Shown: piece by piece, positions 1 to 64,000 of the stretch
How the letters are laid out: each line of letters opens with the position of its first letter
Position numbering within the stretch: position 1 is the first letter of the stretch
Source: Candidatus Omnitrophota bacterium
GTDB taxonomy: Bacteria > Omnitrophota > Gorgyraeia > Gygaellales > JBFMHM01
NCBI GenBank assembly: GCA_040753015.1
Contig: JBFMHM010000001.1
Coordinates: forward strand, 339,157 to 403,156
DNA length: 64,000 nt
Direction of reading: 5' to 3'
Program-made: the position numbers and the translations under genes
The notes under the pieces: model-generated
What the model saw: only the letters and a program-made list of their open reading frames with translations
Told to the model about the DNA's origin: nothing
Databases searched by the model: none

Positions 1-2750
1 CAACGAACGCATTTTGTGCCCTGGGCTTTTGTAACAATACACCCAAAAATTTCTGCATTAGTAATCTTGACTGAAGAAACAATAAATATCTCTCTAAGCT
101 GAATCTCGGAATATTTACTTAAAAGAGAATAGTCATTCTGATTAACTTTTAATTCAATGCCTGCCTCTAAAGAACTTCCTATTATACCACTAACTCTTTT
201 TTCTTCAAGTGCTTTTAAAACTTCTTTTCTTATTTCAAAAATTCTATTAACTCTAACGGCAAGCACCTCATCTTCCCATTCTTTTCTTATTTTTGGCCAG
301 CTACTTAAAAAAACACTTTCCCGCTCGTCGAAAGACGAGCGAGGCCTCGCCCCTTCTAAGGGGCGGGCTTCTTCGCTATTTTTACTAAACACCTGCCAAA
401 TTTCCTCGCTTGTAAAACTAAGAATTGGTGAAATTAATTTTATTAATGACTCCAAGACATAAAAAAGAGCGGTCTGCGCACTACGCCTGCCTAGTGAATT
501 AAAACGAAAAGTATACAACCTATCTTTTAAAATATCTAAATAGAAATTTGATAAAGTCTCGCTACAAAACGCATAAATATCGTGATATGCCTTAAAAAAT
601 AAAAAATTATCAAATGAATTCTGAACATCATTTACCAAATTATTTAATTTTAGGAGTATCCACTTATCAATCTCAAATAATTTTTCATATTCAATTTTAT
701 CTTTATTGAAATCAAAATCATAAAGATTGCTAATAGTAAACCTAAATGTATTTCTAATTTTTCGATATCCTTCAACAAGGCGCAATAAAATCTCATCAGA
801 AATTCTAATATCCTCGGAATAATCACTTGACGCTACCCACAATCTTAAAATATCTGCACCATATTTATCAATTACAGCCTGCGGGCTAATTACATTGCCT
901 TGTGACTTTGACATTTTACGCCCTAAGCCGTCAACAACAAAACCATGCGTAAGCACCTCTTTAAAGCTTGGAGTGCCATCAATTGCCATTGCAGGAATAA
1001 TTGACGCCTGAAACCAACCGCGATGTTGGTCAGACCCTTCTAAATAAAGCTCGGCAGGAAATTTTAAATTTTCTCTTTGCTTTAAAACAGCTTGAGAACT
1101 TACTCCCGAATCAAACCAAACATCTAAAATATCTTCGCCCTTATAAATCCCGTCTCTTTTATTGCAACTCGGACAAACAAAATCTTTTGGTAAAAAATCC
1201 TCTATTTTACGAATAAACCAAGCATCACTTCCTTCTTTCAAAATAAACTCTGCATATTTATTTATAATTTGTGTATCTAAAATCTCAGAATCATCACAAT
1301 TTTTGCAATAGATTACCGGAATTGGCACGCCCCAATAACGCTGGCGCGACAAGCACCAATCAGGCCGCGCCTCAATCATACTTGTAATACGGTTTTGGCC
1401 ATAACTTGGCACCCAGTTAACTTGTTTAATTATATGGATAATTTTTGTTCTTAAACTGTTATGATCAATACTCATAAACCACTGTCGCGTTGCACGAAAT
1501 ATTACTGGTTCTTTGCAGCGCCAACAATGCGGATAGGAATGCCTAATTTTATCTTCTAATAGAAGTTCACCTTTATTTCTTAGATGCTCAATAATTTTTT
1601 CGTTTGCTTTATAAACGTGTAGGCCGGTAAATTCTCCTTGGTTTTCATCAAATTTGCCTTTTCCATCAACCGGCATAACTATTGGTAAATTAAATTTAAT
1701 CCCCGCAAAATAATCTTCTTGCCCATGGCCTGGAGCAGTATGCACACACCCGGTGCCTTCTTCTCTGGTGATATAATCAACATTAATTACTCTGCCTACT
1801 GAGTCGCCAGAGAAAACAAAAGGCCTGCGATATTTTAGATTGACTAAATTAGCTCCTTTACCAAATTTAATTGGTTTATCGAAATTTATAATTTTGATAA
1901 TACCTTCAAAAACAACTTTTAACCTCTCCAATAAATCTTCTGCAACAATTAAAATCGAGCCATTATCGTGAATTAACCCAACATATTCAAAATTTGGGTG
2001 AAGAGCAATGGCCGTATTAGCGAGTAATGTCCAAGGTGTTGTTGTCCAAATTAAAAAATACACTTTTTTATTTTTTAAATCATTGTTTATTTCTGCGAGA
2101 TTTAAAATTTCGAATTTTACAAAAATCGATGGAGAAGTTTTATCTTGATACTCTACTTCTGCTTCAGCAAGCGCTGTCTCGCAATTATAACACCAGTTAA
2201 CTGGCTTTAAACCTCGATAAATGTAGCCTCTTTTAGTAAGCTCATCAAAAGATTTTATAATCGCATATTCATAATCGCTAGATAACGTTAGATATGGATT
2301 GTCCCAATCTCCAAATACACCCAAACGTTTAAATTCTTGTTTTTGAATATTAACATACTTTAAGGCATAATCTTTTGCTTTTTTACGAAATTCAATTTTA
2401 TCAATTTGTGATTTGTGAATTTTTAATTCTTTAAAAAGCTGATGCTCAACCGGCAGGCCGTGACAATCCCATCCCGGAATATAGGGAGTATTAAAACCCT
2501 TTAGGGTTTTATATTTTATAATAATATCTTTTAGGGTTTTATTTAAGGCATGCCCGATATGAATGTTTCCGTTTGCGTAAGGCGGGCCGTCATGAAGAAT
2601 ATATTTTTCTGCCTTCTGATTCTTTTCCTGCATCTTTTGGTAAATATTATTTTTCTGCCAAAAATCTAAAAGCTTAGGTTCTTTTTCTTTTAGATTAGCC
2701 TTCATAGAAAATTCTGTTTTAGGAAGATTGAGAGTAGTTTTGTAATCCAT
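1..2750 (-). CDS. ileS: Isoleucyl-tRNA synthetase, partial (C-terminus lies beyond the window start)
   Basis: Minus-strand translation from the ATG at 2750 starts MDYKTTLNLPKTEF. HIGH motif (PYANGNIHIGHALN) and KMSKS motif (KMSKSQGNV) are both present. The reading frame stays open to base 1. This ORF is missing from the ORF track, apparently because no stop codon falls inside the window. Confidence 0.9.
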   Translation of the reverse strand, partial: MDYKTTLNLPKTEFSMKANLKEKEPKLLDFWQKNNIYQKMQEKNQKAEKYILHDGPPYANGNIHIGHALNKTLKDIIIKYKTLKGFNTPYIPGWDCHGLPVEHQLFKELKIHKSQIDKIEFRKKAKDYALKYVNIQKQEFKRLGVFGDWDNPYLTLSSDYEYAIIKSFDELTKRGYIYRGLKPVNWCYNCETALAEAEVEYQDKTSPSIFVKFEILNLAEINNDLKNKKVYFLIWTTTPWTLLANTAIALHPNFEYVGLIHDNGSILIVAEDLLERLKVVFEGIIKIINFDKPIKFGKGANLVNLKYRRPFVFSGDSVGRVINVDYITREEGTGCVHTAPGHGQEDYFAGIKFNLPIVMPVDGKGKFDENQGEFTGLHVYKANEKIIEHLRNKGELLLEDKIRHSYPHCWRCKEPVIFRATRQWFMSIDHNSLRTKIIHIIKQVNWVPSYGQNRITSMIEARPDWCLSRQRYWGVPIPVIYCKNCDDSEILDTQIINKYAEFILKEGSDAWFIRKIEDFLPKDFVCPSCNKRDGIYKGEDILDVWFDSGVSSQAVLKQRENLKFPAELYLEGSDQHRGWFQASIIPAMAIDGTPSFKEVLTHGFVVDGLGRKMSKSQGNVISPQAVIDKYGADILRLWVASSDYSEDIRISDEILLRLVEGYRKIRNTFRFTISNLYDFDFNKDKIEYEKLFEIDKWILLKLNNLVNDVQNSFDNFLFFKAYHDIYAFCSETLSNFYLDILKDRLYTFRFNSLGRRSAQTALFYVLESLIKLISPILSFTSEEIWQVFSKNSEEARPLEGARPRSSFDERESVFLSSWPKIRKEWEDEVLAVRVNRIFEIRKEVLKALEEKRVSGIIGSSLEAGIELKVNQNDYSLLSKYSEIQLREIFIVSSVKITNAEIFGCIVTKAQGTKCVR
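320..368. repeat. GC-rich double-hairpin palindromic element inserted in frame within ileS (RPE/REP-like)
   Basis: Hairpins cgctcgtc-gaaa-gacgagcg and cgcccc-ttctaa-ggggcg. Local GC is >65% against a ~30% background. It encodes an extra ...NSEEARPLEGARPRSSFDERE... segment in the IleS C-terminal region without breaking the frame. Confidence 0.6.
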
Positions 2751-2753
2751 AAG

Positions 2754-3605
2754 TTAAATATACTTTCCGATAATTGGCTTGAGTCTTTTTTTAACTGCAC
2801 TAGTAATAGCGCTTTTTGGAGTGACAATTGCATATTTTAAAGCACTAGAACATAAGCAATTACGCTCCTTAGCAAGCACAGGGACAATATTTGTTATAAT
2901 ATTCTTTGCATTCTCAACATTCTTATTTAGGTTTGAAATAATCATGTCGATTGTGACTGTATCGTGCTTAGGATGCCAACAATCATAATCGGTCACACAA
3001 GCTAAAGTTACATAGCAAATTTCCGCTTCTCTGGCAAGCTTTGCTTCAGCTAAATTAGTCATTGCAATTATATCAAATCCAAGCTTTCTATAAATACTTG
3101 ATTCAGCTTTAGTCGAAAACTGTGGCCCTTCCATATTCACATAAACTCCCCCTAGATGAATTGGAATATCCATTTTTTTAACAATCTCGTAAATTTTTTT
3201 TGCATTATCCTGGCAGATTGGATCAGCAAAACTAACATGGCTAACTATGCCTTTACCAAAAAATGTACTAATTCTTTTCGATGTCCTATCAAAAAATTGG
3301 TCAGGCAAAACTAGGTCTAGCGGCCTTAGCTCTTCTTTCAAGCTACCTACTGCGGATATAGAAATAATCTTCTCTACACCTATTTTCTTCATTGCAAAAA
3401 TATTTGCCCGGTAATTTATTTCACTAGGTAGAATCGTATGATTTATGCCATGACGCGGCAAAAATACAACATCTATTCCGTTAAGCTGGCCACAAATAAA
3501 TTCGCTGGATGGCTTACCAAAAGGAGTAGTAACCTTTATTTTTTTAATCTTACCTAAACCATCTATTTTATAGAGACCGCTTCCACCAATTATTCCAATT
3601 ATCAT
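2754..3605 (-). CDS. mtnP: S-methyl-5'-thioadenosine phosphorylase / purine nucleoside phosphorylase family
   Basis: 283 aa. GIIGGSG N-terminus and PRHG motif typical of the PNP/MTAP family. Confidence 0.7.
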   Translation of the reverse strand: MIIGIIGGSGLYKIDGLGKIKKIKVTTPFGKPSSEFICGQLNGIDVVFLPRHGINHTILPSEINYRANIFAMKKIGVEKIISISAVGSLKEELRPLDLVLPDQFFDRTSKRISTFFGKGIVSHVSFADPICQDNAKKIYEIVKKMDIPIHLGGVYVNMEGPQFSTKAESSIYRKLGFDIIAMTNLAEAKLAREAEICYVTLACVTDYDCWHPKHDTVTIDMIISNLNKNVENAKNIITNIVPVLAKERNCLCSSALKYAIVTPKSAITSAVKKRLKPIIGKYI

Positions 3606-3629
3606 TATAGACTCCTCTAAAAATCAATA

Positions 3630-4460
3630 TCAATGTGCAAGAGATATAAGCTCACTTAATATCTCTGCTCTTTTTTTTGCAAGCAACAAAGCATTTTTTA
3701 TCGTATCTTTTACCTCATTAATGTTAAGTATACTAATAGCTGCCTCCGTTGTACCGGATTTTGAAGTTATTTTTTTACGCAAGTCTTTAGGGCATTCACG
3801 TCTTTCTTTTAAAAGCTCAATACTGCCCGCAGCTGTTTCCAAAATAAGCTGGCCCGCTAAATCAACACCGAGGCCTAATTCTAAAGCGCCTTCAAATAAA
3901 GCCTCAATAAAATAATAAAAATAAGCTGGCCCGCTCCCTGAAACAGCAGTAATTGCATTAATCTTATCTTCGCTTACTTTTACTACCACTCCTATATTAC
4001 TGAATATTTTTTCGGCAATTTTAAAATCTGTTTCTTTTGCATAGCTACCTAAACAAACTGCCGAAACACCCTTTTTGATCGTACAAGGCAAATTGGGCAT
4101 AACTCTAATAACTCTTGGTTCTATGCCAATCATATCTTCAATATGTTTTGTTGTAATGCCTGCGACAATAGAAATAAAAATTTTCTTTTTAATTTCTAAT
4201 TTTGAATTCCGAATTTCTGATAATATATTATTTATATCTTGAGGTTTTACTGCCAAAATAATAACATCCGCCTGCTTTAAAAGCTCTTTGTTGTCTCTAA
4301 AACCTGCTAGATTATATTTTTTTTCTATAAATTCTATTCTCTTTTTATCCTTTTCAGAAAATATAAAATTTTGCGCTTTTCGCTTTGCGCTTTTCGCTTG
4401 GTTTATTAAAGCTTCTCCCATATTGCCACAACCAATTATACCAATTTTTTTATTTTTCAC
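3630..4460 (-). CDS. proC: Pyrroline-5-carboxylate reductase
   Basis: 276 aa. Rossmann motif IGIIGCGNMG. ProC-like C-terminal dimerisation region (SGSGPAYFYYFIEAL). Confidence 0.85.
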   Translation of the reverse strand: MKNKKIGIIGCGNMGEALINQAKSAKRKAQNFIFSEKDKKRIEFIEKKYNLAGFRDNKELLKQADVIILAVKPQDINNILSEIRNSKLEIKKKIFISIVAGITTKHIEDMIGIEPRVIRVMPNLPCTIKKGVSAVCLGSYAKETDFKIAEKIFSNIGVVVKVSEDKINAITAVSGSGPAYFYYFIEALFEGALELGLGVDLAGQLILETAAGSIELLKERRECPKDLRKKITSKSGTTEAAISILNINEVKDTIKNALLLAKKRAEILSELISLAH

Positions 4461-4482
4461 TCTGCCTCTTTCTTTGCATCAG

Positions 4483-5688
4483 TTAAAAATAATCTTGATA
4501 TATCTCTCTGGCTTTAATAATGAAATCAGAAAATAAACTTCCCCTATCTTTATCCTCTGGAAGGCGATTATTTTCAATACAGTATCTTACTAATCCTAAA
4601 GCCCTAACACCCCAAATACTCTCAAAATAAGGAACTAGATTTATATCTTTAACGCGGCCTAATTTTATAGGCTTTTCTAAGCTTGCCTCAGCTAATTCTA
4701 TAAAACCTTCAATTAAAGAAATCTCTCCAGTAATTATAATATTTTGTGTTTGGCCCTGCATATCTAATAACTCTTTTTTAATCAAACTAACCATACCTTT
4801 GGTTTCCTCGGTAATGATTGAAGAAACCAGACTTTTACTCAATGTCTTATAATCATTATCTCTTTTGATAACTATCTCCTCGTCTTTAAAACTATCCGGC
4901 ATATTCATTACAGCGTAAGAATCGCTCACCTGACTAGCAGATTCTTTTGATATATCCATTTTTTCTGCTAGCGCTTGGCACAAATTATTATAGCCAAAAG
5001 AAAGCGTCCTATAGTCAACAAGTTTATTATTAGAAAAGTTTAAAATTTCAACTAAATCATCGCCTATGTCAATCAACGTCGCGCCATTTAATTTATCTTC
5101 ATTATCAAGCGTAGATGCGGCTGTTGCAAGGCCAGATAAAATAATACCGCTTGTACTAACGCCTATATGCCTAAATGCCTGCCTCGTGCATTCTAGATAC
5201 ATAAAGTCAGACCTAACCAAAAATAGCTCAACCTCAAGCCTATGAGCGCTTAAACCTACCGGTTCTTGAATGTCATCATGATTATCAACTTTGTATTTAT
5301 GCGGAACTTCAAAAATAACTTCCTCATTTAAATCCAAGCCTAGATCGCGAGCAAATTTATTAACTCTTTTTACATCAACTTGCCTAATAACTCTATTATT
5401 GGCCTCTGAAAGCGGAAGGCGTGCATTAACTCTTGAACTTTTTATGAAATCTCCCTTTGTATTGATAAAAACATTCCTAATAGAAGTGCCGGATTTGCTT
5501 TCTAAATTATTTATAATCCTGGATATTGCCTCGCTAAAAGACACAAGATCCATAACTCTCCCCTTAGAAAACCCCTTTGACTGTGTCTTCTCTATGTAGA
5601 TATCACGAATATTTTTCCTATGGTCTACAGATGCTAAAACACCAACAATTTTACTACCGTCAATATCTAATCCGCAAATAAAATCCAT
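4483..5688 (-). CDS. ftsA: Cell division protein FtsA
   Basis: 401 aa actin-like ATPase. GLDIDGSKI N-terminus. Position downstream of ftsQ in the dcw cluster. Confidence 0.85.
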   Translation of the reverse strand: MDFICGLDIDGSKIVGVLASVDHRKNIRDIYIEKTQSKGFSKGRVMDLVSFSEAISRIINNLESKSGTSIRNVFINTKGDFIKSSRVNARLPLSEANNRVIRQVDVKRVNKFARDLGLDLNEEVIFEVPHKYKVDNHDDIQEPVGLSAHRLEVELFLVRSDFMYLECTRQAFRHIGVSTSGIILSGLATAASTLDNEDKLNGATLIDIGDDLVEILNFSNNKLVDYRTLSFGYNNLCQALAEKMDISKESASQVSDSYAVMNMPDSFKDEEIVIKRDNDYKTLSKSLVSSIITEETKGMVSLIKKELLDMQGQTQNIIITGEISLIEGFIELAEASLEKPIKLGRVKDINLVPYFESIWGVRALGLVRYCIENNRLPEDKDRGSLFSDFIIKAREIYQDYF

Positions 5689-5690
5689 AT

Positions 5691-6407
5691 TTATCTATAA
5701 TTTATTACTGGTTCCTTAAACCTTAAATCAACATAATCAATATTAGCTGCGTCTTTCTTAATCCTCGACATAAGATACAATAAAAGTTTTATCTTTTCAT
5801 TAAAATTATTAACACTAATAATTATATTCACGTAATTATATAAAACTAACTTTATATTCGGTAAATTAGAAACATCTAAACATATAATTTTTGGGTATTG
5901 AGTATTCTTATTGAAAAAATCGATAATACTGGTAACAAGTTTTTTATATTTTGATTTACTAAAATTTTCAATACCTTTTACTTCAATAAGATTAGAAGAT
6001 AAATTTGCTTCTTTAGATACAACCATAAAATCTCTATCAATAATATAATAATTAATCCCGCTTTTAAGCTGAGCAAAACCTTCTCTTCTAACAATATGCA
6101 CTATTATTTTATCTGGAAAACGCTTATATAGTTTTATAGCAGCAAATCCCGGATACTTCCTAGATAATACTAAAGATGCTTCTTTTAAATCAATATCAAA
6201 AATATTCTTATCTTTTAAGAACTCTAAATCGCCGGGCTTAATTAAATCAGCTTTGGGAACTACTTCTATAATATCAACACGTGATGGAATAAATTTATTA
6301 AAAATTAATTTAGAAATCGAAATTATAAAAATTGTTATAATACATAATATAATAAATAAAATAAAAAATTTAAATAAATTATTAGAATCCTTTTTATATC
6401 TTTTCAT
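5691..6407 (-). CDS. ftsQ: Cell division protein FtsQ/DivIB
   Basis: 238 aa. N-terminal TM followed by a POTRA-like region. Sits between ddl and ftsA. Confidence 0.7.
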   Translation of the reverse strand: MKRYKKDSNNLFKFFILFIILCIITIFIISISKLIFNKFIPSRVDIIEVVPKADLIKPGDLEFLKDKNIFDIDLKEASLVLSRKYPGFAAIKLYKRFPDKIIVHIVRREGFAQLKSGINYYIIDRDFMVVSKEANLSSNLIEVKGIENFSKSKYKKLVTSIIDFFNKNTQYPKIICLDVSNLPNIKLVLYNYVNIIISVNNFNEKIKLLLYLMSRIKKDAANIDYVDLRFKEPVINYR

Positions 6408-7363
6408 AATAAAGAAGAATGCAGTAATCTAACACATAATTCATCAAAATCTATTCCTTTTTCTTTTGCAGCCTTAGGCAGAAGGCTATGATTGGTCAAG
6501 CCCGGAATAGTATTAACCTCTAAGATAAAAGGATTATAATATTTATCAATCATTATGTCAACCCTGGAGAAACTTTTACACCCAAGAGCCATATGAGAAG
6601 CTAAAGCTAATTCCTTAACATTATTAACAACGCCGCTAGGAATCTTTGCAGGTATAATATATTGTGTTGAGCTATCTTTATATTTTGCATTGAAATCAAA
6701 AAACTTATCTCTAGGTGCAATTTCAATTATATCTAATGGATTGTCCTGAAGTATACCCACAGTAAGCTCCCTGCCTTCAATATATTTTTCAATAATAATT
6801 TTTGTGTCATACTTAAAAGCCTCTTCGAAAGCTTTATTAAATTGCCCTTTATCTCGGATGATCGAAGAACCAATGCTCGATCCGCCTCTTGCCGGCTTAA
6901 CAATATAAGGAAATTTATTAAATTTTTCGAAATGAAAATCTTTTATATTGCTGCTATATAAGAATTCAAAAGGTGCTATTGGAATGCCATGTTTCTTAAA
7001 AATAATCTTTGACCTATGTTTATCCATTGCAAGCCTTGATGCCATTACGTTAGATCCTGTATAAGGGATAGACAACTCTTCTAATATAGACTGAATCTTC
7101 CCATCTTCTCCGAAACGGCCATGCATAGCAATAAAAGCAACGCTAATGAACTCGGACTGTAATATTTTTTTAATATTATTTCTATCCTCGGTATGGATAT
7201 CTAAACAAAATGTATTCTTATATTTTTTTATAAGTGCATTATAAACAGCTGTACCTGATTTTATAGAAATCTCTCTCTCTGAAGACAAACCACCCATCAG
7301 AATGCATATCCGGCTATTTTCTTTAATGCTTAATTTATAATTCTTATTTCTGGTTCTAGGCAT
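6404..7363 (-). CDS. ddl: D-alanine--D-alanine ligase
   Basis: 319 aa ATP-grasp protein. MGGLSSEREISIKSG motif. dcw context. Confidence 0.9.
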   Translation of the reverse strand: MPRTRNKNYKLSIKENSRICILMGGLSSEREISIKSGTAVYNALIKKYKNTFCLDIHTEDRNNIKKILQSEFISVAFIAMHGRFGEDGKIQSILEELSIPYTGSNVMASRLAMDKHRSKIIFKKHGIPIAPFEFLYSSNIKDFHFEKFNKFPYIVKPARGGSSIGSSIIRDKGQFNKAFEEAFKYDTKIIIEKYIEGRELTVGILQDNPLDIIEIAPRDKFFDFNAKYKDSSTQYIIPAKIPSGVVNNVKELALASHMALGCKSFSRVDIMIDKYYNPFILEVNTIPGLTNHSLLPKAAKEKGIDFDELCVRLLHSSLL

Positions 7364-8214
7364 ATATTAAATTTTTTCTCTACTCTATATTGTATGAGCT
7401 TGATTAATCTTAAAACATCATTCGAGCAAGCATTTCCTTTATTAACAATAAAATTGGCGTGTTTTTCAGAAACAAAAGCATCGCCAACATTGGCACCTTT
7501 CAGGCCACATAGCTCAATTAACTTACCGGCAGGATTATTTTTTGGATTCTTAAATATACATCCACAGGAGGGAGTCTTTAAATCTTGGGAATCCCTGCGG
7601 AGATTCATAATTTTTTTAATATTTTCTCTTACTCTTTGCGAAGAACTCTCGCATAAATTAAACCAAGCGCCTAAAATTATGTATTTAGAAATACTGGATT
7701 TTCTATAGCCAAAATTGATCTCTTCTTTAGTAAGTTTATTAATTTTACCTCGATAATCTAATATAAATACCTCTTCGACAAAAGAAGAGATAGATTCTTT
7801 TTTGACTCCAGCATTCATCGCCAAAGATCCTCCCACAAGCCCAGGGATGCCTGTTAAAATCTCTAAACCTGATAATCCAATCTTCGAGCAGTAGTTAATT
7901 AATTCTGCTAGAGGAACTGCTGCGCCAGAAAAAACCTTCGTGCCATTATGTTTTATATCTTTAAAATCACTACCCAAAGAGATAACTACACCTCGATACC
8001 CTTTATCACTAATCAATAAATTACTCCCGCGGCCAATAACGAAAAATTTAAAATTATTTTTCTTTGTAAATTTTAATATAACCAAAAGGTCTTTTACATT
8101 GTCGGCTCTTGCCCAAATCTTAGCACACCCGCCAATCTTAAAAGTAGTATGCCTTGATAATGGTTCGTTTAATTTAATCTGACCTTTTTTTAAAATTTCT
8201 TCGCTAGTTGCCAT
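7330..8214 (-). CDS. murB: UDP-N-acetylenolpyruvoylglucosamine reductase
   Basis: 294 aa. FAD-binding N-terminus (TTFKIGG). dcw context. Confidence 0.85.
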   Translation of the reverse strand: MATSEEILKKGQIKLNEPLSRHTTFKIGGCAKIWARADNVKDLLVILKFTKKNNFKFFVIGRGSNLLISDKGYRGVVISLGSDFKDIKHNGTKVFSGAAVPLAELINYCSKIGLSGLEILTGIPGLVGGSLAMNAGVKKESISSFVEEVFILDYRGKINKLTKEEINFGYRKSSISKYIILGAWFNLCESSSQRVRENIKKIMNLRRDSQDLKTPSCGCIFKNPKNNPAGKLIELCGLKGANVGDAFVSEKHANFIVNKGNACSNDVLRLIKLIQYRVEKKFNICLEPEIRIIN

Positions 8215-9563
8215 GCTATTTTATTAATATCGCCTGCTCCTAAAAAAAGCATTAAGTCACCTTCTTTTCTATTTAAAAAAAGAAACTCGGCGATTTTGTC
8301 TTTTGGTAAAAAAATACAATCATTAGAAGAAGCATCTTTAATCTTATTACGCAATAATTTAGCTGTTATCCCTCTTAAAGGATTCTCTTGGGCTGCGTAA
8401 ATATCGGTAACGATAGTTAAATCTGCTAAATCAAAAGTTCTAACAAATTCATTCAATAAAAGTTTCGTCCTAGAATAACGGTGTGGCTGGAAAATAGCAA
8501 TTATTCTTTTATGTTCTAAATTTTTTGCTGCTTTTAATACTGCTTTTATTTCTGTAGGATGATGGCCGTAATCTTCAATAATAGTTAAATCATTCTTTTC
8601 TAACACCCGCTGAAACCGTCTTTCTGTACCTTTAAAAGACTCTATGCTATTAGCTATTGTTTTAAAATCAATACCTAAATCTAGGCAAAAACCAGTCGCT
8701 GCCAGCGCATTTAAAATATTATGTTCTCCAGCTAAGGGCAGGTTAATCACACCAAAATCCTTGCCTTCCTGATTAAACTTAAATTGACTAGAGAATTTAT
8801 CTAGTTTTACATCGGTAGGATAAATTTGGTTATATGAAGAATTTCCATAAAACTTAACCGGATAATTATAATTATTAAAAAAATTATATAGATTCTTATC
8901 ATCGCCACAAGCATATATCGAGCCATCTGGCTTAACTCTAGAAACAAATTTTCTATATGTATTTAATAAATTACCCCAATTTCGGTAATAATCCATATGC
9001 TCATAATCCAGATTAGTGATAACTGCGTATCTTGGATTATAATATAAAAACGAACCGTCACTCTCATCAGCCTCAATCACAAAATAATCGCTAGCACCAG
9101 TTCTAGCATTATCATCTATATTACGCAATATTCCGCCAATTGCTATGGTCGGCTTAAAACCTGCTTCAATTAAAATATGAGAAATCAAAGAAGTCGTTGT
9201 TGTCTTGCCATGGCTTCCTGTTACAGTAATCCCTATCTTATCACTCATAAGGCAGGCTAACATCTTTGCCCTTTTAATAACAGGAATCCCTAAATTTCTA
9301 GCTCTTATTAATTCAGGATTATCTTTTTTAATTGCTGATGAATAGACTACAACATCTATATCATCTTTAATATTATCCTTTGAATGCCCTATGTATATAT
9401 TTGCGCCAAGCTTTTCTAAAGATTTTATTATCTGACTATATTTTAAATCCGATCCTGAAATAATCTTATTATCGGCCAATAAAATATTAGCGATACCACT
9501 CATGCCGATTCCACCGATACCTACAAAATGTATTCTTTTAAAATAATTATATCTCTTAACCAT
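8190..9563 (-). CDS. murC: UDP-N-acetylmuramate--L-alanine ligase
   Basis: 457 aa. FVGIGGIGMSGIA N-terminus and GSHGKTTTT P-loop. Confidence 0.9.
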   Translation of the reverse strand: MVKRYNYFKRIHFVGIGGIGMSGIANILLADNKIISGSDLKYSQIIKSLEKLGANIYIGHSKDNIKDDIDVVVYSSAIKKDNPELIRARNLGIPVIKRAKMLACLMSDKIGITVTGSHGKTTTTSLISHILIEAGFKPTIAIGGILRNIDDNARTGASDYFVIEADESDGSFLYYNPRYAVITNLDYEHMDYYRNWGNLLNTYRKFVSRVKPDGSIYACGDDKNLYNFFNNYNYPVKFYGNSSYNQIYPTDVKLDKFSSQFKFNQEGKDFGVINLPLAGEHNILNALAATGFCLDLGIDFKTIANSIESFKGTERRFQRVLEKNDLTIIEDYGHHPTEIKAVLKAAKNLEHKRIIAIFQPHRYSRTKLLLNEFVRTFDLADLTIVTDIYAAQENPLRGITAKLLRNKIKDASSNDCIFLPKDKIAEFLFLNRKEGDLMLFLGAGDINKIAWQLAKKF

Positions 9564-10329
9564 TGCTAAAATAATTTATTACTCGCTTATTTAATTCATC
9601 TATATTTTTTATTGGGTAATTCGAATAGAGCGCATTATCCAAAGACCTGCCATCACGTAAGGCTCTGCAAAACCCAACAAAATTTGCCTTTCCATAATTA
9701 TTAATTAAATAATAAATAATTGCTCCTGATTCTAGATAAAATAATTTAACTTGTTCTTCATTTAAACCATCAAGTGATGCTTGAGGCAGTGAACTTATAG
9801 GAATAAATTTATTTTCTTTTATAGCACTACGGATCAAAGGCAACATAAAAGAATAATCCTTACTAAAAAATTCTGCAACCCCTTCATCCAGCCAAAGGTA
9901 AATATTCCCGCTAAAACCAACAAACTCGCGGAATATTATATGTACAAGCTCATGCAAAACAACCTTATCAAAAAATTCTTTTTCACTAACCCCATAATAG
10001 GTAATGATAATTTTGTTTTTAACATCGGCGCTGCCAAAAGACCATTCTGGCTGGTTAGTATCCATTATATATTCTTTTTTTGTATCGTAAATATATACTT
10101 TCGCGCGATTTTCCCAAATCCAAAAATTATTGTAACGGGTAAATCCAATATCATCGGTAATCTTCTGATAATAATTTTCTAAATAATCCTTTATACGATT
10201 AAGAAAAACCATGTCAGCCTTTTTATAATAAATTATAAAATGCGTGCTTTTTAAGTTTTTCCATTCAAGAGCATAAATATTAGGAATCAAAGTTATAAAA
10301 ACTAAATAAGCAAATAATATCTTTTTCAT
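9556..10329 (-). CDS. Secreted putative zinc metallopeptidase (peptidase MA-like, HExxH ... WLDEGxAEF)
   Basis: 257 aa with signal peptide. HELVH followed ~20 aa later by LWLDEGVAEF, a gluzincin-like arrangement. Embedded between murG and murC. Confidence 0.5.
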   Translation of the reverse strand: MKKILFAYLVFITLIPNIYALEWKNLKSTHFIIYYKKADMVFLNRIKDYLENYYQKITDDIGFTRYNNFWIWENRAKVYIYDTKKEYIMDTNQPEWSFGSADVKNKIIITYYGVSEKEFFDKVVLHELVHIIFREFVGFSGNIYLWLDEGVAEFFSKDYSFMLPLIRSAIKENKFIPISSLPQASLDGLNEEQVKLFYLESGAIIYYLINNYGKANFVGFCRALRDGRSLDNALYSNYPIKNIDELNKRVINYFSNG

Positions 10330-11390
10330 TGTTTTTTAACTAAACTGTAAATTTTTTCGATAAGATTATCTGAAGCATTAAAATCGAATAATTCTTCTAA
10401 ACGGTTATCTTTATATTCAAGCTGTAATTTAGATATTGTTATTGATAATTTTTCAGCCGTTAGCATCTTTTCATCAATAATTGAACAAAGCAAACCATTA
10501 TTTTTAAAAAGTTTCGCATTTTCTATCTGATGAGCACTCGCCCAAGGATAAGGAATCAATATCGATGCTTTATGAAAAAATGCTAACTCTGCCAGCGTCA
10601 TTGCGCCGCTTCGCGCAATTATCAGATCTGCCATTGAATAAGCTAGGGATATATTTTCTAAAAACTTTAACAAATAAATTTTACAGCGATAATTTAGATA
10701 TCTCCTATTTAATGAATCGTAATCTTTTTGGCCTGATAAATGTATAATTTGCAAATTATCTAGATTCAGCTTGCTTAAAGATTCTAAAAAAATATTATTT
10801 ATTCTATGGCTGCCCTGGCTGCCACCCATAACTAAAACTGTAAACCTTGAAGGATCAAAATTAAAAAACCGCGCTGCCTCCTCCCTAGAATATTTTTTTA
10901 AATCTGGGCGCGTAAGCATACCTGAATAAATTACTTTATTTACTGCCGGCAATAACTCCTTCGTCTCTTTAAAACTTATAGCGAAGTAATCACAAATATA
11001 AAATAGGATTTTGTTTGCAATACCCACTTTTAAATTCTGCTCATGTATAATTATTGGAATATTTAAAATTTTAGCAATTAAAACAACAGGGAAAGAAACG
11101 TATGACCCAAAACTAATTAATAAATCTGGCCGCGGTTTTATTAAAATAAAATATGCCTCAAAAAAACTCTTTAAGAATAAAAATAAGCGAATTAAAAAAT
11201 CTTTTCTAAAATATAACGGTTTAGCTGATATAAATACCTTGTCAAAACTGTGAAAAAAAAATAAAAATTTAGAATTCTTAGAAACTATAAACTGTAATTG
11301 TGTGCCGAAGGATATTTTTGAAGCAATATTTAAAGCAGGAAAAATATGACCGAGGGTTGCACCGCAGACAAAGGTTATTTTTGGTTTCAT
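10326..11390 (-). CDS. murG: UDP-GlcNAc:undecaprenyl-PP-MurNAc-pentapeptide GlcNAc transferase
   Basis: 354 aa GT28 protein. N-terminal G-loop (VCGATLGHIFPA). dcw context. Confidence 0.85.
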   Translation of the reverse strand: MKPKITFVCGATLGHIFPALNIASKISFGTQLQFIVSKNSKFLFFFHSFDKVFISAKPLYFRKDFLIRLFLFLKSFFEAYFILIKPRPDLLISFGSYVSFPVVLIAKILNIPIIIHEQNLKVGIANKILFYICDYFAISFKETKELLPAVNKVIYSGMLTRPDLKKYSREEAARFFNFDPSRFTVLVMGGSQGSHRINNIFLESLSKLNLDNLQIIHLSGQKDYDSLNRRYLNYRCKIYLLKFLENISLAYSMADLIIARSGAMTLAELAFFHKASILIPYPWASAHQIENAKLFKNNGLLCSIIDEKMLTAEKLSITISKLQLEYKDNRLEELFDFNASDNLIEKIYSLVKKQ

Positions 11391-11405
11391 TTATCTCTAT
11401 GATTT

Positions 11406-12626
11406 TTATGCCCTTTTTGCTATATTCAAAAGTAAACCTACAGCAATCATATCAAACACTAATGACGACCCGCCATAACTAATAAAAGGAAGCGGCAAGC
11501 CTTTAGTAGGAAACATACCAATACTAACTCCAATATTAACTACTGCTTTTAAAACAATCATCAAAACCAAACCCAGTGCCAAGAAAAAACCAAATTGGTC
11601 CTTCGCCTCTTTAGCAATCTTAATCCCTAAAATCAATAAAATTACAAATAAACAAATCAAGCCGAGAGTGCCGATTAATCCTAGCTCTTCCCCAATTATA
11701 GAAAAGATAAAGTCTGTATGGGCAGCTGGTAGATACAATAATTTTTGGATTCCCTTGCCTAAGCCTTTACCAAAAATACCACCGCTGCCTAGAGCGATTT
11801 GCGATTGGATAATCTGAAATCCGCTACCCCTTGGATCAGCCCAAGGGTTTAAAAAACTTAAAATCCTTGCTCTACGATAGGGAACACTGAAAATTAAAAA
11901 ATATAAAAAGGGAGCACCTAGTATCGCCCCTTGCATAATATATTTTATTTTTATGCCTCCAATAAACATCAATAATATCACAATACTTAATATTGCAATA
12001 GAAGTGCCTAAATCTGGTTGTAACAAAATTAGGCCCACAATAAAACCTGTAACTAATACAGGCGGGAGAAACCCGTGGAAAAAATTTTCTATGGCATTGG
12101 CTTTACGGCTTAAAAAATCAGCAGTATAAATAATAATAGCTAAATAAACAAACTCTGAAGGCTGAAAACTGAAAAAACCAAACCTAAACCAACGTTTAGC
12201 GCCAGAAACCTCTCTACCAATTCCTGGCAAAAGTACAAGAATCAATAAAACAAAGGATAGAATTATTAATTGTTTTGAATAACGGCTTAGGAGGCGGTAA
12301 TCAAAACTCATAGAAGCTGCCGCCATAATTAAACCAATGAACAAAAAAAATACCTGGCGTTTTAGAAAAAAAGCTGAGTCATTTTTCATTGTCAAAGAAT
12401 AAATACTTGAAGCACTAAAAATCATAACTATACCTATCGCTAAAAGAGAGGTTACCGTAAACAATAGATATATACGCGTAATTCGCATACTAGAGACACT
12501 GAACATATTGTTTAAACCGCTCCCCTCTTTCTTCGTAATTTTTAAACATATCAAAGCTTGTACACATCGGTGAAAATAAAATACAATCACCTTTTTCGGA
12601 TAAATTAAATGCTGCTCCGATAGCAT
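11406..12626 (-). CDS. ftsW: Peptidoglycan glycosyltransferase FtsW (SEDS family)
   Basis: Polytopic membrane protein of ~370-400 aa. The listed start overlaps murD by ~137 nt, so the true start is probably an internal Met (MRITRIYLLF). Confidence 0.85.
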   Translation of the reverse strand: MLSEQHLIYPKKVIVFYFHRCVQALICLKITKKEGSGLNNMFSVSSMRITRIYLLFTVTSLLAIGIVMIFSASSIYSLTMKNDSAFFLKRQVFFLFIGLIMAAASMSFDYRLLSRYSKQLIILSFVLLILVLLPGIGREVSGAKRWFRFGFFSFQPSEFVYLAIIIYTADFLSRKANAIENFFHGFLPPVLVTGFIVGLILLQPDLGTSIAILSIVILLMFIGGIKIKYIMQGAILGAPFLYFLIFSVPYRRARILSFLNPWADPRGSGFQIIQSQIALGSGGIFGKGLGKGIQKLLYLPAAHTDFIFSIIGEELGLIGTLGLICLFVILLILGIKIAKEAKDQFGFFLALGLVLMIVLKAVVNIGVSIGMFPTKGLPLPFISYGGSSLVFDMIAVGLLLNIAKRA

Positions 12627-13791
12627 CTTGTAAATCCTGAGTACAAGTTTTAGAAATCCTACTGGAATCGATTGAATCAGCTATTTTATCTCTGGCCTCC
12701 CCGAATAAAACTAAATGTTTAATCACTTTATCAAACTGGTTAAGCAAGGTGAAATCATCTCCTTTATCGCGGCCGCCGGCGATAAGAATAATAGGATTTT
12801 TTATTAAATTAAGCGCCCAAATAGTGGAAGCAACATTTGTAGATTTAGAATCATTAATAAATCTCACTCCATTAATAACTTTTATCTCTTCTATTCTATG
12901 TTCTAAACCTTTAAAATTATTTAATACACCGAAGGCTATCTCATCCTTGATAGCTAAAATATTTGCAACTTTCATAATGCAATCAAAATTCGGATTAATA
13001 CTGCTATCTCGATTATTAAAGTATATAATTTTTGACTTAATTTCAGACTCCATGCTTCTTAAATATTCATCTTTATAATTTAATATAGCCCAGTCATAAC
13101 TATCCTGATTTATAAAAATTCTTTTCTTGGCTCTTACATATTCCTGAATATTCTTATGCCTATCCATATGATTTATCGCAATATTAAGAATTATTGAAAT
13201 ATGCGGCTTGAAGTATTTAATTCTCTCTAGTTGAAATGAGCTCACCTCAAGACTAACAAAATCTTTATCTGTCATACTTAAGACATCCTCACAAAAAGGC
13301 CTTCCAATGTTACCTAAAAGATACGTATTCAGGCCAGCAGCATTAAGCACTTTTGAAATCAAGGTTGTAACGGTAGTTTTACCGTTTGACCCAGTTATAG
13401 CTATAATTTTAGCAGGGCAAAACCAAAAACCTAATTCTATCTCACTAAATATAGGAATATTAAACTGCTTGGCCCAAATAATAGGTTCGGCGCTATCATC
13501 AATACCGGGGCTTACAATAATAAAATCCTTGTTTTTTATAAATTCTTGACTGTGCTTACCTAACTCAAACCTAGATTTATCCAGCCCTAGTTTCCTTATA
13601 TTTTCTCTAATTTCCAGAGTATCATTTTTCTCACTAACAAAAACATCCGCCTTTTTAGTAAGCAATAATTTTACCGCAGAAGCCCCGCTTTTTGATAAGC
13701 CTAAAACAGTGATATTCTTCCCTGCTAGATCCATCATCTTAGTTTTAACGTCATTAAAGTTAATAGCATTAGAATTATGCCGATAATCCAA
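12490..13791 (-). CDS. murD: UDP-N-acetylmuramoylalanine--D-glutamate ligase
   Basis: 433 aa. GLSKSGASAVKLL N-terminus and GSNGKTT P-loop. Confidence 0.9.
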   Translation of the reverse strand: MDYRHNSNAINFNDVKTKMMDLAGKNITVLGLSKSGASAVKLLLTKKADVFVSEKNDTLEIRENIRKLGLDKSRFELGKHSQEFIKNKDFIIVSPGIDDSAEPIIWAKQFNIPIFSEIELGFWFCPAKIIAITGSNGKTTVTTLISKVLNAAGLNTYLLGNIGRPFCEDVLSMTDKDFVSLEVSSFQLERIKYFKPHISIILNIAINHMDRHKNIQEYVRAKKRIFINQDSYDWAILNYKDEYLRSMESEIKSKIIYFNNRDSSINPNFDCIMKVANILAIKDEIAFGVLNNFKGLEHRIEEIKVINGVRFINDSKSTNVASTIWALNLIKNPIILIAGGRDKGDDFTLLNQFDKVIKHLVLFGEARDKIADSIDSSRISKTCTQDLQDAIGAAFNLSEKGDCILFSPMCTSFDMFKNYEERGERFKQYVQCL

Positions 13792-14822
13792 AATCTAATA
13801 ATCACTTTTGATTCATGCATACCCGTTAATTGAAAATGGTGATGAAGCGGAGCAATTTTAAAAATACGCCTGCCGCGCAACCTAACGGAAAATATTTGCA
13901 GGAGAACCGAAAGCGCTTCGATAAAAAATATCCCCCCAACAATAACTAAAAGTAGTTCTTTCTTTATCAAAATTGCAACAATGCCTATCGCCCCGCCTAA
14001 TGATAATGATCCTACATCACCCATAAATATTGATGCAGGATAAGAATTGTACCATAAAAATCCCAGCCCGGCGCCAATCATAGCCGCACAAAAAACTGCC
14101 AGCTCTCCGCTACCCTGAATATAAGGAACCAATAAATACTGGCTGAATTTAATATTCCCCGTAATATAACTTAAGATAGCATATACACAAGCAACCATTA
14201 TAACACTGCCTATCGCAAGGCCGTCTAGACCATCAGTAAGATTGACTGCATTAGAAGCACCGACAATTACAATAATTACAAATAATAAATAAAAAATCCC
14301 TAAACTAAACATCTCGTTTTTAATGAATGGGACATCGAGCTTAGTATTAATATAAGGATCTAAATAAATAAAAATTCCTACAATTAACCCTAAAAATAAC
14401 TGTGCAGCGAATTTTTCTTTTAAAGTAAGGCCCATAGAACGTTTTTTACTAAATTTAATATAATCATCCATAAAACCAATCACGGCAAGCCAAATTAAAC
14501 CAAATAATGTAATTAGAATATACCTATTTAAAAAATTAGCCCAAAGCAATGTTGAAATTAAGATGCTGCTAACGATAACAATGCCACCCATTGTAGGAGT
14601 ACCTTGTTTAATTGAATGTAATTTATAAAGATCGTCGCAATACTCTCTCCTGATATTTTGTCCGGCGCCAATCTCTTTGACTTTTTTTATAAATATAGGT
14701 ATAAAAACTAATGTTAGGATAAAACTCGTTAATGCCGCAAGGCCCGAGCGGAAAGTGATGTATTTAAAAACATTAAAAGCAAATAAAAATTTATGTAATG
14801 GATAAAAGATGTAATATAACAT
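13734..14822 (-). CDS. mraY: Phospho-N-acetylmuramoyl-pentapeptide transferase
   Basis: 362 aa polytopic protein. NLTDGLDGLA motif. Confidence 0.9.
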   Translation of the reverse strand: MLYYIFYPLHKFLFAFNVFKYITFRSGLAALTSFILTLVFIPIFIKKVKEIGAGQNIRREYCDDLYKLHSIKQGTPTMGGIVIVSSILISTLLWANFLNRYILITLFGLIWLAVIGFMDDYIKFSKKRSMGLTLKEKFAAQLFLGLIVGIFIYLDPYINTKLDVPFIKNEMFSLGIFYLLFVIIVIVGASNAVNLTDGLDGLAIGSVIMVACVYAILSYITGNIKFSQYLLVPYIQGSGELAVFCAAMIGAGLGFLWYNSYPASIFMGDVGSLSLGGAIGIVAILIKKELLLVIVGGIFFIEALSVLLQIFSVRLRGRRIFKIAPLHHHFQLTGMHESKVIIRFWIIGIILMLLTLMTLKLR

Positions 14823-16185
14823 TTTCTAATTTAAAAGCGTGGGATCCTTTTACTAATATAGTCGTTGGTTCTTTATCTAAAATATCATCTAAAACACTAA
14901 TAACATCCTGAATAGTCTGTAGCGTATAAACTTTTATTTTAGAACTTTTTTTCAAAAATTCAGCAATTTTTTTCGAATATTTTCCTAGGCATATAAAAAT
15001 GCTAATTGAGCTTTTTTGAATTTTTTTTGCAAGTTCTAAATGATACTTTTCTGATAAATTACCAAGCTCAAGCATATCTGCCATAACTAGGATTTTTTTT
15101 TCCCCCACGAAGTGGCGAGATCTCGCCTTTGGCGGAGATTTTTTATTATAACTTTCAATTGAATCTACAGCGCTGTTAAAAGAAAGTGGATTAGCATTAT
15201 AGCTATCATCAATTAAAGTAATATTTCCAACTGCATGCTTTTTAAACCTACCATCTAACCAGTTAAAACCTTTTAAAGAATCCAAAAGTTCTTTATAGCT
15301 AATCCCAAAAATACGTGAAACAGAAATTGCCGCAAGCGCATTATAGACATTGTGGCTTGCAATAGTATTTAAAATAAATTTTTGTTTTCCTATTTTAAAA
15401 TATATCTTGTCTTTAATAAATTCCAAACTATTAATTTTAAAATCCGCAGGATTTTTATAGCCAAAACTTATAATGTTTTTTGCTTTTCCACTATTGATTT
15501 TATTTAAAAGCTTGTCGTCACTATTTAATAATCCTAAACCAGGATAAATTAAATTATTTAATAAAGATATTTTTTCCTTAAATACACCGTGGATATTTTT
15601 TAAACCCTCTAGATGCGAAGGACCAATATTTGTAATTACACCAATATTTGGTTTTAAAATAGCTGATAAATGTTTTATTTCCCCAGGATTATTTGTGCCA
15701 ATCTCTAAAACAGAAATATCATACCCTGATGCTAACTTAAAAATATTTAATGCTAATCCAAATTGATTATTTTGATTAGCATGATTCTTTAATACTTTAA
15801 ATTTACTCCCCAAACAATGCGCGATTAATTCTTTGGTAGTTGTTTTTCCATTTGAGCCAGTAACAGCAATTATTGGGCTGCTAAAACGTCTCCGATGAAA
15901 TGCAGCTAAATTTATTAAGGCTTTTGTAGAATCAATAGCTTTAATAACAGGAATATTTATATCTTTATAATTAAAGTTTTCTTCAACCAACAAGCATGCT
16001 GCGCCTTTTCTTGTTGCTTCATTTAAAAAGTTATGCCCATCACAATTTGTACCTCTAATTGCAATAAAAAGTTCACCTGGTTTAATTGTACGCGAATCAA
16101 TTGATACGCCGCTAACCCTACAATTTAAATTAGCGTCCGTACATCTAGAATCGGTTGCTTCTATAATTTCCTTGATAGTAAACAT
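14791..16185 (-). CDS. murF: UDP-MurNAc-tripeptide--D-Ala-D-Ala ligase
   Basis: 464 aa. GSNGKTTTK P-loop. dcw position after murE. Confidence 0.9.
   Translation of the reverse strand: MFTIKEIIEATDSRCTDANLNCRVSGVSIDSRTIKPGELFIAIRGTNCDGHNFLNEATRKGAACLLVEENFNYKDINIPVIKAIDSTKALINLAAFHRRRFSSPIIAVTGSNGKTTTKELIAHCLGSKFKVLKNHANQNNQFGLALNIFKLASGYDISVLEIGTNNPGEIKHLSAILKPNIGVITNIGPSHLEGLKNIHGVFKEKISLLNNLIYPGLGLLNSDDKLLNKINSGKAKNIISFGYKNPADFKINSLEFIKDKIYFKIGKQKFILNTIASHNVYNALAAISVSRIFGISYKELLDSLKGFNWLDGRFKKHAVGNITLIDDSYNANPLSFNSAVDSIESYNKKSPPKARSRHFVGEKKILVMADMLELGNLSEKYHLELAKKIQKSSISIFICLGKYSKKIAEFLKKSSKIKVYTLQTIQDVISVLDDILDKEPTTILVKGSHAFKLENVILHLLSIT
15102..15140. repeat. GC-rich palindromic element inserted in frame within murF (RPE/REP-like)
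   Basis: Perfect 14-nt palindrome ggcgagatctcgcc with flanking ccacgaagtgg and ggcgg. It encodes the ...SPPKARSRHFVGE... segment of MurF. Confidence 0.55.
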
Positions 16186-17303
16186 TTAATCACCTTTTGA
16201 TCGCTAAACGGTACAATTCTATCTTTAAAGATTTGTACTGACTCATGCCCCTTACCACAGACTAAAACAATATCATCTTTTTTTGCTAAATTTAATGCAC
16301 GGCTTATTGCCTTATAACGATCCAGCTCAATCCGCATATTTCTTCCTCTGAAACCCTCTTTTATATCTTCTGCTATTACTTTAGGATCTTCGCTACGAGG
16401 ATTATCCGATGTGATAATTGTAAAATCAGCCAACCGGCAGGCAATATCGCCCATCTTCGGCCTTTTTATTTTATCACGGTCGCCGCCACAACCAAACACT
16501 AAAATTAATTTATTTTTTTTAAAACTATTCAAGGTACAAATGATTTTTTCTAAAGCGTCAGGGGTATGAGCATAATCAACAAAAACCCTGAATGGCTGAT
16601 TATGCTTTATTATCTGGAGTCTTCCGCGCACTGACTTTAGCCGGTTTACTCCTTTAGCAATTAATTCTATCGCGATATTCTGTGAAATAGCACAACTAAC
16701 TGCCGCTAAAATATTATAGATATTATGCTTACCAATTAACGAAGATTTTACATTGAATGCTGAATTATCATAATTTACCGTAAAGCTCAAACCTTCTAAA
16801 CTCATATCTATTTCTGTTGCAAAAATATCTGCATTCTTATTTAAACCATAAGTAATAATTTTAGATTTTGTTTGGCTAAAAAGTTTTCTGCCCCAACGAT
16901 CGTCTACGTTAATTATCGCAACAGCATTTTTTTTAAGCCCCTGGAATAATTTGGCCTTGCTTAAAAAATAATTTTTTATAGTCTTATGATAATCCAAGTG
17001 CTCAGGCGTTAAATTTGTAAAAATTGCTGCATCAAAAGAAAGCCCTTTAATTCGGTTTTGATCTAACCCATGGGAAGAAACTTCCATTGCAACTAAATTA
17101 ACCTTCGCCTCAAACATATTATGTAAAATTTTTTGTAATTGAATATACCCTGGCGTTGTATTCTTTGCCTTGATTATCCTTTTAGCAAAATGGTGGTTTA
17201 TCGTTCCGATAACTCCAACATTAAATTGGCTGCTAAAAATTTTTTCTATCAAATAAGTAATTGTTGTTTTCCCATTTGTGCCTGTAACACCAATTAATTT
17301 CAT
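16161..17303 (-). CDS. murE: UDP-MurNAc-L-Ala-D-Glu--2,6-diaminopimelate (or Lys) ligase, lacking the usual N-terminal domain
   Basis: 380 aa. The protein begins directly at the P-loop (MKLIGVTGTNGKTT). Central and C-terminal Mur ligase domains are present. The start overlaps the ftsI stop (ATGA). Confidence 0.8.
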   Translation of the reverse strand: MKLIGVTGTNGKTTITYLIEKIFSSQFNVGVIGTINHHFAKRIIKAKNTTPGYIQLQKILHNMFEAKVNLVAMEVSSHGLDQNRIKGLSFDAAIFTNLTPEHLDYHKTIKNYFLSKAKLFQGLKKNAVAIINVDDRWGRKLFSQTKSKIITYGLNKNADIFATEIDMSLEGLSFTVNYDNSAFNVKSSLIGKHNIYNILAAVSCAISQNIAIELIAKGVNRLKSVRGRLQIIKHNQPFRVFVDYAHTPDALEKIICTLNSFKKNKLILVFGCGGDRDKIKRPKMGDIACRLADFTIITSDNPRSEDPKVIAEDIKEGFRGRNMRIELDRYKAISRALNLAKKDDIVLVCGKGHESVQIFKDRIVPFSDQKVIKCLLSRKL

Positions 17304-18976
17304 TTTACCTCTTGAGTCTTTAGATACCTTAATGTATCTAGTGCAACATTTTTAAACACAGGCGCACAAACAACCCCACCATAATATTCTGGGTGAGGAT
17401 CATCAACAATAACTACTATGCTGATTTTTGGGTTATCAAAAGGCGCAAAACCAGCAAAGGTAGCAAAAAAATTTGAGTGTGAATATTTACCATTAATAGT
17501 TTTCTGGGCTGTGCCCGTCTTACCAGCAAGTTTAGCTTCTTTTGATTTAGCAAGCTGCGCTGTGCCATCTTCAACAACGCTAGATAATATATCTCTCATG
17601 CGCTTTGATGTATCCTGTGATATCACCTGCCTTATACAGATTGGTTCAAATTTTTTTAAAACTTTACCTTCTTTATCTTGAATCTGGCTTACTATATAAG
17701 GCCGCACAAGAAAACCACCATTTGCAATAACAGATATCGCGCTAGCAAGCTGTACTACCGTTACGCCAACTTCATGACCAATAGGAATTGCGCCAATAGA
17801 AGTTTTAGACCATCTAGATACAGGTATAAGCATCCCCGATATCTCACCTGGTAAATCAATGCCCGTAGGTTTCCCAAAACCAAAGGCTTGGGCATATTTA
17901 TATATAATTTGAGGGCCAAGCTTCTGTGCAATCTTAGTTACGCCAATATTGCTAGACTTAGCTATAACATCTCTAAAATTTAACCAACCATAAGGATGAA
18001 CATCATGCAGAATATGATTTCCTACTTTATAATTGCCATTCTCACAAAAAATACGATCTTTCTCGCTAAACACCTTCTCTTCTAACGCTGCAGATGCTGT
18101 GATGATTTTAAATACTGACCCAGGCTCAAACAAAGAACTAACTGCATAATCTTTCTTCATAGCACTAATAGTGCCGCTACTTTTGTTTAAATCATAAGTC
18201 GGCCTATTTGCTAAAGCTAGAATTCTACCAGTATAAGGATCCATGACAATTATGCTGGCGGCTTTTGCGTGATAACGTTTATAAGCCTTGTCGAGTTCTC
18301 TTTCTGCAATATATTGGATTACTTCATCAAGGTTCAAAACCAAACTCAATCCATCTTTTGCTTCTTCCAATCTTTTATAAATTGGTAATTGTTTCTGCCG
18401 AGCATCTCTTAGAATAATTGCCCAGCCAGATTCTCCTTTTAGATACTGATTATAGAAAAGCTCTGTTCCTTCTAGACCTTGATTGTCCAATCCAGCAAAA
18501 CCAAGGACATGGCTCATTAAATACGTATTAGGATAAGACCTTTTGCTTTCTTTTACTAATCCCAAAGCCTGAATGTTTAAATCTTTAATAGCAACTGATT
18601 CATCGAATGAAATCTTTCTTTTGAGCCAAACAAATCCCTTTTTTCTTCTTAGCTTTTCTTCTAAATTTTTTTCATCTATCTTTAGAATTGGGTTCAAAAG
18701 ACGCGCGGTTTGTTTAGGGTCTTTTAATTGGCGAGGATTTGCATAAAGAGAATCACAAGGAAGATTAATAGCCTGCGGGCGTAGATTTATGTCGAAAATT
18801 GTACCGCGCAGAGGAGAAATTTCAATATAATAATTCTGCTGCTTACGGGCAAGGTTAGACAGAAAATTCGATCTAAAAGCCTGTATAAAAAACAGGTAAA
18901 TACCTTCTAGAATAAATAAAGCTAAAAAAAATATAAAAACCCTTTTAAACCTAAGGGTAGTTTTTCTTAAATACAC
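17300..18976 (-). CDS. ftsI: Peptidoglycan D,D-transpeptidase FtsI (class B PBP)
   Basis: 558 aa. N-terminal TM, SxN (KSSNIG) and KTG (KTGTA) motifs. dcw position. Confidence 0.85.
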   Translation of the reverse strand: MYLRKTTLRFKRVFIFFLALFILEGIYLFFIQAFRSNFLSNLARKQQNYYIEISPLRGTIFDINLRPQAINLPCDSLYANPRQLKDPKQTARLLNPILKIDEKNLEEKLRRKKGFVWLKRKISFDESVAIKDLNIQALGLVKESKRSYPNTYLMSHVLGFAGLDNQGLEGTELFYNQYLKGESGWAIILRDARQKQLPIYKRLEEAKDGLSLVLNLDEVIQYIAERELDKAYKRYHAKAASIIVMDPYTGRILALANRPTYDLNKSSGTISAMKKDYAVSSLFEPGSVFKIITASAALEEKVFSEKDRIFCENGNYKVGNHILHDVHPYGWLNFRDVIAKSSNIGVTKIAQKLGPQIIYKYAQAFGFGKPTGIDLPGEISGMLIPVSRWSKTSIGAIPIGHEVGVTVVQLASAISVIANGGFLVRPYIVSQIQDKEGKVLKKFEPICIRQVISQDTSKRMRDILSSVVEDGTAQLAKSKEAKLAGKTGTAQKTINGKYSHSNFFATFAGFAPFDNPKISIVVIVDDPHPEYYGGVVCAPVFKNVALDTLRYLKTQEVK

Positions 18977-18992
18977 TTAAATTTTCCGAAAT

Positions 18993-19265
18993 TTATTGAT
19001 GGGGCTTCAAATTTACAGCAACAATTCTAACATCCGAAGGAATCTCAAAATTATCTTTAGCAATTTTGTCGCCAATTAATGTTAAAGATTCTATTCTTGC
19101 TTGATTATACCGTAAGTTTTTGTTTTCATCAAGAATATCATAATATTTTTTTAATGTACGCTCTTGCACATATGCGGCCTCGAAAATTTTTACTTGCTGC
19201 CAAACATATGTAATCGAAATTACAGTAATAAAAAAAATTATTGATATAAAACGTAATGGCCTCAT
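18993..19265 (-). CDS. ftsL: Cell division protein FtsL
   Basis: 90 aa single-TM coiled-coil protein between rsmH and ftsI. Confidence 0.6.
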   Translation of the reverse strand: MRPLRFISIIFFITVISITYVWQQVKIFEAAYVQERTLKKYYDILDENKNLRYNQARIESLTLIGDKIAKDNFEIPSDVRIVAVNLKPHQ

Positions 19266-20149
19266 AATCTTTCGGCTACCCTCAATTTTGCACTGCGCGA
19301 TCTAGGGTTATTGACAACTTCACTGTATCCAGGAACAAGCGGTTTTTTTGTCAAAATATTAACTAAGCCCGAATGCATAAGGTTTTTAAAATTTACCTTT
19401 ACGATCCTATCTTCTAAAGAATGAAATGATATAACGCAAATTCTTGCGCCTGGATTGAGTAGATTGATCGCCTTTTTTAATACTTCATCCAGAGCCTCTA
19501 ATTCCCTATTCACAGCAATACGTATTGCCTGAAAAGTTCTTGTTGCTGGATGAAGCCGTGAATAACCGTGATAACCAACTGCTTTCTTGACAATTTCGGC
19601 AAGCTCAACTGTTGTATCAATTGATTTCTTCTGTCTTTCATAAACTAAATATTTTGCAATACGGTTGTGCCGTTTTTCCTCTCCATAAATTTTTAAAATA
19701 TTTGATAGCTCGCTCTCGTTAAGATTATTAACTAAATCAAATGCGCTGATAAAACAACGTTTATCCATACGCATATCAAGAGGCCCGTCTGATTTAAAAC
19801 TAAAACCTCTTTCATCGGTTTCTAATTGATAACTTGAAATACCTAGGTCAAAAATGATTCCATCAACTTTTGCTATATTTAAATTTTTTAAAATAATATC
19901 TAAATTTTTAAAATCATCGTTAATTAACACTGTATTTTTAAAACTTTCTAGATGATGCTTTGCAAGCATTAAAGATTCATTGTCTTTATCGATACCTATC
20001 AATGTTCCTGTTGGGCTAATTTTTTCAAGTATTCCTCTTGCATGGCCTCCTAAACCAATAGTTGCATCAATAATTACCTGGCCTGTTTTTAGATTTAAAA
20101 ATTTTATAATTTCTTCATACATTACTGGATTATGTTTTGCTTTAATCAT
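19262..20149 (-). CDS. rsmH: 16S rRNA (cytosine1402-N4)-methyltransferase
   Basis: 295 aa. SAM-methyltransferase motifs (IDATIGLGGH). Follows mraZ. Confidence 0.9.
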   Translation of the reverse strand: MIKAKHNPVMYEEIIKFLNLKTGQVIIDATIGLGGHARGILEKISPTGTLIGIDKDNESLMLAKHHLESFKNTVLINDDFKNLDIILKNLNIAKVDGIIFDLGISSYQLETDERGFSFKSDGPLDMRMDKRCFISAFDLVNNLNESELSNILKIYGEEKRHNRIAKYLVYERQKKSIDTTVELAEIVKKAVGYHGYSRLHPATRTFQAIRIAVNRELEALDEVLKKAINLLNPGARICVISFHSLEDRIVKVNFKNLMHSGLVNILTKKPLVPGYSEVVNNPRSRSAKLRVAERL

Positions 20150-20157
20150 CTATGGCG

Positions 20158-20592
20158 TCATTCAATTAATTTTTCGGCAATCTGTTCAAAAGAACTTTGT
20201 GTATTTTTATAAAATTCATTCCAAGATTCTTTCGACCAAAACTCAATACGGTTAGAAACACCAACAATAACAATCTCTTTTTTTATTAAAGCATAATCTT
20301 TTAAATATTGAGGAATTAATATACGGCCTTGCTTATCTGCAACCACTTCAATAGCGCCAGAAAAAAATAACCTATTAAATTGTCGCGATTCTGACTTTGT
20401 AAAAGGCAGGGTTTTGAACTTTTGTTCCTGGCTTAACCACTCATTTTCAGAGAACATAAATAGACATCTATCTAGCCCTCTAGTTACAAAAAACTTCTCA
20501 ACAAAATTACTTTTGGCAACTTCTCTAATTCTAGAAGGCAAGACTAATCGGCCTTTTCTATCTATTGAATGTGAATACTCCCCATAAAACAT
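20158..20592 (-). CDS. mraZ: Transcriptional regulator MraZ
   Basis: 144 aa. Duplicated MraZ half-domains. First gene of the dcw cluster. Confidence 0.85.
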   Translation of the reverse strand: MFYGEYSHSIDRKGRLVLPSRIREVAKSNFVEKFFVTRGLDRCLFMFSENEWLSQEQKFKTLPFTKSESRQFNRLFFSGAIEVVADKQGRILIPQYLKDYALIKKEIVIVGVSNRIEFWSKESWNEFYKNTQSSFEQIAEKLIE

Positions 20593-20595
20593 TAA

Positions 20596-20619
20596 CCACT
20601 TCCTCCCACTTTATACCAC
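20596..20619 (-). promoter_or_regulatory. Putative MraZ operator: three GTGG(G) direct repeats with 10-bp periodicity
   Basis: Minus-strand sequence aaGTGGtataaaGTGGGaggaaGTGGttaATG lies between the -10 element and the mraZ start. E. coli MraZ binds three similarly spaced TGGG repeats in its own promoter. Confidence 0.5.
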
Positions 20620-20628
20620 TTCAAAGAC

Positions 20629-20657
20629 AGTATAAAACATAATAATAAATAAGTCAA
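20629..20657 (-). promoter_or_regulatory. Sigma70-like promoter of the dcw cluster (Pmra)
   Basis: Minus-strand TTGACT, then a 17-nt spacer, then TATACT, about 35 nt upstream of the mraZ ATG. The RBS GGGAGGAAG follows. Confidence 0.55.
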
Positions 20658-20758
20658 ACGAAATTATGAAATATTCTAAGAAATAGATTGAATTTCAGCG
20701 AGGCTTAATATTGCAGCCATTTGGCTAATGAAAATTTCAGAACCTGGATTTATGGCTA

Positions 20759-21658
20759 TTAGTGGCTGTCCTTGGCAAGAAAATAATTACGGACTATTAT
20801 TTCGTCTTTTTTAAGCTGGTTTTTTAATGCGGCTATATCTTTAAATCTTTTCACCGGGCGGATTTTCTCAAAAAATAATAATTTAATATGACTGCCGTAT
20901 ATATTTTTTTTAAAATTAAATATATGTGCTTCAATAATCGGAAAAGAATCTCTATTAATATATGCCATGCCGAAAAATTTATCTTTTTTGAATATTACTT
21001 CTACTGCGTATATACCCGAAGGCGGAAGAACCTCATGAAAAGGAATAATATTTGCTGTAGGGTATCCTAACTTTCTGCCTAATGCCTTGCCTTCTGTAAC
21101 CTTCCCAATTATATACACAGGCCGTCCAAGGAATAAAGATGCTTTCTTTAAATCTCCTTTATTAATAAGATTTCGGATAGCGCTTGATGAAATATTCTGG
21201 TTATGCAATCTATAAATTCTAACTATCTCTAATTTTATAGCATTATTTTTACAAAAATTTTTAAGTAAATCTATATCTCCTTCTCTATCTTTGCCAAAAT
21301 GAAAATTCTCTCCAACAAAAATTTCAACTGGATTGATTTTTTTAACTACTAATTTAAAAAAATCTGAGGCGCTTAAACAAGCAAACTTTTGTGTGAATTT
21401 TTTAACTATGCAAAAATCAACGCCTAGATTAATAAAAAATTTAATACGTTCAAAAATAGGCATGATTGAATCTGCCTGCTTAGGATGAGGCCATAATGTA
21501 AAAATTATGCTCTTTGCATTAATTCGGCGGGCGCGAATAACCGCTTTTTTAATTAAGTATTGGTGGCCTAAATGCACGCCATCAAAAATCCCTAAAATTA
21601 AAATATTCCTGCCAAAATAGTCTTTTTTTATTTTAGAAAAATCTGATAGAACATTCAT
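20759..21658 (-). CDS. ribF: Bifunctional riboflavin kinase / FMN adenylyltransferase
   Basis: 299 aa. GIFDGVHLGHQYLI nucleotidyltransferase motif plus a C-terminal riboflavin kinase domain. Confidence 0.85.
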   Translation of the reverse strand: MNVLSDFSKIKKDYFGRNILILGIFDGVHLGHQYLIKKAVIRARRINAKSIIFTLWPHPKQADSIMPIFERIKFFINLGVDFCIVKKFTQKFACLSASDFFKLVVKKINPVEIFVGENFHFGKDREGDIDLLKNFCKNNAIKLEIVRIYRLHNQNISSSAIRNLINKGDLKKASLFLGRPVYIIGKVTEGKALGRKLGYPTANIIPFHEVLPPSGIYAVEVIFKKDKFFGMAYINRDSFPIIEAHIFNFKKNIYGSHIKLLFFEKIRPVKRFKDIAALKNQLKKDEIIVRNYFLAKDSH

Positions 21659-22623
21659 TTATTTTTTTTATAATAGCTTTTTTGAATTTTTTCTAAAACT
21701 AATCTTTCTACATCAGAAAGTGCCCCTTGAATAGTTGCGCCACTTGCAGTCTTATGGCCTCCGCCGCTAAAACTTGAGGCAATCTTATTTACATCTATTC
21801 TACCTCTAGAACGAAAATTTACCCTTATTAAACCAGGGGATGATTTCTCTCTAAAAACAATTGATACTTCAACACCTTTAATAGAACGAACGAAATTTAA
21901 TACCGTCTCAGTTAAATCAAATGATGTCCTTTTTCTTTGCAAAATATCGCGTTTAATGCTGACCCAGGCAATTTTACCGTCGGAACTCCTTTTTAATGTC
22001 ATCAATATATACGGAAATAATTTTACATCAGAATAAGGAAATGATTCATAAATTATTTGATAGATCTTATTCACTGGTAAGCGCCATTTTAAAAGATGTG
22101 CGATAATTTCGTGGGTACGGCTTGTTGTATTAGGATAACGAAATGACCCCGAATCAGTCATAATACCTGTATAAAGATTCAACGCTGTTGCCCGGTCAAT
22201 TTTAATTTTTGCATATTCGAAAATATCATAGATCATTTCACAAGTAGCAGCGTAACCAGGGTTGACCCAATTAATATCTCCAAAATTTGAATTACCCACA
22301 TGATGATCTATATTAATAATAAATCTATCCTTAATATTTTCTTTAATTTTACCAACCCTATCAATATCGGAACAATCGACCACTATAACTACATCAAAAT
22401 TATAATTTTTCTTTATAGATGTAATCTTTGAAGAACCTGGCAGGAACTTGTATTCTTGAGATACCGCATCTTCATTTATCACCATAACTTCTTTCTTAAA
22501 TAATCTTATTAACTTAGCTATTGCTAAAGAAGCGCCTAAAGCGTCGCCTTCCGGATTAGCATGAGAAACAACAAAAAATTTTTTTTCTTTTTTTATTACC
22601 TGTATAATATCATCGATTATCAT
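21655..22623 (-). CDS. nrnA: DHH-DHHA1 phosphoesterase (NrnA-like oligoribonuclease / pAp phosphatase)
   Basis: 322 aa. HANPEGDALGASLA and DHH motifs, with a GGGH motif in the DHHA1 part. Confidence 0.7.
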   Translation of the reverse strand: MIIDDIIQVIKKEKKFFVVSHANPEGDALGASLAIAKLIRLFKKEVMVINEDAVSQEYKFLPGSSKITSIKKNYNFDVVIVVDCSDIDRVGKIKENIKDRFIINIDHHVGNSNFGDINWVNPGYAATCEMIYDIFEYAKIKIDRATALNLYTGIMTDSGSFRYPNTTSRTHEIIAHLLKWRLPVNKIYQIIYESFPYSDVKLFPYILMTLKRSSDGKIAWVSIKRDILQRKRTSFDLTETVLNFVRSIKGVEVSIVFREKSSPGLIRVNFRSRGRIDVNKIASSFSGGGHKTASGATIQGALSDVERLVLEKIQKSYYKKNK

Positions 22624-22967
22624 ATTTTATCTTCTTTGGATTTGAGTTTGTTCAACTCTTCTTGTATGTAAATACTGTATTCACTTGACCTATCTAATTT
22701 AAAAATAAGCTCTGGCACTGTTCTTAGTTTAATTTTATGCGCAAGACTATATCTAATAAAACCCTTTGCCTTTTCTAGGGCTTTCATTCCTTTTGCTACT
22801 TCAGAATCTTTGCCTAAAATACTGTAAAAAACTTTCAAGACTTTTAAATCAGCCGAAAGCTCAACTCTTATTATAGTGATAAAACCAACTTTAGGATCTT
22901 TTACCTCATCATGGATAATATTTGAAATTTCTTTTTTCAATTGATGCTCTAATCTTTCATGCCGCAT
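22620..22967 (-). CDS. rbfA: Ribosome-binding factor A
   Basis: 115 aa, KH-like, RbfA signature region. Confidence 0.8.
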   Translation of the reverse strand: MRHERLEHQLKKEISNIIHDEVKDPKVGFITIIRVELSADLKVLKVFYSILGKDSEVAKGMKALEKAKGFIRYSLAHKIKLRTVPELIFKLDRSSEYSIYIQEELNKLKSKEDKI

Positions 22968-22987
22968 AATATACCACCTCTGTGTAG

Positions 22988-24298
22988 TTATGTCTTACGA
23001 TTTTTATTTATATATTTTCTGGCGCAGGCTTTAAGATATTCCATTTCATCTAAGTTAGATAATAACCTGCCATCAATCTTAGCATATAATGTTTTTTTCA
23101 ATATATCTTTAAAGTATGGGCCGGGTTTAAACCCAAGGTTAGATATATCCTTACCGTTTACAGATAACCTTTGGCCATTATAAATATTAAAAAAATTATG
23201 AATATGACTGGCAATAATTTTATTCTTTTTTATATGATGATGTGCGAGTGTTTTTGCCCTTATCATAATAGTTAATTCGTATGATAATGGCTCAAGTATT
23301 TTATAAATATCACTAGGATTAAGGGTTCTCTTAGACAATCTAGCAATAAGTTTATCCACATTGGATTTATAATCGCGTATCCTTTTTGACTCTCCCCTCC
23401 TAAAACAGAAATTTCTTAATATATGGCTTATGTCATCATTAGACAATTTATCGAGTAAGGCAATAAAATATAGCAGCCATGAATCTAATGCTCTCTTCTT
23501 TGGAAAATTTATATTAAACCAACTGATTTGTTTAGATACAGCTTCTAATAATTTATAGTCAACTTCTATACGGGGATGAATAAAATTAAAATCAATAAGA
23601 TCATCTATTCTTTTAATACAAGCAACAGGATTTTTTTCTTTTAAAAGTAAAATAATTTCATCACGGATTCTTTGTTTTTCAACCTTTTCAAGCAAATTCA
23701 ATCTAAAAGATTTCTTTAATAGCCTTAACGTGTCTGGTTCGATTTTAAAATTAAATCTAGTCTCAAAACGAATTGCCCTTAAGATTCTTGTCGGGTCATC
23801 AATAAAACTTAATTCATGCAAAATTCTAATATTTTTCTTTTTTAAATCTGCCAAACCATTAAAATAATCTATTAAAGTCCCAAAATCATCCTTATTAATA
23901 GAAAATGCTAAGGTATTAATTGTGAAATCTCTTCTTTTTAAATCTTCGAATATTGTAGATGGCTCAATAATAGGCAAGGCTGCCGGATGCTCATAGATCT
24001 CTTTCCTTGCAGTTGCTATATCAAGTTTGTGCTTCTCGAAAGTGCATATTGTCGCGGTTTTAAAACGATGGTGACAAATTAAATGAGTTCCTAATTCTTC
24101 TACCAATTCTTTGGCAAATTCAACTGCATTATCCTCGAGCACGATATCAAGATCGAGATTGGCTATACCCAGGTATAAATCCCTAACAAATCCGCCTACA
24201 ACAAAACCCCTAACCCTTCCTCTATCGCAAGCCTTACCTATTCTATAAATCAAATCAAGGATATCTTTTGGCAACTTATTTAAATTTTTCACATGCAT
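22988..24298 (-). CDS. cca: tRNA nucleotidyltransferase (CCA-adding) / poly(A) polymerase family
   Basis: 436 aa. Pol-beta-like head motif GGFVRDLYLG..DLD. Confidence 0.7.
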   Translation of the reverse strand: MHVKNLNKLPKDILDLIYRIGKACDRGRVRGFVVGGFVRDLYLGIANLDLDIVLEDNAVEFAKELVEELGTHLICHHRFKTATICTFEKHKLDIATARKEIYEHPAALPIIEPSTIFEDLKRRDFTINTLAFSINKDDFGTLIDYFNGLADLKKKNIRILHELSFIDDPTRILRAIRFETRFNFKIEPDTLRLLKKSFRLNLLEKVEKQRIRDEIILLLKEKNPVACIKRIDDLIDFNFIHPRIEVDYKLLEAVSKQISWFNINFPKKRALDSWLLYFIALLDKLSNDDISHILRNFCFRRGESKRIRDYKSNVDKLIARLSKRTLNPSDIYKILEPLSYELTIMIRAKTLAHHHIKKNKIIASHIHNFFNIYNGQRLSVNGKDISNLGFKPGPYFKDILKKTLYAKIDGRLLSNLDEMEYLKACARKYINKNRKT

Positions 24299-24301
24299 TT
24301 C

Positions 24302-25186
24302 TTAAGGCCTTGGGTGGAATTTCTGATGAATTAATTTTAATCTATCCTTATCAACATGGGTATAAATTTGAGTTGTTGAAATACTAGCATGCCCAAGCAT
24401 CTCCTGGACAGAACGCAGATCTGCACCATGCTCTAAAAGATGCGTCGCAAAAGAATGCCGAAGGGAATGAGGCTTTATCTCTTTTTTAATATGCGCATCT
24501 CTAACATAACGTTTAATTATTTTCCACAATGACTGCCGTGATATTTTTTTATTTAGGCGGCTTAGAAATAAATACGATTCCCCGCTCAAACCGGAATTTT
24601 TCTTGCTTTTTTCAATATAACGGTTAATAGCTGAAATTGCTTTTTTACCTATAGGAATAACTCTCTCTTTATTGCCTTTTCCGATACAACGGATAAAACC
24701 AATATCAAAATTTATATTGTCTTTTTTTAAATTTGCTACTTCGCTAACCCGCATTCCCGTTGCATACATTAATTCTAAAATAGCACGGTCTCTTATGCCT
24801 TGAATTGAATTTAGTTTCGGCGCCTCAATTAACGAAGCAACTTCTTGTTCGGATAGTGTATCAGGAAGGCGCTTCCATAGCTTCGGTGAATCTATAAAAT
24901 TAGACGGATCACTTATTGCAAGATGCTCTCTTACTAGAAACCGATAAAATACTTTTATTGCCACAAGTCTTCTTGAGATAGAATTTGCCGAAATACCTTT
25001 TTCTTTTTCAGAAAACATGAAATCGGAGATATCTCTTCGGGATACATTATTGAAAGAGTTTATCTTTATTGATTTAAGGAAATTAGAAAATTTATTTAAA
25101 TCCCGGCGGTAAGAAACTATCGTGTTGCTTGACAAGCCCCGCTCAACTGAAAGATGGTTAAGAAAAGACTCAACTAAATCTAGCAT
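24302..25186 (-). CDS. Tyrosine recombinase XerC/XerD family
   Basis: 294 aa. Catalytic R...HxxR...Y signature (HSLRHSFATHLL...LGHASISTTQIYTHV). Confidence 0.75.
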   Translation of the reverse strand: MLDLVESFLNHLSVERGLSSNTIVSYRRDLNKFSNFLKSIKINSFNNVSRRDISDFMFSEKEKGISANSISRRLVAIKVFYRFLVREHLAISDPSNFIDSPKLWKRLPDTLSEQEVASLIEAPKLNSIQGIRDRAILELMYATGMRVSEVANLKKDNINFDIGFIRCIGKGNKERVIPIGKKAISAINRYIEKSKKNSGLSGESYLFLSRLNKKISRQSLWKIIKRYVRDAHIKKEIKPHSLRHSFATHLLEHGADLRSVQEMLGHASISTTQIYTHVDKDRLKLIHQKFHPRP

Positions 25187-25187
25187 T

Positions 25188-26135
25188 TTATTGAAGAAAT
25201 GTATCTAAATATGCTTTAGCTGAATTAGCCGCAATAGCGCCTTCAGCACATGCAGTTATCACTTGTTTAAAATTATTTTTACGGCAATCACCGCTTGCAA
25301 ATACGCCAGAAATATTTGTTTGGAAATTATCATCTGTTAGAATAAAACCATTGCTGTCAACTTTAACTATATCGCTTACAAAGTTAGTATTAGGAATTAA
25401 CCCTATGGCTATAAATACTGCATCGCACTTTAAGGTTTTAATCTGTTGGTCTATGACGTTCTCTAAAACTAGTTGCTCGAGCTTATTTGTGCCTTGAATT
25501 TCTATAATATTTGTATTATAGATAACTTCGATTTTTTTATCAGCCAATACTCTATCTTGAATAACCTTTACAGCCCTAAATTTATCGCGGCGGTGGATAA
25601 GATATACCTTATCAGCAAGCTTTGATAAATATAACGCCTCTTCAAGCGCACGATCACCCCCGCCAACTACTGCAGTTATTTTTTTTCTAAATAATGCACC
25701 GTCGCAAACTGCACAATAAGATACGCCCTTTCTAGCTAATTCTTTTTCTCCTTTTACGCCGATCGCCTTTGGGACTGCCCCGGTTGCAATAATTAAACTT
25801 TTTGTGCGATATTCTGAATTATTTGTTTTAATAACTTTATATTCACTATCACAAACAATATGAACAATTTCTTCTTGCTTTATTTCTACGGCAACATCTT
25901 TTACCTGGCGCGTGATATTTTCAATCAAGGTATACGTTTGAATCCCACCCGCAAAACCAGGAAAATTTTCAATTGAGTCCGTAAGAAGAACCTGGCCTCC
26001 GTTAAAAGATTTCTCTAGGATAATTGATTTTATCCCGGCACGTCCTGCGTAAAGGCCAGATGTTAAACCACTTGGCCCGGCGCCAGCTATAATTAATTCA
26101 TAGTCTTTTTGCATCATTATAATTTTGGGGGGCAA
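25188..26135 (-). CDS. trxB: Thioredoxin-disulfide reductase
   Basis: 315 aa. FAD motif GAGPSG and redox-active CAVCDG. Confidence 0.9.
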   Translation of the reverse strand: MPPKIIMMQKDYELIIAGAGPSGLTSGLYAGRAGIKSIILEKSFNGGQVLLTDSIENFPGFAGGIQTYTLIENITRQVKDVAVEIKQEEIVHIVCDSEYKVIKTNNSEYRTKSLIIATGAVPKAIGVKGEKELARKGVSYCAVCDGALFRKKITAVVGGGDRALEEALYLSKLADKVYLIHRRDKFRAVKVIQDRVLADKKIEVIYNTNIIEIQGTNKLEQLVLENVIDQQIKTLKCDAVFIAIGLIPNTNFVSDIVKVDSNGFILTDDNFQTNISGVFASGDCRKNNFKQVITACAEGAIAANSAKAYLDTFLQ

Positions 26136-26653
26136 CTCTTAGTAAGGCCACAAGCATATTGCCTTTTAAGTGACTGTAAAATTTCAAAAATGCGAATTCT
26201 TTCTCTAAAAGAAGCGTAATCAATAATCAATTTACCAATTAAATGGTCAATTTCATGCTGTAATATATGGGATAATAAGCCATCGGCTTCTATTTTTATA
26301 GATCGGCTAAAGTGGTCAAGGCCCTCAACAATAACCTTTTTTGCCCTTTTGACTTTAATTGTAACGCCGGGGATACTTAAACAACCCTCTTCTAAAATAG
26401 AAGCCCCCTTCTTCTCAATTATTTTTGGATTTGCTATCTTAAAAATATCTGTACCATTACTAGCGACAATCATTTGAATATTTCTGCCAATCTGCGGTGC
26501 GGCTAAGCCAACACCTTGATTTTGTTCCATAATAAGCGCCATAGAATCAAAAAATTCCTGTTCTTTTTCACCTATAGTATCTAATTTAATCGATTTTTTT
26601 CTTAAGACTGAATCCGGGTAGATTTTAATTTTTTCTTCTATTATTCTCATCAA
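26117..26653 (-). CDS. def: Peptide deformylase
   Basis: 178 aa. [15 protein letters not shown] and HEIDHL motifs. Confidence 0.85.
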
Positions 26654-26975
26654 CGCAAACCTTTTTAAATTTTACTTTTTTCAAATCTTTATCTTGGCAT
26701 AAAACATAACTTAAAATTATAATCTCATCTTGGACATGGGCAAAACGTGCCGCCGGGCCGTTTAAACAAATTATCCCAGACCCTTTCTTACCTTCAATGG
26801 CATAAGTTTCAATCCGTTGGCCATTATTTAGATTTAATACTTCAACCTTTTCATATTCAATTATGTCTGCGGCTTTCATCAAGTCGCTATCTATTGTAAT
26901 ACTCCCTTCATAATATAAATTTGCCTCGGTCACCTTCACCCGGTTAATCTTACTTTTTAGTATTGTTCTAAGCAT
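26625..26975 (-). CDS. panD: Aspartate 1-decarboxylase
   Basis: 116 aa. [29 protein letters not shown] matches the PanD N-terminus, including the processing serine. Confidence 0.85.
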
Positions 26976-26980
26976 TTATC

Positions 26981-28051
26981 TTAATCCTCTCGTTTGTTAT
27001 TAGTAACTACCTTATACGATTCAAATGCAATCATCAACTCTTCGTTTGTAGGAATAACTAAAACCTTCGGCTTTATTTTAAAATTAGTAAATAAATTTTG
27101 ACATACGTTATCTCTTATATCTTTCTGATTTTCTCCGATTCCTGCAGTAAAAACTAGAATATCAATCTTACCTAAAATCGCAATATAACTACCAATATAT
27201 TTTTTTATACGATATACAAAAATATCTAAGGCAAGGCGAGCCCGTTTATTGCCCTTTCTTGCCGCACTTTCAATTTTGCGCATATCATTAGACACGCCAG
27301 ACACCCCTAAAAGCCCGCTATGTTTATTTAAAATAGTATCAATATCTTGGGGAGAATATTTTTTTTCTAAAATGAGGTAAGTTATTATTGCTGGGTCTAA
27401 ATCTCCTGAGCGCGTGCCCATAACTAAACCTTCTAAAGGCGTAAATCCCATGCTTGTATCTATAGATTTTCCTTTTCTTATCGCAGTAACACTGCAACCA
27501 TTACCTAAATGACAAGTAATAAGATTAATTTTTTTAAGCGGCTTTTTTATCTTTTTCGCTGCTTCTATAGCCACATATTTATGGCTTGTACCATGAAATC
27601 CATATTTTCTAATTCCGAAATTCTGATAAAATTCAAAAGGTAAAGCATAAATATAACCCTCTTGAGGGATACTTTGATGGAATGCCGTATCAAAAACTGC
27701 TACTTGCGGGATATCTGGCAACAATTCTTTACAGGCATAAATACCCTCCAAGTTTGGCGGGTTATGTAATGGTGCAAGCTGGCAGCATTCCTTAATTTTT
27801 GCGATTACTTTATCATCAATTAAAATTGCCTCTCTAAACGCCTCCCCGCCATGTACAACACGATGACCTACGCAAGAAAAATCCTTTATTTTTTTTAAAA
27901 TTATTTTAAGCCCGCTATGATGATTACAAATAGCCGAACCTTCCTCACCGATTTTTTCAATTACACCTTTAGCCAGCACTTTATTCTCGGGTAGCTGGAT
28001 TAACTGATATTTTATAGATGAACTGCCCGAATTTATAACTAGAATTCTCAT
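26981..28051 (-). CDS. Acetate/butyrate kinase family
   Basis: 356 aa. ILVINSGSSSIKY N-terminus and VHGG motif. At this length it is closer to butyrate kinase than to AckA. Confidence 0.7.
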   Translation of the reverse strand: MRILVINSGSSSIKYQLIQLPENKVLAKGVIEKIGEEGSAICNHHSGLKIILKKIKDFSCVGHRVVHGGEAFREAILIDDKVIAKIKECCQLAPLHNPPNLEGIYACKELLPDIPQVAVFDTAFHQSIPQEGYIYALPFEFYQNFGIRKYGFHGTSHKYVAIEAAKKIKKPLKKINLITCHLGNGCSVTAIRKGKSIDTSMGFTPLEGLVMGTRSGDLDPAIITYLILEKKYSPQDIDTILNKHSGLLGVSGVSNDMRKIESAARKGNKRARLALDIFVYRIKKYIGSYIAILGKIDILVFTAGIGENQKDIRDNVCQNLFTNFKIKPKVLVIPTNEELMIAFESYKVVTNNKRED

Positions 28052-28058
28052 ATATTTA

Positions 28059-28994
28059 TTATTTTTGCGCCCTAATAACAGTTACTGCCGTACAATCAAC
28101 AATATCCTCTACAGAACACCCTCTAGATAAATCGCTGCAAGGATAATTTAATCCCAGCAAAATTGGCCCTATGGCCCGCGCCTTTGCCAAACGCTCGACT
28201 AATTTATACCCAATGTTACCTGCCTCCAAATTCGGAAAAATTAGAATATTTGCTCTTCCTGCCAATTTACTATCAGGATCTTTTATTTTTGAAACCTCGG
28301 GAACAATCGCGCTATCTACCTGAAGCTCTCCATCAACACATAAATCCGGCTTGATTTCCTTAACTAATTTAACTGCATTACGTATTTCTTCAACAAATCT
28401 ACCTTGCGCAGAACCTTTCGTAGAATAACTTAACATCGCAACTTTTGGTAATATCTCCAAAACTTTTTGTGCTAATTCGGCGGTCGTAATTGCAATATAT
28501 GCAAGCTGACGAGCGGTTGGATCAGGAATTATACCACAATCAGCAAAAATAAATAACCCATCTTCTCCAAACTGGCAATTTGGTACAACCATAATAAAAA
28601 CACTAGAGACTGTGTTAATTGTAGGATCCGGCTCGAGGCAATGAATTGCTGCGCGCGCAACATCAGAAGTAGTATTTGCCGCACCTGCCACAAAACCATC
28701 TGCCTGTTTATGCCTCACCATCATTGCCGCATAAAATAAAGGGTTGCGTATAATTTTTTCTGCTTCTTCATAAGTAATGCCCTTATACTGGCGCATATTA
28801 AAATATTCATCGCTAAACGCCTTAACCTTTTTTTCATCAAGATCATTACGCCCTAAAAAAACCACTTTTGCAATTTGCTCCTGTTCAATAATTTTAACCG
28901 CTTCTTGCATACGAACATCTTCTTTCTCCGGTAGAATAATAACTTTTGGGTCTTTTTTTGCTTTCTCTCTTAACGCTCTAACTGCATCCATCAA
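28059..28994 (-). CDS. Phosphate acetyl/butyryltransferase (PTA_PTB catalytic domain only)
   Basis: 311 aa PTA_PTB fold. Adjacent to the kinase gene. Confidence 0.75.
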   Translation of the reverse strand: MMDAVRALREKAKKDPKVIILPEKEDVRMQEAVKIIEQEQIAKVVFLGRNDLDEKKVKAFSDEYFNMRQYKGITYEEAEKIIRNPLFYAAMMVRHKQADGFVAGAANTTSDVARAAIHCLEPDPTINTVSSVFIMVVPNCQFGEDGLFIFADCGIIPDPTARQLAYIAITTAELAQKVLEILPKVAMLSYSTKGSAQGRFVEEIRNAVKLVKEIKPDLCVDGELQVDSAIVPEVSKIKDPDSKLAGRANILIFPNLEAGNIGYKLVERLAKARAIGPILLGLNYPCSDLSRGCSVEDIVDCTAVTVIRAQK

Positions 28995-30069
28995 TAATCT
29001 CCTTTAAATTCAAATTAGCACCGACCATCTTTATGATTAAATCGATTTTTTCTTTATCTTTAGGCCTTACTTTTACCGTTAAATCATGAATTGTACTTGA
29101 AGTTTTATAAGTATCGCTATCTGTTAAAATTACCGGAATATTTAATCTTTTTATTTTTTTAATTGTGTTTTTATCAGGCAATATGCCCCCGGTTAAAATT
29201 ATACCTGAAAGGCTAAACTTTGTTTTTTTTGACTTTGCAAGTTTTAAGGCGGTTAGAATTAAATCGCGCCTATCCCCAGGAGTAATAAGTAAACTATTCT
29301 TATCCTTAAAAAATTTTAGGGCATCACGCGGCGCCATCGCACCAACTACAATTTCTTCAATTAAATTATCAAGCTTTTCCCCCCAAATTAATTTATAACG
29401 CGTTTCATCTAAAATTTGATAAATCGACGGCGCAGACAGAACTGGATTATAGGGAATAGCCCCTAAAACATTTATACCAAAACGCTCTAATCCACGCCTT
29501 ATAAGCTTATCAATTTTATTGAATTTTTCAGGTATAACCTTATTAATTACAACACCTATAAGCTTTACACCTTCTTTATCAAAAAGTGCTTTATTCAAAA
29601 GGATCTCATCTATGGGCTTGCCAATACCGCCTGAAGATACAAGAATTACGCCTGCATCTAATAAACGCGCGACAACCGCATTAGAATGATCAAATACAGA
29701 ACCCACGCCTGCATGCCCTGTCCCCTCGACTACAACAAAATCTTTATCTTTACTAATTCTTAAAAAAGAATCCTTAATCCGACAAGTTAACTCTTCCTTA
29801 TCCGGATCATTAATATATTTTTCGGTGAAACCACGCTCGACAGCAATAGGACTCATATCTTTAATTGCCTCTTTAAAACCGAAAACTTCTTCGATAAGAA
29901 TAGAATCTTCATCTATTTTTTGCCCTTCTTCTTCTAAATAACGCTGCCCAATCGGCTTAATAAAACCAATATTTTTAAAAGAACTTTTTAAATTCGCAAT
30001 TAAGCCTAAAGAAACTGTGGTCTTACCTTCATTCTGGCTTGTTGCAGCTAAAAATATTTTTTTGGTCAT
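28978..30069 (-). CDS. Stand-alone Pta N-terminal-like regulatory domain protein (P-loop/BioD-like + DRTGG)
   Basis: 363 aa. GKTTVSLGL P-loop-like N-terminus. Resembles the N-terminal half of long E. coli-type Pta but is encoded as a separate gene that overlaps pta by 17 nt. Confidence 0.55.
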   Translation of the reverse strand: MTKKIFLAATSQNEGKTTVSLGLIANLKSSFKNIGFIKPIGQRYLEEEGQKIDEDSILIEEVFGFKEAIKDMSPIAVERGFTEKYINDPDKEELTCRIKDSFLRISKDKDFVVVEGTGHAGVGSVFDHSNAVVARLLDAGVILVSSGGIGKPIDEILLNKALFDKEGVKLIGVVINKVIPEKFNKIDKLIRRGLERFGINVLGAIPYNPVLSAPSIYQILDETRYKLIWGEKLDNLIEEIVVGAMAPRDALKFFKDKNSLLITPGDRRDLILTALKLAKSKKTKFSLSGIILTGGILPDKNTIKKIKRLNIPVILTDSDTYKTSSTIHDLTVKVRPKDKEKIDLIIKMVGANLNLKEIIDGCS

Positions 30070-30386
30070 AAAATATTGTTGATTTTTTCTTTTATCTCAC
30101 TCTTGCTTATTGCGCCAACAACCTGGCCAACAACCTGGCCATTTTTAAAAAACAATAGAGTAGGAATAGACATTATTCCATACTGGCTTGCAATATCAGC
30201 TGCATCATCGATGTTTAACTTAGCCACTTTAATTTTACCATCATAATCTTTAGCTATTTCATCAATTAACGGCGCAATCATTTTACAAGGGCCGCACCAA
30301 TTTGCCCAAAAATCAACTAAAGCGATTTCTTTATTTTCAATTATTTCTTTCTTAAAATTACTATTATTCAAATGTATGACTGGCAT
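30066..30386 (-). CDS. trxA: Thioredoxin
   Basis: 106 aa. WCGPCK active site. Confidence 0.9.
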   Translation of the reverse strand: MPVIHLNNSNFKKEIIENKEIALVDFWANWCGPCKMIAPLIDEIAKDYDGKIKVAKLNIDDAADIASQYGIMSIPTLLFFKNGQVVGQVVGAISKSEIKEKINNIL

Positions 30387-30435
30387 AAAAAATCCTTTCC
30401 GTTACTTTATAATAATTAATAAAGTTTAAATAAAT

Positions 30436-30464
30436 ATTATACTTGAATTTTAAGCTTTAGGCAA
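30436..30464 (-). promoter_or_regulatory. Sigma70-like promoter upstream of trxA
   Basis: Minus-strand TTGCCT, 17-nt spacer, TATAAT, about 50 nt upstream of the trxA ATG. Confidence 0.45.
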
Positions 30465-30552
30465 AAATTTTTTTCGGAAGCAGTCGGAAGCAGTTAAATA
30501 ATTACAGATTATAGTTATTTTTTAGATTTTCTTCTAAATGCATAGTTATTAT

Positions 30553-30936
30553 CTATCGTTCTTTATATTTATCGCTTATATTCAATATGCTATTAATATT
30601 ATCGATTTCCTTTTTTAAATCGCTCGTCTTTACAATAAAACCTGAAGCATTAAATTTATTCGCTAGCTCAAAACGCTCTTCATTAGAAAATGCCGTAATG
30701 ATAAATACTGGCAAATTTTTATCATTCTGCCGGATTTTTTTTAATACAGTTAATCCATCGATATCGGGCATTAATATATCCAATAGAACTGCATCAGGTT
30801 TTTCTTTCTTAACCTTAGACATCCCATCTTTACCATTTAACGCCGTAACTACTTCATAGTTATTAGCCTCTAAGCGATTGCGTATTAATTCTAAAAAATC
30901 TGGTTCGTCATCTATGACTAAAATTTTCTTCTTCAT
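30553..30936 (-). CDS. Single-domain response regulator (CheY-like receiver only)
   Basis: 127 aa. The DD pair, phospho-acceptor D (LLDILMPDIDG), T and K-P are all present. Confidence 0.8.
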   Translation of the reverse strand: MKKKILVIDDEPDFLELIRNRLEANNYEVVTALNGKDGMSKVKKEKPDAVLLDILMPDIDGLTVLKKIRQNDKNLPVFIITAFSNEERFELANKFNASGFIVKTSDLKKEIDNINSILNISDKYKER

Positions 30937-30950
30937 AACTGCCTCCTGGT

Positions 30951-32360
30951 TTAGCGTTTGGCACGAACATATCTAGTTTGCTCCTTGTTGCCTTTTAAAT
31001 ATTCATAAGTCCCCACTAATTTTCCTATCGAAATAATCCAACGATATAATATAAACTCAAAAAAACTTAAAAATACTAAATGGCTTATGTATTGCACTCT
31101 AAATACTTTTTGGCATCTAATAAACGCAAGGATAGATAATAACGATATAAGTATTTGTGATAAAACTATAAGTGCTAAAAAAGTAATAAATATATTTACA
31201 TTTAGCGCACCTATTAACCATCCCCATACTACAAAGCCGATGCTTGCTATCTCAAAGAATACACCTAAGACCTCATAGAAAATAAAATACGGTAAAGTTA
31301 AAAACGCAAAACTATTGTATCTAGGATTACAGAACATATATTTATATTTCCAGACAGTTTCATTGGTCACCCGCTGCCAGCGATTTCGCTGTGAGATAAG
31401 AGAACGAATATTGCTCGGGCCTTCTGTCCACCCAACATTGAACGGAAGCATTATTATTTTTAAGTTTCTATTTTTATTTTTTGCAATATAATCATGCGCC
31501 CTAAATGTAAGCTCAATATCTTCGCAGGTAAAATCCGGAGAAAAACCACCCAATTCATATAAAATATCTCTTCTCCATATAGCAAATCCACCAGCGAGTG
31601 TTGGCATTGCATTATACCTACTCCAGGCAATCCGGTTTCCGATAAAAGAACGAATATATTCCAAATTCTGATAAGCTATAAGAGGATTATATGAAAATGT
31701 TTTTTCAACTACCTTGCCGTCTTTTATCTTTATCCCATTTGAAAGGCTAAAATAACTGCCGATGCCAATTATTCTTTCGGCATCTTTCTCAACTGAAGCC
31801 ATAATTTTAAGCAGAGAGTCTGGCTCGAGTACAGTATCCGCATCGATCACGCATACATAGTCATTTTTTGAAATATTAAGCCCAGCGTTTACTGCGCCGG
31901 CTTTTTTAGTCCCTTTTTCTTTAAAAACAACCCTGACATTTGGATAAGATTGGCTCTTCAATATCTCAATTACTCGCCCGTCTTTATAATGCTTTACATA
32001 TTGCATTTCGATTGCTTTTAGCTTAAGCACAGCATTTAATATATTGATTGTATTGTCTGTTGAACCATCATCAACAACTATAAGCTCAAAGTTAGGATAA
32101 TTAAGCCCTACAACCGATAATACTGAATCACGTATCCATTCTTCTTCATTATGAGCCGGAATAATTATAGTAATAGGAATACAAACTTTTGAAAGATATA
32201 CAAGCGAGTAATTTTCTTCTTGGTTTTCTTTAGCACGCTTTCCGCCCTCAATAAGGCCAACAATGGCTAAAAGCAGGTAAAAAAAAGTTAGAATAATAAA
32301 GTAGGCAAAAAATATTATAAATACAATATAAATAATTTTTGGCGTAAAGATGCTTTCCAT
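30951..32360 (-). CDS. Membrane-embedded processive family-2 glycosyltransferase (PgaC/IcaA/NodC/BcsA-like synthase)
   Basis: 469 aa. N-terminal TM, GT2 domain with DDGS.DNT, DAD and QRNRWQR (QxxRW) motifs, then C-terminal TM helices. Confidence 0.7.
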   Translation of the reverse strand: MESIFTPKIIYIVFIIFFAYFIILTFFYLLLAIVGLIEGGKRAKENQEENYSLVYLSKVCIPITIIIPAHNEEEWIRDSVLSVVGLNYPNFELIVVDDGSTDNTINILNAVLKLKAIEMQYVKHYKDGRVIEILKSQSYPNVRVVFKEKGTKKAGAVNAGLNISKNDYVCVIDADTVLEPDSLLKIMASVEKDAERIIGIGSYFSLSNGIKIKDGKVVEKTFSYNPLIAYQNLEYIRSFIGNRIAWSRYNAMPTLAGGFAIWRRDILYELGGFSPDFTCEDIELTFRAHDYIAKNKNRNLKIIMLPFNVGWTEGPSNIRSLISQRNRWQRVTNETVWKYKYMFCNPRYNSFAFLTLPYFIFYEVLGVFFEIASIGFVVWGWLIGALNVNIFITFLALIVLSQILISLLSILAFIRCQKVFRVQYISHLVFLSFFEFILYRWIISIGKLVGTYEYLKGNKEQTRYVRAKR

Positions 32361-33649
32361 TATAGTTCTTTAATCTCTTTTCTTCGTTTCTTTTCTACAT
32401 GTTCTATAAATGCCTTATCAAGCCCGCTAATTTCTTCTAGAATAATCCGGCCTTCTTCGGGAGTAAAACTATTCAAAGCTGTCTCTATGCTAAAATGCCC
32501 GCGCGCCTTAATAATATCATTTATGAGTTTTAATGTGCCCATTTTTTCAACACTAGTTCCGGATAAAATTAATTGTAGCAGCCGCGGCATATAACCAGAA
32601 TCATCTATTGCTTCAATAGACAAACGCTTAGCAAATTCATCCTGGCCATTAAATAAATTTTTAATATAAGGAAGCGCGGCTTCTATATTTTTTGCAAATA
32701 CCTCTCGAATACTGGCCAATACTGATAGAGAACCATCGTTAATAAGCTCTATAATCAAAGGGATAGAATCGCCTCCTAATAAATTAGATAATGCGCTTAC
32801 AGCATGCTCCCGCACAAGCCAAGAGTTATCTTTTAAACAATTAACAAGCGTATCTTTTGCATCTTTTTTACCAGAAAGGCCGATACAATCACAAACAGCA
32901 GCACGCACTTCATTATTCTCATCTTTAATTAGGCCTATTAATTTATCAATATGCCTTGCAGTTTTAAATTTAGAGAGCAGTCGTAAGGCCCATAGTCTTA
33001 CTCCGGGATTAGAATCATTAATTAATTCTATTACATCATTGACAATATCTACCGGAAATTCTTGTAGTACAGAAATTATTTTGTATCGCAGAGAAGGCTG
33101 CTTTTTGAGTGCCTCTAATAAAATTTTTGCGGAAGGCATACTTTTTATCTGCCCTAAAGCTATTATCGAAAAATAAGCTAAATCCTGATCCCTGGAAAGC
33201 ACTGCTTTCCTAAAGAGGCCCATATTAGAATCTACGCCGGCATACCCTAAACTTAAAATAGCTTCGATACGGCGCCACTTATTACGTGAAAATCTTGCAA
33301 TTTTTTCTATCTTTACTATCTTCTCTTTTGAGAGAAAAAAATTCTTCAATAACTGTTTCTCAGACTCGTTAAAAAAAACTATGTCCCGATTTTTATTAGT
33401 TATAGCATCTAGAAATTGTTTAGGTGTTAAATTAACCCTAACATTAGAATACACCCCTGCCTCTTTACGTGGATTAGCCAAAATTAGTTCATAAACATGT
33501 TTCTTGACTTTTAATAAAACATTGCCTTTTTTAATATAAAAAAATTCTTTAAATAATGCATAAAATATAATTAATACAGCTATAAAAAGGACTGCTCCCA
33601 ATAAAATTAAATCAATAATAAAAATATAACCTTCATAATAATTATACAT
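32360..33649 (-). CDS. Membrane-anchored HEAT-repeat (PBS-lyase-type) protein
   Basis: 429 aa. N-terminal TM followed by repeated ..VR..A..AL.. HEAT-like units. Start codon overlaps the stop of the synthase gene. Confidence 0.55.
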   Translation of the reverse strand: MYNYYEGYIFIIDLILLGAVLFIAVLIIFYALFKEFFYIKKGNVLLKVKKHVYELILANPRKEAGVYSNVRVNLTPKQFLDAITNKNRDIVFFNESEKQLLKNFFLSKEKIVKIEKIARFSRNKWRRIEAILSLGYAGVDSNMGLFRKAVLSRDQDLAYFSIIALGQIKSMPSAKILLEALKKQPSLRYKIISVLQEFPVDIVNDVIELINDSNPGVRLWALRLLSKFKTARHIDKLIGLIKDENNEVRAAVCDCIGLSGKKDAKDTLVNCLKDNSWLVREHAVSALSNLLGGDSIPLIIELINDGSLSVLASIREVFAKNIEAALPYIKNLFNGQDEFAKRLSIEAIDDSGYMPRLLQLILSGTSVEKMGTLKLINDIIKARGHFSIETALNSFTPEEGRIILEEISGLDKAFIEHVEKKRRKEIKEL

Positions 33650-33650
33650 T

Positions 33651-34481
33651 TTAGAACTTAATGGCTAGACTAAAGTTAGCGCCTTTCTTAAAAAATTTTG
33701 GCCTTTCCATACTATTTGTATAACCTGCCCTAAAATTCACTCCTTCGCAAAGCTTGAGAGTAAAACCAGTATTTATGATATAGCCCAGCTCTTCGCTCGC
33801 ATCAAAACCATAAATATCATATAGACGCGAACCGTAACTAACACCTACATCAAATTTTAAAAAACTAGTAAGGGCAAAATCTCCCCTTAAGCTGCCAAAG
33901 AAAGAAAGCCCTCTGCCTTCTATTGCGGACGTACCATAAAAACCGCTAATATAACTATCGCCAAAATAATAAATTAACCCAGGCAATACTATATGAGTAT
34001 TCCCGCTCGAATAACCTTTAAATGTATAACCAAGCTGACCATATAAATTTTTTATAATCTTATGCCCATATTCTGCCAAAAATTGTGACTTATAAATAAA
34101 ACTCAGATTCCAGCCGCCGCCGCCTTCAAAATGTACGTATGAATCTTTAAAACTTAAATAAGCACCCATACTTGCAATATAATCTTTTTGATGAATACGT
34201 TTTAATTGAGATGAAGAAAAATAACCACGTATGTTTTTATGGCCATAACCTATTGTTCCTGTTGTCTCAATCCAGCGCCCTTTTGTTGCCCCTTGCAATA
34301 CCCTATTGGGCTCATAAAAAACATTGTAATAAACTTTATCTTTTTCTTCTATCACATCTTTTACAACAACAGCTGGCGGCACAATTTCTCTTAAGCGCCT
34401 TTCTGTATCAGTATCAGCGGCATAAAGATATAAATACATAAATAAAAATAATAAAATAGATAAAATAAATTTTTTTACCAT
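33651..34481 (-). CDS. Putative outer-membrane beta-barrel protein
   Basis: 276 aa. Signal peptide, alternating amphipathic strands, and a C-terminal ...SLAIKF with terminal Phe typical of OMPs. Confidence 0.45.
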   Translation of the reverse strand: MVKKFILSILLFLFMYLYLYAADTDTERRLREIVPPAVVVKDVIEEKDKVYYNVFYEPNRVLQGATKGRWIETTGTIGYGHKNIRGYFSSSQLKRIHQKDYIASMGAYLSFKDSYVHFEGGGGWNLSFIYKSQFLAEYGHKIIKNLYGQLGYTFKGYSSGNTHIVLPGLIYYFGDSYISGFYGTSAIEGRGLSFFGSLRGDFALTSFLKFDVGVSYGSRLYDIYGFDASEELGYIINTGFTLKLCEGVNFRAGYTNSMERPKFFKKGANFSLAIKF

Positions 34482-34873
34482 TATTTAGTTTTATATTTTT
34501 CGGCTATATAGATAGCATTGGTAATGCTATCTATTTCTTTCTTTAGATCAGCTGTCTTAACAATAAATCCTGTTGCGTTATATTTACTGGCCGCATTAAA
34601 CCTTGCTTCATTAGAAAAAGCAGTAACGATAAATATAGGAACTTTCTCATCTTTAATTCTTATCTGGCGAAGAACCTCTAAGCCATCAATTCCTGGCATA
34701 AGTATATCAAGTAGTATCGCATCTGGTTTTTCAACGCTAGCCTTCTCAATCGCATCCTTGCCATTAGTCGAACTAACAACCTGATAACCAACTGATTCTA
34801 GACGTAATTTAAACATCTCAATAAAATCTATCTCATCATCAACTAATAAAATTTTCTTTTTCTTTTCGGCCAT
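34481..34873 (-). CDS. Single-domain response regulator, paralog of 30553..30936
   Basis: 130 aa. About 55-60% identical to the other receiver, with the same ...GFIVKT.DLKKEID... C-terminus. Confidence 0.8.
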   Translation of the reverse strand: MAEKKKKILLVDDEIDFIEMFKLRLESVGYQVVSSTNGKDAIEKASVEKPDAILLDILMPGIDGLEVLRQIRIKDEKVPIFIVTAFSNEARFNAASKYNATGFIVKTADLKKEIDSITNAIYIAEKYKTK

Positions 34874-34884
34874 TAATATTCTCC

Positions 34885-35874
34885 TTAAATTTTACCCAGC
34901 TCTTGCGGATGTGTTTTAAAATAAAGATACATTTTTCTTAAGATATCATTCATTTTTATAACCGGTATTCTACCTGCAATCTTTTTAAGTTTTGTAAGAT
35001 CGGGGATACGTTTTTTTATATCCTGAAAATTCTTGCCATAATATTTTTCATACGGCTCAAATACTATTTTCGAAGAGCTTTTTGTTATTTTTTTTATAGC
35101 ATAAGCTAAATCTCTTATAGATATTTCATTAGTACTTCCTAAATTGATTACCTGGCCATCTGCTTTTTTACAATTAGTAAGTTTTATAATTATATCTATT
35201 GCATCATCAATATATGTAAAACAACGAGTCTGTGTCCCATCTCCATAAATATGAATAGGCTTATTTGTTAGCGCGCTCTTAAAAAATCGCGGAATAACCA
35301 TACCGTAATAACCTATCTGGCGCGGACCAATAATATTGAACAGTCTTACGATTACAACCGATAGCTTTCTTTCTCTATGATAACCAATTGCTAAAAATTC
35401 ATCGAGTAATTTTGAACAAGCATAACTCCAGCGATTAATATCCGGCGGACCAATAATAACATCACTACTTTCAGAAAAAGGATAAACTTTAGATTTTCCA
35501 TATACCTCTGAAGTGGAAGTTAACACTACCTTTACGCCATGGCTTGAAGCATATTTAAAAACCAGGTTTGTCGCAACGCTATCATATATAATTGTTTCTA
35601 GCGGTTTTTCTACAACATTTTTTACTCCGACTGTTGCAGCTAAATGATAAATAAGATCGCAATCTTCTATGGCCTTTTCTAATAATGTTTCATCAGTAAT
35701 CGAGCCTCTGATAATAGTTAATTTTTTGTTATGTTTAATATCCTCAATATTATCGGCTCTGCCGGTTGAAAAATCATCTAAGATACATACACTTTTTCCC
35801 ATTTTTAATAACATTCTTACAAGATGAGAACCAATAAATCCTGCTCCGCCTGTAACTAATATATTATTTTCCAT
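34885..35874 (-). CDS. NAD-dependent nucleotide-sugar epimerase/dehydratase (UDP-glucuronate decarboxylase / UDP-glucose 4-epimerase family)
   Basis: 329 aa. GGAGFIGSH Rossmann motif and YxxxK. Confidence 0.8.
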   Translation of the reverse strand: MENNILVTGGAGFIGSHLVRMLLKMGKSVCILDDFSTGRADNIEDIKHNKKLTIIRGSITDETLLEKAIEDCDLIYHLAATVGVKNVVEKPLETIIYDSVATNLVFKYASSHGVKVVLTSTSEVYGKSKVYPFSESSDVIIGPPDINRWSYACSKLLDEFLAIGYHRERKLSVVIVRLFNIIGPRQIGYYGMVIPRFFKSALTNKPIHIYGDGTQTRCFTYIDDAIDIIIKLTNCKKADGQVINLGSTNEISIRDLAYAIKKITKSSSKIVFEPYEKYYGKNFQDIKKRIPDLTKLKKIAGRIPVIKMNDILRKMYLYFKTHPQELGKI

Positions 35875-37205
35875 TATACTCTTCTTTCTATGATGTCATT
35901 GATCTCGTCTCTAATTTTCATACTATCATGCTGAATAAGATCTATTTTGCTTGAAAGATCGGCGACGATAACCTTTGCTTTTGTAATGTTAGAAATTTTT
36001 TTTAGATTGCCTATATCTACGGGATATTGATCCTTTTGGGCATATCTAACTAATTCCTTCTTAGGCAATTTACTATTATCTGCCAACAATATATAATCTA
36101 GATAATCTCCGCCTAAGTATTTTATAATTTCTTCTATATGATTTAATGAGTTATAATTTGAAGTCTCCCCGGGTTTAGTCATTAAATTACAAATATAAAT
36201 TTTTTTGGCCTTCGTATTTACAACGGCTTTACGAATATCTTTTATTATAAGATTAGTTATAATGCTTGTAAAAAGATCCCCCGGGCCTATCGTTATAAAA
36301 TCAGCATTTATGATGGCGGAATATGCATTAGCATCGCAAGGCACCTGTGGGTTATGCCAAATCTTTTTTATACGTAAATTACGTGCTCTGCCTCTGCATG
36401 AATCAATATTGCTTTCTCCTTTAATAATTTTACCGTTCTCAATAAGAGCATATAATACCGCCTCTTCATCTGCAACAGGATAGACAATACCGTTTAAATT
36501 CAACAACTCGCTAAGAGCGCTTACTGCTTCTGGCATAGAACTTTTTATATTAGTTAAAGCTGTAAGCAATAAATTCCCTAGGCTATGGCCATTTAGGCCG
36601 CCTCCCTTATCGAAACGATACTGCATAAGCTCGTTCATAATAACTGGTGCATTGGAAAGTGCAACAAGATTACGCCGTATATCTCCGGGCGGAAGTACTC
36701 CAAAAGATGCCCTTATTCTTCCAGAAGACCCACCATCATCTGTTGTACTAACTACTGAAGTAATAAGTGACTGCGGTATGGTTTTAATCCCCAATAATAG
36801 ATTGAAAAGCCCACTGCCGCCTCCGATACAAGTAATTCTTATCTTCTTATTAAATATTGCGTAGATCCTTAAAGCTAGCTCCCGCCGGCTGCAAGGCTTA
36901 AAACAATAATCCAAAATGCCATATTTTTTTGACAACTCCACAAACTTCAAATTCTTCTTAACTGAAAAAATGATAGAAGGTATTTTGGATCGCTTAATAA
37001 TTTCTAATACTTTCCAAAATAAACTAATATTATCTATATAAGAATCTTGATTAATAACGGCTATATCGAACTTTTTTGATTTTAATTTTGATTCAATTTC
37101 TGCATATTTATAAGCTGCGTCGGCTTCCAGTAGAAAACCTAAAAGCATCTGTTTAATTTCATTAACAAAACTTGTCGAACCAACTAATAAAATTTTTTTA
37201 TACAT
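35874..37205 (-). CDS. Fusion of a degenerate receiver-like domain with a YvcK/CofD-family (UPF0052) domain
   Basis: 443 aa. The first ~120 aa form a CheY-like fold that keeps K-P but lacks the acidic DD pocket. It is followed by GGGSGL....DDGGSSGR, typical of YvcK/gluconeogenesis-factor/CofD-like proteins. Confidence 0.65.
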   Translation of the reverse strand: MYKKILLVGSTSFVNEIKQMLLGFLLEADAAYKYAEIESKLKSKKFDIAVINQDSYIDNISLFWKVLEIIKRSKIPSIIFSVKKNLKFVELSKKYGILDYCFKPCSRRELALRIYAIFNKKIRITCIGGGSGLFNLLLGIKTIPQSLITSVVSTTDDGGSSGRIRASFGVLPPGDIRRNLVALSNAPVIMNELMQYRFDKGGGLNGHSLGNLLLTALTNIKSSMPEAVSALSELLNLNGIVYPVADEEAVLYALIENGKIIKGESNIDSCRGRARNLRIKKIWHNPQVPCDANAYSAIINADFITIGPGDLFTSIITNLIIKDIRKAVVNTKAKKIYICNLMTKPGETSNYNSLNHIEEIIKYLGGDYLDYILLADNSKLPKKELVRYAQKDQYPVDIGNLKKISNITKAKVIVADLSSKIDLIQHDSMKIRDEINDIIERRV

Positions 37206-40200
37206 TACCTTAAAGGGATTGTAAATGTAAAACGTGTACCTTTGCCAAATTCACTTTCTGCCCAAATTTTACCACCGTGTAACTCAATAAGGCCTTTTGC
37301 AATAGAAAGCCCTAGGCCTGTGCCTTTTTCTCCCGGGCCGGCAACTCGGTCAAATTGTTGAAATTTACCAAACAACTTAGGTAAATTTTCTTTAGCTATG
37401 CCCACACCGGTATCCTGAATAAAGCATTCTACACTACTGTCCTTCAAATAAACCCCCGCCTCAATAAATCCTTTTTGGGTAAACTTTATAGCATTGTTTA
37501 TTAAATTAACAAAAACTTGTGTCATTTTATCAGAATCAATAAAAACATCTATGCTATCTACTGGAATATTTAATCTTAATTCTAACCCTGCTTCCTTAAT
37601 TTTCGCATCAAAAGAAGCAGTAATTTTTCTAATTAAATCATTTAGATTAATTTTTTCCTTTTTTAATTCAATCCTGCCGGCTTCGATTTTAGAAATATCC
37701 AACATATTATCTATAATCCTGGCAAGCCTATCCATATTATCTTTTGAGATCGTAAGCATCTTTTTTTGCTGTTCGTTGATTTGTCCGGGGATCTCGTCTA
37801 AAACAAGGCTAATTCCTTCTTTTGTAATTGAAAGAGGAGTCCTTAGCTCGTGAGAAACCACAGAAACAAAATCCGTCTTTAATTGATCTATTCTTTGCAA
37901 TTCCCTATTTTTTTCTTCAAGTTCTTGCCTTGTCTTTACAAGATCAGAAATATCTTTAGCCAAATGCACCGAACCTCTAATTCCGCCATTATCGTCAAAT
38001 ATCGGGGATGTCGTTATAAGAAGCGGTATTCCAAGGACAGGGTCATTCACCTCTTCTGTATGCGCTTTATTATCAAGCATTGTTTTTGAATGCGGACAAT
38101 CAGGCCATGGTTTATCAGTCTTATGCACGATTTGATAACACTTTTTGCCAATCACATCTTTGGAGCTTAATTTAAAAATATCAAGGAATGCCCTGTTAAC
38201 CCTTACAATTCGATGCTCCTTATCTAAGATAAAAACTATATCGGTTATAGAATCAAAGGTGTCCTGCCACTCTTGAGCTGCTTTACTTATAATTTCTGAT
38301 TTTGTTTTTTCCTCAGTAATATCCCTTACTGTTGCCTGTAAGATTTTTTCTCCTTTTAATTCTATGCGGGTTAACAAAACTGTAGCAAAAAACTCTTTTC
38401 CGTCTATACTCCTATGTACCCATTCAAAATAATTTGTTCCTTTTTCTAAAGCTATAGCCATCATTTCCTGCGCTTTTACAACAGATAGCTTGCCATCAGG
38501 CTGGTACTTCGGTGATAAATCTGCCGGGCCCATTGATTTAAATTCTTCTTCATCTTTACACCCAAACAGCTTTATCGCAGCTGGATTCCCTGAAAGAAAT
38601 CCTTTTGCCGGACTAACTGTCATTATCGCATCCCATGAATATTCAACAAGAGCTGCCAAACGGGACATTTTATCTTCAGTTATACGCCGGGCAGTTACAT
38701 CTCGAAAAACTAAAATTACGCCTATAATATTTTTATTATCGTCCAAAATAGGCGCAGCGCTATCATCAATCGGCACGCTTGTACCATCTTTTTTAACTAA
38801 TAAAGTATGGTTACCTAAACCAACGATTACTTTATCCCGTAATACCTTATAAACGGGGCTTTCTACTTTTTCTAACGCACCTTCTTGTATAATATTAAAA
38901 ACTGTTTCGATTTTCTTTGCTTTAGCAGCCTCTTGATCCCAGCCTGTTAGTTTTTGGGCAACAGGATTTATAAACGTAATCAAACCATTGTTATCTGTAG
39001 CTATAACCGCATCCCCTATACTTCGAAGCATAGTTGAAACTAATTTTCTGTTTTCATCCAAGACACTCTCGGTTTTTTTCCTAACCATAATTTCTCTATT
39101 AAGATTATCTATTGAAGTAGTTTTATGCTCTATGTTATTTGCCATATCATTAAACATATTACCCAGGGCTTCGATTTCATCGCCTGTTTTTAATTTAATA
39201 CGATGCTCAAAGTTACCGCGGCTAAAATTCATAACCCCTTGAGATAACGCTAGCATCGGTTTAATAAAAATCCTACTTAAAATCATACCTGTAAGTATAG
39301 CGATTAAAATAGCTATAGCCATTACAAACCACAAAATAATCATTAATTTTGTTAAAGGCAAAAATGCCTCTTTCTTATCTTGGCTTATAAAAATCCACCA
39401 GTTTATACCATTTTCTTTTAAAATTTTGGCATCTATCTTGGTAAAAGCTAAGATTCTTTGGTCTTGATGTAAAGAATATTTACTTGACAGTATAAATCCT
39501 TCTGGTTGTGTAACTATTGCCTGAAATTCATCTTTACCGGTAATTTTTTCTGTGAATGGCCTCACTCCGGGATAAAAAATAATATCACCGTTGCTATCAA
39601 CTATAAATGCATGCCCGGTTTTGCCAATGTTAAGTTCAGCCACTGCCTGAAAAAACCGCTCAATAGGAAACACTGCTTTACAAACACCAATAAAAGTATC
39701 GTTATCATACACAGCCATAGCGACAGTAACTCCTAATGACTCTGTAGATTCATCAAAATTAATATCTCCTACATAGATACCTTTTGCGTAGGCCTTTTTC
39801 CACCACTCCTCATCTGCTTGATAAAAATCAGTTGTCTTGCCTGAAGCGCCAACTAAACCACCAAATTTATCAGTGATAAAAAATTCCTCTACTTCTAAGT
39901 TGGTATCTATAAAATCGGCGATATGCTCTGTACTAATATAATTTATTAAATATTCTTTTAATAATGGGCTATCCTCTGTGGCATTAATCCATTGGCGGTC
40001 TCTTTCAAGAAAATAAGCACTTATATTTTCTTGATCCATATTGCGGTATTGCTCATTAGCCTTTTTTATCTCCTCTATCACTAATGGCCTTAAAATAAAC
40101 TGCTGCATCTCAGATATTTCTTGATTAAAATTCCTTAAAAATGCACTACTGGATAATTTTGATATTTCTAAGAAATTATCTTTAATTGAATTAACTATTG

Positions 40201-40375
40201 AATAATAAACACGGTTAAATACTATAGAAAAGGTAAGGATTAAAGTAATGGTAGTTAATGAAATAAGAGAAAAAGTTATTTTACGCCTAAAACCGCCCTT
40301 CAATCTTATTTCATCATTATTCTTCTGCATAATCTTCCTTTGAAAACATTTAACTTTTAATATCAAATAAATCAA
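37205..40375 (-). CDS. Multi-sensor histidine kinase (TM-periplasmic sensor-HAMP-PAS x3-HisKA-HATPase)
   Basis: 1056 aa. H-box SHELRTPL, plus G1/G2 boxes at the C-terminus. The probable true start is an internal Met (MQKNNDEI, ~40330), which removes the overlap with the upstream gene. Confidence 0.85.
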
Positions 40376-42041
40376 TTAATTTAAATTCTTTTGCATCAAA
40401 CAAACCTTTATCACTAAGTTTTATGTCTGGAATCACTAAAAGCGCCATAAAAGACAGTGTCATATATGGCGCGCGTAATTGAGACCCCCAATCTTTAGCA
40501 GTTTGGCTTAATTTAGAATACTTTTCTGCGACTATAAAACCATCATCGCTTGACATTAACCCGGCAATGGGCAATTCTAAAGCATCAATATACCCGCTGT
40601 TTGCTTGTGAAAGGCCTCCTCTATTTTCTATAACTACATTGACAGCATCTGCGATATCTTTATCACTAACGCCCACTGCAACAATATTATGCGAATCGTG
40701 CGCGAAATTTGAAGCAATCGCGCCTTGTTTAAGCCCAAAGTTTTTTATAAAAGCAACTGATACGGGCGCTTCATTATAACGATTAATAACAGCAATTTTT
40801 AAGATATCTCGATCTCTGTCGGAGACTACAAAACCTTTTGTAGTTTTTACTAAATCTTTAGTTCTATGTGTAATCAGTTGGCCATCTATCGCATTAATTA
40901 TATTTATTTTTTTACCTCTTCTCTTAATCTCAAAATCAGAGATAAACCTCTCGCGAATATTAAAATTATTTACGGACTCTGCATTTATATGCTCAATAAG
41001 AGTCCTCCCATTTTCACTAACAAGTATACCGTTAATATAAGTTTTCAGAATATTAAAATTATCAAAATTATCTATAATAATAAAATCTGCGGGGTCGTTT
41101 TTTTGAAGCAACCCAACACCTAATCCATAATGTTTAACAGGATTAACACAGGCAACTTGTAAAATTTTCCACTTGTCATAACCTTTTTTTAACGCCCTAA
41201 CCACTAATTCATTTATATGGCCTTTTACTAAGTCATCTGGGTGTTTATCGTCACTACAAAACATACACATATCTGGATATTGATCAATTAGTGTATGCAG
41301 TGCATCAAAATTTTTTGCGGCTGAACCCTCTCGAATAATTACTTTCATGCCAAGGCTAATTTTTTCCAAACCTTCATCTAAGGATATTGTTTCATGATCA
41401 GTCGAGATGCCTGCCTTAACATATCTTTCTAAATCTTTACCTCGCAGTTTTGGCGCGTGGCCGTCTATTGGTTTACTATACTTTTTGGCGACAGCAATTT
41501 TGTTAAGCACCTCTGGGTCATTATTAATTACGCCCGGATAATTCATCATCTCGCTTAAATATATAATCTCGTCGCGTTTCAATAATTCTTCAATACCGAC
41601 AGAATCAATCCTTGCACCGGATGTTTCAAATTCTGTTGCCGGAACACAGCTTGATGCGCCGAAATAAAATTTAAATGGTACTTTATTACCGCTATCAATC
41701 ATATAATTAATTCCGGGAATACCGAGGACATTGGCAATCTCGTGTGGATCTGATACAGCAGCGACTGTGCCATGAATTACAGCCAAGCGGGCAAATTCTG
41801 AAGGAGTAAGTAAAGAACTTTCAATATGAATATGGGAATCAATTAACCCAGGGAGTATATAAGTATTATAAGAATTATTATCTTTTCTTATATCAATTAT
41901 TTTACCATTATCAATTATAAGTGTTGCGGAATATATTTCTTTATTCAGAACATCAACAATATTGCCTGAAATTTCTTCTAAGGCAAAACAGAAAGGAAAT
42001 ACAATAAAAATAATAAAGATACATAAAAATATTTTTTTCAT
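40350..42041 (-). CDS. Adenine deaminase-like amidohydrolase with N-terminal signal peptide
   Basis: 563 aa. [12 protein letters not shown] metal-binding motif characteristic of adenine deaminase. The hydrophobic N-terminus is unusual for this family. Confidence 0.6.
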
Positions 42042-42079
42042 TATTAGTTATAATATATAAAATATATTATAAGAAACAT

Positions 42080-43321
42080 TTAATGCGCAGGCCGCCTTCT
42101 TCTTTTAAATTGAAATCTGCGATGGCTAAAATATCTTTTTTTATTAAAATTGTTTTCTTTTTTATGCCTAAAATTATGCGAATGCTGGACAAATTGCTCT
42201 GAAGGTATTTCCGGATGAGTTGAAACAGGCAGACTTGCCCTGATAACCTTTTCAATCGCTCTAACATCCTTTACCTGATCGGGCATCGCAAAAGAAATAG
42301 CATGCCCTTTATGACCCGCCCTGCCTGTCCTACCAATACGATGAACATAATTTTCTGCATCCTCTGGTAAATCATAATTAATAACTAGCTCTATCCCTTT
42401 GACATCGATACCCCGTGATGCGATATCAGTTGCAACAAGCACTTTATACCTGCCAGACTTAAAACCCTCTAAGGCCTCACGGCGCTGGCTTAAAGACCGG
42501 TTTGAATGTATTTCGGCAGCACTATAGCCCATATCCCTGATTGATACCGTAATTTTTTTCGCTCCGTGCTTAGTGCGCGAAAAAAGAAGAATAGAACCTT
42601 TATATTGCGCAAGAATCTTGCTTAATAAGTTAAGCCTTGCTTCTTTCTTAACAATAAATAATTCTTGACTGGTAAGTTCAACCGTAGTTCCCGGCGGCGC
42701 AATTTCGATCGATACTGGAAGTTTCATATGTTTACTGGCAATTTCCATAATCTCTTTAGGCATAGTTGCTGAAAAAAGCATAGTTTGGCGTTCTCGAGAA
42801 ATAGACTGTAAAATTCTTTCGATCTGCGGTGCAAACCCCATGTCAAGCATCCTATCTGCCTCATCAAGTATAAGCATTGCAATATCGTGCAAATTAATAT
42901 TACGTTGCTGAGAATGATCAATAAGCCTGCCTGGAGTTGCCACTATAATTCTGGGATGTTGACGAAGTTTATTTATTTGATCACGCATTGACGCCCCACC
43001 AATAAGACAAGCGGTTTTTATACCAAAGGGGCGGGCTAATGCATAAAATGCCTCATCAATTTGGATAGCTAATTCTCTCGTAGGTGCTAATACTAAGCCT
43101 TTGCCTTTTACCTGGGCTAGGCGCTGAACCATAGGAATTGCAAACGAGTGTGTTTTGCCAGTGCCGGTTTGGGCAATACCTACGATATCTTTACCTTCAA
43201 TCGCAAGCGGAATTGCTTTGAGCTGGATTGGTGTGGGTATTTTAAATTTTATGCGCTCTAAAATATCAAGAATTTTTGGAGCAATACCTAAGCCATAAAA
43301 ACTCTGTTCAATATGTGTCAT
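42080..43321 (-). CDS. DEAD-box ATP-dependent RNA helicase
   Basis: 413 aa. Q-motif, AQTGTGKT, DEAD, SAT, HRIGRTGRAG, and a basic C-terminal tail. Confidence 0.9.
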   Translation of the reverse strand: MTHIEQSFYGLGIAPKILDILERIKFKIPTPIQLKAIPLAIEGKDIVGIAQTGTGKTHSFAIPMVQRLAQVKGKGLVLAPTRELAIQIDEAFYALARPFGIKTACLIGGASMRDQINKLRQHPRIIVATPGRLIDHSQQRNINLHDIAMLILDEADRMLDMGFAPQIERILQSISRERQTMLFSATMPKEIMEIASKHMKLPVSIEIAPPGTTVELTSQELFIVKKEARLNLLSKILAQYKGSILLFSRTKHGAKKITVSIRDMGYSAAEIHSNRSLSQRREALEGFKSGRYKVLVATDIASRGIDVKGIELVINYDLPEDAENYVHRIGRTGRAGHKGHAISFAMPDQVKDVRAIEKVIRASLPVSTHPEIPSEQFVQHSHNFRHKKENNFNKKRYFSHRRFQFKRRRRPAH

Positions 43322-43362
43322 AATACTTAGACTCTATCATATAAAAGGAATAATAGCAACTA

Positions 43363-45330
43363 TCATTCGTAACGCAAGGCTTCAATTGGATCAAGGCGGG
43401 CTGCTTTCCGCGCAGGCCATAAACCAAAAACTATACCTACAATTAATGAAAATACTGTTGAAAGAATTATTGAAAATACAGATACTTTAACTGCCCAGCC
43501 AGTAAACACAGTAATCAAGCTCGCAATGCCCCATCCTAATAAAACACCTGATACACCGCCGATAAACGACATTAATATTGCCTCAATAAGAAACTGGATC
43601 ATAATATCTTTATTATTTGCACCTATTGCCTTCCTAAGGCCAATCTCTCTCGTACGCTCTGTTACAGACACAAGCATTATATTCATAATCCCTATACCGC
43701 CTACTAAAAGCGAAATAGCTGCGATCGCCCCAAGCAATAAAGACATTGTTTTAGTTGTTGCCTCTAGAGTCTTTTTTATATCGGCCATATTGCGCACCTG
43801 AAAAGAATCTTCATCATCTTTACTAAGATGGTGTTGTTTTATTATAATTTTTGAAATTTCTTCTTGAGCATCATCTAATAAATTAGGGCTTGCCGCCTCT
43901 ACAAAAATTGCATCAATATATTCTTTACCAAAAACACGATACATTGCACTAGTAATTGGAATTACAACTATGTCATCTTGATCATGAAAAGCACTGGCTC
44001 CTTTTTCTGGTAAAACACCTATAACCCTAAAGTTAAGCAGGTTGATTTTTATCGTTGCGCCTACAGGGTTTTCGCCGCCAAATAGCTCTCTAACAATAGT
44101 CATTCCTACAACCGCAACCTTCTCGCGCATCTTCACTTCCTGTTCAGTAAAAAACCTGCCAATGACTGGCTCGGATGCGCGCATTTTAGCATAATTTACG
44201 CCATCGCCTTCTACTTGCGTATTCCAATTTTTATCTTTATAAACCACCTGCCCGCGGCCAACTACCGAAGGAGAGACACGAAGAACCTTATCACTTCTTT
44301 CTATCGCCGCTACATCATTAAAAGTAAAACGGGTAACTGCGCCTGCTTCAAGTGCCATACCATGCACCTTACTAGAACCAGCCCTAACCAATAAAAGGTT
44401 TGAACCTAAAGATGCAAGTTGTTTTTCTATTGTTTCTTTTGCGCCTTGCCCTAAAGCAAGCATAGCAATAACTGCGGTTACACCAATGAGAATCCCTAAT
44501 ATTGATAAAAAAGAACGTAGCTTATGGGAAATAATTGCGAATATTGCTTGCCGTATATATTCCAAAAATTTTACATTCCCGCCAATGACATAAGGTCTAG
44601 ATAATACAGAATTAACCAGGCTATCTTCTAAAGAAACGATTTCAGATATTTTTATATTATTTTGCGCTTGACTATCTGAAATAATCTCCCCATCCCGCAT
44701 ATGAATTATTCTCTTTGCATAAGCTGCAATTTCGTTTTCATGTGTTACGATTACAACGGTCTTGCCTTTATCATTCAATTTTTTTAATATCGAAATTATT
44801 TCCTCTTTACTCTTTGAATCAAGATTACCTGTTGGTTCATCAGCAAATATTATTAACGGTTCATTAACTAATGAACGAGCAATAGCGACTCTTTGTTGTT
44901 GGCCGCCGGACATTTCGCTTGGACGATGGTTCATTCTGTCTTTTAAGCCAACCACTGTAAGCTCAACCTGCGCTTTTTCTCTTAAATGCCTCTTGCCTGC
45001 ATAAATCAAAGGCAGTTCAGCATTCTCTAGAGCAGTAAATCTTGGTAATAGATGAAACTGCTGGAAAACAAACCCAACGATCCTGTTCCTTAAGTTTGCC
45101 AATTCATTATCGGAAAGCCTGCTTATCTCTTTTGTCCCCAAATAATATAAGCCAGAGTCCGGACGATCAAGCAATCCTAAAATATGCATTAAAGTTGATT
45201 TACCCGATCCAGATGCTCCCATAATCGCAACAAATTCGCCTTCGTGGATTTTCAAAGATACATTAGAGAGCGCCTTAACTTCTACCTCGCCCATTTGATA
45301 AGACTTAGATATATTTTTTAATTCAATCAT
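43363..45330 (-). CDS. macB: MacB-type ABC transporter (fused ATPase + FtsX-like permease)
   Basis: 655 aa. N-terminal ABC domain (GASGSGKST, LSGGQQQRVAIARAL, DEPT), a periplasmic domain, and four C-terminal TM helices. Confidence 0.85.
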   Translation of the reverse strand: MIELKNISKSYQMGEVEVKALSNVSLKIHEGEFVAIMGASGSGKSTLMHILGLLDRPDSGLYYLGTKEISRLSDNELANLRNRIVGFVFQQFHLLPRFTALENAELPLIYAGKRHLREKAQVELTVVGLKDRMNHRPSEMSGGQQQRVAIARSLVNEPLIIFADEPTGNLDSKSKEEIISILKKLNDKGKTVVIVTHENEIAAYAKRIIHMRDGEIISDSQAQNNIKISEIVSLEDSLVNSVLSRPYVIGGNVKFLEYIRQAIFAIISHKLRSFLSILGILIGVTAVIAMLALGQGAKETIEKQLASLGSNLLLVRAGSSKVHGMALEAGAVTRFTFNDVAAIERSDKVLRVSPSVVGRGQVVYKDKNWNTQVEGDGVNYAKMRASEPVIGRFFTEQEVKMREKVAVVGMTIVRELFGGENPVGATIKINLLNFRVIGVLPEKGASAFHDQDDIVVIPITSAMYRVFGKEYIDAIFVEAASPNLLDDAQEEISKIIIKQHHLSKDDEDSFQVRNMADIKKTLEATTKTMSLLLGAIAAISLLVGGIGIMNIMLVSVTERTREIGLRKAIGANNKDIMIQFLIEAILMSFIGGVSGVLLGWGIASLITVFTGWAVKVSVFSIILSTVFSLIVGIVFGLWPARKAARLDPIEALRYE

Positions 45331-45333
45331 ACC

Positions 45334-46287
45334 TTACCTTCTCCTTGCTCCGAAAGGAGAAAACGGGCTTGCAGTCGAATTCTTTTTAGAAGAATCAATT
45401 TTTTTTATTGTAACAATTATCACATCATCCTCACTAAGGCCAGATAATACTTCTGCATCCTTATCATTATATATGCCTATTTTAACAAATTGTTTAACAG
45501 GTTCTTTATCGCTATATTTCTTAAGAAAAACGAAGTCTCCGTCTTTATCTTTGTGTAAGGACTCAAGCGGTATTATCAAAATATTATTATGAATCTCTGT
45601 AATAAAACTTACTTCTGCATTCATACCTGAACGAAAAAAATCTGGGATTTCTTCCGGTATAAGGTCAACTTCATATATAGTAACATTATTAACAGTCTTA
45701 GATTCAAAATATATATGTTCGACTTGCGCACCAATTTTAACATCGGGATAAGCATCAATGCTAATCTCTGCTTTCTGGCCAAGCTTAACCTTACCAATAT
45801 CAGTTTCATCGATTTCGGCGCGTACTATCAAATAATCGGATAATACAATCACCGCATCTTGTGTTGTAACAGTTTGGCCCACTTGAGTAGTAGCCACAAT
45901 AACTTCTGCGTCAATAGGCGCAAGTAATTCTATTGGCCTATAAACTTCCTGCCAATATTTTAGCTCTTTTTCACCTTTTGCCCTTGCGGCATCTATAAGA
46001 GCGGCTCTTTCGGTTGAACTCATAAGAGCAATGACTTGTCCAATCTTTACTTTATCTCCCTCTTTAACCAAAATACTTTCAATACGGCCATTAACCGGCG
46101 GCTTTATCTCGAGGCGGTTTTTGGGTAATACCGCAGCTGTTGTTGAAACAATATTGCTTATAGTTCCAATTCTTGGTTTTACTTCTTTAGTTGTCTCCTG
46201 GGAATCCGTCTTCGGCCTTGATTTTATTAAAATAACTGCTGCTATAACCACAACTAAAATTAAAAAGGGAAATATTTTCTTATTCAT
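45334..46287 (-). CDS. macA: Periplasmic adaptor (HlyD/MacA membrane-fusion family)
   Basis: 317 aa. N-terminal anchor, lipoyl/beta-barrel MFP architecture. Adjacent to macB. Confidence 0.75.
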   Translation of the reverse strand: MNKKIFPFLILVVVIAAVILIKSRPKTDSQETTKEVKPRIGTISNIVSTTAAVLPKNRLEIKPPVNGRIESILVKEGDKVKIGQVIALMSSTERAALIDAARAKGEKELKYWQEVYRPIELLAPIDAEVIVATTQVGQTVTTQDAVIVLSDYLIVRAEIDETDIGKVKLGQKAEISIDAYPDVKIGAQVEHIYFESKTVNNVTIYEVDLIPEEIPDFFRSGMNAEVSFITEIHNNILIIPLESLHKDKDGDFVFLKKYSDKEPVKQFVKIGIYNDKDAEVLSGLSEDDVIIVTIKKIDSSKKNSTASPFSPFGARRR

Positions 46288-47560
46288 ATTCTAACGTTTC
46301 TCCTTTCGCTTGAATCCAATTAGCTTCGGCTAATAAGGCGCTTGCTTGAATATCTAAAAATGCCTTTTTTGACCTAACAAGGTTATCTTCAATAATAATC
46401 CAATTATCAAAAGAAATGAATCCTGTAGAATATTGCGCTTGAGCAATCTTGGATCGTTCTTCATTTGCAATTAAATACTTTCTTTCAACCTCAACCAAAT
46501 CTAGCGCATCTTGTAATTCAGCCCATGCCTGCTCAAGCGCTACAATAATCGAATCTTCTGTACTCCTTTGATTTTCTTTTAATTGGCGTAAAAAAGCCTT
46601 TGCTTGTGCAACTTGAGCCATTCTCAATCCACCTTCGAATAAAGGCAAAGACAATGCAACACCTGCATTCCATTGCCTATTAGGCGCAGGCCAATGAGCC
46701 CCTGTTTTATTGATGCCGGCATTGCCAGAAATCGTAGGAAAAAAACTTCCATATGTAGACTTTAAGCTAAACCCTGCAGAATCAACTTGAGCAATTGCTT
46801 CTTTAAGCGAAGGATTATTTTTAGCAATATTCTCAAAATTTGGTTTTTGTTTCGCAGAATCTTTTACTTCAAAATTACCATCTACACGAATAGGTTTAAA
46901 TTCTAACCAACCCATTTCTTTAATCAACTCTCGTTGGGCAACTTTAAGCTCTCTCTCTGCCTGGACAATATTGTAATTTGCACTTGCAGCATCAGCTTCG
47001 GCTGTCAATAAAGCGCCTTTATGTTCTAGTCCAGAAAGATACTGGAGAGTTATCAATTTAAGGTCTTTTTTTCTAATATCATAAATTTCCTGTGCAATAC
47101 GCAGCATCTCTTGTGCTGTCAATAAATTAATGAAAGCACTGCGCAGCTTAAATCTTACCGCAGCAGACGTAAAACGAAAATTTTCTTGGAAAGCTTTTAT
47201 GGTTTCTGTGGCAGCCCTAACACTATTAATTGTTTTTAGGCCGTCAAATAATAACTGTGAAGCTGTCAAGCCATAAGCAAAGGTATTGGTCGTCCTGCTA
47301 TTTGCGCTTGTAGAACTAGGAGCTGACTCTGCCCTAGCGGCATTAACATTAGTATTAAGTTGTGGATATAAAGTGCTTGCTGTAATCGTTTTTGCTGCTT
47401 GAGATTGCCTAACTTGTTCCTCTGCGGCAATCAAATCAGGATTATTTTTAGCTGCCTCCTTAATACAATCGTGCCAGGTAAGCATCTCTTCGGCAATTAC
47501 GCGATTATGCAATGAACATACTATTATAACAATTAATAATTTTAAAAAAAAATTATTCAT
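46280..47560 (-). CDS. TolC-like outer-membrane efflux channel
   Basis: 426 aa. Signal peptide and two OEP repeats. First gene of the macAB operon. Confidence 0.75.
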   Translation of the reverse strand: MNNFFLKLLIVIIVCSLHNRVIAEEMLTWHDCIKEAAKNNPDLIAAEEQVRQSQAAKTITASTLYPQLNTNVNAARAESAPSSTSANSRTTNTFAYGLTASQLLFDGLKTINSVRAATETIKAFQENFRFTSAAVRFKLRSAFINLLTAQEMLRIAQEIYDIRKKDLKLITLQYLSGLEHKGALLTAEADAASANYNIVQAERELKVAQRELIKEMGWLEFKPIRVDGNFEVKDSAKQKPNFENIAKNNPSLKEAIAQVDSAGFSLKSTYGSFFPTISGNAGINKTGAHWPAPNRQWNAGVALSLPLFEGGLRMAQVAQAKAFLRQLKENQRSTEDSIIVALEQAWAELQDALDLVEVERKYLIANEERSKIAQAQYSTGFISFDNWIIIEDNLVRSKKAFLDIQASALLAEANWIQAKGETLEYE

Positions 47561-47597
47561 AAATCTATTTTATATGTTTTAATCCTCTACGTCAAGT

Positions 47598-47636
47598 AAA
47601 ATAAAAAACCATGATTAATTAATACAAATCATGGTT
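47598..47636 (-). terminator. Rho-independent terminator downstream of the 47651..48061 gene
   Basis: Perfect 10-bp inverted repeat aaccatgatt / aatcatggtt with a 10-nt loop. On the minus strand it is followed by UUUUUUAUUUUAC. Confidence 0.6.
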
Positions 47637-47650
47637 AATAAATAATAATT

Positions 47651-48061
47651 TTATTCTGGTTTCTTTTTAAAACTACTAATTGTGCGCCATCCAAAAATAA
47701 AAATTATAATAGCAAGCGCCCATGTACGTAAATTCCTAATGAGCTTAATCTGATCTTTCTTTTTATCAACTTCTGAATTAATAAAAGAGTAGGGATCTTT
47801 TAGGGTTTTTAACTTAACTTCGAAATTCTTTGCTATTACTATTTCTTTGGGAAACTTGCCTTGGCTAAGTATTTTTTTAAGTTCTTCGTCTAGCCCGGCT
47901 CTTTTTCCGATATCATATGCAACCGAAAGCTTATCATAGAAATAAACTTCAGTGCCCAGGGACAACATTTTTCTTACAGCATAAAAATTAGCAAAAAGCA
48001 CACAAGATAAAAATATTAAACTAACTACAAACTTAGCCAATCGATCTTTAGAAAATTTCAT
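47651..48061 (-). CDS. Hypothetical small membrane protein
   Basis: 136 aa. Hydrophobic segments at both the N- and C-termini. No recognisable motif. Confidence 0.3.
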   Translation of the reverse strand: MKFSKDRLAKFVVSLIFLSCVLFANFYAVRKMLSLGTEVYFYDKLSVAYDIGKRAGLDEELKKILSQGKFPKEIVIAKNFEVKLKTLKDPYSFINSEVDKKKDQIKLIRNLRTWALAIIIFIFGWRTISSFKKKPE

Positions 48062-48307
48062 AATGTTTTACCCTTTATTAAATTAAGTATATCTTATTTA
48101 AATTAATAAAACAAGGAATATATAAGTTCATGCTGAATGCATACGGCTGTCCGCCCCAAAGCCCATTATTCCCCGGACAACCGTCGCTCCGGCAAGATTA
48201 AGCTATCTGGCTTTAATGACGATCTGCTCATATAAGGCTTTGCTTTTGTATTGTCACTTTCACCAACAAATATTCGCAATAACATTCCTTCTTCGGGCAA
48301 TTTCATT

Positions 48308-48700
48308 TCACACCACCTTAAATAAATTCATCAATCCCTTTGAAGCGATATATCCGGCAAATACTGCGCCTATACTCAATACCACGGACAAAGCCGTATT
48401 CATAACGGCGATCCTGTATTCGCCATCCCTCATAAGGTTAAATGTCTCGAGGCTAAAAGTAGAGAACGTCGTGTATCCGCCAAGAATGCCTATGAATACA
48501 AACATCCTCATATTTGGCGAGAAGTTGAAACGGTCAATGATTCCCCACAAAAAACCTATCACCAATGAACCAGTTACATTCACAACAAGAGTGCTGATTG
48601 GAAAAACACCGTTTGAAAAGCGGTAATCAAGCCCGCCCATAACATAACGCAGAATTGTTCCGATCGCACCGCCTAATCCTAAAATAAAAAACCTCAACAT
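48308..48700 (-). CDS. crcB: Fluoride ion channel CrcB/Fluc
   Basis: 130 aa, 4 TM. GGxxGT(L)xRY N-terminal motif and GxxGGxTTFSTF second motif. Confidence 0.85.
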   Translation of the reverse strand: MLRFFILGLGGAIGTILRYVMGGLDYRFSNGVFPISTLVVNVTGSLVIGFLWGIIDRFNFSPNMRMFVFIGILGGYTTFSTFSLETFNLMRDGEYRIAVMNTALSVVLSIGAVFAGYIASKGLMNLFKVV

Positions 48701-48708
48701 AAACTGAT

Positions 48709-48730
48709 CCCCCCCCCTTTTTTTTCTTTT
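48709..48730. repeat. Homopolymeric tract C9-T8-C-T4 immediately upstream of the crcB start
   Basis: Plus strand ccccccccc tttttttt c tttt (G9 on the coding strand, 8 nt before the crcB ATG). A 9-nt G/C run is exceptional in a 30% GC genome. Confidence 0.7.
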
Positions 48731-48732
48731 CG

Positions 48733-48780
48733 CAAAATAACAGGAAATAACAGAAATAACTAAATAACAGCTAAATAACA
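48733..48780. repeat. Five tandem ~9-nt repeats (aaataacag-like) abutting the left inverted repeat of the IS-like element
   Basis: aaaataacag gaaataacag aaataacta aataacag ctaaataacag. The final cag is the first three bases of the 27-bp terminal repeat. Confidence 0.6.
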
Positions 48781-49791
48781 GGGTCAGACCTCCACTTTAG
48801 AAGTTATCTCTCTAACTACGTTAGCCAACTTCTTATCATTATCTATCTGCCTCTTAAAATCTATTGCGGCCTTGCTTACCGCTGAAAATTTCATATTAAA
48901 TAATTCACCAATCTGATTGTTTGTAAGTACTGTCTTTGTTCGCATAATGTATATTGCTGCCTTTTTTCCTGTCATGGGGCGCTTAGTGCTGCTTTTAAGG
49001 TCATTGGGATCTTGCTTAAAGTATTTTGCTGTTAAGTTAATTATATCATTGGGATCTGTTTGATTACAGGCAATCCTTTTATAGGCAAAATCTTTATAGG
49101 CAGACTGAGTAGCTAATTCGCTCAACTGTTCTTTAATAAAGTTCTTTCCGCCTAAAAGAAATCCGGCATAGGTGTTTTTAAGCGGATCTATTTGCTTGTC
49201 AATAGCGGCAGAGACAAATGACGAATATTTGTGCATATCCATATCAAGAAGAGTTTTAAGCTTGGAGATGTTAACAATATTGCTTTTACCTTTTATATAA
49301 TCATTATAGCTGGACCAACGGTATTTGTTGGGGGCGTCTACTATTTTCGCTCTCACAGGATTTAGATGAATATAGCGAGTCAGTTCTTTAAAGTAAATAT
49401 CAGCTTGTACAAGAATTGATTTATACCTTCCTTGAAAAAGATGGCCGCATTTATTACGTTTCTTATTGTAATAGATAGTATAAGCAGTATTGATATACTG
49501 CATTATTTTCGATAGATTAGGTTGAGTGGTTTCTAAGAGCAAATGATAATGATTACTCATTAAGCAATAAGCATAAAGATAAAACTTAAATTTGTCTCGG
49601 GCTTGATTTAGATATTCTAGAAACTTATTAAAATCGTATTCGCTGATAAAGATCTTTTTGCGATCGTCACCGCGGCTAGCTATGTGATATAATAATCCTT
49701 CACCTTGTAATCGATATGGTCGTGCCATAAAATTATTTTATACGAAGAAACATTTTTGTCAATTAACTTCTAAAGTGGAGGTCTGACCCTG
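48778..49791 (-). mobile_element. IS-like element: single Y1 HuH transposase gene bounded by 27-bp perfect terminal inverted repeats
   Basis: cagggtcagacctccactttagaagtt at 48778-48804 is the exact reverse complement of 49765-49791. There is one ORF between the repeats and no obvious target-site duplication. Confidence 0.6.
48784..49728 (-). CDS. Y1 (HuH) tyrosine transposase, IS200/RAYT-like, with C-terminal DnaA-C-like helix-turn-helix extension
   Basis: 314 aa. HuH motif SNHYHLLLE, YRWSSY tyrosine region, and a C-terminal TNNQIGELF...SAVSKA resembling the DnaA domain IV HTH. Confidence 0.7.
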   Translation of the reverse strand: MARPYRLQGEGLLYHIASRGDDRKKIFISEYDFNKFLEYLNQARDKFKFYLYAYCLMSNHYHLLLETTQPNLSKIMQYINTAYTIYYNKKRNKCGHLFQGRYKSILVQADIYFKELTRYIHLNPVRAKIVDAPNKYRWSSYNDYIKGKSNIVNISKLKTLLDMDMHKYSSFVSAAIDKQIDPLKNTYAGFLLGGKNFIKEQLSELATQSAYKDFAYKRIACNQTDPNDIINLTAKYFKQDPNDLKSSTKRPMTGKKAAIYIMRTKTVLTNNQIGELFNMKFSAVSKAAIDFKRQIDNDKKLANVVREITSKVEV

Positions 49792-49819
49792 GTTTTCGCC
49801 GAAACCGAAAAAGAACAAT

Positions 49820-49897
49820 TGGGGTGGGTGACGGGATTCGAACCCGCGGCACCTTGAGCCACAGTCAAGCGCTCTACCGGGCTGAGCTACACCCACC
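49820..49897 (-). tRNA. tRNA-His (anticodon GUG) with encoded G-1 and CCA
   Basis: Cloverleaf folds by hand. Acceptor GUGGGUG/CACCCAC. Anticodon loop CUGUGGC. An extra 5' G pairs with discriminator C73. T-loop UUCGAAU. 3' CCA is encoded. Confidence 0.85.
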
Positions 49898-49906
49898 ACA
49901 AGAAAA

Positions 49907-50959
49907 TTAATTAAGAATCTTCTTAGATAATTTATCTTCGATACTTACTTTAATGTTCTCAAGGCCCATTCTCGGCCTATCAAACTTTGTCTTTATCTTA
50001 AAATCTAAAACAATTTTACCGCCAATATTACTGAATACCTCAAATACTGCTCCCATAATCTTTGCAGCATCCGGCGCTTCTTTAGAATTATCTTTTGGTT
50101 CTTCGATTTTGATAAAAGTCATATTTTTTAATTCTAGATGTGATTTTATTAATAAATCGTTATTACTAGAATTTAAATCTGTCAAAAAATCTAAAGATGC
50201 CTTCTCAACCTTTAAATCGGCCAAATTCACATAATTATTGTAATAAGGCGATAGGTACATGCCGTCTATATCTCTTAAATTAATGTTCCCTTCCATATCT
50301 CTCTTACCAAAATTTACCCACCCTTGGCCGTCAATACGGCCAGCCGCGTGTTCATTTTCCCAGGGAATATTACCTTTTATTTGATATATAGTCCTCATAT
50401 GCCTCGGCGGATAGGCATAGTTTTTTAAGATAAAATTCAATGAATCAAATTTTATTTTGAGGCCGCTTTCACTAATAACTTTATCAATAACTTCAAATTT
50501 TCCATCAATAATTTTTAAATTTTTAATAACTAAAGGAATGTTTATCCTAAAACGAAAATTTTTTGCTTCTTGCGCAGAAACTTCTTTATTATCTACGCTA
50601 TCTGCAGCTAAAGCGATAACTAGCTCCTGCTTCTGCCGAGTAAAAATAATATACGGCTTATTTACAATAATATTATTTAAGACTATTTTTGCGCCTAGAA
50701 ATCCCGGTAAGCTTGGCGATATATAAATATAATCAATATTACCTAAATCTTTAATCTTGATACCGCTTACTTTAATATTAAGCGGAACACTTATCCTAAA
50801 ATTACTTATCTCTACATCTTTTTTAAAAATATTTTCTAGGCTGTTTTCTATTATAGATTCGCCTTTGATAGCGATGAATATATAAATACTACTTACAAAA
50901 AAAACAATACAAACAATCAAAATAAAAATTGCTCTTAATGTTATTTTTATCCGTCTCAT
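49907..50959 (-). CDS. Membrane-anchored hypothetical protein (possibly AsmA/DUF748-like)
   Basis: 350 aa. N-terminal TM and a beta-rich, repeat-like body. No catalytic motif. Confidence 0.3.
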   Translation of the reverse strand: MRRIKITLRAIFILIVCIVFFVSSIYIFIAIKGESIIENSLENIFKKDVEISNFRISVPLNIKVSGIKIKDLGNIDYIYISPSLPGFLGAKIVLNNIIVNKPYIIFTRQKQELVIALAADSVDNKEVSAQEAKNFRFRINIPLVIKNLKIIDGKFEVIDKVISESGLKIKFDSLNFILKNYAYPPRHMRTIYQIKGNIPWENEHAAGRIDGQGWVNFGKRDMEGNINLRDIDGMYLSPYYNNYVNLADLKVEKASLDFLTDLNSSNNDLLIKSHLELKNMTFIKIEEPKDNSKEAPDAAKIMGAVFEVFSNIGGKIVLDFKIKTKFDRPRMGLENIKVSIEDKLSKKILN

Positions 50960-50976
50960 ATTTAAATATAATTTAA

Positions 50977-51050
50977 CGTCCCCGGCCTGATTCGAACAGG
51001 CGACCCTCGGCTTAGAAGGCAGATGCTCTATCCAGCTGAGCTACGGGGAC
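50977..51050 (-). tRNA. tRNA-Arg (anticodon UCU)
   Basis: Acceptor GUCCCCG/CGGGGAC. Anticodon loop CUUCUAA. T-loop UUCGAAU. One U-C mismatch in the anticodon stem. Confidence 0.75.
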
Positions 51051-51082
51051 AGTTTTTTTAACTACCAAAACAAAAAATTAAA

Positions 51083-51157
51083 TCGGGGCGACAGGACTTG
51101 AACCTGTAACCTTCTGCTCCCAAAGCAGACGCTCTAGCCAAGTTGAGCCACGCCCCG
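51083..51157 (-). tRNA. tRNA-Pro (anticodon UGG)
   Basis: Acceptor CGGGGCG/CGCCCCG. Anticodon loop UUUGGGA. T-loop UUCAAGU. Confidence 0.85.
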
Positions 51158-51180
51158 CGTAATAAGCTTAATAAATTTTA

Positions 51181-51245
51181 ACAGAACGCTCTAGCCTCCG
51201 CCAGAGGCGGATCAGCCTTAGGCTGAAAGTTGAGCCACGCCCCGT
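51181..51245 (-). pseudogene. Partial duplicate of the tRNA-Pro 5' half, interrupted by a GC-rich palindromic (REP-like) insert
   Basis: Shares cgctctagc and aagttgagccacgccccg with the adjacent tRNA-Pro. A ~31-nt insert ctccgccagaggcggatcagccttaggctga (hairpins tccgcc-aga-ggcgga and cagcc-tta-ggctg) sits in the D-loop. Anticodon and T arms are absent. Confidence 0.5.
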
Positions 51246-51370
51246 TACAAATCTAATAACCAGCTGTTTATTAAATACAAACTATACTTTAAATCTAAAA
51301 TTAATTACTATTCTCAAATTTGCTATTATAACACTGATTATATTTAGGTGCAACCATCAATAATAAAAAG

Positions 51371-52858
51371 TTATATATAAAAATTATGAACATTCATATT
51401 GGCTTTATTCTCATAAATATATTGCACTGCCTCAAGCTCATTTTTATCAAACCAGATACTGCCGCATTTAAAACATTCGTCTATCTCTACAGGGTAGCTA
51501 TCCAATAAAAAATGCCGGCGCATTTTTTGATTACATTGCGGGCAATGTAAGATCCAAACATTTTTTGGATCAATATCCCTAAAAGAAGTTAATTTAATTT
51601 TTGATTCTAACATAGTTTGTGCATATTTTTTTGTATCTTCAGAAAACAACTTATCTTCCCTAATAAGCATTCTTGAAATTTTATTACTAGCCAATAATAC
51701 ACCTTCGCATTTATCACATCTTAAAACTAACACACCCTCACAAACAATATCAATTAAATTAATTTGACAATGAGGGCATAAACGGCTAGCTTTATCTTTA
51801 TCCGGTTGGGATATATAATATTCGGCATGCGCCACAGGAGATATACGTTTAAAAGACCTTAGGTTTTCATCTAAGGTTTTTTCATCAAGATGAGCCATGC
51901 CGGCTAAAATATTTATTCTTGTTTTTATAGGTGGATGGGTTGCAAACAAATCTGATAATACGCCCTTACTTTCGTCGAATTTATTAAACGCGGGGCTTGT
52001 AATAAATATTGCCTCTAGTTTATCCCCGTAGCTACCTGCGCCACGCCAATATCCTGAAATTAATTTTAATGCTTCGGCAAGGCTCAAGGGGTTTCTTGTC
52101 AACCTGACAGAAATTGCATCTGCGCGGTATTCACGCTGTCGTGAAATAAAAAAATTAAGCAGCCTGCTTAAAAAACTCATCGCCCCAATAACTAAATAAA
52201 TTATTAATAATAGTGCTACGCCTTTACCTCGAGAGCGCCTAAGAGTGCTTCTCAACACCGTCATAGCCTCTTCGTAAATTTCAGCTAAACAACAAGTAAC
52301 AGTTGTGGCCAAACAATCTCGGCTTATAATATGCCCTGCTTCGTGAGCAACTACTGCTTCAATCTGCGATCGGTTAAGCCTAGCAAGCAACCCTTCAGTT
52401 ACTCCAATCACAGCGTTACTATTAAAATCTTCAATCGCAAAAGCATTCATTGCGGCATTAGGTATAACTACGGCTTCAATTTTCCTTCCTCCGATAGCAA
52501 CACATACTTCATCGATAATATTTTGTAAGACATTATGATAATCATCATTATTATCCAACTTATTAGCACCCAGTGATTTTAAAATTTTTGCCAGCATATC
52601 TTTAGTTGAAAACTGCCAATGTATCAACCCAAAAATAAAAGCAATCATTAATACGAATAAGGTTATTTCTAAGGACGGGATTTGGATGAATCTAGTTAAG
52701 GCGCTATAGTGCCTAGAACTATTAGAAAAATAAAAAAAGTTTTTAACTACAAAAATAATAAACCAAGCAGTAACAAAATAGAATAAAATAATAGACAAAA
52801 ACAACCAATAGATTATGCGTGATTTATTCTCTTCTATATCGATAAACGAGAAGGGCAT
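51371..52858 (-). CDS. M48-family (HtpX-like) zinc metallopeptidase with C-terminal zinc-ribbon domains
   Basis: 495 aa. N-terminal TMs, HEAGH (HExxH) motif. The C-terminal part contains CPHCQ...C..C and CPQCNQ...C..C Cys4 clusters. Confidence 0.75.
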   Translation of the reverse strand: MPFSFIDIEENKSRIIYWLFLSIILFYFVTAWFIIFVVKNFFYFSNSSRHYSALTRFIQIPSLEITLFVLMIAFIFGLIHWQFSTKDMLAKILKSLGANKLDNNDDYHNVLQNIIDEVCVAIGGRKIEAVVIPNAAMNAFAIEDFNSNAVIGVTEGLLARLNRSQIEAVVAHEAGHIISRDCLATTVTCCLAEIYEEAMTVLRSTLRRSRGKGVALLLIIYLVIGAMSFLSRLLNFFISRQREYRADAISVRLTRNPLSLAEALKLISGYWRGAGSYGDKLEAIFITSPAFNKFDESKGVLSDLFATHPPIKTRINILAGMAHLDEKTLDENLRSFKRISPVAHAEYYISQPDKDKASRLCPHCQINLIDIVCEGVLVLRCDKCEGVLLASNKISRMLIREDKLFSEDTKKYAQTMLESKIKLTSFRDIDPKNVWILHCPQCNQKMRRHFLLDSYPVEIDECFKCGSIWFDKNELEAVQYIYENKANMNVHNFYI

Positions 52859-52864
52859 AAAGGA

Positions 52865-53410
52865 CTAGAATTTTACTTGTGGAGCCTGCCTTTGCGCTGC
52901 TTCCTCTATTTCGAAGAATTCTTTTGTTTTAAAACCCGTAAAATTAGCTACAATATTTGTAGGTACTGTCTGTATTTTTGTGTTATATAGGCGTGTTTCA
53001 TCGTTATAAAATTGACGGGCGAATGAAATTTTATTTTCTGTTGAGGTAAGCTCTTCTTGTAACTTCAGTACATTCTGATTCGCTTTAACATCAGGATACC
53101 GCTCAACAACTGCAAACAGGCTGCGGAGTGTCTGGGTTAATAAATTTTCTGCGGCAATCTTGTCTTTTAAAGCAGTTGCGTCAATGGCCTGCGTACGCGC
53201 TTTTATAACACGCTCTAATGTATCTTTCTCGTGCGCCATATAACCTTTTACTGCTTCAACCAGGTTAGGAATCAAATCGTGGCGGCGTTTAAGCTGTACG
53301 TCAATTTGCGACCATGCATTTTCTGTCCTAACTCTCAACCCTACTAATAAATTATATGCTGCAAAAAACCAAATAACTGCCATAATTAATGCCAATATTA
53401 ACATTACCAT
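52865..53410 (-). CDS. lemA: LemA family protein
   Basis: 181 aa. N-terminal TM followed by the conserved LemA region (NAW.QIDVQLKRRHDLIPNLV). Confidence 0.8.
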   Translation of the reverse strand: MVMLILALIMAVIWFFAAYNLLVGLRVRTENAWSQIDVQLKRRHDLIPNLVEAVKGYMAHEKDTLERVIKARTQAIDATALKDKIAAENLLTQTLRSLFAVVERYPDVKANQNVLKLQEELTSTENKISFARQFYNDETRLYNTKIQTVPTNIVANFTGFKTKEFFEIEEAAQRQAPQVKF

Positions 53411-53431
53411 CCTACACCCCCTTTTTATTAT

Positions 53432-54205
53432 CTATTCAAATTTTGCACTGTTAGTACAAACTATGACTCTTTCTGAACCAAGATCTGTTTCTAGGCCTTC
53501 ATATTTAACTAACTCATAAGGCATGTCAGAATTAAACCAAACAAACGTATTCGTAACTAAAAATTTCAGAATATTAAATATTCCAATGTCGGGATCGAGC
53601 AAGATTTTATATGCTTTTATTTTTTGATTATTGAAATCTAGTTCTTCTTCTTTAATAACTCTTAAATCAACCTTATAAAGGGCTGGTTTTGAACTTACGA
53701 AATATATCGGTTCAAACTTTCTATTTGCCAAAAGCGTCTTTCTAATCTGAAGCGGCAGAGTTAGCTTATTTGCTATCTGGCCGCGAATTTCAAGCTCCCC
53801 TTTTTTAGCCTTATGCTTTAAATAATCTTCTGCTTCAATATAAACCTTTTTATTAGCATAATCATAAGTTTGTAATTCTTTTAAAATAAGTTTTTGGTCT
53901 TGAGTAAAAAATTCTGTTTGGCTTTTTAAAATACGGTAATTATCGTCAGTTGTTTTTTCATAAAAAACAACTGTTTTTCTGGTGATCTCTCCATCGTATC
54001 CTGAATATATACCTTTAGCCTCCTCGCTGATTTTATATATTGAGGCTATGTTATCCGCTGAGCTAATTGCTGCCTTTGCCTGCCAACGCGGTTGATTATC
54101 CTTTACAGAAAAACATTCATAGTCCATTTCTCTCATCTCTAATGAAGCACAAGAAACATAAGAAACAAATAATATAAAATAAATAAATAATATAAAAATT
54201 CTCAT
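53432..54205 (-). CDS. Hypothetical secreted protein/lipoprotein
   Basis: 257 aa with signal peptide (Cys near the cleavage region). No motif recognised. Confidence 0.3.
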   Translation of the reverse strand: MRIFILFIYFILFVSYVSCASLEMREMDYECFSVKDNQPRWQAKAAISSADNIASIYKISEEAKGIYSGYDGEITRKTVVFYEKTTDDNYRILKSQTEFFTQDQKLILKELQTYDYANKKVYIEAEDYLKHKAKKGELEIRGQIANKLTLPLQIRKTLLANRKFEPIYFVSSKPALYKVDLRVIKEEELDFNNQKIKAYKILLDPDIGIFNILKFLVTNTFVWFNSDMPYELVKYEGLETDLGSERVIVCTNSAKFE

Positions 54206-54275
54206 AATAAAAAAATTAGTAAATAACTTAATTTGAACATACTTATTAATTATTATATAATAAATACCTTAAATT

Positions 54276-56774
54276 ATGAAAAGAAAAATATTATTAATAA
54301 TTTTGGGTTTTGCACTCTTATGCGCAGGATTAACTCTTTATATAAATAGAATTTTTATACCGGTTAAAGCCCGGTCTAAATTAATCCAATTTCTTGAAGA
54401 TAAAACTAAAAGAAAAGTTCAAATAGATAGCATAAACTATAACCTCTTAAAAGGATTTGTCTTAAAGAATATTACACTATCTGAAGAAAACTTAGCTCAA
54501 CAGTTCATAAAAATTGATGAGATAAGTTTTAATCCTCAAATTCTACCAATCATTTTCAAAAAAATTATAATTCCATCTGTAAATATTATATCCGCTGATA
54601 TTAATCTAGCTTATCTTGCTGAGAATGAATGGAATTTCTCGAGCCTTATTCCTAAAAACCAGCAAATAAAAACAAAACAGCCGTTTTCTTTAATTATTTT
54701 TAAAATCAATATTGAAAATTCAAAAATTCATTTTACAGATAAAACAAAAAACCCCGAATTCAAAAAAGATATCGAAGATTTTAACTTAAAACTATATTTT
54801 CTTCTTGATTCATCAAAACTATATATTAATTTTTTAATTAAAGAAAATGAATTTGATACATTGATATCTTTAAAAACTAAATATAATTTTAAAAACAAAG
54901 AAGCTAATTCTTTGCTATCAGCCCATAATTTTAGTATTGCTGGTTATAAACCATATCTAAAAATCCATAGTTTTGATTTTGAACGATATTTTATTAATAA
55001 TACCAGGGCAAATTTTTCTTATTCGTTCGTAGATAAAAAATTGCAGGGAAACTTAACAGCTGATATAAATAATATACCTTTAGAAATAAGGGGCTCTTTA
55101 ACTAATTTTAAAGAATTAATTCTGGATTTGAATCTTGTATCAGAATTTGAACTAAAAGATTTAAAAGAAATCCTGCCGCAAGAAGTAAAAAATAAAATAA
55201 AACTAATAAGCGGCCAAGTATTCATAAACTTACAAGCTAAATCCCCGCTTAATACATTGATAGAGAATCTAAATGGACAAGTTAATATTTCTAATGCAGA
55301 TATAGAATTATTGAATCAAGATAAAACGGAGGCATTAAGAAAACTTAGCTCGATAAATGGAAAATTCTCTATAAGTAATGACCAAATTACAACCGATAAT
55401 TTAAATGCCATAATTGCAGATATTCCTATAAATCTAAAAGGCAGCATCACTAAATTAAAAAAACCAGATTTGAATATCCAAATTCTTTCGATGTTTGATT
55501 TAAAAAATATACAAAAAATACTTCCTCAAGATATAATTCCAAAACTAGAAAAATTTGAAGGCCAAGCGAATATAAAACTTAATATAAAAGGCCCGGTAGA
55601 AAATTTATTTTCGGATATAAGCGGAAATATTAATTTATCAAATGGCAGTATTAAGCTAACTACAGTTAAATTCCCCTTAGAAAATATTCGTGCAGATATT
55701 GAATTCAAAAAAAATGTAATTAATGCAAATTTTGATTCTTCGCTTCTAAAAATCATTGCCGAACTTAACACCCAAGAAAGAATTATAAATATCCTGAGGT
55801 TAAAATTACAGCTTGCCGAATCTAAATTTAATTTTGAAAATGGGGTATTAAATATAGTTGAATCAAAAAATCCAAACATCAATCTTACAGGCGATATCCA
55901 GTTAAAGCTAGAGGACTTAAAAAACTTTTTCCCAAAAATATCTGATAAAATTAAAGGTAATTTAAACGGAAGCATTTTAATAAACGGAGATATAAAAAAT
56001 TTTACAAACTTATCAATTAAATCAGAGCTGTATGCCGATATAATTAAAATTTATGATTTAAATATAAAAAATAATCATATTCACTATGAGCAAACAAATG
56101 GGCAAATTAAGAATTTAGAAATTAATTCTTCCTGTTATGCGGGAGAGATCTATCTATTATTACAAGGAAAATTTATTAAGAATAGTATTGACTATATAGG
56201 GGATTTGGAAATAAAAAATATTGAATTAGGCGAAATAGGTAAAGATGTTAAATGGAAGAATAAAAAAATATCTGGGCTCGTAAATGCAAAGGTTATTGCC
56301 AGCGGAATGTCCAATGAGCTGTCAACCCTGCAGGGCAAAGGGATTATTCTTATAACTAACGGCTATCTTGGAGAAATAAATCTATTCAAAGGGTTATTTG
56401 GCGTATTATCAGTTGCAAATTTTGAAAGTATTATTTTTAAAAACGGCGGATGTAATTTTTATATAAAAGATAAATCTCTATATACCGATAATTTACAACT
56501 TATAAGCGAGCAGATGGATTTACTTAGCGAAGGCCGCCTGGGATTTAACGGCGAATTAGATTTTATAGTAGGAACAAACCTAAGGGCATTACCGTCTATC
56601 TCTACGAGCCCATCGCCCTTTGAGCAAATAATAAGTGCTATAGCATCCACCGCAGCAGGCGCCCTTTCAGCTAAAGTCACCGGTACAATAAAAGAACCAA
56701 AATATAAGCTCACCCCTATGCCTGGCGGAATAATAAAAGGATTTAAAAATATTCAGGGTATATTAAGTAAATAA
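54276..56774 (+). CDS. AsmA/TamB-like large envelope protein
   Basis: 832 aa. N-terminal TM anchor and a long beta-rich repetitive body. The only convincing plus-strand gene in the window. Confidence 0.5.
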   Translation: MKRKILLIILGFALLCAGLTLYINRIFIPVKARSKLIQFLEDKTKRKVQIDSINYNLLKGFVLKNITLSEENLAQQFIKIDEISFNPQILPIIFKKIIIPSVNIISADINLAYLAENEWNFSSLIPKNQQIKTKQPFSLIIFKINIENSKIHFTDKTKNPEFKKDIEDFNLKLYFLLDSSKLYINFLIKENEFDTLISLKTKYNFKNKEANSLLSAHNFSIAGYKPYLKIHSFDFERYFINNTRANFSYSFVDKKLQGNLTADINNIPLEIRGSLTNFKELILDLNLVSEFELKDLKEILPQEVKNKIKLISGQVFINLQAKSPLNTLIENLNGQVNISNADIELLNQDKTEALRKLSSINGKFSISNDQITTDNLNAIIADIPINLKGSITKLKKPDLNIQILSMFDLKNIQKILPQDIIPKLEKFEGQANIKLNIKGPVENLFSDISGNINLSNGSIKLTTVKFPLENIRADIEFKKNVINANFDSSLLKIIAELNTQERIINILRLKLQLAESKFNFENGVLNIVESKNPNINLTGDIQLKLEDLKNFFPKISDKIKGNLNGSILINGDIKNFTNLSIKSELYADIIKIYDLNIKNNHIHYEQTNGQIKNLEINSSCYAGEIYLLLQGKFIKNSIDYIGDLEIKNIELGEIGKDVKWKNKKISGLVNAKVIASGMSNELSTLQGKGIILITNGYLGEINLFKGLFGVLSVANFESIIFKNGGCNFYIKDKSLYTDNLQLISEQMDLLSEGRLGFNGELDFIVGTNLRALPSISTSPSPFEQIISAIASTAAGALSAKVTGTIKEPKYKLTPMPGGIIKGFKNIQGILSK

Positions 56775-57355
56775 CTCTTAATAATCTTTTTTACTTTTTT
56801 AATTGCCTTTGCGCGATGGCTGATTTTATGCTTAATTTCAAGCCCAAGCTCAGCCACAGTCTTATTGTATTTAGGCACTACGAATAAAGGATCATAACCA
56901 AAACCTGTGCTACCTTTCATTTTGAATCCAATTAATCCGTTGAAACGTGCTTCAACTACACCAATCAATCCTCGTTTATCAGCCAAGGCAATTGCACAGC
57001 TATAAAATGCCTGTCTTTTATTTAAGGGGATATTTTTTAATGCGCCTAATAATTTGAGATTATTTTTTCTATCTGTAAAGTTTTTTCCAGAATAACGAGC
57101 CGAATAGACGCCGGGTACGCCACCTAAGGCTATTACTGAAAGTCCGGAATCCTCGCCCATAACAAGTTTATTTAGTGCTTTTGCAATTGTGGTTGCTTTT
57201 ATTATTGCATTTTCTTTAAAAGTTTTTCCGTCTTCTATTATTTCTGGAAGGTTTTTAAAATCAGATAGGGATGTAATTTCTAGATTTAGATCTTTAAGTA
57301 AATCTTTTACTTCTTCTAATTTCTTTTTATTTTTTGTCGCAACAACAAGCTGCAT
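56753..57355 (-). CDS. rdgB: Non-canonical purine NTP pyrophosphatase (RdgB/HAM1)
   Basis: 200 aa. VATKNKKKLEE N-terminus and FGYDPLF motif. Confidence 0.85.
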   Translation of the reverse strand: MQLVVATKNKKKLEEVKDLLKDLNLEITSLSDFKNLPEIIEDGKTFKENAIIKATTIAKALNKLVMGEDSGLSVIALGGVPGVYSARYSGKNFTDRKNNLKLLGALKNIPLNKRQAFYSCAIALADKRGLIGVVEARFNGLIGFKMKGSTGFGYDPLFVVPKYNKTVAELGLEIKHKISHRAKAIKKVKKIIKSYLLNIP

Positions 57356-57359
57356 AACA

Positions 57360-58097
57360 TTAAACTTCTAAAATATCTTTTTGAATTTTAACTAACTCTT
57401 TTATGCCTTTTTCTGCTAAAGCCAAGAGATCATCCATTTGCTTTTTATTAAATGGCTCTTTTTCTGCTGTACCTTGGATCTCGATAAATCTACCGCTTCC
57501 TGTCATTATAACATTCATATCAACTTCTGCTTTAGAGTCTTCTTGATAATTTAAGTCAAGCGCTGGCTTGCCCTCTATAATTCCAACACTAGTTGCGGCA
57601 ACATAATCTTTTAAAGGTATGCCATTAATTAAACCCTGTTTCTTAATTTTTTTTAATGCCAGGCCTAAGGCAATAAAACCTCCGGTAATCGATGCTGTGC
57701 GCGTACCACCATCGCCCTGTATAACGTCGCAGTCAATTTTAATCGTCCGCTCGCCAATAGCCTTCATATCCATAACTGTGCGAAGAGACCTGCCAATAAG
57801 CCGTTGAATTTCAAATGTTCGTCCAGAAATTCTATCTCGGTCGCGGTTAATTCTTGTCTGGCATGACCTAGGCAACATGCCATATTCAGCAGTAATCCAG
57901 CCGGTTGCGGAACCTTTCAAAAATGGCGGGACGTTTTCTTCAACAGTTGCAGTACAAACAACCCGTGTATTGCCTAATTCAATCAAACATGAGCCTTCTG
58001 CATAGCTAATATAATTTTGGGTTACAGTTACTTTTCTTAAACTATCCATTCCTCTACCATCAACCCTTGTCATAGATATCCTTTCCTTGCGAATCAA
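57360..58097 (-). CDS. rph: Ribonuclease PH
   Basis: 245 aa. R(V)DGR...R and TAEYGMLP motifs. Confidence 0.9.
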
Positions 58098-58593
58098 TTC
58101 CTACAATCAATGGAAAATCTTCGACTTCTAATTTATAAATTGCCTCTGCCCCTAAATCAGGGTAAGCAACTAATATTTTTTTCTTGATATATTTTGAAAT
58201 TAATGCCCCACAACCAGCATAAGTTAAAAAATAAAGCCCCTTGTATTTTTTTATTGCATTACACACTTCTTTTGAACGCCTGCCTTTGCCAATCATCCCC
58301 TTTAGTCCAGCTTTTAATAAAGTTGGCGTAAATTTATCCATACGTGAGCTTGTTGTTGGCCCGCAAGAGCCGATGACCTTACCACGAGGTGTGCTAGTCG
58401 GCCCACAATAATAAAATATCTGGCCCTTAATAGGTATCGGTAGGGAATGATCGCGGCCATTCCCTACTTTTTTAATTGCATCAACTAATCGCTTATGGGC
58501 TTGATCGCGCGCAGTATAAATTGTTCCCGTAAATAATAACTCATCGCCAACTTTCAATTTATTAAATGACAACACTCGCGCTCCTTGTTGCAT
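58060..58593 (-). CDS. Class I (Fe-S) fumarate hydratase, beta (C-terminal) subunit
   Basis: 177 aa. Swivel-domain-like subunit of the split FumA/TtdB type, overlapping the alpha subunit gene. Confidence 0.8.
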
Positions 58594-59425
58594 GACAACT
58601 AATATTTACACATACCGGAAGGCCAGCAATATGCGTTGGGTAAGTTGACACTTTAACTGCTAAAGCAGTAGTTTTTCCACCTAACCCCATCGGCCCAATG
58701 TTTAATTTATTTACCTCTTTTAATAACGTTTCTTCGAGTTTTTCAATTTTTGAATTTTGATTTGTCGTTTTGATTTTTGATTTTTGATTTTTGATTTTTT
58801 TTAGCAATGCCTTTTTTGCCAAAAGCCCTGCATAATCTGCTGTCCCTCCAATTCCCACGCCTACAATATACGGCGGGCAGGCATCTGGCCCAGCCTCTTT
58901 AACTGCTTCAATAATAAAATTTTTAATTTCCTCTAAACCAACCGTTGGATTAAACATCTTTAGTTTAGTTTTATTTTCTGAACCAAAACCTTTTGGCAAA
59001 ACTGTTATTTTTAATTTATTGCCTTTTACGATATCGAAATGAATTACTGTAGGGGCAAGACATGCCTTACCCCTAAGAAACAACGGATCTTTAATAATTG
59101 AATTTCTAAAACTTGCGTTTTTATACCCTTGTTCTATCCCTCGATTGATTGCTTGTCTTAAATCGCCGCCGATAATCTCAACCTGCTCACCTAACTCAAC
59201 AAAAACAACTGGTAAACCTGTATCTTGGCAAATTGCCAAATTTTCTTGCCTTGCAAGCTGGGCATTTTCAATAATCTTACTTAAGATTTTCTTTGCTCGG
59301 CTATTTGTTTCTTTTTTAGAAGCCTGTTTTAAGCTAGCTAAAACGTCTGATCTTAGTTCAATATTTGCCGCGATACTTAGCTCTTTAACAGCTTTTGTGA
59401 TTTGTTCTGTTTTGATTTTCCGCAT
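58562..59425 (-). CDS. Class I (Fe-S) fumarate hydratase, alpha (N-terminal) subunit
   Basis: 287 aa. CQDTG cluster-ligand motif. Carries an internal KIKNQKSKIKTTNQNSKI insert encoded by a heptanucleotide repeat. Confidence 0.8.
   Translation of the reverse strand: MRKIKTEQITKAVKELSIAANIELRSDVLASLKQASKKETNSRAKKILSKIIENAQLARQENLAICQDTGLPVVFVELGEQVEIIGGDLRQAINRGIEQGYKNASFRNSIIKDPLFLRGKACLAPTVIHFDIVKGNKLKITVLPKGFGSENKTKLKMFNPTVGLEEIKNFIIEAVKEAGPDACPPYIVGVGIGGTADYAGLLAKKALLKKIKNQKSKIKTTNQNSKIEKLEETLLKEVNKLNIGPMGLGGKTTALAVKVSTYPTHIAGLPVCVNISCHATRSASVVI
58752..58800. repeat. Heptanucleotide tandem repeat (TTTTGAT/GATTTTT x4-6) inside the fumarase alpha gene
   Basis: gattttt is repeated four times perfectly (58772-58799), preceded by degenerate copies. 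It encodes KKIKNQKSKIK. Confidence 0.7.
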
Positions 59426-59881
59426 TTAAAATTTTGATTTTTGATTTTTAATCTTTGATTTTTTATCGTATTCTCTTAAAACGCTTGTGTTAATGCCGCC
59501 GCGAGCGTTAAATTTGCTCTCAATTTTTGCCCAACGAGGTTTTACGGCATTAACAAAATCATCAAGAACCTTATTAGTTAAATTCTCATGAAATATCCCA
59601 ACATTGCGGTAAAAAACCAAATATAGCTTAAATGACTTTAATTCAATACAAAATTTATCTGGAATATACTGAATATTTATTGTTGCATAATCAGGAAGGC
59701 CTGTCTTTGGGCAGATACAACTAAACTCAAATACATCAAGATTGATTACATAATTTTTATCGCTATATTTATTTCTAAAAACTTCCATTGCCGGAGTGCC
59801 TAAATCTCTAATATCTTCCTGTAGATTCTCGTAATTGCTTTTTTGTTTTTGAATTTTAGTTTTACGCTTTTCGTTTTGCAT
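59426..59881 (-). CDS. queF: NADPH-dependent 7-cyano-7-deazaguanine reductase (type I QueF)
   Basis: 151 aa. E(F)SCICPKTGLPD catalytic Cys motif. C-terminal KSKIKNQKSKF tail encoded by the same heptamer repeat. Confidence 0.8.
   Translation of the reverse strand: MQNEKRKTKIQKQKSNYENLQEDIRDLGTPAMEVFRNKYSDKNYVINLDVFEFSCICPKTGLPDYATINIQYIPDKFCIELKSFKLYLVFYRNVGIFHENLTNKVLDDFVNAVKPRWAKIESKFNARGGINTSVLREYDKKSKIKNQKSKF
59430..59465. repeat. Second TTTTGAT-type heptanucleotide repeat tract spanning the queF 3' end and the fumarase start
   Basis: ttttgat ttttgat ttttaat ctttgat ttttt. Encodes the last 9 aa of QueF and abuts the fumA ATG. Confidence 0.65.
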
Positions 59882-59888
59882 TTTTAGT

Positions 59889-60587
59889 TTATTTCGCTCC
59901 TATATATTTATGCAATTGCGGGATAACACGCACATCATCCCAATAATTCAGGCATTTGTCTTGGAATAAAAATGCCTTCTTTAAAGCTTCGTCCTGATGA
60001 AAATTTGGCTGTAAAATTAATGGAATATTTTTTTCCCGCCCAAGGCGGGTCCGCCTATGGCGGATATTTTCTTTTAAAATTTCAATTGCGGTAATTAGAT
60101 CAGAGAATTTTGTTGTTGAACAAATAACTGCTTTTGTAAAAACATTCTTTGTTGCTGCAATACTTAAAAATTCACTATGTTCTCTCCAAAAACTATTTCG
60201 CTTGGTTGAGCTAGGCAGCTTAAAATCCATAGCAATAATATCGATATATTTTATGATTTCTTTTAAACTTTCGGGCAAAGTGCCATTTGTTTCGAGATAT
60301 ATAGTTCTTTTATATTTTTTTAATAGCGGCAAAACCTCTCTTAAAAAATCTTTATGCATTAGAGGCTCTCCACCTGTTAAAGCAAGCGAATGATAAGAAT
60401 GTTTAAATTTATTTATTTCTTTAATTAGGCTACCAAGTGAATATTCTTTAAAAGATAAATTTCTTGTATCGCAAAAATCGCAATTAATACAGCATCCGTG
60501 AAAACGAATAAATACCTGTGGTATCCCAGCATAAACACCTTCTCCTTGAATACTCTTAAATATCTCTGAAATTTTTGCTTTTATCAT
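59889..60587 (-). CDS. queE: 7-carboxy-7-deazaguanine synthase (radical SAM)
   Basis: 232 aa. CX3CX2C cluster motif CCINCDFC. Confidence 0.8.
   Translation of the reverse strand: MIKAKISEIFKSIQGEGVYAGIPQVFIRFHGCCINCDFCDTRNLSFKEYSLGSLIKEINKFKHSYHSLALTGGEPLMHKDFLREVLPLLKKYKRTIYLETNGTLPESLKEIIKYIDIIAMDFKLPSSTKRNSFWREHSEFLSIAATKNVFTKAVICSTTKFSDLITAIEILKENIRHRRTRLGREKNIPLILQPNFHQDEALKKAFLFQDKCLNYWDDVRVIPQLHKYIGAK
60035..60064. repeat. GC-rich twin-hairpin element inserted in frame within queE (RPE/REP-like)
   Basis: cccgcc-caa-ggcggg followed by tccgcc-tat-ggcgga. Encodes ...RHRRTRLGRE... in QueE. Confidence 0.55.
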
Positions 60588-61264
60588 TTTAATAACGGAT
60601 CTCCTAATTCAAGCGCTTCAAATGCTCTTTCTCTAAAAAGACAACTATCGCACTTTCTGCAAGGGTTTTCCCCGCCTTCGTAACACGACCAAGTTAGTTC
60701 ATAAGGCACGCCTAATCCTAAACCTAAACTTATAATTTCTCTTTTACCCTTATCAATCAAAGGCGTAAATATTTTTATTGCCTTTTTCTCAATACCTCTT
60801 TTTGTACCTAAGCTAGCGGTTTTTCTAAATGCCTTAAAAAAATTATCGCGGCAGTCTGGATACCCTGAATAATCCTGCATATGCGCGCCAATAAAAATTG
60901 CATCCGCATCGATCGCTTCAGCAAAAGACAAGGCAAAACTTAAAAAAATAATATTTCTTCCCGGCACATAAGTGTTTGGTATCTCTCTAGCACCCTGAGG
61001 AATATTTATTGCCGCATCCAAAAGGCTTGAGCCTTTCCAAGGAAAATGTATTTTAAGCAAAGTTGGGTTAAGATTAAGCGAGTTTGCAATATTAATAGCT
61101 GAATCTAATTCTTTTTTATGGCGCTGGCCATAATCAAATATTAAAGGGTAAAGTTGGTAATTTTTTGATTTAGCGATATATAGGCACGTAGCAGAATCTA
61201 TGCCGCCAGAAAGTAATATAACGGCTTTTCTATTCATCCGCCTCTCCAGCAGGGCGAGACTCAC
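60584..61264 (-). CDS. queC: 7-cyano-7-deazaguanine synthase
   Basis: 226 aa. PP-loop LLSGGIDS. C-terminal Cys cluster (CYEGGENPCRKCDSC). The N-terminal extension MSLALLERRMN derives from a GC-rich patch shared with the queD 3' end. Confidence 0.9.
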   Translation of the reverse strand: MSLALLERRMNRKAVILLSGGIDSATCLYIAKSKNYQLYPLIFDYGQRHKKELDSAINIANSLNLNPTLLKIHFPWKGSSLLDAAINIPQGAREIPNTYVPGRNIIFLSFALSFAEAIDADAIFIGAHMQDYSGYPDCRDNFFKAFRKTASLGTKRGIEKKAIKIFTPLIDKGKREIISLGLGLGVPYELTWSCYEGGENPCRKCDSCLFRERAFEALELGDPLLK

Positions 61265-61655
61265 TATAAACCGCGCAACTCGTATCCGTCTCCCAAACTC
61301 TTATTTCTTGCAATTTACACCCAGATAATTCTTTCTTTAAATTATCGTAAATATATTTTGCAATATTTTCTGAGCTGGGATTATTTTTTGTCCCGCCACT
61401 TTGTGGCGAGGTCTCGCATTTGGCGGAAAAATATTCAATATCATTCAAATACTTGTGATCGAGCATATCTAAAACTTTATTTAGTTTTTCTTTTAGAATT
61501 TTAAAATCAATAACTAATCCAATATTATTTGTCTCCTGCGCACAAACTACTGCTTCGATATTCCAATTGTGGCCATGTAATTCTTCACATTTACCATGAT
61601 ATTCACGTAATTTATGAGCAGAACTAAATTTTGATTTAACAATAAGCTTATACAT
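61230..61655 (-). CDS. queD: 6-carboxy-5,6,7,8-tetrahydropterin synthase
   Basis: 141 aa. CEELHGHNW zinc-binding motif. Contains an in-frame GC-rich insert (..AKCETSPQSGGTK..) and a GC-rich C-terminal extension. Confidence 0.85.
   Translation of the reverse strand: MYKLIVKSKFSSAHKLREYHGKCEELHGHNWNIEAVVCAQETNNIGLVIDFKILKEKLNKVLDMLDHKYLNDIEYFSAKCETSPQSGGTKNNPSSENIAKYIYDNLKKELSGCKLQEIRVWETDTSCAVYSESRPAGEADE
61391..61427. repeat. GC-rich nested-hairpin element inserted in frame within queD (RPE/REP-like)
   Basis: cgccac-ttt-gtggcg and gcgag-gt-ctcgc, flanked by tcccgcc / ggcgga. Confidence 0.55.
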
Positions 61656-62452
61656 TATATCGAAATTTTTTGGACCTCGCCCATATTACACCCTAAAAAT
61701 TGCCTTGCTTTTATTTTAAAGCCTTCTGGCTCATCGCTTACATAAAATTTTTGCCTAGAAGATACCTTTGATGTGTTTTTAATATTCATATGGTAAAGTA
61801 GATTCTTTACTTCAGAAGCAACTACTTTTGCCGAATCAACCAAGACAATACTTTTCCCCAATACTTGGCTAATTGGCATTTTCAATAAAGGATAATGCGT
61901 ACAACCTAAAACTACAGTATCGACATTATTTCTCTTAAATTCATCAAGATATGATTTTGCAATATCAACTGTAAACTGTGACTTTGTATGCCCATTTTCA
62001 ACCAATGGTACAAACAATGGGCAAGCCTTTACAAATACTTTTGCATTTTTGCTTAACTCGCTAATTTTCTCCTGATAACTTTTACTTTTTACAGTTGCCT
62101 CGGTGCCAATAATACCAATTCTATTATTCCGCGTTACCCTAACTGCTTCTTTTGCGCCTGGCTCAATTACGCCAATTAAGGGAATGCCGAAATATCCTTT
62201 AATTTTAGGAAGCGCAATACTTGATGATGTATTACAGGCAATTACAATTAGCTTAACATTTTGATTTAATAAAAAAAGTATATTATCGAGGGTAAATCGA
62301 ATAATTGTTTCTTTTGACTTTGAGCCATAAGGCAGGCGCGCCGTATCGCCAAAATAAACAATATCTTCATATGGCAGCTCATTAATCAGTTCTTTTACAA
62401 CTGTAAGCCCCCCTAACCCAGAATCAAAAACCCCAATTGGACGATTATTCAT
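61655..62452 (-). CDS. murI: Glutamate racemase
   Basis: GVFDSGLGGLTV motif. The ORF track extends it to a GTG at 62479. The ATG at 62452 (MNNRPIGVFDSG) is the more likely start, because the upstream 27 nt belong to the tmRNA 3' exon. Confidence 0.85.
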   Translation of the reverse strand: MNNRPIGVFDSGLGGLTVVKELINELPYEDIVYFGDTARLPYGSKSKETIIRFTLDNILFLLNQNVKLIVIACNTSSSIALPKIKGYFGIPLIGVIEPGAKEAVRVTRNNRIGIIGTEATVKSKSYQEKISELSKNAKVFVKACPLFVPLVENGHTKSQFTVDIAKSYLDEFKRNNVDTVVLGCTHYPLLKMPISQVLGKSIVLVDSAKVVASEVKNLLYHMNIKNTSKVSSRQKFYVSDEPEGFKIKARQFLGCNMGEVQKISI

Positions 62453-62476
62453 ATATTTATAGTGGAGGTGGCGGGA

Positions 62477-63118
62477 CACTTATCTACTTGTCATCCAAGT
62501 AGCGTGGACTATATCTTCACCCCGACGTTTTGTCGGGGGCCCGGCGTATTATAAGAGGCGTAAATTACCGCTGATTCAATTTTCTAATTTTAGCCACAAG
62601 TCTCATCTTTTTATTCAACAGAGCTTTTGTATATTTTCCAGCTCTATTAGTAACAGATTTATATTTTTCTGTTATAAGATCAGCCTGCGGTTTTTTAATA
62701 ATTAGATATCGTTTTATCTCGTTGAGAAAATCTATTGCCCTATTTTGGCAAACATACCACGCATAAGAATTATTGTGATGAGACATTCTTTTCTTCTTAG
62801 AAATAACCACTCCACCTATTTTTATTTTAATCCATTTCAGAAGCTTCAAATTATTGTTAGCTACTGAAACATATGGCGTATGTGTTTCATTTCTGTGATG
62901 TCGCATTAAAGTAACTGTACCTTCGCCATCAACAATTCCTGCCAAATATGCTTTCTCAACTTCTTTCAGCGGTTTACCTCCTATCTCCTGTTTTACAGGA
63001 AGTCTCTGCAGGGCTTTCACCCCTCAGGATTACCCATTCTTAAATAATTTAAGAATTAGGGCTTCCCTGATATAAGCCAGGTTTAGCATTTCGGATTACT
63101 CCGAAAGTCAACCTTTTG
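62477..63118 (-). other. Group I intron (~642 nt) encoding a LAGLIDADG homing endonuclease
   Basis: P1: exon UCAAU pairs with internal guide GUUGA, with U-G at the 5' splice site and a 6-nt loop. P2-like UUUCGGA-GUAA-UCCGAAA with a GNRA loop. Near the 3' end, a CCCCGAC/GUCGGGG hairpin and a CUACUUG-GAUGA-CAAGUAG (P9-like) hairpin are followed by AUAAGUG, with terminal G immediately before the 3' exon. Confidence 0.6.
62565..63020 (-). CDS. LAGLIDADG-family homing endonuclease (intron-encoded)
   Basis: 151 aa, GTG start. The YLAGIVDGEGTV motif is a single LAGLIDADG motif, so probably a homodimeric type. Confidence 0.8.
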   Translation of the reverse strand: MKALQRLPVKQEIGGKPLKEVEKAYLAGIVDGEGTVTLMRHHRNETHTPYVSVANNNLKLLKWIKIKIGGVVISKKKRMSHHNNSYAWYVCQNRAIDFLNEIKRYLIIKKPQADLITEKYKSVTNRAGKYTKALLNKKMRLVAKIRKLNQR

Positions 63119-63328
63119 ATTGAACCCGCGTCCCTAACTCAGTGCATAAAAGCGAACTACATGCGTAGGCTTACCTTTTAAATCTTGCTATTTTTACTCC
63201 GGAAGCCGGGATTAAAAATAGCCAGTCTTTTAAAACTTAGCCCGATAGCAAAGACAAACTTTTCAGGCGCAGCCTAATAAATGCCTAACGCGCCCCTTAG
63301 GCAAAAACGCATTAGGGCTTACCTCTGA

Positions 63329-63436
63329 TTAGAGAGGTAAGACTTGAGGCGCCATAGGAAGCGCACGAGGTGCTACCCCAACAAAAACTGGAGCAACAAT
63401 CTCATTTGCTGTCCTTAAAAGAGTTTCCTCTTCTGC
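63329..63436 (-). other. Candidate tmRNA tag reading frame (resume codon GCA at 63436, UAA at 63331..63329)
   Basis: The frame set by alignment to the E. coli resume context gives AEEETLLRTANEIVAPVFVGVAPRALPMAPQVLPL*. The stop lies in the loop of hairpin CUUACCUCU-CUAAUC-AGAGGUAAG. Tag length and C-terminus are atypical, so the frame is uncertain. Confidence 0.3.
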
Positions 63437-63538
63437 GTCTATGTGTGTGAGCCTGTTTAACGAGGCCTGACTCACCACCTCGGCACGCCCCTCTTATACA
63501 ACAAAGTTAAGTCGAGCCCTTTCACCCCCTAATTAATA

Positions 63539-63568
63539 AGTATAACACAAAAGTTAACGGTTTTTCAA
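63539..63568 (-). promoter_or_regulatory. Putative sigma70 promoter of ssrA overlapping the smpB 3' end
   Basis: Minus-strand TTGAAA, 18-nt spacer, TATACT, 9 nt upstream of the tmRNA 5' G. Confidence 0.4.
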
Positions 63569-64000
63569 GATGCGCTTAACTTTAAGGTTAAATTCTCTTT
63601 TTTTAATATCTTCCCGTTTGTCAAAAAACTTCTTTCCGCGGCCAAGTGCTAGCTCAATTTTGGCGAAACCCTTTTTGTTAAAATAAAGCTTTAAAGGGAT
63701 AAGCGTAAGGCCTTTTTCTTTAGTCTTTGATGCAAACTTATTAATTTGCCCTTTTTTAAGTAGTAATTTCCTTACTCTCAAAGGATCTACATTTTGATAA
63801 CTTGCTGCTAAATAAGGATTAATATGCATATTATAAAGAAAAACTTCTTCGTTCTCAATCTTTGCAAAACTATCATCAAGTGATGCCTTCGCCTCTCTTA
63901 AAGACTTTACCTCTGAACCTTTTAGTTCAATACCACATTCTAAAGTTTCTAATATAGCGTAATCACGAAATGCCTTACGGTTATTTATAATTATTTGTTT
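63554..64000 (-). CDS. smpB: SsrA-binding protein SmpB (N-terminus at or beyond the window end)
   Basis: The ORF track gives only the C-terminal 91 aa (GLTLIPLKLYFNKKGFAKIELALGRGKKFFDKRE). The same frame stays open upstream to the window edge, with typical SmpB sequence (..NRKAFRDYAILETLECGIELKGSEVKSLREAKASLDDSFAKIENEEVFLYNMHINPY..). Confidence 0.85.
   Translation of the reverse strand, partial: KQIIINNRKAFRDYAILETLECGIELKGSEVKSLREAKASLDDSFAKIENEEVFLYNMHINPYLAASYQNVDPLRVRKLLLKKGQINKFASKTKEKGLTLIPLKLYFNKKGFAKIELALGRGKKFFDKREDIKKREFNLKVKRILKNR

Follow-up and report, generated by a model that had tools for sequence, protein, structure and literature searches.

Within the 64,000-nucleotide stretch of a Candidatus Omnitrophota genome analysed here (the window), eight translationally coupled genes occupy positions 40375-30553 of the minus strand. 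In gene order, they are:

37205..40375, minus strand: sensor histidine kinase (Pfam dCache, HAMP, three PAS, HisKA, HATPase)
35874..37205, minus strand: YvcK/CofD-like protein with an N-terminal receiver-like domain (TIGR01826, Pfam CofD)
34885..35874, minus strand: extended SDR, closest to the UXS/ArnA type (human UXS1 is the best PDB sequence match)
34481..34873, minus strand: RECx-A, stand-alone receiver (Pfam Response_reg 1.3e-25; RECx HMM 225 bits)
33651..34481, minus strand: predicted outer-membrane beta-barrel, putative remote YaiO-family member (AF2 model, 14 strands)
32360..33649, minus strand: HEAT-repeat protein, predicted to be anchored in the inner membrane (Pfam HEAT_2 9e-27)
30951..32360, minus strand: putative membrane-embedded GT2 synthase-translocase (Pfam Glycos_transf_2 8e-30, motifs, AF2 fold)
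30553..30936, minus strand: RECx-B, stand-alone receiver, last gene of the operon (Pfam Response_reg 3e-28; RECx HMM 233 bits)

The kinase stop codon overlaps the start of the YvcK-like gene as TAATG, and the same overlap recurs at the RECx-A/barrel junction, where it spans 1 nt, and at the HEAT/GT2 junction. The barrel and HEAT genes lie 1 nt apart, 14 nt containing AGGAGG separate GT2 from RECx-B, and a 166-nt spacer lies between RECx-B and trx. The first-pass annotation had proposed translational coupling of the barrel, HEAT and GT2 genes, which the 1-nt gap and the HEAT/GT2 overlap bear out, and all five of its ORFs are present on the minus strand where it placed them. Its interval was too narrow, however: the block of barrel, HEAT, GT2 and receiver genes is only the downstream end of the operon, and the same tight packing runs upstream to 40375 through the SDR, YvcK-like and histidine kinase genes, all three of which it missed and all of which matter for the mechanism. 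Translation of the kinase may really begin 15 codons after the listed TTG, at an ATG. TolC-type and AsmA-type genes are found in the same window, consistent with a diderm envelope.

In addition to Glycos_transf_2, the GT2 protein matches Pfam Chitin_synth_2. It carries the motifs DDG97, DAD173, ED280 and QRNRW324, and its catalytic domain lies between hydrophobic segments, as anticipated when a QxxRW motif and flanking TM helices were first noted. Its AF2 model (pLDDT 84.1) has N- and C-terminal membrane helices, and the top Foldseek matches are CvHAS, BcsA, XlHAS and Chs1. The best of these is the Chlorella virus hyaluronan synthase (TM 0.59-0.65 over ~470-490 columns, with 16-18% identity). 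We detected more than 120 homologues that are 58-80% identical to the protein. QRNRW and the neighbouring residues are invariant. The best NCBIfam match, PgaC_IcaA (TIGR03937), is made in three fragments and reaches 106.3 bits, below the curated equivalog cut-off of 422.3. With hyaluronan synthase and BcsA as the closest structural matches of the model, we read the enzyme as processive. On its modelled fold it is a membrane-embedded synthase-translocase of the hyaluronan synthase/PgaC/BcsA kind, whose product would be a polymer; the chitin synthases among the best folds also agree with the processive, PgaC/BcsA-like GT2 originally suggested.

The barrel protein, 276 aa long, begins with a signal-peptide-like N-terminus and ends in AIKF, the final F being in keeping with the OMP C-terminus recognized in the first reading. 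Its AF2 model (pLDDT 81.5) forms 14 strands and gives its best TM-score, 0.64, to OmpG. Pfam YaiO (PF19413 / TIGR04390 family) scores 20.7 bits against the protein (E 4.7e-4; gathering score 23.9) and matches 24/36 members of the barrel family, the best at 5.7e-10; some relatives carry the NCBI name YaiO family. By hhalign, the barrel profile gave no significant match to E. coli YaiO. Conservation is 0.75 at lumen-facing and 0.66 at lipid-facing positions. As modelled, this is an outer-membrane-type barrel with an OmpG-like fold and probably a remote relative of YaiO, and we propose that it may serve as the exit pore for the polysaccharide. Its 14 strands are fewer than the 16-18 of known polysaccharide porins (PgaA and BcsC have 16), and this counts against our preferred explanation.

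Between the barrel and GT2 genes lies the gene for a membrane-anchored HEAT-repeat protein, an assignment made from the sequence that stands: HEAT_2 (PF13646) matches in three stretches with 93.6 bits against a gathering score of 27.7, and a single membrane helix lies at the N-terminus. The HEAT profile matches alphaRep (strongly) and PBS-lyase-type repeats over residues 203-350. The family is discrete, with 66 homologues at 32-59% identity before the score falls from 214 to 79 bits, and the N-terminal 200 aa find only 111 matches among 1.84 billion representatives. On which side of the membrane does the solenoid lie? Among the homologues, the 15 residues that follow the helix contain ~5 K/R, against 0.1 ahead of it; the positive charges are C-terminal to the helix in 39/39, and the positively charged n-region of a signal anchor is absent. 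The protein is therefore predicted, with the positive-inside rule as the single basis, to be N-out/C-in with a cytoplasmic solenoid, and not a TPR substitute. With this topology bridging the periplasm is impossible, and the HEAT protein is not supported as a stand-in for a periplasmic TPR scaffold, the place the first-pass annotation had given it. Pfam found no TPR match in the operon proteins; the HEAT protein is their only solenoid.

RECx-A and RECx-B are 60% identical over 126 residues, within the ~55-60% first estimated. At 130 and 127 aa they have no output domain. The DD pair, phospho-acceptor D, T and K are present in each, and these residues are conserved across 20 RECx sequences. Judged by these residues, they are CheY-like single-domain response regulators that should be phosphorylatable. 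The RECx proteins form a dedicated receiver family that accompanies the barrel-HEAT-GT2 block; conservation among them peaks in beta4-alpha4-beta5 (residues 78-104), and they share 35-41% identity with receivers fused to SDRs. Compared with the closest relative, locus L035, RECx-A shares 78% identity with the upstream receiver and RECx-B 80% with the downstream one; RECx-B also shares 73% with the second receiver of locus L018. Receivers do flank the block on both sides here, as first described, but this arrangement is confined to this genome and L035 and is not a feature of the system: the usual layout is one upstream receiver. RECx is absent from 16 loci and is therefore an add-on rather than a core part.

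The first gene of the operon encodes a sensor kinase with the H-box SHELRTPL, and a similar kinase core adjoins RECx in more than six other loci; this kinase is the likely phosphodonor for the receivers. The second encodes a protein that exceeds the cut-off of TIGR01826 (311 bits versus 196), a family named UDP-GlcNAc-binding by NCBIfam, and that matches Pfam CofD at 2.3e-86. Its N-terminus (residues 17-114) matches Response_reg weakly (0.0024) and lacks the acidic pocket; this receiver-like::YvcK form, 436-441 aa long, occurs in six other loci. The SDR aligns with human UXS1 (1.4e-46), including the STSEVYG, YxxxK and RxFNxxGPR motifs, scores 165 bits against PRK11908 (cut-off 294), and shares 66-69% identity with the SDR portion of REC::SDR fusions in two relatives. 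It is closest to UDP-glucuronate decarboxylases of the UXS/ArnA type and is likely to supply the substrate of the synthase. There is no UDP-glucose dehydrogenase gene within the window, and the context therefore does not support the substrate assigned to the SDR.

Barrel, HEAT and GT2 genes follow one another in this order in ~60 non-redundant loci, almost all of them from Omnitrophota; the trio is a real, conserved module. HEAT and GT2 are adjacent wherever there is room, with one exception (L020), and the barrel stays beside this pair down to ~28% identity in the HEAT protein. RECx directly precedes barrel-HEAT in 31 loci besides the window, and the SDR does so in 16. The SDR adjoins the block in most loci, including some that lack RECx, and no other accessory gene is linked to it as constantly. 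REC::SDR fusions are present in at least nine loci and one further locus, and several operons (L001, L018) contain three to five receivers for a single kinase. In L001 a PilZ gene lies just upstream of RECx, and in L034 a HEAT protein is encoded within a che operon. The neighbourhood search proposed at the outset thus recovered the block in relatives, and in the literature searched we found no description of this module, in line with the initial impression that the architecture was not a described system.

A c-di-GMP receptor, together with an export arm built from TPR and barrel, is common to the known synthase-dependent systems. Like Pga (PgaABCD of E. coli) and Bcs, the operon combines a processive-type inner-membrane GT2 (D, DxD, ED, QxxRW) with a dedicated outer-membrane barrel. 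Unlike them, it lacks PgaD, PilZ, a TPR domain, a periplasmic deacetylase or hydrolase and BcsB, and has instead a predicted cytoplasmic HEAT subunit and CheY-like receivers. Of the hallmarks of Bcs, Pga, Alg and Pel, the processive glycosyltransferase and the barrel are found; the c-di-GMP receptor, TPR scaffold and periplasmic modifying enzyme are not. Class I hyaluronan synthases (Chlorella virus, vertebrate) resemble the GT2 in size and in a synthase that forms its own channel, but they work alone in a single membrane, whereas HEAT, barrel and SDR partners are conserved here. The cryptic, uncharacterized yaiO-yaiX-yaiP-yaiS cluster of E. coli K-12 likewise places a small TPR-less YaiO barrel beside a membrane GT2, YaiP (matched by our GT2 profile with 98.6% probability), but in place of HEAT protein, receivers and SDR that cluster carries a deacetylase and an acyltransferase pseudogene. 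In yeast chitin synthase III, the processive GT2 Chs3 is activated by Chs4/Skt5, a membrane-tethered cytoplasmic alpha-solenoid; Chs4 is eukaryotic with Sel1-type repeats, and offers an analogy only. A receiver that binds a HEAT protein is described for Myxococcus xanthus, where, as summarized in PMC11514114, the single-domain response regulator CheY7 binds Cpc7, a PBS-lyase-type HEAT protein encoded together with it. Cpc7 itself is a soluble protein encoded in a chemosensory operon, and what it controls is development rather than a glycosyltransferase. The likeness to our HEAT protein is at the level of repeat type only; the Cpc7-CheY7 interaction provides a working model for RECx and HEAT.

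What does the module make, and what controls it? Most likely, it makes and exports a polysaccharide under a phosphorylation relay. We put at roughly 60% the probability that the eight-gene operon is a lineage-specific machine for polysaccharide synthesis and export under phosphorylation-based, post-translational control. The SDR would make the donor nucleotide sugar, or one donor, possibly a pentose from UDP-glucuronate; the GT2 would polymerize it and push the chain across the inner membrane; and the small YaiO-type barrel would give the chain passage across the outer membrane with no TPR scaffold in the periplasm. Tethered to the membrane beside the synthase, the HEAT protein would be a cytoplasmic adaptor. 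Phosphate would pass from the dCache/PAS kinase to the RECx receivers and, among relatives, also to the SDR-fused receiver. The conserved alpha4-beta5 face of phospho-RECx may then dock on the HEAT solenoid or the synthase, switching polymerization on or off. The operon encodes no DNA-binding output domain. It encodes no periplasmic partner either, which counts against this explanation; no periplasmic deacetylase, lyase, hydrolase or epimerase is found among its proteins, the only sugar enzyme being the cytoplasmic SDR. None of the eight proteins showed a PilZ, MshEN, GGDEF or GAF domain in Pfam and NCBIfam searches, which upholds the earlier claim that a c-di-GMP receptor is missing. A fully specified version is doubtful: c-di-GMP-independent secretion in which a phospho-receiver on the HEAT adaptor switches a hyaluronan synthase-like enzyme, and a pentose-containing polymer, derived from UDP-xylose or a 4-keto-pentose, leaves through the 14-strand YaiO barrel without a periplasmic scaffold.

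Other readings have to be weighed against this one. The GT2 could make a short oligosaccharide, a glycolipid or a periplasmic or envelope glycan, in the manner of NodC or of ceramide/lipid glycosyltransferases, with the barrel a general or uptake porin that shares the operon. Faint Glyco_transf_21 and NodC matches, the non-processive membrane mannosyltransferase PcManGT at rank 12 of the fold search, the resemblance of the barrel to the general porin OmpG, and the tie between YvcK and cell-envelope precursor supply in Bacillus all point this way. The full-length best matches are nevertheless processive synthases with a transmembrane channel, the QRNRW region is invariant, and the persistence of the barrel beside the synthase pair at such low HEAT identity would be hard to explain for an unrelated porin; we consider this reading unlikely.

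It is also rather improbable that RECx proteins are phosphate sinks or shuttles that tune kinase output to REC::SDR and pseudo-REC::YvcK, with control on precursor supply only and the HEAT protein recruiting the SDR to the synthase. The frequent REC::SDR fusions, the constancy of the SDR even where RECx is absent, and the operons with several receivers per kinase would fit such a role. It sits poorly with an alpha4-beta5 surface that is strongly conserved and distinct from that of the SDR-fused receivers, with the almost invariable position of RECx directly upstream of, and coupled to, the barrel/HEAT genes, and with the window itself, where RECx is present twice although the SDR carries no receiver domain. 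Least probable is a periplasmic HEAT scaffold that replaces the TPR of PgaA, BcsC, AlgK or PelB and bridges synthase and barrel while the flanking receivers jointly gate polymerization. In its favour, HEAT repeats form alpha-solenoids as TPRs do, their gene sits between those of barrel and synthase, and no other periplasmic component is encoded; against this stand the charge distribution around the helix, the rarity of the flanking pair and the 16 loci devoid of RECx.

We conclude that the module represents synthase-dependent polysaccharide secretion in a new form, with a presumed product and receiver target and with no c-di-GMP receptor found in the operon. Its product and regulation are deduced from sequence and models, and its significance depends on experiments. 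The module retains only the synthase and a small barrel, and adds a HEAT subunit, dedicated receivers and receiver-fused sugar-nucleotide enzymes; it would therefore show that the same kind of machine can be regulated by a second logic. The module also places YaiO-type barrels, that of the cryptic yaiO-yaiP cluster of E. coli among them, in a functional context for the first time; the phosphorylation-gated reading, if true, would supply a first function both for this family and for membrane HEAT proteins of bacteria. The Omnitrophota, an uncultured phylum, include many very small or host-associated members, so that a regulated polymer at the cell surface could be relevant to attachment.

The first-pass annotation had read this region (30553-34873) as a GT2 synthase, a HEAT-repeat protein and an outer-membrane barrel bracketed by twin receivers. 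All five open reading frames are present on the minus strand exactly where it placed them, and Pfam and NCBIfam agree on their identities: a pair of receivers, a GT2, a HEAT-repeat protein and a barrel with weak similarity to YaiO. Neighbouring genes either overlap as TAATG or lie 1-14 nt apart, as expected from the translational coupling it proposed. Its interval was nevertheless too small. Tight packing extends upstream past REC-A, while a 166-nt spacer separates REC-B from the downstream trx; we therefore define an operon of eight genes:

37205-40375, minus strand: dCache-HAMP-PAS(x3)-HisKA-HATPase sensor kinase
35874-37205, minus strand: YvcK/CofD-like protein with an N-terminal pseudo-receiver
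34885-35874, minus strand: extended SDR
34481-34873, minus strand: REC-A, stand-alone receiver
33651-34481, minus strand: barrel
32360-33649, minus strand: HEAT-repeat protein
30951-32360, minus strand: GT2
30553-30936, minus strand: REC-B, stand-alone receiver

The window belongs to a Candidatus Omnitrophota MAG, and its HEAT, barrel and GT2 proteins match NCBI MAG entries from a 417-kb contig at 100%. The G+C content of the operon (33.6%) matches that of the window (33.7%), which argues that the block is native, and the window itself is core chromosome, not an island. Pfam and NCBIfam detected no DNA-binding output on any receiver domain of the operon, no Rfam family (riboswitches included) was found within it, and promoter and terminator scans gave results no better than shuffles.

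Just upstream (43363-47560, minus strand) lie a MacB-type ABC transporter, an HlyD-type adaptor and a TolC-type outer-membrane factor, a tripartite efflux set consistent with a diderm envelope. Two AsmA/DUF748-type proteins are encoded at 49907-50959 (minus) and 54276-56774 (plus). The latter, of 832 aa, is the only sizeable plus-strand gene of the window with a family match and falls within its most AT-rich patch (G+C 0.26, 54001-56000); a 136-aa plus-strand ORF (48216-48626) matches no family. Next to a tRNA (49823-49896) is a gene (48784-49728, minus) for a 314-aa protein that carries an IS200-like Y1 transposase domain; the window also has two further tRNAs (50977-51157) and a tmRNA (63117-63522). 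A division and cell-wall cluster occupies 2754-20592 (minus), with mraZ, mraW, a PBP transpeptidase and one Mur ligase confirmed at 16161-20592 and unannotated minus-strand ORFs below them, down to 2754.

How widely is this arrangement conserved? Homologues of the HEAT protein form a discrete family: 66 of them, at 32-59% identity and nearly all labelled Omnitrophota, precede a fall in score from 214 to 79 bits. The N-terminal 200 residues of the HEAT protein have only 111 matches among 1.84 billion representatives, and most non-fragment matches are proteins of ~400-430 aa aligned from residue 1. The first match outside the family, P0067, is a chemotaxis-operon protein and was rejected as a relative of the module. 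A Thermodesulfovibrionales MAG (L034, 6001-7971) encodes a 656-aa HEAT-repeat protein between cheW and cheR of a che operon ordered CheA-CheW-MCP-CheW-HEAT-CheR-CheB.

The family motif occurs at 26 loci in 185,579 species genomes, and a metagenome scan added 46 loci. Component-wise HMMs were built and every ORF of the fetched loci was scanned, leaving 60 loci after removal of duplicates. Among these, the order barrel-HEAT-GT2, whose conservation in relatives the first reading had made a test of the module, is kept wherever the contig has room, except in L046/L014, where it is barrel-RECx-HEAT-GT2 (RECx being the receiver family of the module), and in L020, where an SDR comes after HEAT. Two layouts recur. 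RECx-barrel-HEAT-GT2 is found at 31 loci and in the window, often with kinase-REC-YvcK-REC::SDR before it or REC::SDR after it; SDR-barrel-HEAT-GT2, lacking RECx, is found at the 16 more divergent loci. In L002/L003, from a lineage labelled Planctomycetota, a 1019-aa fusion of a Ser/Thr kinase with an FGE-sulfatase domain (4113-7172) takes the place of the receiver before barrel-HEAT-GT2.

The GT2 carries DDG97, DAD173, ED280 and QRNRW324 with hydrophobic helices on both flanks, so that the QxxRW motif and membrane segments first attributed to it are indeed present. In the AF2 model (pLDDT 84.1, pTM 0.84), a long membrane helix at the N-terminus leads into a GT-A domain, QRNRW is followed by an interface helix, and the C-terminal part is a helical bundle. 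The top Foldseek match in the PDB was hyaluronan synthase of Chlorella virus (E 2e-13, TM 0.59-0.65 both ways), with BcsA, Xenopus HAS1 and chitin synthases next; a non-processive archaeal mannosyltransferase came no higher than rank 12 and covered less of the query. With processive synthases as the best folds, the dolichol-phosphate-type alternative is not borne out, and the model identifies the GT2 as a processive-type synthase. The 120 best matches are 58-80% identical, with the residues around QRNRW invariant. Equivalence to PgaC was ruled out (106 bits against a 422-bit cut-off).

The N-terminus of the barrel protein looks like a cleavable signal peptide; a linker of 25 residues, modelled at low confidence, and then 14 strands follow in the AF2 model (pLDDT 81.5, pTM 0.76). 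By TM-score (up to 0.64) it is closest to OmpG, a monomeric porin of 14 strands, and its last residue is F. Conservation is higher at positions that face the lumen (0.75) than at those that face lipid (0.66); the former include many G, S, Y and charged residues, without strong net charge. Pfam's YaiO model recognises 24 of the 36 family members (best 5.7e-10), the window barrel falling just below the gathering score, and hhalign of the barrel profile to E. coli YaiO gave no significant match; the barrel is probably a remote YaiO-family member. In E. coli K-12, yaiO adjoins the membrane GT2 gene yaiP, whose product the window-family GT2 profile matches, and a deacetylase gene. This uncharacterised cluster is the nearest known pairing of barrel and GT2 without a TPR protein.

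At the N-terminus of the HEAT protein is a single hydrophobic helix, after which come a non-repeat region holding the invariant motif NKWRRIEA and ~150 residues of 31-residue repeats of PBS-lyase/alphaRep type. In all 39 of 39 homologues, Lys/Arg number ~5 in the 15 residues after the helix against ~0.1 in the few residues before it. By the well-established positive-inside rule, this predicts an N-out/C-in protein with a cytoplasmic solenoid, uniformly across the family. The membrane anchor first proposed for it thus stands, but on this prediction its suggested role as a periplasmic scaffold does not, since a cytoplasmic solenoid could not act as the TPR domains of Pga, Bcs, Alg and Pel do.

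REC-A and REC-B are 60% identical, in line with the paralogy originally estimated at ~55-60%, and both keep the acidic pair, phospho-acceptor Asp, Thr and Lys. RECx can be recognised as a subfamily: the 20 sequences have TAFSNEERF...KFNASGFIxKT in common and are most conserved in beta4-alpha4-beta5 (residues 78-104), the face by which receivers commonly contact partners. REC-A shares 78% identity with the upstream receiver of L035, the closest relative of the window, and REC-B shares 80% with the downstream receiver of L035 and 73% with the second RECx copy of another locus, L018; we infer that the duplication predates the split of the window and L035. Bracketing by twin receivers is real in the window but is not a feature of the system, the layout being confined to these two genomes. 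That REC-B replaces a receiver lost from the SDR is unsupported: it is a RECx paralogue only 38-39% identical to SDR-fused receivers (35-41% for RECx generally), and L008 and L037, the two other loci that combine an apparently receiver-less SDR with enough sequence beyond GT2, have no second RECx there.

The best solved relative of the SDR is human UDP-glucuronate decarboxylase (E 1.4e-46), with which STSEVYG, YxxxK and RxFNxxGPR all align; we take the Glu and Arg of these motifs to be typical of the decarboxylase branch. Because curated NCBIfam scores were not attained and no ugd lies near the operon, a pentose-type donor is only a lead. At least nine relatives (L001, L004, L009, L010, L013, L015, L018, L022, L047) and one further locus carry an SDR with a canonical N-terminal receiver, for example:

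L001, 10714-12096: REC::SDR fusion, 460 aa, phosphorylatable receiver
L004, 10667-12049: REC::SDR fusion, 460 aa, phosphorylatable receiver

Such a protein would be a response regulator with a nucleotide-sugar enzyme as its output. The YvcK/CofD-like protein, of a family that NCBIfam names UDP-GlcNAc-binding, has a ~115-aa N-terminal receiver-like domain without the acidic pocket, and its 436-441-aa form recurs in relatives.

Why place receivers beside a synthase? Building on the synthase and barrel folds, the synteny and the phospho-acceptor residues, we propose that the SDR would supply the donor, the polymer would be exported through the barrel, and the kinase would pass phosphate to RECx, which may dock on the synthase or on HEAT acting as a cytoplasmic adaptor. 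A single-domain receiver does bind a HEAT protein in Myxococcus Cpc7-CheY7, as summarised in PMC11514114. RECx-specific conservation of HEAT cannot serve as an interface marker, since loci that lack RECx also form the clade that diverges most, and phylogeny confounds the comparison.

Three less likely readings compete with this one. HEAT might be a periplasmic scaffold, against which stands its charge distribution. The product might not be secreted; against this speak the processive synthases that lead the GT2 fold matches and the persistence of the barrel gene beside the HEAT-GT2 pair. RECx might be a phosphate sink, with control exerted on precursor supply only, a reading favored by the REC::SDR fusions but opposed by the conserved contact face of RECx. 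We favor export with phosphorylation-based control of the module.

The module works like a synthase-dependent secretion system, but of the five usual features it has only two, synthase and barrel; a c-di-GMP receptor, a scaffold of TPR type and periplasmic enzymes that modify the polymer are missing. Database entries label its proteins "glycosyltransferase", "HEAT repeat domain-containing protein" and "hypothetical" or "YaiO family", and full-text literature searches found no description of the system. The central proposal of an undescribed synthase-dependent module, putatively under phosphorylation control, thus holds, shorn of the role first given to HEAT and the weight placed on twin receivers. 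In L001 a 116-aa PilZ-domain gene (6303-6653) lies immediately upstream of RECx; some versions may take c-di-GMP input, which the window lacks. Where the SDR bears a receiver, precursor supply would be tied to the same phosphorelay. The module is restricted mainly to one uncultured phylum.

Follow-up and report, generated by a model that had tools for sequence, protein, structure and literature searches.

The window analyzed here, a 64-kb stretch of Omnitrophota DNA, contains a gene for a Y1 HUH enzyme bracketed by perfect inverted repeats, which raises the question of what kind of genetic element the gene and its repeats constitute. The original prediction offered two possibilities, a domesticated RAYT flanked by an inverted repeat pair or an undescribed IS architecture. 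The answer at which we arrive is that a mobile element has presumably inserted here, between tRNA-His and crcB, and that the element is a TIRtron, i.e. a single-gene autonomous mobile element of ~1.0 kb which, within the Y1 HUH superfamily, falls into the RAYT branch. Taken together with the nick-extension mechanism proposed below, we give this reading a probability of about 0.6. The class has already been described, and the assignment rests on domain architecture and TIR features. The gene-plus-TIR arrangement was named TIRtron/TIRYT by Di Nocera, De Gregorio and Rocco in 2013 (PMC3733652), and the enzymes, with their Bac_DnaA_C tail, were classified as TnpA_REP subclass 2.1 by Quentin, Siguier, Chandler and Fichant in 2018 (PMC6006769); the architecture is thus not an undescribed one. 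Our additions are a three-part anatomy of the TIR, a promoter adjoining the TIR, evidence for recent mobility and a tandem reiteration of the element tip, here called stutter, none of which was found in the accessible text of these papers. The features of the window copy are collected in Table 1.

Table 1. Features of the TIRtron locus in the 64-kb window.
Feature	Position	Strand	Description
Stutter at the junction	48735..48772	plus	outermost TIR segment (AAATAACAG[G]) repeated in tandem ~4 more times
Downstream (3'-side) TIR	48773..48806	plus	perfect arm 48779-48805
TIRYT gene	48784..49728	minus	314-aa ORF
TIRYT protein			residues ~1-145, RAYT-like Y1 HUH nuclease; helical linker; residues ~224-313, DnaA-domain-IV-like HTH
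Sigma-70-like promoter of the TIRYT gene	49735..49762	minus	TTGACA-16-TAAAAT, 11/12 consensus matches
Upstream (5'-side) TIR	49764..49798	minus	perfect arm 49765-49791
tRNA-His(GTG)	49820..49896	minus	3' end and tip of the upstream TIR 28 nt apart

A RAYT-like nuclease fused to a DnaA-like domain

The TIRYT protein is a Y1 nuclease of the RAYT fold fused to an HTH of the DnaA-domain-IV fold, as had been predicted. Firstly, the Pfam profile Y1_Tnp scored 55.7 bits (cut-off 23) at residues 12-121, and the HYH and YRWSSY motifs are present at residues 60-62 and 136-141 (WSS 138-140), respectively. The NCBIfam profile REP_Tyr_transpos reached 75.9 bits, below its equivalog cut-off of 80, and transpos_IS200, with a cut-off of 55, gave only 16.6 bits. 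Secondly, the AF2 model of the protein (pLDDT 83.9) gave TnpA_REP (4er8_A, TMt 0.70) as the top Foldseek match of the N-terminal domain and the DnaA-DBD (3pvp, TMt 0.87, rmsd 1.2 Å) as a match of the C-terminal ~90 residues, and a profile of 38 homologs searched against the PDB retrieved DnaA domain IV with an E-value of 2.5e-9. A comparison with both Pfam profiles had been suggested as a check; a hit to Y1_Tnp was obtained, whereas Bac_DnaA_C, with the single sequence as query, scored 29 bits at residues 227-287, slightly below its gathering cut-off of 31.5. The block R118-Y119-I120-H121-x-N123-P124 is invariant in the 38 homologs, as are the HUH residues H60 and H62. From what is known of the family, the catalytic tyrosine probably lies within this RYIHxNP block and not in YRWSSY. 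Of DnaA, only the domain IV region aligns to the TIRYT protein, and the base-contacting residues are substituted, the 'RDHTTV' segment of DnaA being replaced by 'MKFSAV'. The range of the alignments with 1l8q and 2hcb hints that residues 164-223 may be homologous to the lid of DnaA (domain IIIb).

These results bear directly on the idea of a conventional DDE-type IS with TIRs and target-site duplications (TSDs), which would account for the TIRs, the size of ~1 kb, the single ORF and the existence of multi-copy relatives. However, Pfam, NCBIfam and fold comparisons revealed no DDE or other transposase domain in the TIRYT protein, Y1 HUH being its sole catalytic domain. In addition, neither the window copy nor the junctions of P0026, the multi-copy Omnitrophota relative described below, showed a TSD. 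The domain and fold results refute this explanation, whose chance of being correct we consider negligible.

Terminal inverted repeats and promoter of the window copy

Within the 64 kb of the window, the 27-mer CAGGGTCAGACCTCCACTTTAGAAGTT is found just twice, once in each of the two perfect arms and in opposite orientation, and a match was obtained in 0/100 shuffled sequences. The predicted perfect repeats framing the gene are therefore real, although their true length is 28 nt, with a weaker repeat that reaches 33 nt, and their predicted start at 48778 was off by one base. In the case of the upstream TIR, the conserved core GGGTCAGACC is located at the outer end of the perfect arm, and the ~7 nt outside it (AAAACCA, less well matched) probably belong to the element as well. 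In the case of the downstream TIR, the outer segment is AAATAA (48773-48778), and the perfect arm covers the last 7 codons of the ORF (TSKVEV) plus the TGA stop. The GGGGWSAS motif is represented in the window TIR by AGGGTCAG, which matches at 7 of the 8 positions; most relatives carry GGGGTCAG there. The -35 box of the promoter lies 2 nt inward of the upstream TIR. Neither arm shows self-complementarity, and single-stranded TIR DNA forms no local hairpin, which fits recognition of a duplex rather than the hairpin recognition of the REP or IS200 type.

No direct repeat is present immediately outside the 27-mers, in line with the predicted lack of a TSD. Comparison with relatives suggests, however, that the true element ends lie ~6-10 nt beyond the 27-mers, and the absence of a TSD is therefore only provisionally confirmed. 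Beyond the element's own two ends, the window contains no copy of the TIR or of its core, and the element is single-copy within it. The proposal that the enzyme services GC-hairpin elements found no support in the window, which has only 5 GC-rich hairpins, and these are unrelated. The window copy is probably functional, a prediction based on its perfect TIRs, intact ORF and strong promoter.

An Rfam scan detected the tRNA only. A preference for tRNA genes as targets was considered and rejected, since an adjacent tRNA is found only at the window and at one other locus (L066) among all those fetched. No uninterrupted tRNA-His/crcB junction, i.e. an empty site, was recovered; for the flanking DUF748 gene, the closest relative has just 55% identity.

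A conserved architecture across phyla

Homologs of the TIRYT protein are numerous (more than 7,700 at E ≤ 0.001 in a search limited to 8,000 candidates) and are distributed over many phyla. Among 75 evaluable homologous genes, which span many phyla and have 30-93% identity, comparison of the upstream with the stop region gave a best inverted repeat that exceeded that of every shuffle in ~62. Nearly all of these repeats start with (A/G)GGGTCAG, and their comparison reveals three parts: an outer segment of ~6-10 nt that varies from element to element, a core conserved across phyla, GGGTCAG(G/A)(T/C)C, and an inner segment of ~14-16 nt that is specific for subfamilies. The inner segment often consists of two 7-nt direct repeats (mean 7-nt-period score 2.9 vs 1.2 for shuffles), and in many loci TTGACA is located inside or directly after it. 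The layout of the window copy is thus a recurrent one, with the -35 box next to the upstream TIR and the stop codon overlapped by the downstream TIR. Genomes carry diverged paralogs with distinct TIRs and not identical copies; where paralogs are neighbors, the TIR core is common to them and the inner TIR is not. From homolog to homolog, the sequence of the C-terminal peptide changes together with that of the inner TIR. The HTH recognition helix was also compared with the inner TIR, but phylogeny confounds any correlation between the two, and we make no claim about it. A search of plasmids yielded 28 weak matches annotated 'transposase', which added nothing mechanistic.

It could be argued that the gene encodes an ordinary host regulator, the upstream repeat being its operator and the 3' copy a chance or terminator-like sequence, with no DNA processing involved. 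The position of the upstream repeat next to the -35 box makes autoregulation plausible. However, the 3' copy lies within coding sequence and is kept as the inverted partner in ~60 loci across phyla, the repeats form no local hairpin terminator, the HUH and tyrosine motifs are invariant, and copies of relatives occur in multiple contexts. A mere regulator is therefore largely refuted, and we regard it as very improbable.

Recent mobility of a relative and the occurrence of solo TIRs

P0026, an Omnitrophota relative that is 60% identical, has recently been mobile as a TIR-bounded unit. Its 1037-bp unit is present in copies that are 99.5-100% identical, in at least three upstream and at least five downstream contexts, and some contigs stop exactly at the element ends. 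Metagenome assemblies may misjoin flanks over a 1-kb repeat, which weakens specific pairings of contexts but not the existence of multiple distinct junctions. Recent mobility also follows from one copy (L094) that interrupts a histidine-kinase paralog gene at the H-box; here the element begins 10 nt outside the GGGG. An apparent inversion of P0026 relative to the histidine-kinase gene (L089 vs L094) was dismissed, because the two kinases are 80%-identical paralogs and hence different genes. Apart from P0026, the 93%-identical copy at L007 shows homology to the window that ends exactly at the TIR tip.

On the other hand, the repeats also occur alone. The exact 22-nt TIR word was found at eight metagenome loci, of which five have a solo TIR without a gene and one a mini-element of ~130 bp, and tandem solo TIR units are located at L090 (670-768). 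Such solo copies are what would be expected if the system were REPtron-like and domesticated, with an essentially immobile gene whose enzyme acts in trans on dispersed solo TIRs and mini-elements, the flanking TIRs being local members of a TIR family analogous to REPs or REPINs. The TIR repeat families that Di Nocera 2013 (PMC3733652) reported for some genomes point in the same direction, as does the presence of diverged paralogs instead of identical copies. However, the window lacks any additional TIR copy, P0026 moves as an entire gene-plus-TIR unit and disrupts a gene, and solo TIRs are equally explicable as deletion remnants. With near-identical relative copies in several contexts, 'domesticated' is a poor description. 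We consider such a system rather unlikely, and it is compatible with the TIRtron reading.

Tip stutter and a possible mechanism

On its outer side, the downstream TIR of the window copy is adjoined by the stutter, to which TRF assigned a period of 10-11 and 4.9 copies over 48735-48781. Stutter was detected at 30 of 118 element ends (25%), compared with 3.1-3.3% of controls (p ~1e-18), and at least two extra copies were present at 14/118 ends vs 0.14-0.34% of controls. The units are ~10 nt long and lie in A-rich sequence; counted from the G of GTC, they begin at -9 to -14, which is where the element end was independently mapped in L094. The stutter is polymorphic between samples (L095 vs L090).

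These observations can be accommodated in the following model. The DnaA-like HTH, with a base-contacting loop unlike that of DnaA, would anchor the enzyme by binding the inner TIR as a duplex, which could provide specificity for cognate ends where paralogs coexist in one genome; bound to the TIR, it would probably also autoregulate the promoter next to it. Recognition of the conserved TIR core would fall to the conserved HUH domain, which would nick one strand, that reading 5'-AAATAACAGGGTCAG-3', ~10-13 nt outside the core, at the element tip. Owing to the symmetry of the TIRs, the nicked strands would be opposite ones at the two ends. Host polymerase could then extend the free 3'-OH of the flank; productive events would result in replicative or strand-displacement mobilization, whereas abortive cycles of nicking, extension and resealing would leave tandem partial copies of the tip. 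We infer the position, strand and polarity of cleavage alike, and the stutter may be a trace left by nicks at the tip of the element. The nick-extend-reseal model predicts a constant start and a variable end of the units, which is seen only as a non-significant trend (SD 0.70 nt for starts vs 1.27 nt for ends; sign test p 0.32).

The stutter might also have arisen by replication slippage or by stalling of forks at a protein-bound or A-rich tip, or it might represent selected iterons bound by the HTH. DnaA-type domains bind 9-mer boxes that are often arranged in arrays, which speaks for the iteron version. Moreover, the units are short, spanning about one helical turn, their surroundings are A-rich, the difference in variance between starts and ends is not significant, and only a quarter of the ends show stutter, which plain slippage could yield. 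Against such origins, the sequences of the units differ entirely between loci, so that there is no conserved box; the units often hold truncated pieces of the conserved core (e.g. ...GGGTCA); gene-boundary controls of the same loci show stutter in just 3%; and the unit starts match the mapped terminus of the element. A non-enzymatic origin is hence a serious possibility, although it appears to us the less probable one. That TIRtrons are active transposons using a Y1 route not yet described, which would combine HTH docking, opposite-strand nicks, nick-primed synthesis and stutter, is in its entirety a tentative proposal that we would not expect to hold in every part. If true, the stutter would reveal in silico where cleavage occurs in hundreds of elements.

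Comparison with known systems

The window element resembles the published TIRtrons without essential difference. In PMC3733652, TIRtrons are defined by GGGGWSAS as the main TIR type, a downstream TIR that overlaps the 3' end of the gene, and an absence of REPs nearby; according to PMC6006769, the C-terminal extension of subclass 2.1 is similar to Bac_DnaA_C, HTH_23 or HTH_28. Likewise, the window has a RAYT-like Y1 enzyme, which exceeds RAYTs in length and ends in a Bac_DnaA_C/HTH tail, TIRs of the GGGGWSAS type that take the place of REPs, a downstream TIR over the 3' end of the gene, and no REP-like hairpins nearby. Omnitrophota, the probable host phylum, is not represented among the 26 original examples (PMC3733652). 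The class is very large and occurs in many phyla, yet in the searchable literature we found no more than two papers on it, both bioinformatic, and no biochemistry. The practical yield for the window itself is modest. The class becomes a directly testable system through the three-part TIR, the stutter at a mapped end and the direct evidence that an element was recently mobile.

RAYTs/REPtrons, represented by E. coli TnpA_REP (PDB 4ER8), provide the best structural match for the N-terminal domain, share the HUH and YxxxNP motifs, and also have their gene flanked by inverted copies of the cognate repeat. However, RAYTs have ~150-190 aa and no DnaA-like tail, whereas the window protein has 314 aa and such a tail, and the repeats of RAYTs, palindromes of 20-40 nt, fold into hairpins and exist in hundreds of copies, whereas the window TIR does not fold and has no extra copies in the window. 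With the IS200/IS605 TnpA enzymes (IS608, ISDra2) the element shares the Y1 HUH fold, the lack of a TSD and a small size. The ends of those elements, on the other hand, are directly oriented subterminal hairpins without TIRs, the reverse of what we observed, and their transposases, of ~130-150 aa, are obligate dimers that act on single-stranded DNA. DnaA domain IV (PDB 3PVP, 1J1V) has the same fold as the C-terminal domain, but the AAA+ domain III is absent from the TIRYT protein and the window TIR is unlike a DnaA box, a difference also stated by Quentin 2018 (PMC6006769).

An analogy for the stutter is offered by Helitrons and IS91/ISCR, in which tandem or multiple termini are ascribed to HUH nicking and replication. 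However, these have Y2 or Rep-class enzymes, asymmetric ends, no TIRs and far longer reiterations. To our knowledge, TIRtrons are the sole Y1 HUH branch that has true TIRs as well as a module for binding double-stranded DNA derived from a replication initiator. Because of these TIRs and the DnaA-derived duplex-binding module, their mechanism must differ both from the processing of REPs by RAYTs and from the way in which IS200/IS605 elements 'peel and paste' single strands under the guidance of hairpins.

Results

Domains and fold of the window protein

The Y1 HUH domain that had been claimed from the sequence alone was confirmed by a Pfam scan of the protein encoded by the window tyrosine-transposase (TIRYT) gene (Y1_Tnp, 55.7 bits, residues 12-121). 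The claimed DnaA-domain-IV-like tail also stands: the single-sequence match to Bac_DnaA_C (residues 227-287) reached 29 bits, just below the 31.5-bit cut-off, and a profile of 38 homologs matched DnaA domain IV in the PDB (3pvp, E 2.5e-9; 1j1v, E 3e-5). The top NCBIfam model was REP_Tyr_transpos, with 75.9 bits against a cut-off of 80, and transpos_IS200 scored only 16.6 bits. Residues H60, H62, R118-Y119-I120-H121-x-N123-P124 and W138-S139-S140 are invariant in the 38 homologs. The AlphaFold2 model (mean pLDDT 83.9) most closely resembles, among PDB folds, the E. coli TnpA_REP/RAYT in its complex with a REP hairpin (4er8_A, E 1.8e-6, TMt 0.70), followed by the M. tuberculosis DnaA DNA-binding domain (3pvp, TMt 0.87, rmsd 1.2 A over 90 columns) and, at lower rank, by ISDra2 and IS608 TnpA. 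DnaA makes its base contacts through the segment RDHTTV, which is replaced by MKFSAV in the window protein, so that, judging by sequence, its HTH is not expected to target a DnaA box. Against Aquifex aeolicus DnaA (1l8q/2hcb) the profile aligns over query residues 164-307, a hint that homology may reach beyond domain IV to the AAA+ lid (domain IIIb). Residues 212-222 form a low-confidence linker in the model.

The window TIRtron and its neighbours

The 27-bp perfect inverted repeats of the original prediction are real: the 27-mer CAGGGTCAGACCTCCACTTTAGAAGTT is present in exactly two, inverted copies in the window and had a match in 0 of 100 shuffles. The perfect repeat measures 28 nt, and a weaker repeat extends to 33 nt. 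The last seven codons and the TGA stop of the gene (…TSKVEV*) are encoded in the left repeat, a short tandem array lies just outside it, and a near-consensus promoter (TTGACA-16-TAAAAT) lies 2 nt from the end of the right repeat; the original prediction mentioned none of these details. The terminal inverted repeats (TIRs) fold no better than shuffles on either strand, and thus the ends are not REP- or IS200-type hairpins. Nor could we uphold the proposal of a RAYT servicing GC hairpins, as the window holds only five GC-rich hairpins, of unrelated sequences and none with the TIR core. The TIRtron is single-copy within the 64 kb, and its GC content (34.6%) matches that of the host (33.7%). We conclude that it is a true TIRtron, still intact, whose insertion lies between tRNA-His and crcB of a probable Omnitrophota genome.

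Between the tandem array and the ATG of crcB sits a homopolymer pair. Upstream of crcB (48701-48733) neither a fluoride riboswitch nor another Rfam family was present, and crcB may therefore depend on read-through from the TIRtron. After its identical match, the closest relative of the neighbouring DUF748 protein is only 55% identical. Among the fetched loci, only L066 also has a tRNA beside the TIRYT gene: tRNA-Cys lies 9 nt past the stop, followed by tRNA-Gly and tRNA-Leu. Being seen only in the window and there, tRNA adjacency was rejected as a family trait.

Coordinates of the features in the window and in homologous loci
Feature	Location	Strand	Remark
crcB start codon	window 48700	minus	ATG
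Homopolymer pair	window 48701-48733	plus	C9 then T8 (A8 G9 on gene strand); directly upstream of crcB
Stutter array	window 48734-48787		AAAATAACAGG-AAATAACAG-AAATAAC-T-AAATAACAG-CT-AAATAACAGGGTCAG…
TRF repeat within array	window 48735-48781		period 10-11, 4.9 copies
Left 27-mer	window 48779-48805
TIRYT ORF	window 48784..49728	minus	314 aa
Possible AAA+ lid homology	window ~49060-49239		residues 164-223
Right 27-mer	window 49765-49791
DUF748 protein	window 49907-50959		100% identical to NCBI protein of a Candidatus Omnitrophota MAG
TIRYT paralogs	L001 263-3321		two, diverged
TIRYT paralogs	L005 5001-9464		two, diverged
tRNA	L066 4876-4960		beside TIRYT gene
Solo-TIR units	L090 670-768		two of 56 nt, in tandem
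Mini-element	L102 510-650		~130 bp

Family-wide anatomy

At E <= 0.001 the protein search returned more than 7,700 homologs, the best named ones, among the matches listed, being from Candidatus Omnitrophota. We analyzed 80 loci from GTDB species representatives (Omnitrophota, WOR-3, Nitrospirota, Desulfobacterota, Planctomycetota, Acidobacteriota, Legionella, Psychromonas, Nitrosomonas and others) plus extra loci from contig look-ups. The 250 nt upstream of each gene were paired with its stop region; in about 62 of 75 evaluable genes the best inverted repeat beat every shuffle, and almost all of these repeats begin with (A/G)GGGTCAG(G/A)(T/C)C. The upstream arm typically ends 20-100 nt ahead of the start codon, and the downstream arm typically has its tip 3-20 nt beyond the stop. 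In L001 and L005, neighbouring paralogs of one genome have the TIR core in common and differ in their inner sequences. These paralogs, ~53-70% identical to the window protein and 2-3.5 kb apart, also differ in C-terminal peptide (…SKVEV vs …SHFKV). In about one third of the loci the core is followed directly by an inner TIR made of two direct repeats with a 7-nt period; the second repeat is often also the TTGACA -35 box of the TIRYT promoter. The period is exactly 7 nt in the upstream TIRs of ~20 loci (e.g. L018, L030, L037, L038, L064 and L011), where TTGACAT, TTAATTA, TCAAATA or GAAACTA occurs twice.

Mobility and solo TIRs

The L007 copy, which comes from a different sample and is 93% identical, can be aligned with the window up to the very tip of the TIR (…GGTCTGACCCTG|) and no further; crcB is absent from the flank on the far side. 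P0026, a 60%-identical Omnitrophota relative, is encoded on at least 24 contigs. A 1037-bp unit of 99.5-100% identity was seen with at least three different contexts upstream and five or more downstream. The unit ends coincide exactly with contig ends in several of L089-L098; these P0026 loci come from related metagenomes. In L094 the unit breaks up a histidine-kinase paralog immediately behind the H-box (…IKTFTE|), and the element starts with AGAAGATAGA-GGGGTCAG, 10 nt outside the G-run. From the multiple contexts and the L094 insertion it follows that the mobile unit comprises the gene, the TIRs and ~10-12 outer nucleotides, and that the P0026 TIRtron was recently active. Multiple copies with target-site duplications had been named as the mark of another IS family. 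The relatives do not bear this mark: they are multi-copy, but no duplication was evident at any junction, and they have no catalytic domain other than Y1 HUH.

A scan of JGI metagenome contigs gave eight loci with exact GGGTCAGACCTCCACWTTAGAA: one full TIRtron, five solo TIRs without gene remnant (L099, L101, L103, L104 and L106), one mini-element, and one TIR directly upstream of a partial, distantly related TIRYT-like gene (L100, 35% identical). Tandem solo-TIR units occur in L090. In view of the solo TIRs, the mini-element and the tandem units, REP-like action in trans may be a second, non-exclusive role of the TIRYT enzyme. The L106 solo TIR ends 8 nt ahead of the ATG start codon of an mnmG/gidA-like gene, whose promoter it may provide or interfere with.

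Stutter at the element tips

Many TIR tips are bordered on the outside by short tandem repeats, each unit repeating the ~10 nt at the outer end of the TIR and, in some cases, a few nucleotides of the core. The 9-mer ending just before GTC, sought with at most one mismatch in the 101 nt further out, recurred at 30 of 118 TIRtron ends (25%), against 3.3% of 8,999 random and 3.1% of 891 gene-boundary positions in the same loci (p about 1e-18). Two or more extra copies were present at 14 of the 118 ends vs 0.14-0.34% of controls. At least one end is stuttered in 21 of 61 loci, and both are in nine. Stutter is seen, for example, in L005 (both genes, both ends), the L007 3' flank, L026, L054, L088 and, at solo TIRs, L099 and L104. 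The array is polymorphic between samples (L095 vs L090). Counted from the G of GTC, the first base of a unit lies at -9 to -14, coinciding with the independently mapped L094 terminus, and the last mostly at -1/0 or +3/+4; the SD was 0.70 nt for starts and 1.27 nt for ends, which is not a significant difference (sign test p 0.32).

Discussion

Nicking at the element tip is, we infer, the best explanation of the stutter. Cleavage by HUH enzymes produces a 3'-OH on the flank and a 5'-phosphotyrosyl end on the element. If such a nick were followed by limited primer extension and resealing, every abortive cycle would add a partial tip copy; productive cycles would give replicative mobilisation, from opposite strands at either end of the element. 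Rivals are slippage at a protein-bound TIR tip and selected iterons; unit sequences vary from locus to locus and so are no conserved binding box. The conserved catalytic domain would most plausibly read the conserved TIR core, and the variable HTH the variable inner repeats, as duplex DNA. Binding of the HTH there would give each paralog its own ends and repress the abutting TIRYT promoter.

The TIRYT class is large, and the stutter, together with the evidence of mobility, offers a concrete experimental handle on its mechanism. Tip stutter adds to what the retrieved TIRtron literature describes, and no later or biochemical work on the class was found in the literature searched. The suggestion of an undescribed IS architecture was wrong, since this architecture is published (PMC3733652, 2013; PMC6006769, 2018). 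Di Nocera et al. 2013 (PMC3733652) named the gene-plus-repeat unit TIRtron and described TIRs with the common motif GGGGWSAS and TIRs that overlap the gene 3' end; the window TIR, starting C-AGGGTCAG, fits the motif at 7 of 8 positions. They also remarked that some TIRs form repeat families, with which our solo TIRs fit. In Quentin et al. 2018 (PMC6006769), TnpA_REP subclass 2.1 is defined by a Bac_DnaA_C/HTH C-terminal extension, its genes are without flanking REP-like sequences, and it is equated with the TIRYTs. The window TIRtron is thus a new example of a known, experimentally untouched class, and the C-terminal extension of its protein is exactly of the subclass 2.1 type.

Follow-up and report, generated by a model that had tools for sequence, protein, structure and literature searches.

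Within the genome of a Candidatus Omnitrophota bacterium, a sequence resembling a tmRNA gene breaks off in its T-loop, and the nucleotides that would complete it are found on the far side of an insert that itself carries an open reading frame. The question raised by this locus is whether it is a working ssrA gene from which the insert can be removed, or the remains of one. The locus was analysed in a stretch of 64 kb (referred to here as the window), in which positions are counted from the first letter; all of the window features described below lie on the minus strand. It is considered highly probable that this is a functional ssrA gene in the known ‘intron form’, which would be self-splicing and which has a gene for an I-CreI-like endonuclease in the loop of helix P7.2; splicing, the activity and target of the endonuclease, and present expression are what we infer from the comparisons that follow.

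A tmRNA gene divided within its T-loop

The tmRNA gene adjoins smpB, as had been claimed in an initial reading made from the sequence alone (the sequence-only reading). The smpB gene (63554..64000; Pfam SmpB, E=5.9e-55, profile positions 1-143 of 143) has its 5′ end beyond the window edge at 64000 and its reading frame ends at 63554, whilst the tmRNA 5′ end is at 63529, where the RNA starts GGGGGUGAAAGGGCUCGAC. A promoter-like site, TTGAAA-18-(TG)TATACT (63539..63568; 10/12 matches to the consensus and an extended -10 TG), terminates 10 nt before the tmRNA begins, which is an apt position, although the count of promoter-like sites in the region was not above chance in this consensus scan. On the other side of the locus, the ATG of a glutamate racemase gene (murI-like, 61655..62452; Pfam Asp_Glu_race, E=6.6e-21) is found 10 nt past the tmRNA discriminator, and a terminator scan found none between the two genes.

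The first exon (63119..63529) is recognized by the Rfam tmRNA model (RF00023, gathering score 47), which matched the unspliced gene at 63522..63117 with 113.5 bits (E=1.4e-43). The alignment takes in PK1, the AUAGAC|GCA resume context, helix 5 and PK2-PK4 before stopping in the T-loop at GGGACGCGGGUUCAAU, and the 15 model positions past GGGUUCAAU, which represent the 3′ strands of T-stem and acceptor, are all deleted. The block-wise likeness to tmRNA, followed by a break in the T-loop, is recovered by the covariance model much as it had first been described. Exon 1 consists of the acceptor 5′ strand GGGGGUG, PK1, the tag ORF, helix 5 and PK2-PK4, and its 3′ end is formed by the T-stem 5′ strand GCGGG and T-loop nucleotides 1-6 (UUCAAU). 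The missing T-stem strand, the 7-bp acceptor with its G3-U70 pair and the discriminator A had been placed about 640 nt further on, and it is after 642 nt that they are found. Exon 2 (UCCCGCCACCUCCA, 62463..62476) supplies T-loop nucleotide 7 (U), the T-stem 3′ strand CCCGC, the acceptor 3′ strand CACCUCC and the discriminator A. Pairing with exon 1 is complete in both helices, CCCGC matching GCGGG at 5/5 positions and CACCUCC matching GGGGGUG at 7/7, G3-U70 included. The features of a tRNA-Ala-like domain (7-bp acceptor, G3-U70, discriminator A and T-arm) are complete only once 63119 is joined to 62476; the T-arm then reads GCGGG-UUCAAUU-CCCGC with a loop of 7 nt, and the joined 3′ end, GGACGCGGGUUCAAUUCCCGCCACCUCCA, has 28/29 identity to the Rfam consensus when the alignment is read directly. 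The spliced RNA is 425 nt long, or 428 nt with CCA, which is not encoded, the acceptor strand being followed by ACUA. The identification of this locus as an ssrA gene that adjoins smpB and is interrupted by a group I intron behind the sixth nucleotide of the T-loop is supported, and every sequence feature listed in the sequence-only reading was found in its place.

The tag reading frame (63329..63436) was assigned from the AUAGAC|GCA context and from ARAGORN after in silico shortening. It encodes 35 amino acids, AEEETLLRTANEIVAPVFVGVAPRALPMAPQVLPL, running from the resume codon GCA (63436..63434) to a UAA stop (63331..63329) in the helix-5 loop. This frame had been called doubtful, an assessment that can be set aside: the resume context is canonical, the stop is in the loop of helix 5, and tags in spliced relatives of the Omnitrophota type, as read by ARAGORN, measure 26-32 amino acids. 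The tag is long, yet it is in line with the clade, of which a long tag is a trait. Tag length also bears on the behaviour of ARAGORN, which found no tmRNA in the window, in unspliced or in spliced constructs, and which was still negative when its score threshold was lowered or when the T-loop A was ‘repaired’ to G. Once at least two tag codons are deleted in silico, with the resume codon and stop unchanged, the program does detect the tmRNA, which identifies its tag-length limit as the reason for the miss; amongst the in silico spliced relatives a tmRNA is found in 17/20. The ARAGORN check that had been suggested for the spliced sequence thus failed on the sequence as it is and succeeded when the tag was two codons shorter, and the negative result was rejected as an argument against a tmRNA.

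Structure and covariation of the intron

The intron (62477..63118; 642 nt) lies between T-loop nucleotides 6 and 7 (‘position 7’) and was characterized by a helix map together with covariation. The map comprises P1, whose internal guide sequence (IGS) is GUUGA (63112..63108), P2 with a GUAA loop (63106..63089), P3 (63081..63076 with 62545..62540), P4-P6 (63070..63010, also covered by a piece of the Rfam model), P7 (63006..63001 with 62510..62506), P7.1 (63000..62986), P7.2 (62982..62967 with 62573..62553) and P8 (62538..62520, again with an Rfam piece). P9 (62502..62484) was placed from the window sequence and an Rfam piece, and the intron closes with a terminal G at 62477, its first nucleotide being preceded by U (63119). 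The group I hallmarks that had been read from the sequence, namely a U-G splice-site pair with the guide GUUGA, a GNRA-capped P2, a P9 hairpin and a terminal G, are accordingly present, and they are now accompanied by covariation in 21 sequences. The two helices P7.1 and P7.2 between P7 and P3′ make this an IA-type intron, presumably of the subgroup labelled ‘IA3’.

The Rfam group I model (Intron_gpI, RF00028) matched nothing in the window at its gathering score of 50. It returned two sub-threshold pieces, of 24.7 bits (E=8e-4) on P8/J8-7/P7′/P9 and of 21.3 bits (E=9e-3) on P4-P6, so that the proposed check with Infernal and Rfam models held for the tmRNA on the unspliced gene and fell short for the intron. 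The low score is attributed to the large ORF insert and to the seed of this family, which is non-bacterial (bioRxiv 10.1101/2020.01.27.920355). As the model stayed below threshold, covariation was relied upon instead. The hand-derived structure, with 73 pairs, was mapped onto an alignment of the window and 20 relatives (21 sequences in all), in which 93.4% of the cells of the proposed pairs are paired, against 36-56% in slid controls. Compensatory changes on both sides were found in 37/73 pairs, and none of 500 shuffles reached any of the observed covariation measures. Two-sided changes affect every pair of P2 (7/7), P8 (7/7) and P7.1 (5/5) and half of those in P3 (3/6), whilst P6 and P7 are invariant. 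The U-G pair at position -1 and the terminal G are each present in 21/21 sequences. P9 is paired in 59% of cells, its columns being out of register beyond the window and its nearest relatives. Covariation also extends across the exon boundaries: the T-stem halves that flank the intron are 100% paired in the 21 sequences, with 3/5 pairs compensatory, and the window alone shows a compensatory pair between exon and intron, in which a T-loop G->A change (UUCGAU to UUCAAU) is accompanied by a change of the IGS from GUCGA to GUUGA.

An alignment of the core showed it to be homologous to short tmRNA introns that lack an ORF and occur in Clostridia and Proteobacteria, with which it shares P1-P9, the stretch AUAAUACGC ahead of P3′ and the GAAGAKAUAGUC stretch of J8/7-P7′; this places them in the same intron lineage. 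The ribozyme structure is conserved and covarying, which is hard to reconcile with a chance resemblance or with a pseudogene. A dead ssrA, disrupted by an insertion that was then retained, with ribosome rescue taken over by another copy of the gene or by alternative factors, might be argued from the silence of ARAGORN in the window and from the sub-threshold Intron_gpI score; the analysis spans 64 kb of a 417-kb contig, moreover, and an uninterrupted ssrA could lie elsewhere. Against this, all of the tmRNA helices score well in the 113.5-bit match, smpB is intact alongside and the ARAGORN miss is accounted for by tag length. Covariation links the two T-stem halves on either side of the intron in 21 lineages, and it links exon to IGS in the window itself; neither would be kept up in a pseudogene. 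A dead gene is consequently regarded as very unlikely, and the reading of the locus as a functional intron-form tmRNA gene is retained.

The endonuclease gene and its relatives

The intron had also been said to carry a LAGLIDADG ORF, and this was upheld by family profile, fold and selection. The ORF is located in the loop of P7.2 (62565..62969), with its UAA stop at 62567..62565 and a CTG (62969..62967) at the start position obtained by alignment with the family. Its only canonical in-frame start is a GTG at 63020, inside P6, from which the 151-amino-acid protein annotated at NCBI is read, and the intron ORF is 100% identical to AB1755_02170, an entry from a Candidatus Omnitrophota MAG that is labelled a hypothetical protein. 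More than 229 homologues were found. Pfam LAGLIDADG_3 gives 21.3-21.8 bits on the window protein, against a cut-off of 22.5, and matches 23/26 close homologues (best E=8e-9), whilst a family profile could be aligned with I-MsoI over the whole length (E=9e-6). An AF2 model of the protein (pLDDT 91.3) has I-MsoI, I-CreI and I-CvuI as its top Foldseek matches (TM 0.72-0.77). It has an alpha-beta-beta-alpha-beta-beta-alpha fold with an N-terminal LAGLIDADG helix, and the LAGIVDGEG motif is invariant in the family, catalytic Asp included. The product is a single-motif LAGLIDADG enzyme with the I-CreI/I-MsoI fold, which should act as a homodimer. Comparison of the window with its relatives gave pN values of 0.14-0.23 and pS values of 0.66-0.81, with dS saturated and dN/dS values rough for that reason, and by this measure the endonuclease has been under purifying selection.

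The start of the ORF is where the window copy departs from its family. Relatives begin at a TTG, at a GTG that precedes it in frame by 9 nt, or at an ATG, each 7-8 nt past a GGAGG and within the 5′ strand of P7.2; in the window the GGAGG Shine-Dalgarno and the start position also both lie within this strand, and the GTG has become GTA and the TTG has become CTG. The TTG->CTG substitution has its counterpart in the last codons of the ORF, where a synonymous CAA->CAG change on the opposing side of P7.2 leaves the helix intact. The endonuclease of the window copy may therefore be weakly expressed or silent, as judged from its codons. This leads to a reading in which the intron still splices and is no longer mobile here, the endonuclease gene having begun to decay through loss of its start codon and being untranslated, or weakly translated from the CTG or the upstream GTG. 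The paired substitutions point in this direction, since they preserve the RNA helix rather than the start codon, and the centre of the homing site is TTCAATT here against TTCGATT. The ORF is otherwise intact, however, with every family-invariant residue kept, LAGIVDGEG included; the in-frame GTG at 63020 opens the 151-codon frame; and CTG is able to initiate translation at a low level in bacteria. Loss of mobility in this copy is thus a serious possibility, though the less probable outcome.

It has also to be considered whether the protein is kept mainly as a maturase that assists folding of the tmRNA intron, rather than as a DNA endonuclease. The low pN relative to pS holds across deep divergence, as would be expected under strong purifying selection, the ORF is kept in nearly all of the 21 in-intron lineages, and some LAGLIDADG proteins are known maturases, the PDB matches including I-AniI and an ‘mRNA maturase’. 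In Clostridia and Proteobacteria, however, homologous introns that share this site and this core lack an ORF, which indicates that the ribozyme can do without a protein encoded by its intron; the motif has an invariant catalytic Asp, and known LAGLIDADG maturases are mostly double-motif enzymes. A principal role as maturase is accordingly judged improbable, and the protein is treated here as a putative homing endonuclease.

A homologue scan that used one genome per species placed the endonuclease family in 326 species-representative genomes. Among the best loci, 20 hold the ORF on the sense strand with a tmRNA body on one side and a matching exon 2 on the other, in introns of 629-663 nt, and these belong to Omnitrophota, to WOR-1 and to MAGs labelled Planctomycetes, Deltaproteobacteria or Pseudomonadota. 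Intron and ORF are shared by taxa whose tmRNA bodies and tags differ, a distribution that fits horizontal spread. The same loci bear on whether the arrangement could be an artefact of assembly or binning, with a chimeric join in the contig: the source is a metagenome-assembled genome, but the same architecture and boundaries recur in 20 genomes that different studies assembled independently, and the contig measures 417 kb, which leaves an artefact scarcely credible.

The family is also found outside introns. In approximately 30 genomes of Clostridium, Tissierella and related genera, the tmRNA intron is ORF-less (250-420 nt) and the endonuclease gene is free-standing, intact (132-164 amino acids) and encoded on the other strand, its stop codon being 32-60 bp (up to 99 bp) away from the tmRNA discriminator. 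Three proteobacterial MAGs have the gene on the same strand, 60-100 bp downstream of a tmRNA with an ORF-less intron, and in two Anaerolineae/Thermoflexales MAGs it lies antisense within an intron at another T-loop subsite. Two further loci, each from a MAG, have intron-less tmRNA genes with an altered T-loop. At one (L007), the tmRNA has a 6-nt T-loop and is followed by the 3′ half of the intron, then by the endonuclease gene and lastly by an exon 2 that has decayed; at the other (L019), a tmRNA with a TGCAAAT loop is followed by a free-standing copy. In a neighbour-joining tree, the in-intron clade is apart from the clostridial free-standing clade, and L007 and L019 nest within the former. 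The supposition that all relatives of the endonuclease reside inside tmRNA introns was discarded in the face of these free-standing copies; the broader supposition that all of them adjoin a tmRNA gene proved wrong as well, with approximately 17/80 loci having no tmRNA within 2.5 kb. At one at least of these (L044), an insertion of 2.4 kb separates the endonuclease gene from the tmRNA 3′ end.

It is tentatively suggested from these arrangements, as something we hold to be nearly but not quite an even prospect, that one LAGLIDADG family accompanies tmRNA genes at each step of a pathway that has been proposed to lead from free-standing endonuclease to mobile intron, and that most ‘endonuclease-less’ tmRNA introns are mobilized in trans by collaborative homing. 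Mobilization of this kind would follow if the free-standing enzymes cut the intron-less T-arm, in which case the figure of 4% endonuclease-bearing introns in the literature would understate the mobility of tmRNA introns. No published report of a collaborative-homing pattern for tmRNA was found in a literature search of incomplete coverage, and the clostridial free-standing arrangement may be a new observation.

Proposed mechanism and comparison with known systems

In the mechanism proposed for the window, ssrA would be transcribed with smpB or just after it, giving a primary transcript in which the tRNA-like domain cannot fold because the T-stem and acceptor 3′ strands are 642 nt downstream. 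The IA-type ribozyme, with its P7.1/P7.2 extension, would then excise itself: the last nucleotide of exon 1, U (63119), is predicted to form a U-G wobble with the internal guide GUUGA, at which an exogenous G would attack, after which the terminal G (62477) would dock and the exons would be ligated, restoring the T-loop UUCAAUU, the T-stem and the G3-U70 acceptor. Trimming of the 3′ end and addition of CCA to the 425-nt RNA would allow it to be charged with alanine and to act with SmpB, and stalled proteins would be tagged with the 35-residue peptide. The endonuclease, as a homodimer, would cut the T-arm DNA of intron-less tmRNA genes, and the intron would spread by homing. T-arm DNA is a natural inverted repeat (pseudo-palindromic), a symmetry that may relate to the target of a homodimer, and the candidate target is GGACGCGGGTTC(G/A)ATTCCCGCCACC.

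Several consequences arise. Standard annotation misses an essential RNA at this locus, as ARAGORN reports nothing and the Rfam tmRNA match is truncated at its 3′ end, and the endonuclease has been deposited as a hypothetical protein; the coordinates of exons, intron and tag given here correct the annotation. Ribosome rescue in the source organism would depend on self-splicing by a ribozyme, as is already accepted for intron-form tmRNA. With its 326 species-level genomes, the endonuclease family is far more widespread and better conserved than one would gather from the published number of intron-borne copies, and its frequent position just outside the tmRNA gene offers a natural chromosomal system in which the assembly of mobile group I introns could be tested.

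The class to which this gene belongs was founded by the case of Clostridium botulinum. A tmRNA database paper of 2025 lists 883 unique intron-form tmRNAs from 21 phyla, all interrupted in the T-loop and most of them at ‘position 7’, with 18 Omnitrophota genomes amongst them (PMC11915505). LAGLIDADG genes are present in 36, mostly in the P7.1 region, and in a founding set of 23 such genes, 19 were in the P7.1 region and four after P9 (PMC11915505). Given these numbers, and a family spread over 326 genomes, the claim of the sequence-only reading that intron-bearing ssrA genes are very rare has to be withdrawn. The window gene is alike to the published class in host gene, in the site after T-loop nucleotide 6, in the U at position -1, in the terminal G and in the core; the site of the endonuclease gene agrees also (termed the ‘P7.1 region’ there and the P7.2 loop here), and the phylum is listed (PMC11915505). 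Nothing categorical differs, and what sets the window copy apart is the A at T-loop position 4 with its compensating IGS change, the 35-amino-acid tag, a CCA that is not encoded and the lack of a canonical start codon at the family position.

Amongst homing enzymes, the closest comparison is with I-CreI, I-MsoI and I-CvuI, the single-motif homodimeric enzymes found in group I introns of the chloroplast 23S rRNA genes of green algae. The fold (TM 0.72-0.77), the single motif, the size of approximately 135-150 amino acids and the location, within a group I intron that interrupts a gene for a structural RNA, are shared, and by analogy a pseudo-palindromic target would be expected for the window enzyme. 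Identity is only 20-24%, however, the host gene is a tmRNA rather than an rRNA gene, and cleavage by the window enzyme is putative. Self-splicing introns of anticodon loops likewise interrupt a loop of a tRNA or tRNA-like domain and have their 5′ splice site set by exon-internal guide pairing; these are mostly ORF-less, whereas the window intron is in the T-loop and has P7.1/P7.2, and tmRNA has no anticodon loop. In collaborative homing, described for phages, a free-standing endonuclease gene lies beside an ORF-less intron whose insertion site is the target of the enzyme (PMC3984707), as is the case for T4 mobE/I-TevIII (PMC2790892). The parallel is with the approximately 30 Clostridia, rather than with the window, since there a free-standing endonuclease is located approximately 35 bp beyond a tmRNA with an ORF-less intron; that case is chromosomal, not phage-borne, and its function is putative. 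The endonuclease of the window is inside its intron, as in a classical mobile intron, and the window gene belongs to the described intron-form tmRNAs, for which host gene, insertion site and endonuclease position are already known.

Orientation, start codon and 3′ end of the tmRNA gene

The minus strand, on which the tmRNA gene (ssrA) lies, holds 45 of the 46 open reading frames (ORFs) of at least 200 amino acids found across the window (positions 1-64000). It also carries the three tRNA genes between 49820 and 51157, those for tRNA-His, tRNA-Arg and tRNA-Pro, the first two of which are separated by a 350-amino-acid ORF.

The LAGLIDADG endonuclease ORF within the group I intron of this tmRNA gene has lost the start codons used by its relatives, GTG being replaced by GTA and TTG by CTG (62964-62985), and its sole canonical in-frame start is a GTG located within P6 (63018-63020). 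The P7.2 helix buries both the Shine-Dalgarno sequence and the start position of the ORF, and its pairing is kept by a synonymous CAA to CAG change in the last codons of the same ORF.

At the other end of the gene, only 10 nt lie between the tmRNA discriminator and the ATG of the glutamate racemase gene (62452-62463). No terminator was found in this interval, and CCA is not encoded, with ACUA occupying its place; the tmRNA 3′ end must therefore be excised from a longer transcript, and CCA must be added. A repeat of the tmRNA 3′ end is a typical trace of island integration at tmRNA genes, and one such duplicate (GACCTCGCACCTCCACCA) is present at L008, the locus of a relative, approximately 150 nt 3′ of the real exon 2 (L008:3145-3157).

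Endonuclease homologues antisense to, or beside, other tmRNA genes

In two Anaerolineae/Thermoflexales metagenome-assembled genomes (MAGs; L047 and L063), the intron of the tmRNA gene (about 2379-3432, minus strand) encloses a homologous endonuclease gene in antisense orientation (2501-2899, plus strand). Here the intron is inserted after T-loop nucleotide 1 (‘position 2’) rather than at position 7, and two intron subsites are therefore tied to one endonuclease family.

An apparently uninterrupted tmRNA with a 6-nt T-loop (TTCGAT) was found in an Omnitrophica MAG (L007:1988-3010). The 3′ half of an intron (P7.2, the endonuclease gene, P3′, P8, P7′, P9 and the terminal G) begins 100 nt past this tmRNA and is followed by a decayed exon 2 (TTCTGCCACCA). 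This looks like intron loss or replacement, after which the endonuclease gene remained as a free-standing copy next to a site that may be resistant; alternatively, the locus may be misassembled. In an Elusimicrobia MAG (L019:1544-2423), a tmRNA without an intron has an unusual T-loop (TGCAAAT) and is followed by a terminator hairpin, 3′ of which stands a free-standing endonuclease homologue with its own ATG and a terminator downstream.

Free-standing endonuclease genes in Clostridia

In approximately 30 Clostridium/Tissierella-type genomes (within L025-L080), the homologue of the window endonuclease is free-standing and convergent with a tmRNA gene whose T-loop intron is ORF-less. A gap of generally 32-60 bp, and at most 99 bp, separates the endonuclease stop codon from the 3′ end of the tmRNA, as exemplified by L034 (endonuclease gene 2492-2911, plus strand; tmRNA 2943-3578, minus strand), with L073 and L061 as further examples of the convergent pair. 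Relative to L040, to which it is closely related, L044 has an insertion of approximately 2.4 kb between its free-standing endonuclease gene and the 3′ end of its tmRNA (L044:2937-5310), and at several other clostridial loci no tmRNA was found up to 2.5 kb from the endonuclease gene. A literature search found no paper on this pairing of a free-standing endonuclease with an ORF-less tmRNA intron. The clostridial arrangement looks like that of collaborative homing, where a free-standing endonuclease gene lies beside an ORF-less intron whose insertion site the enzyme targets.
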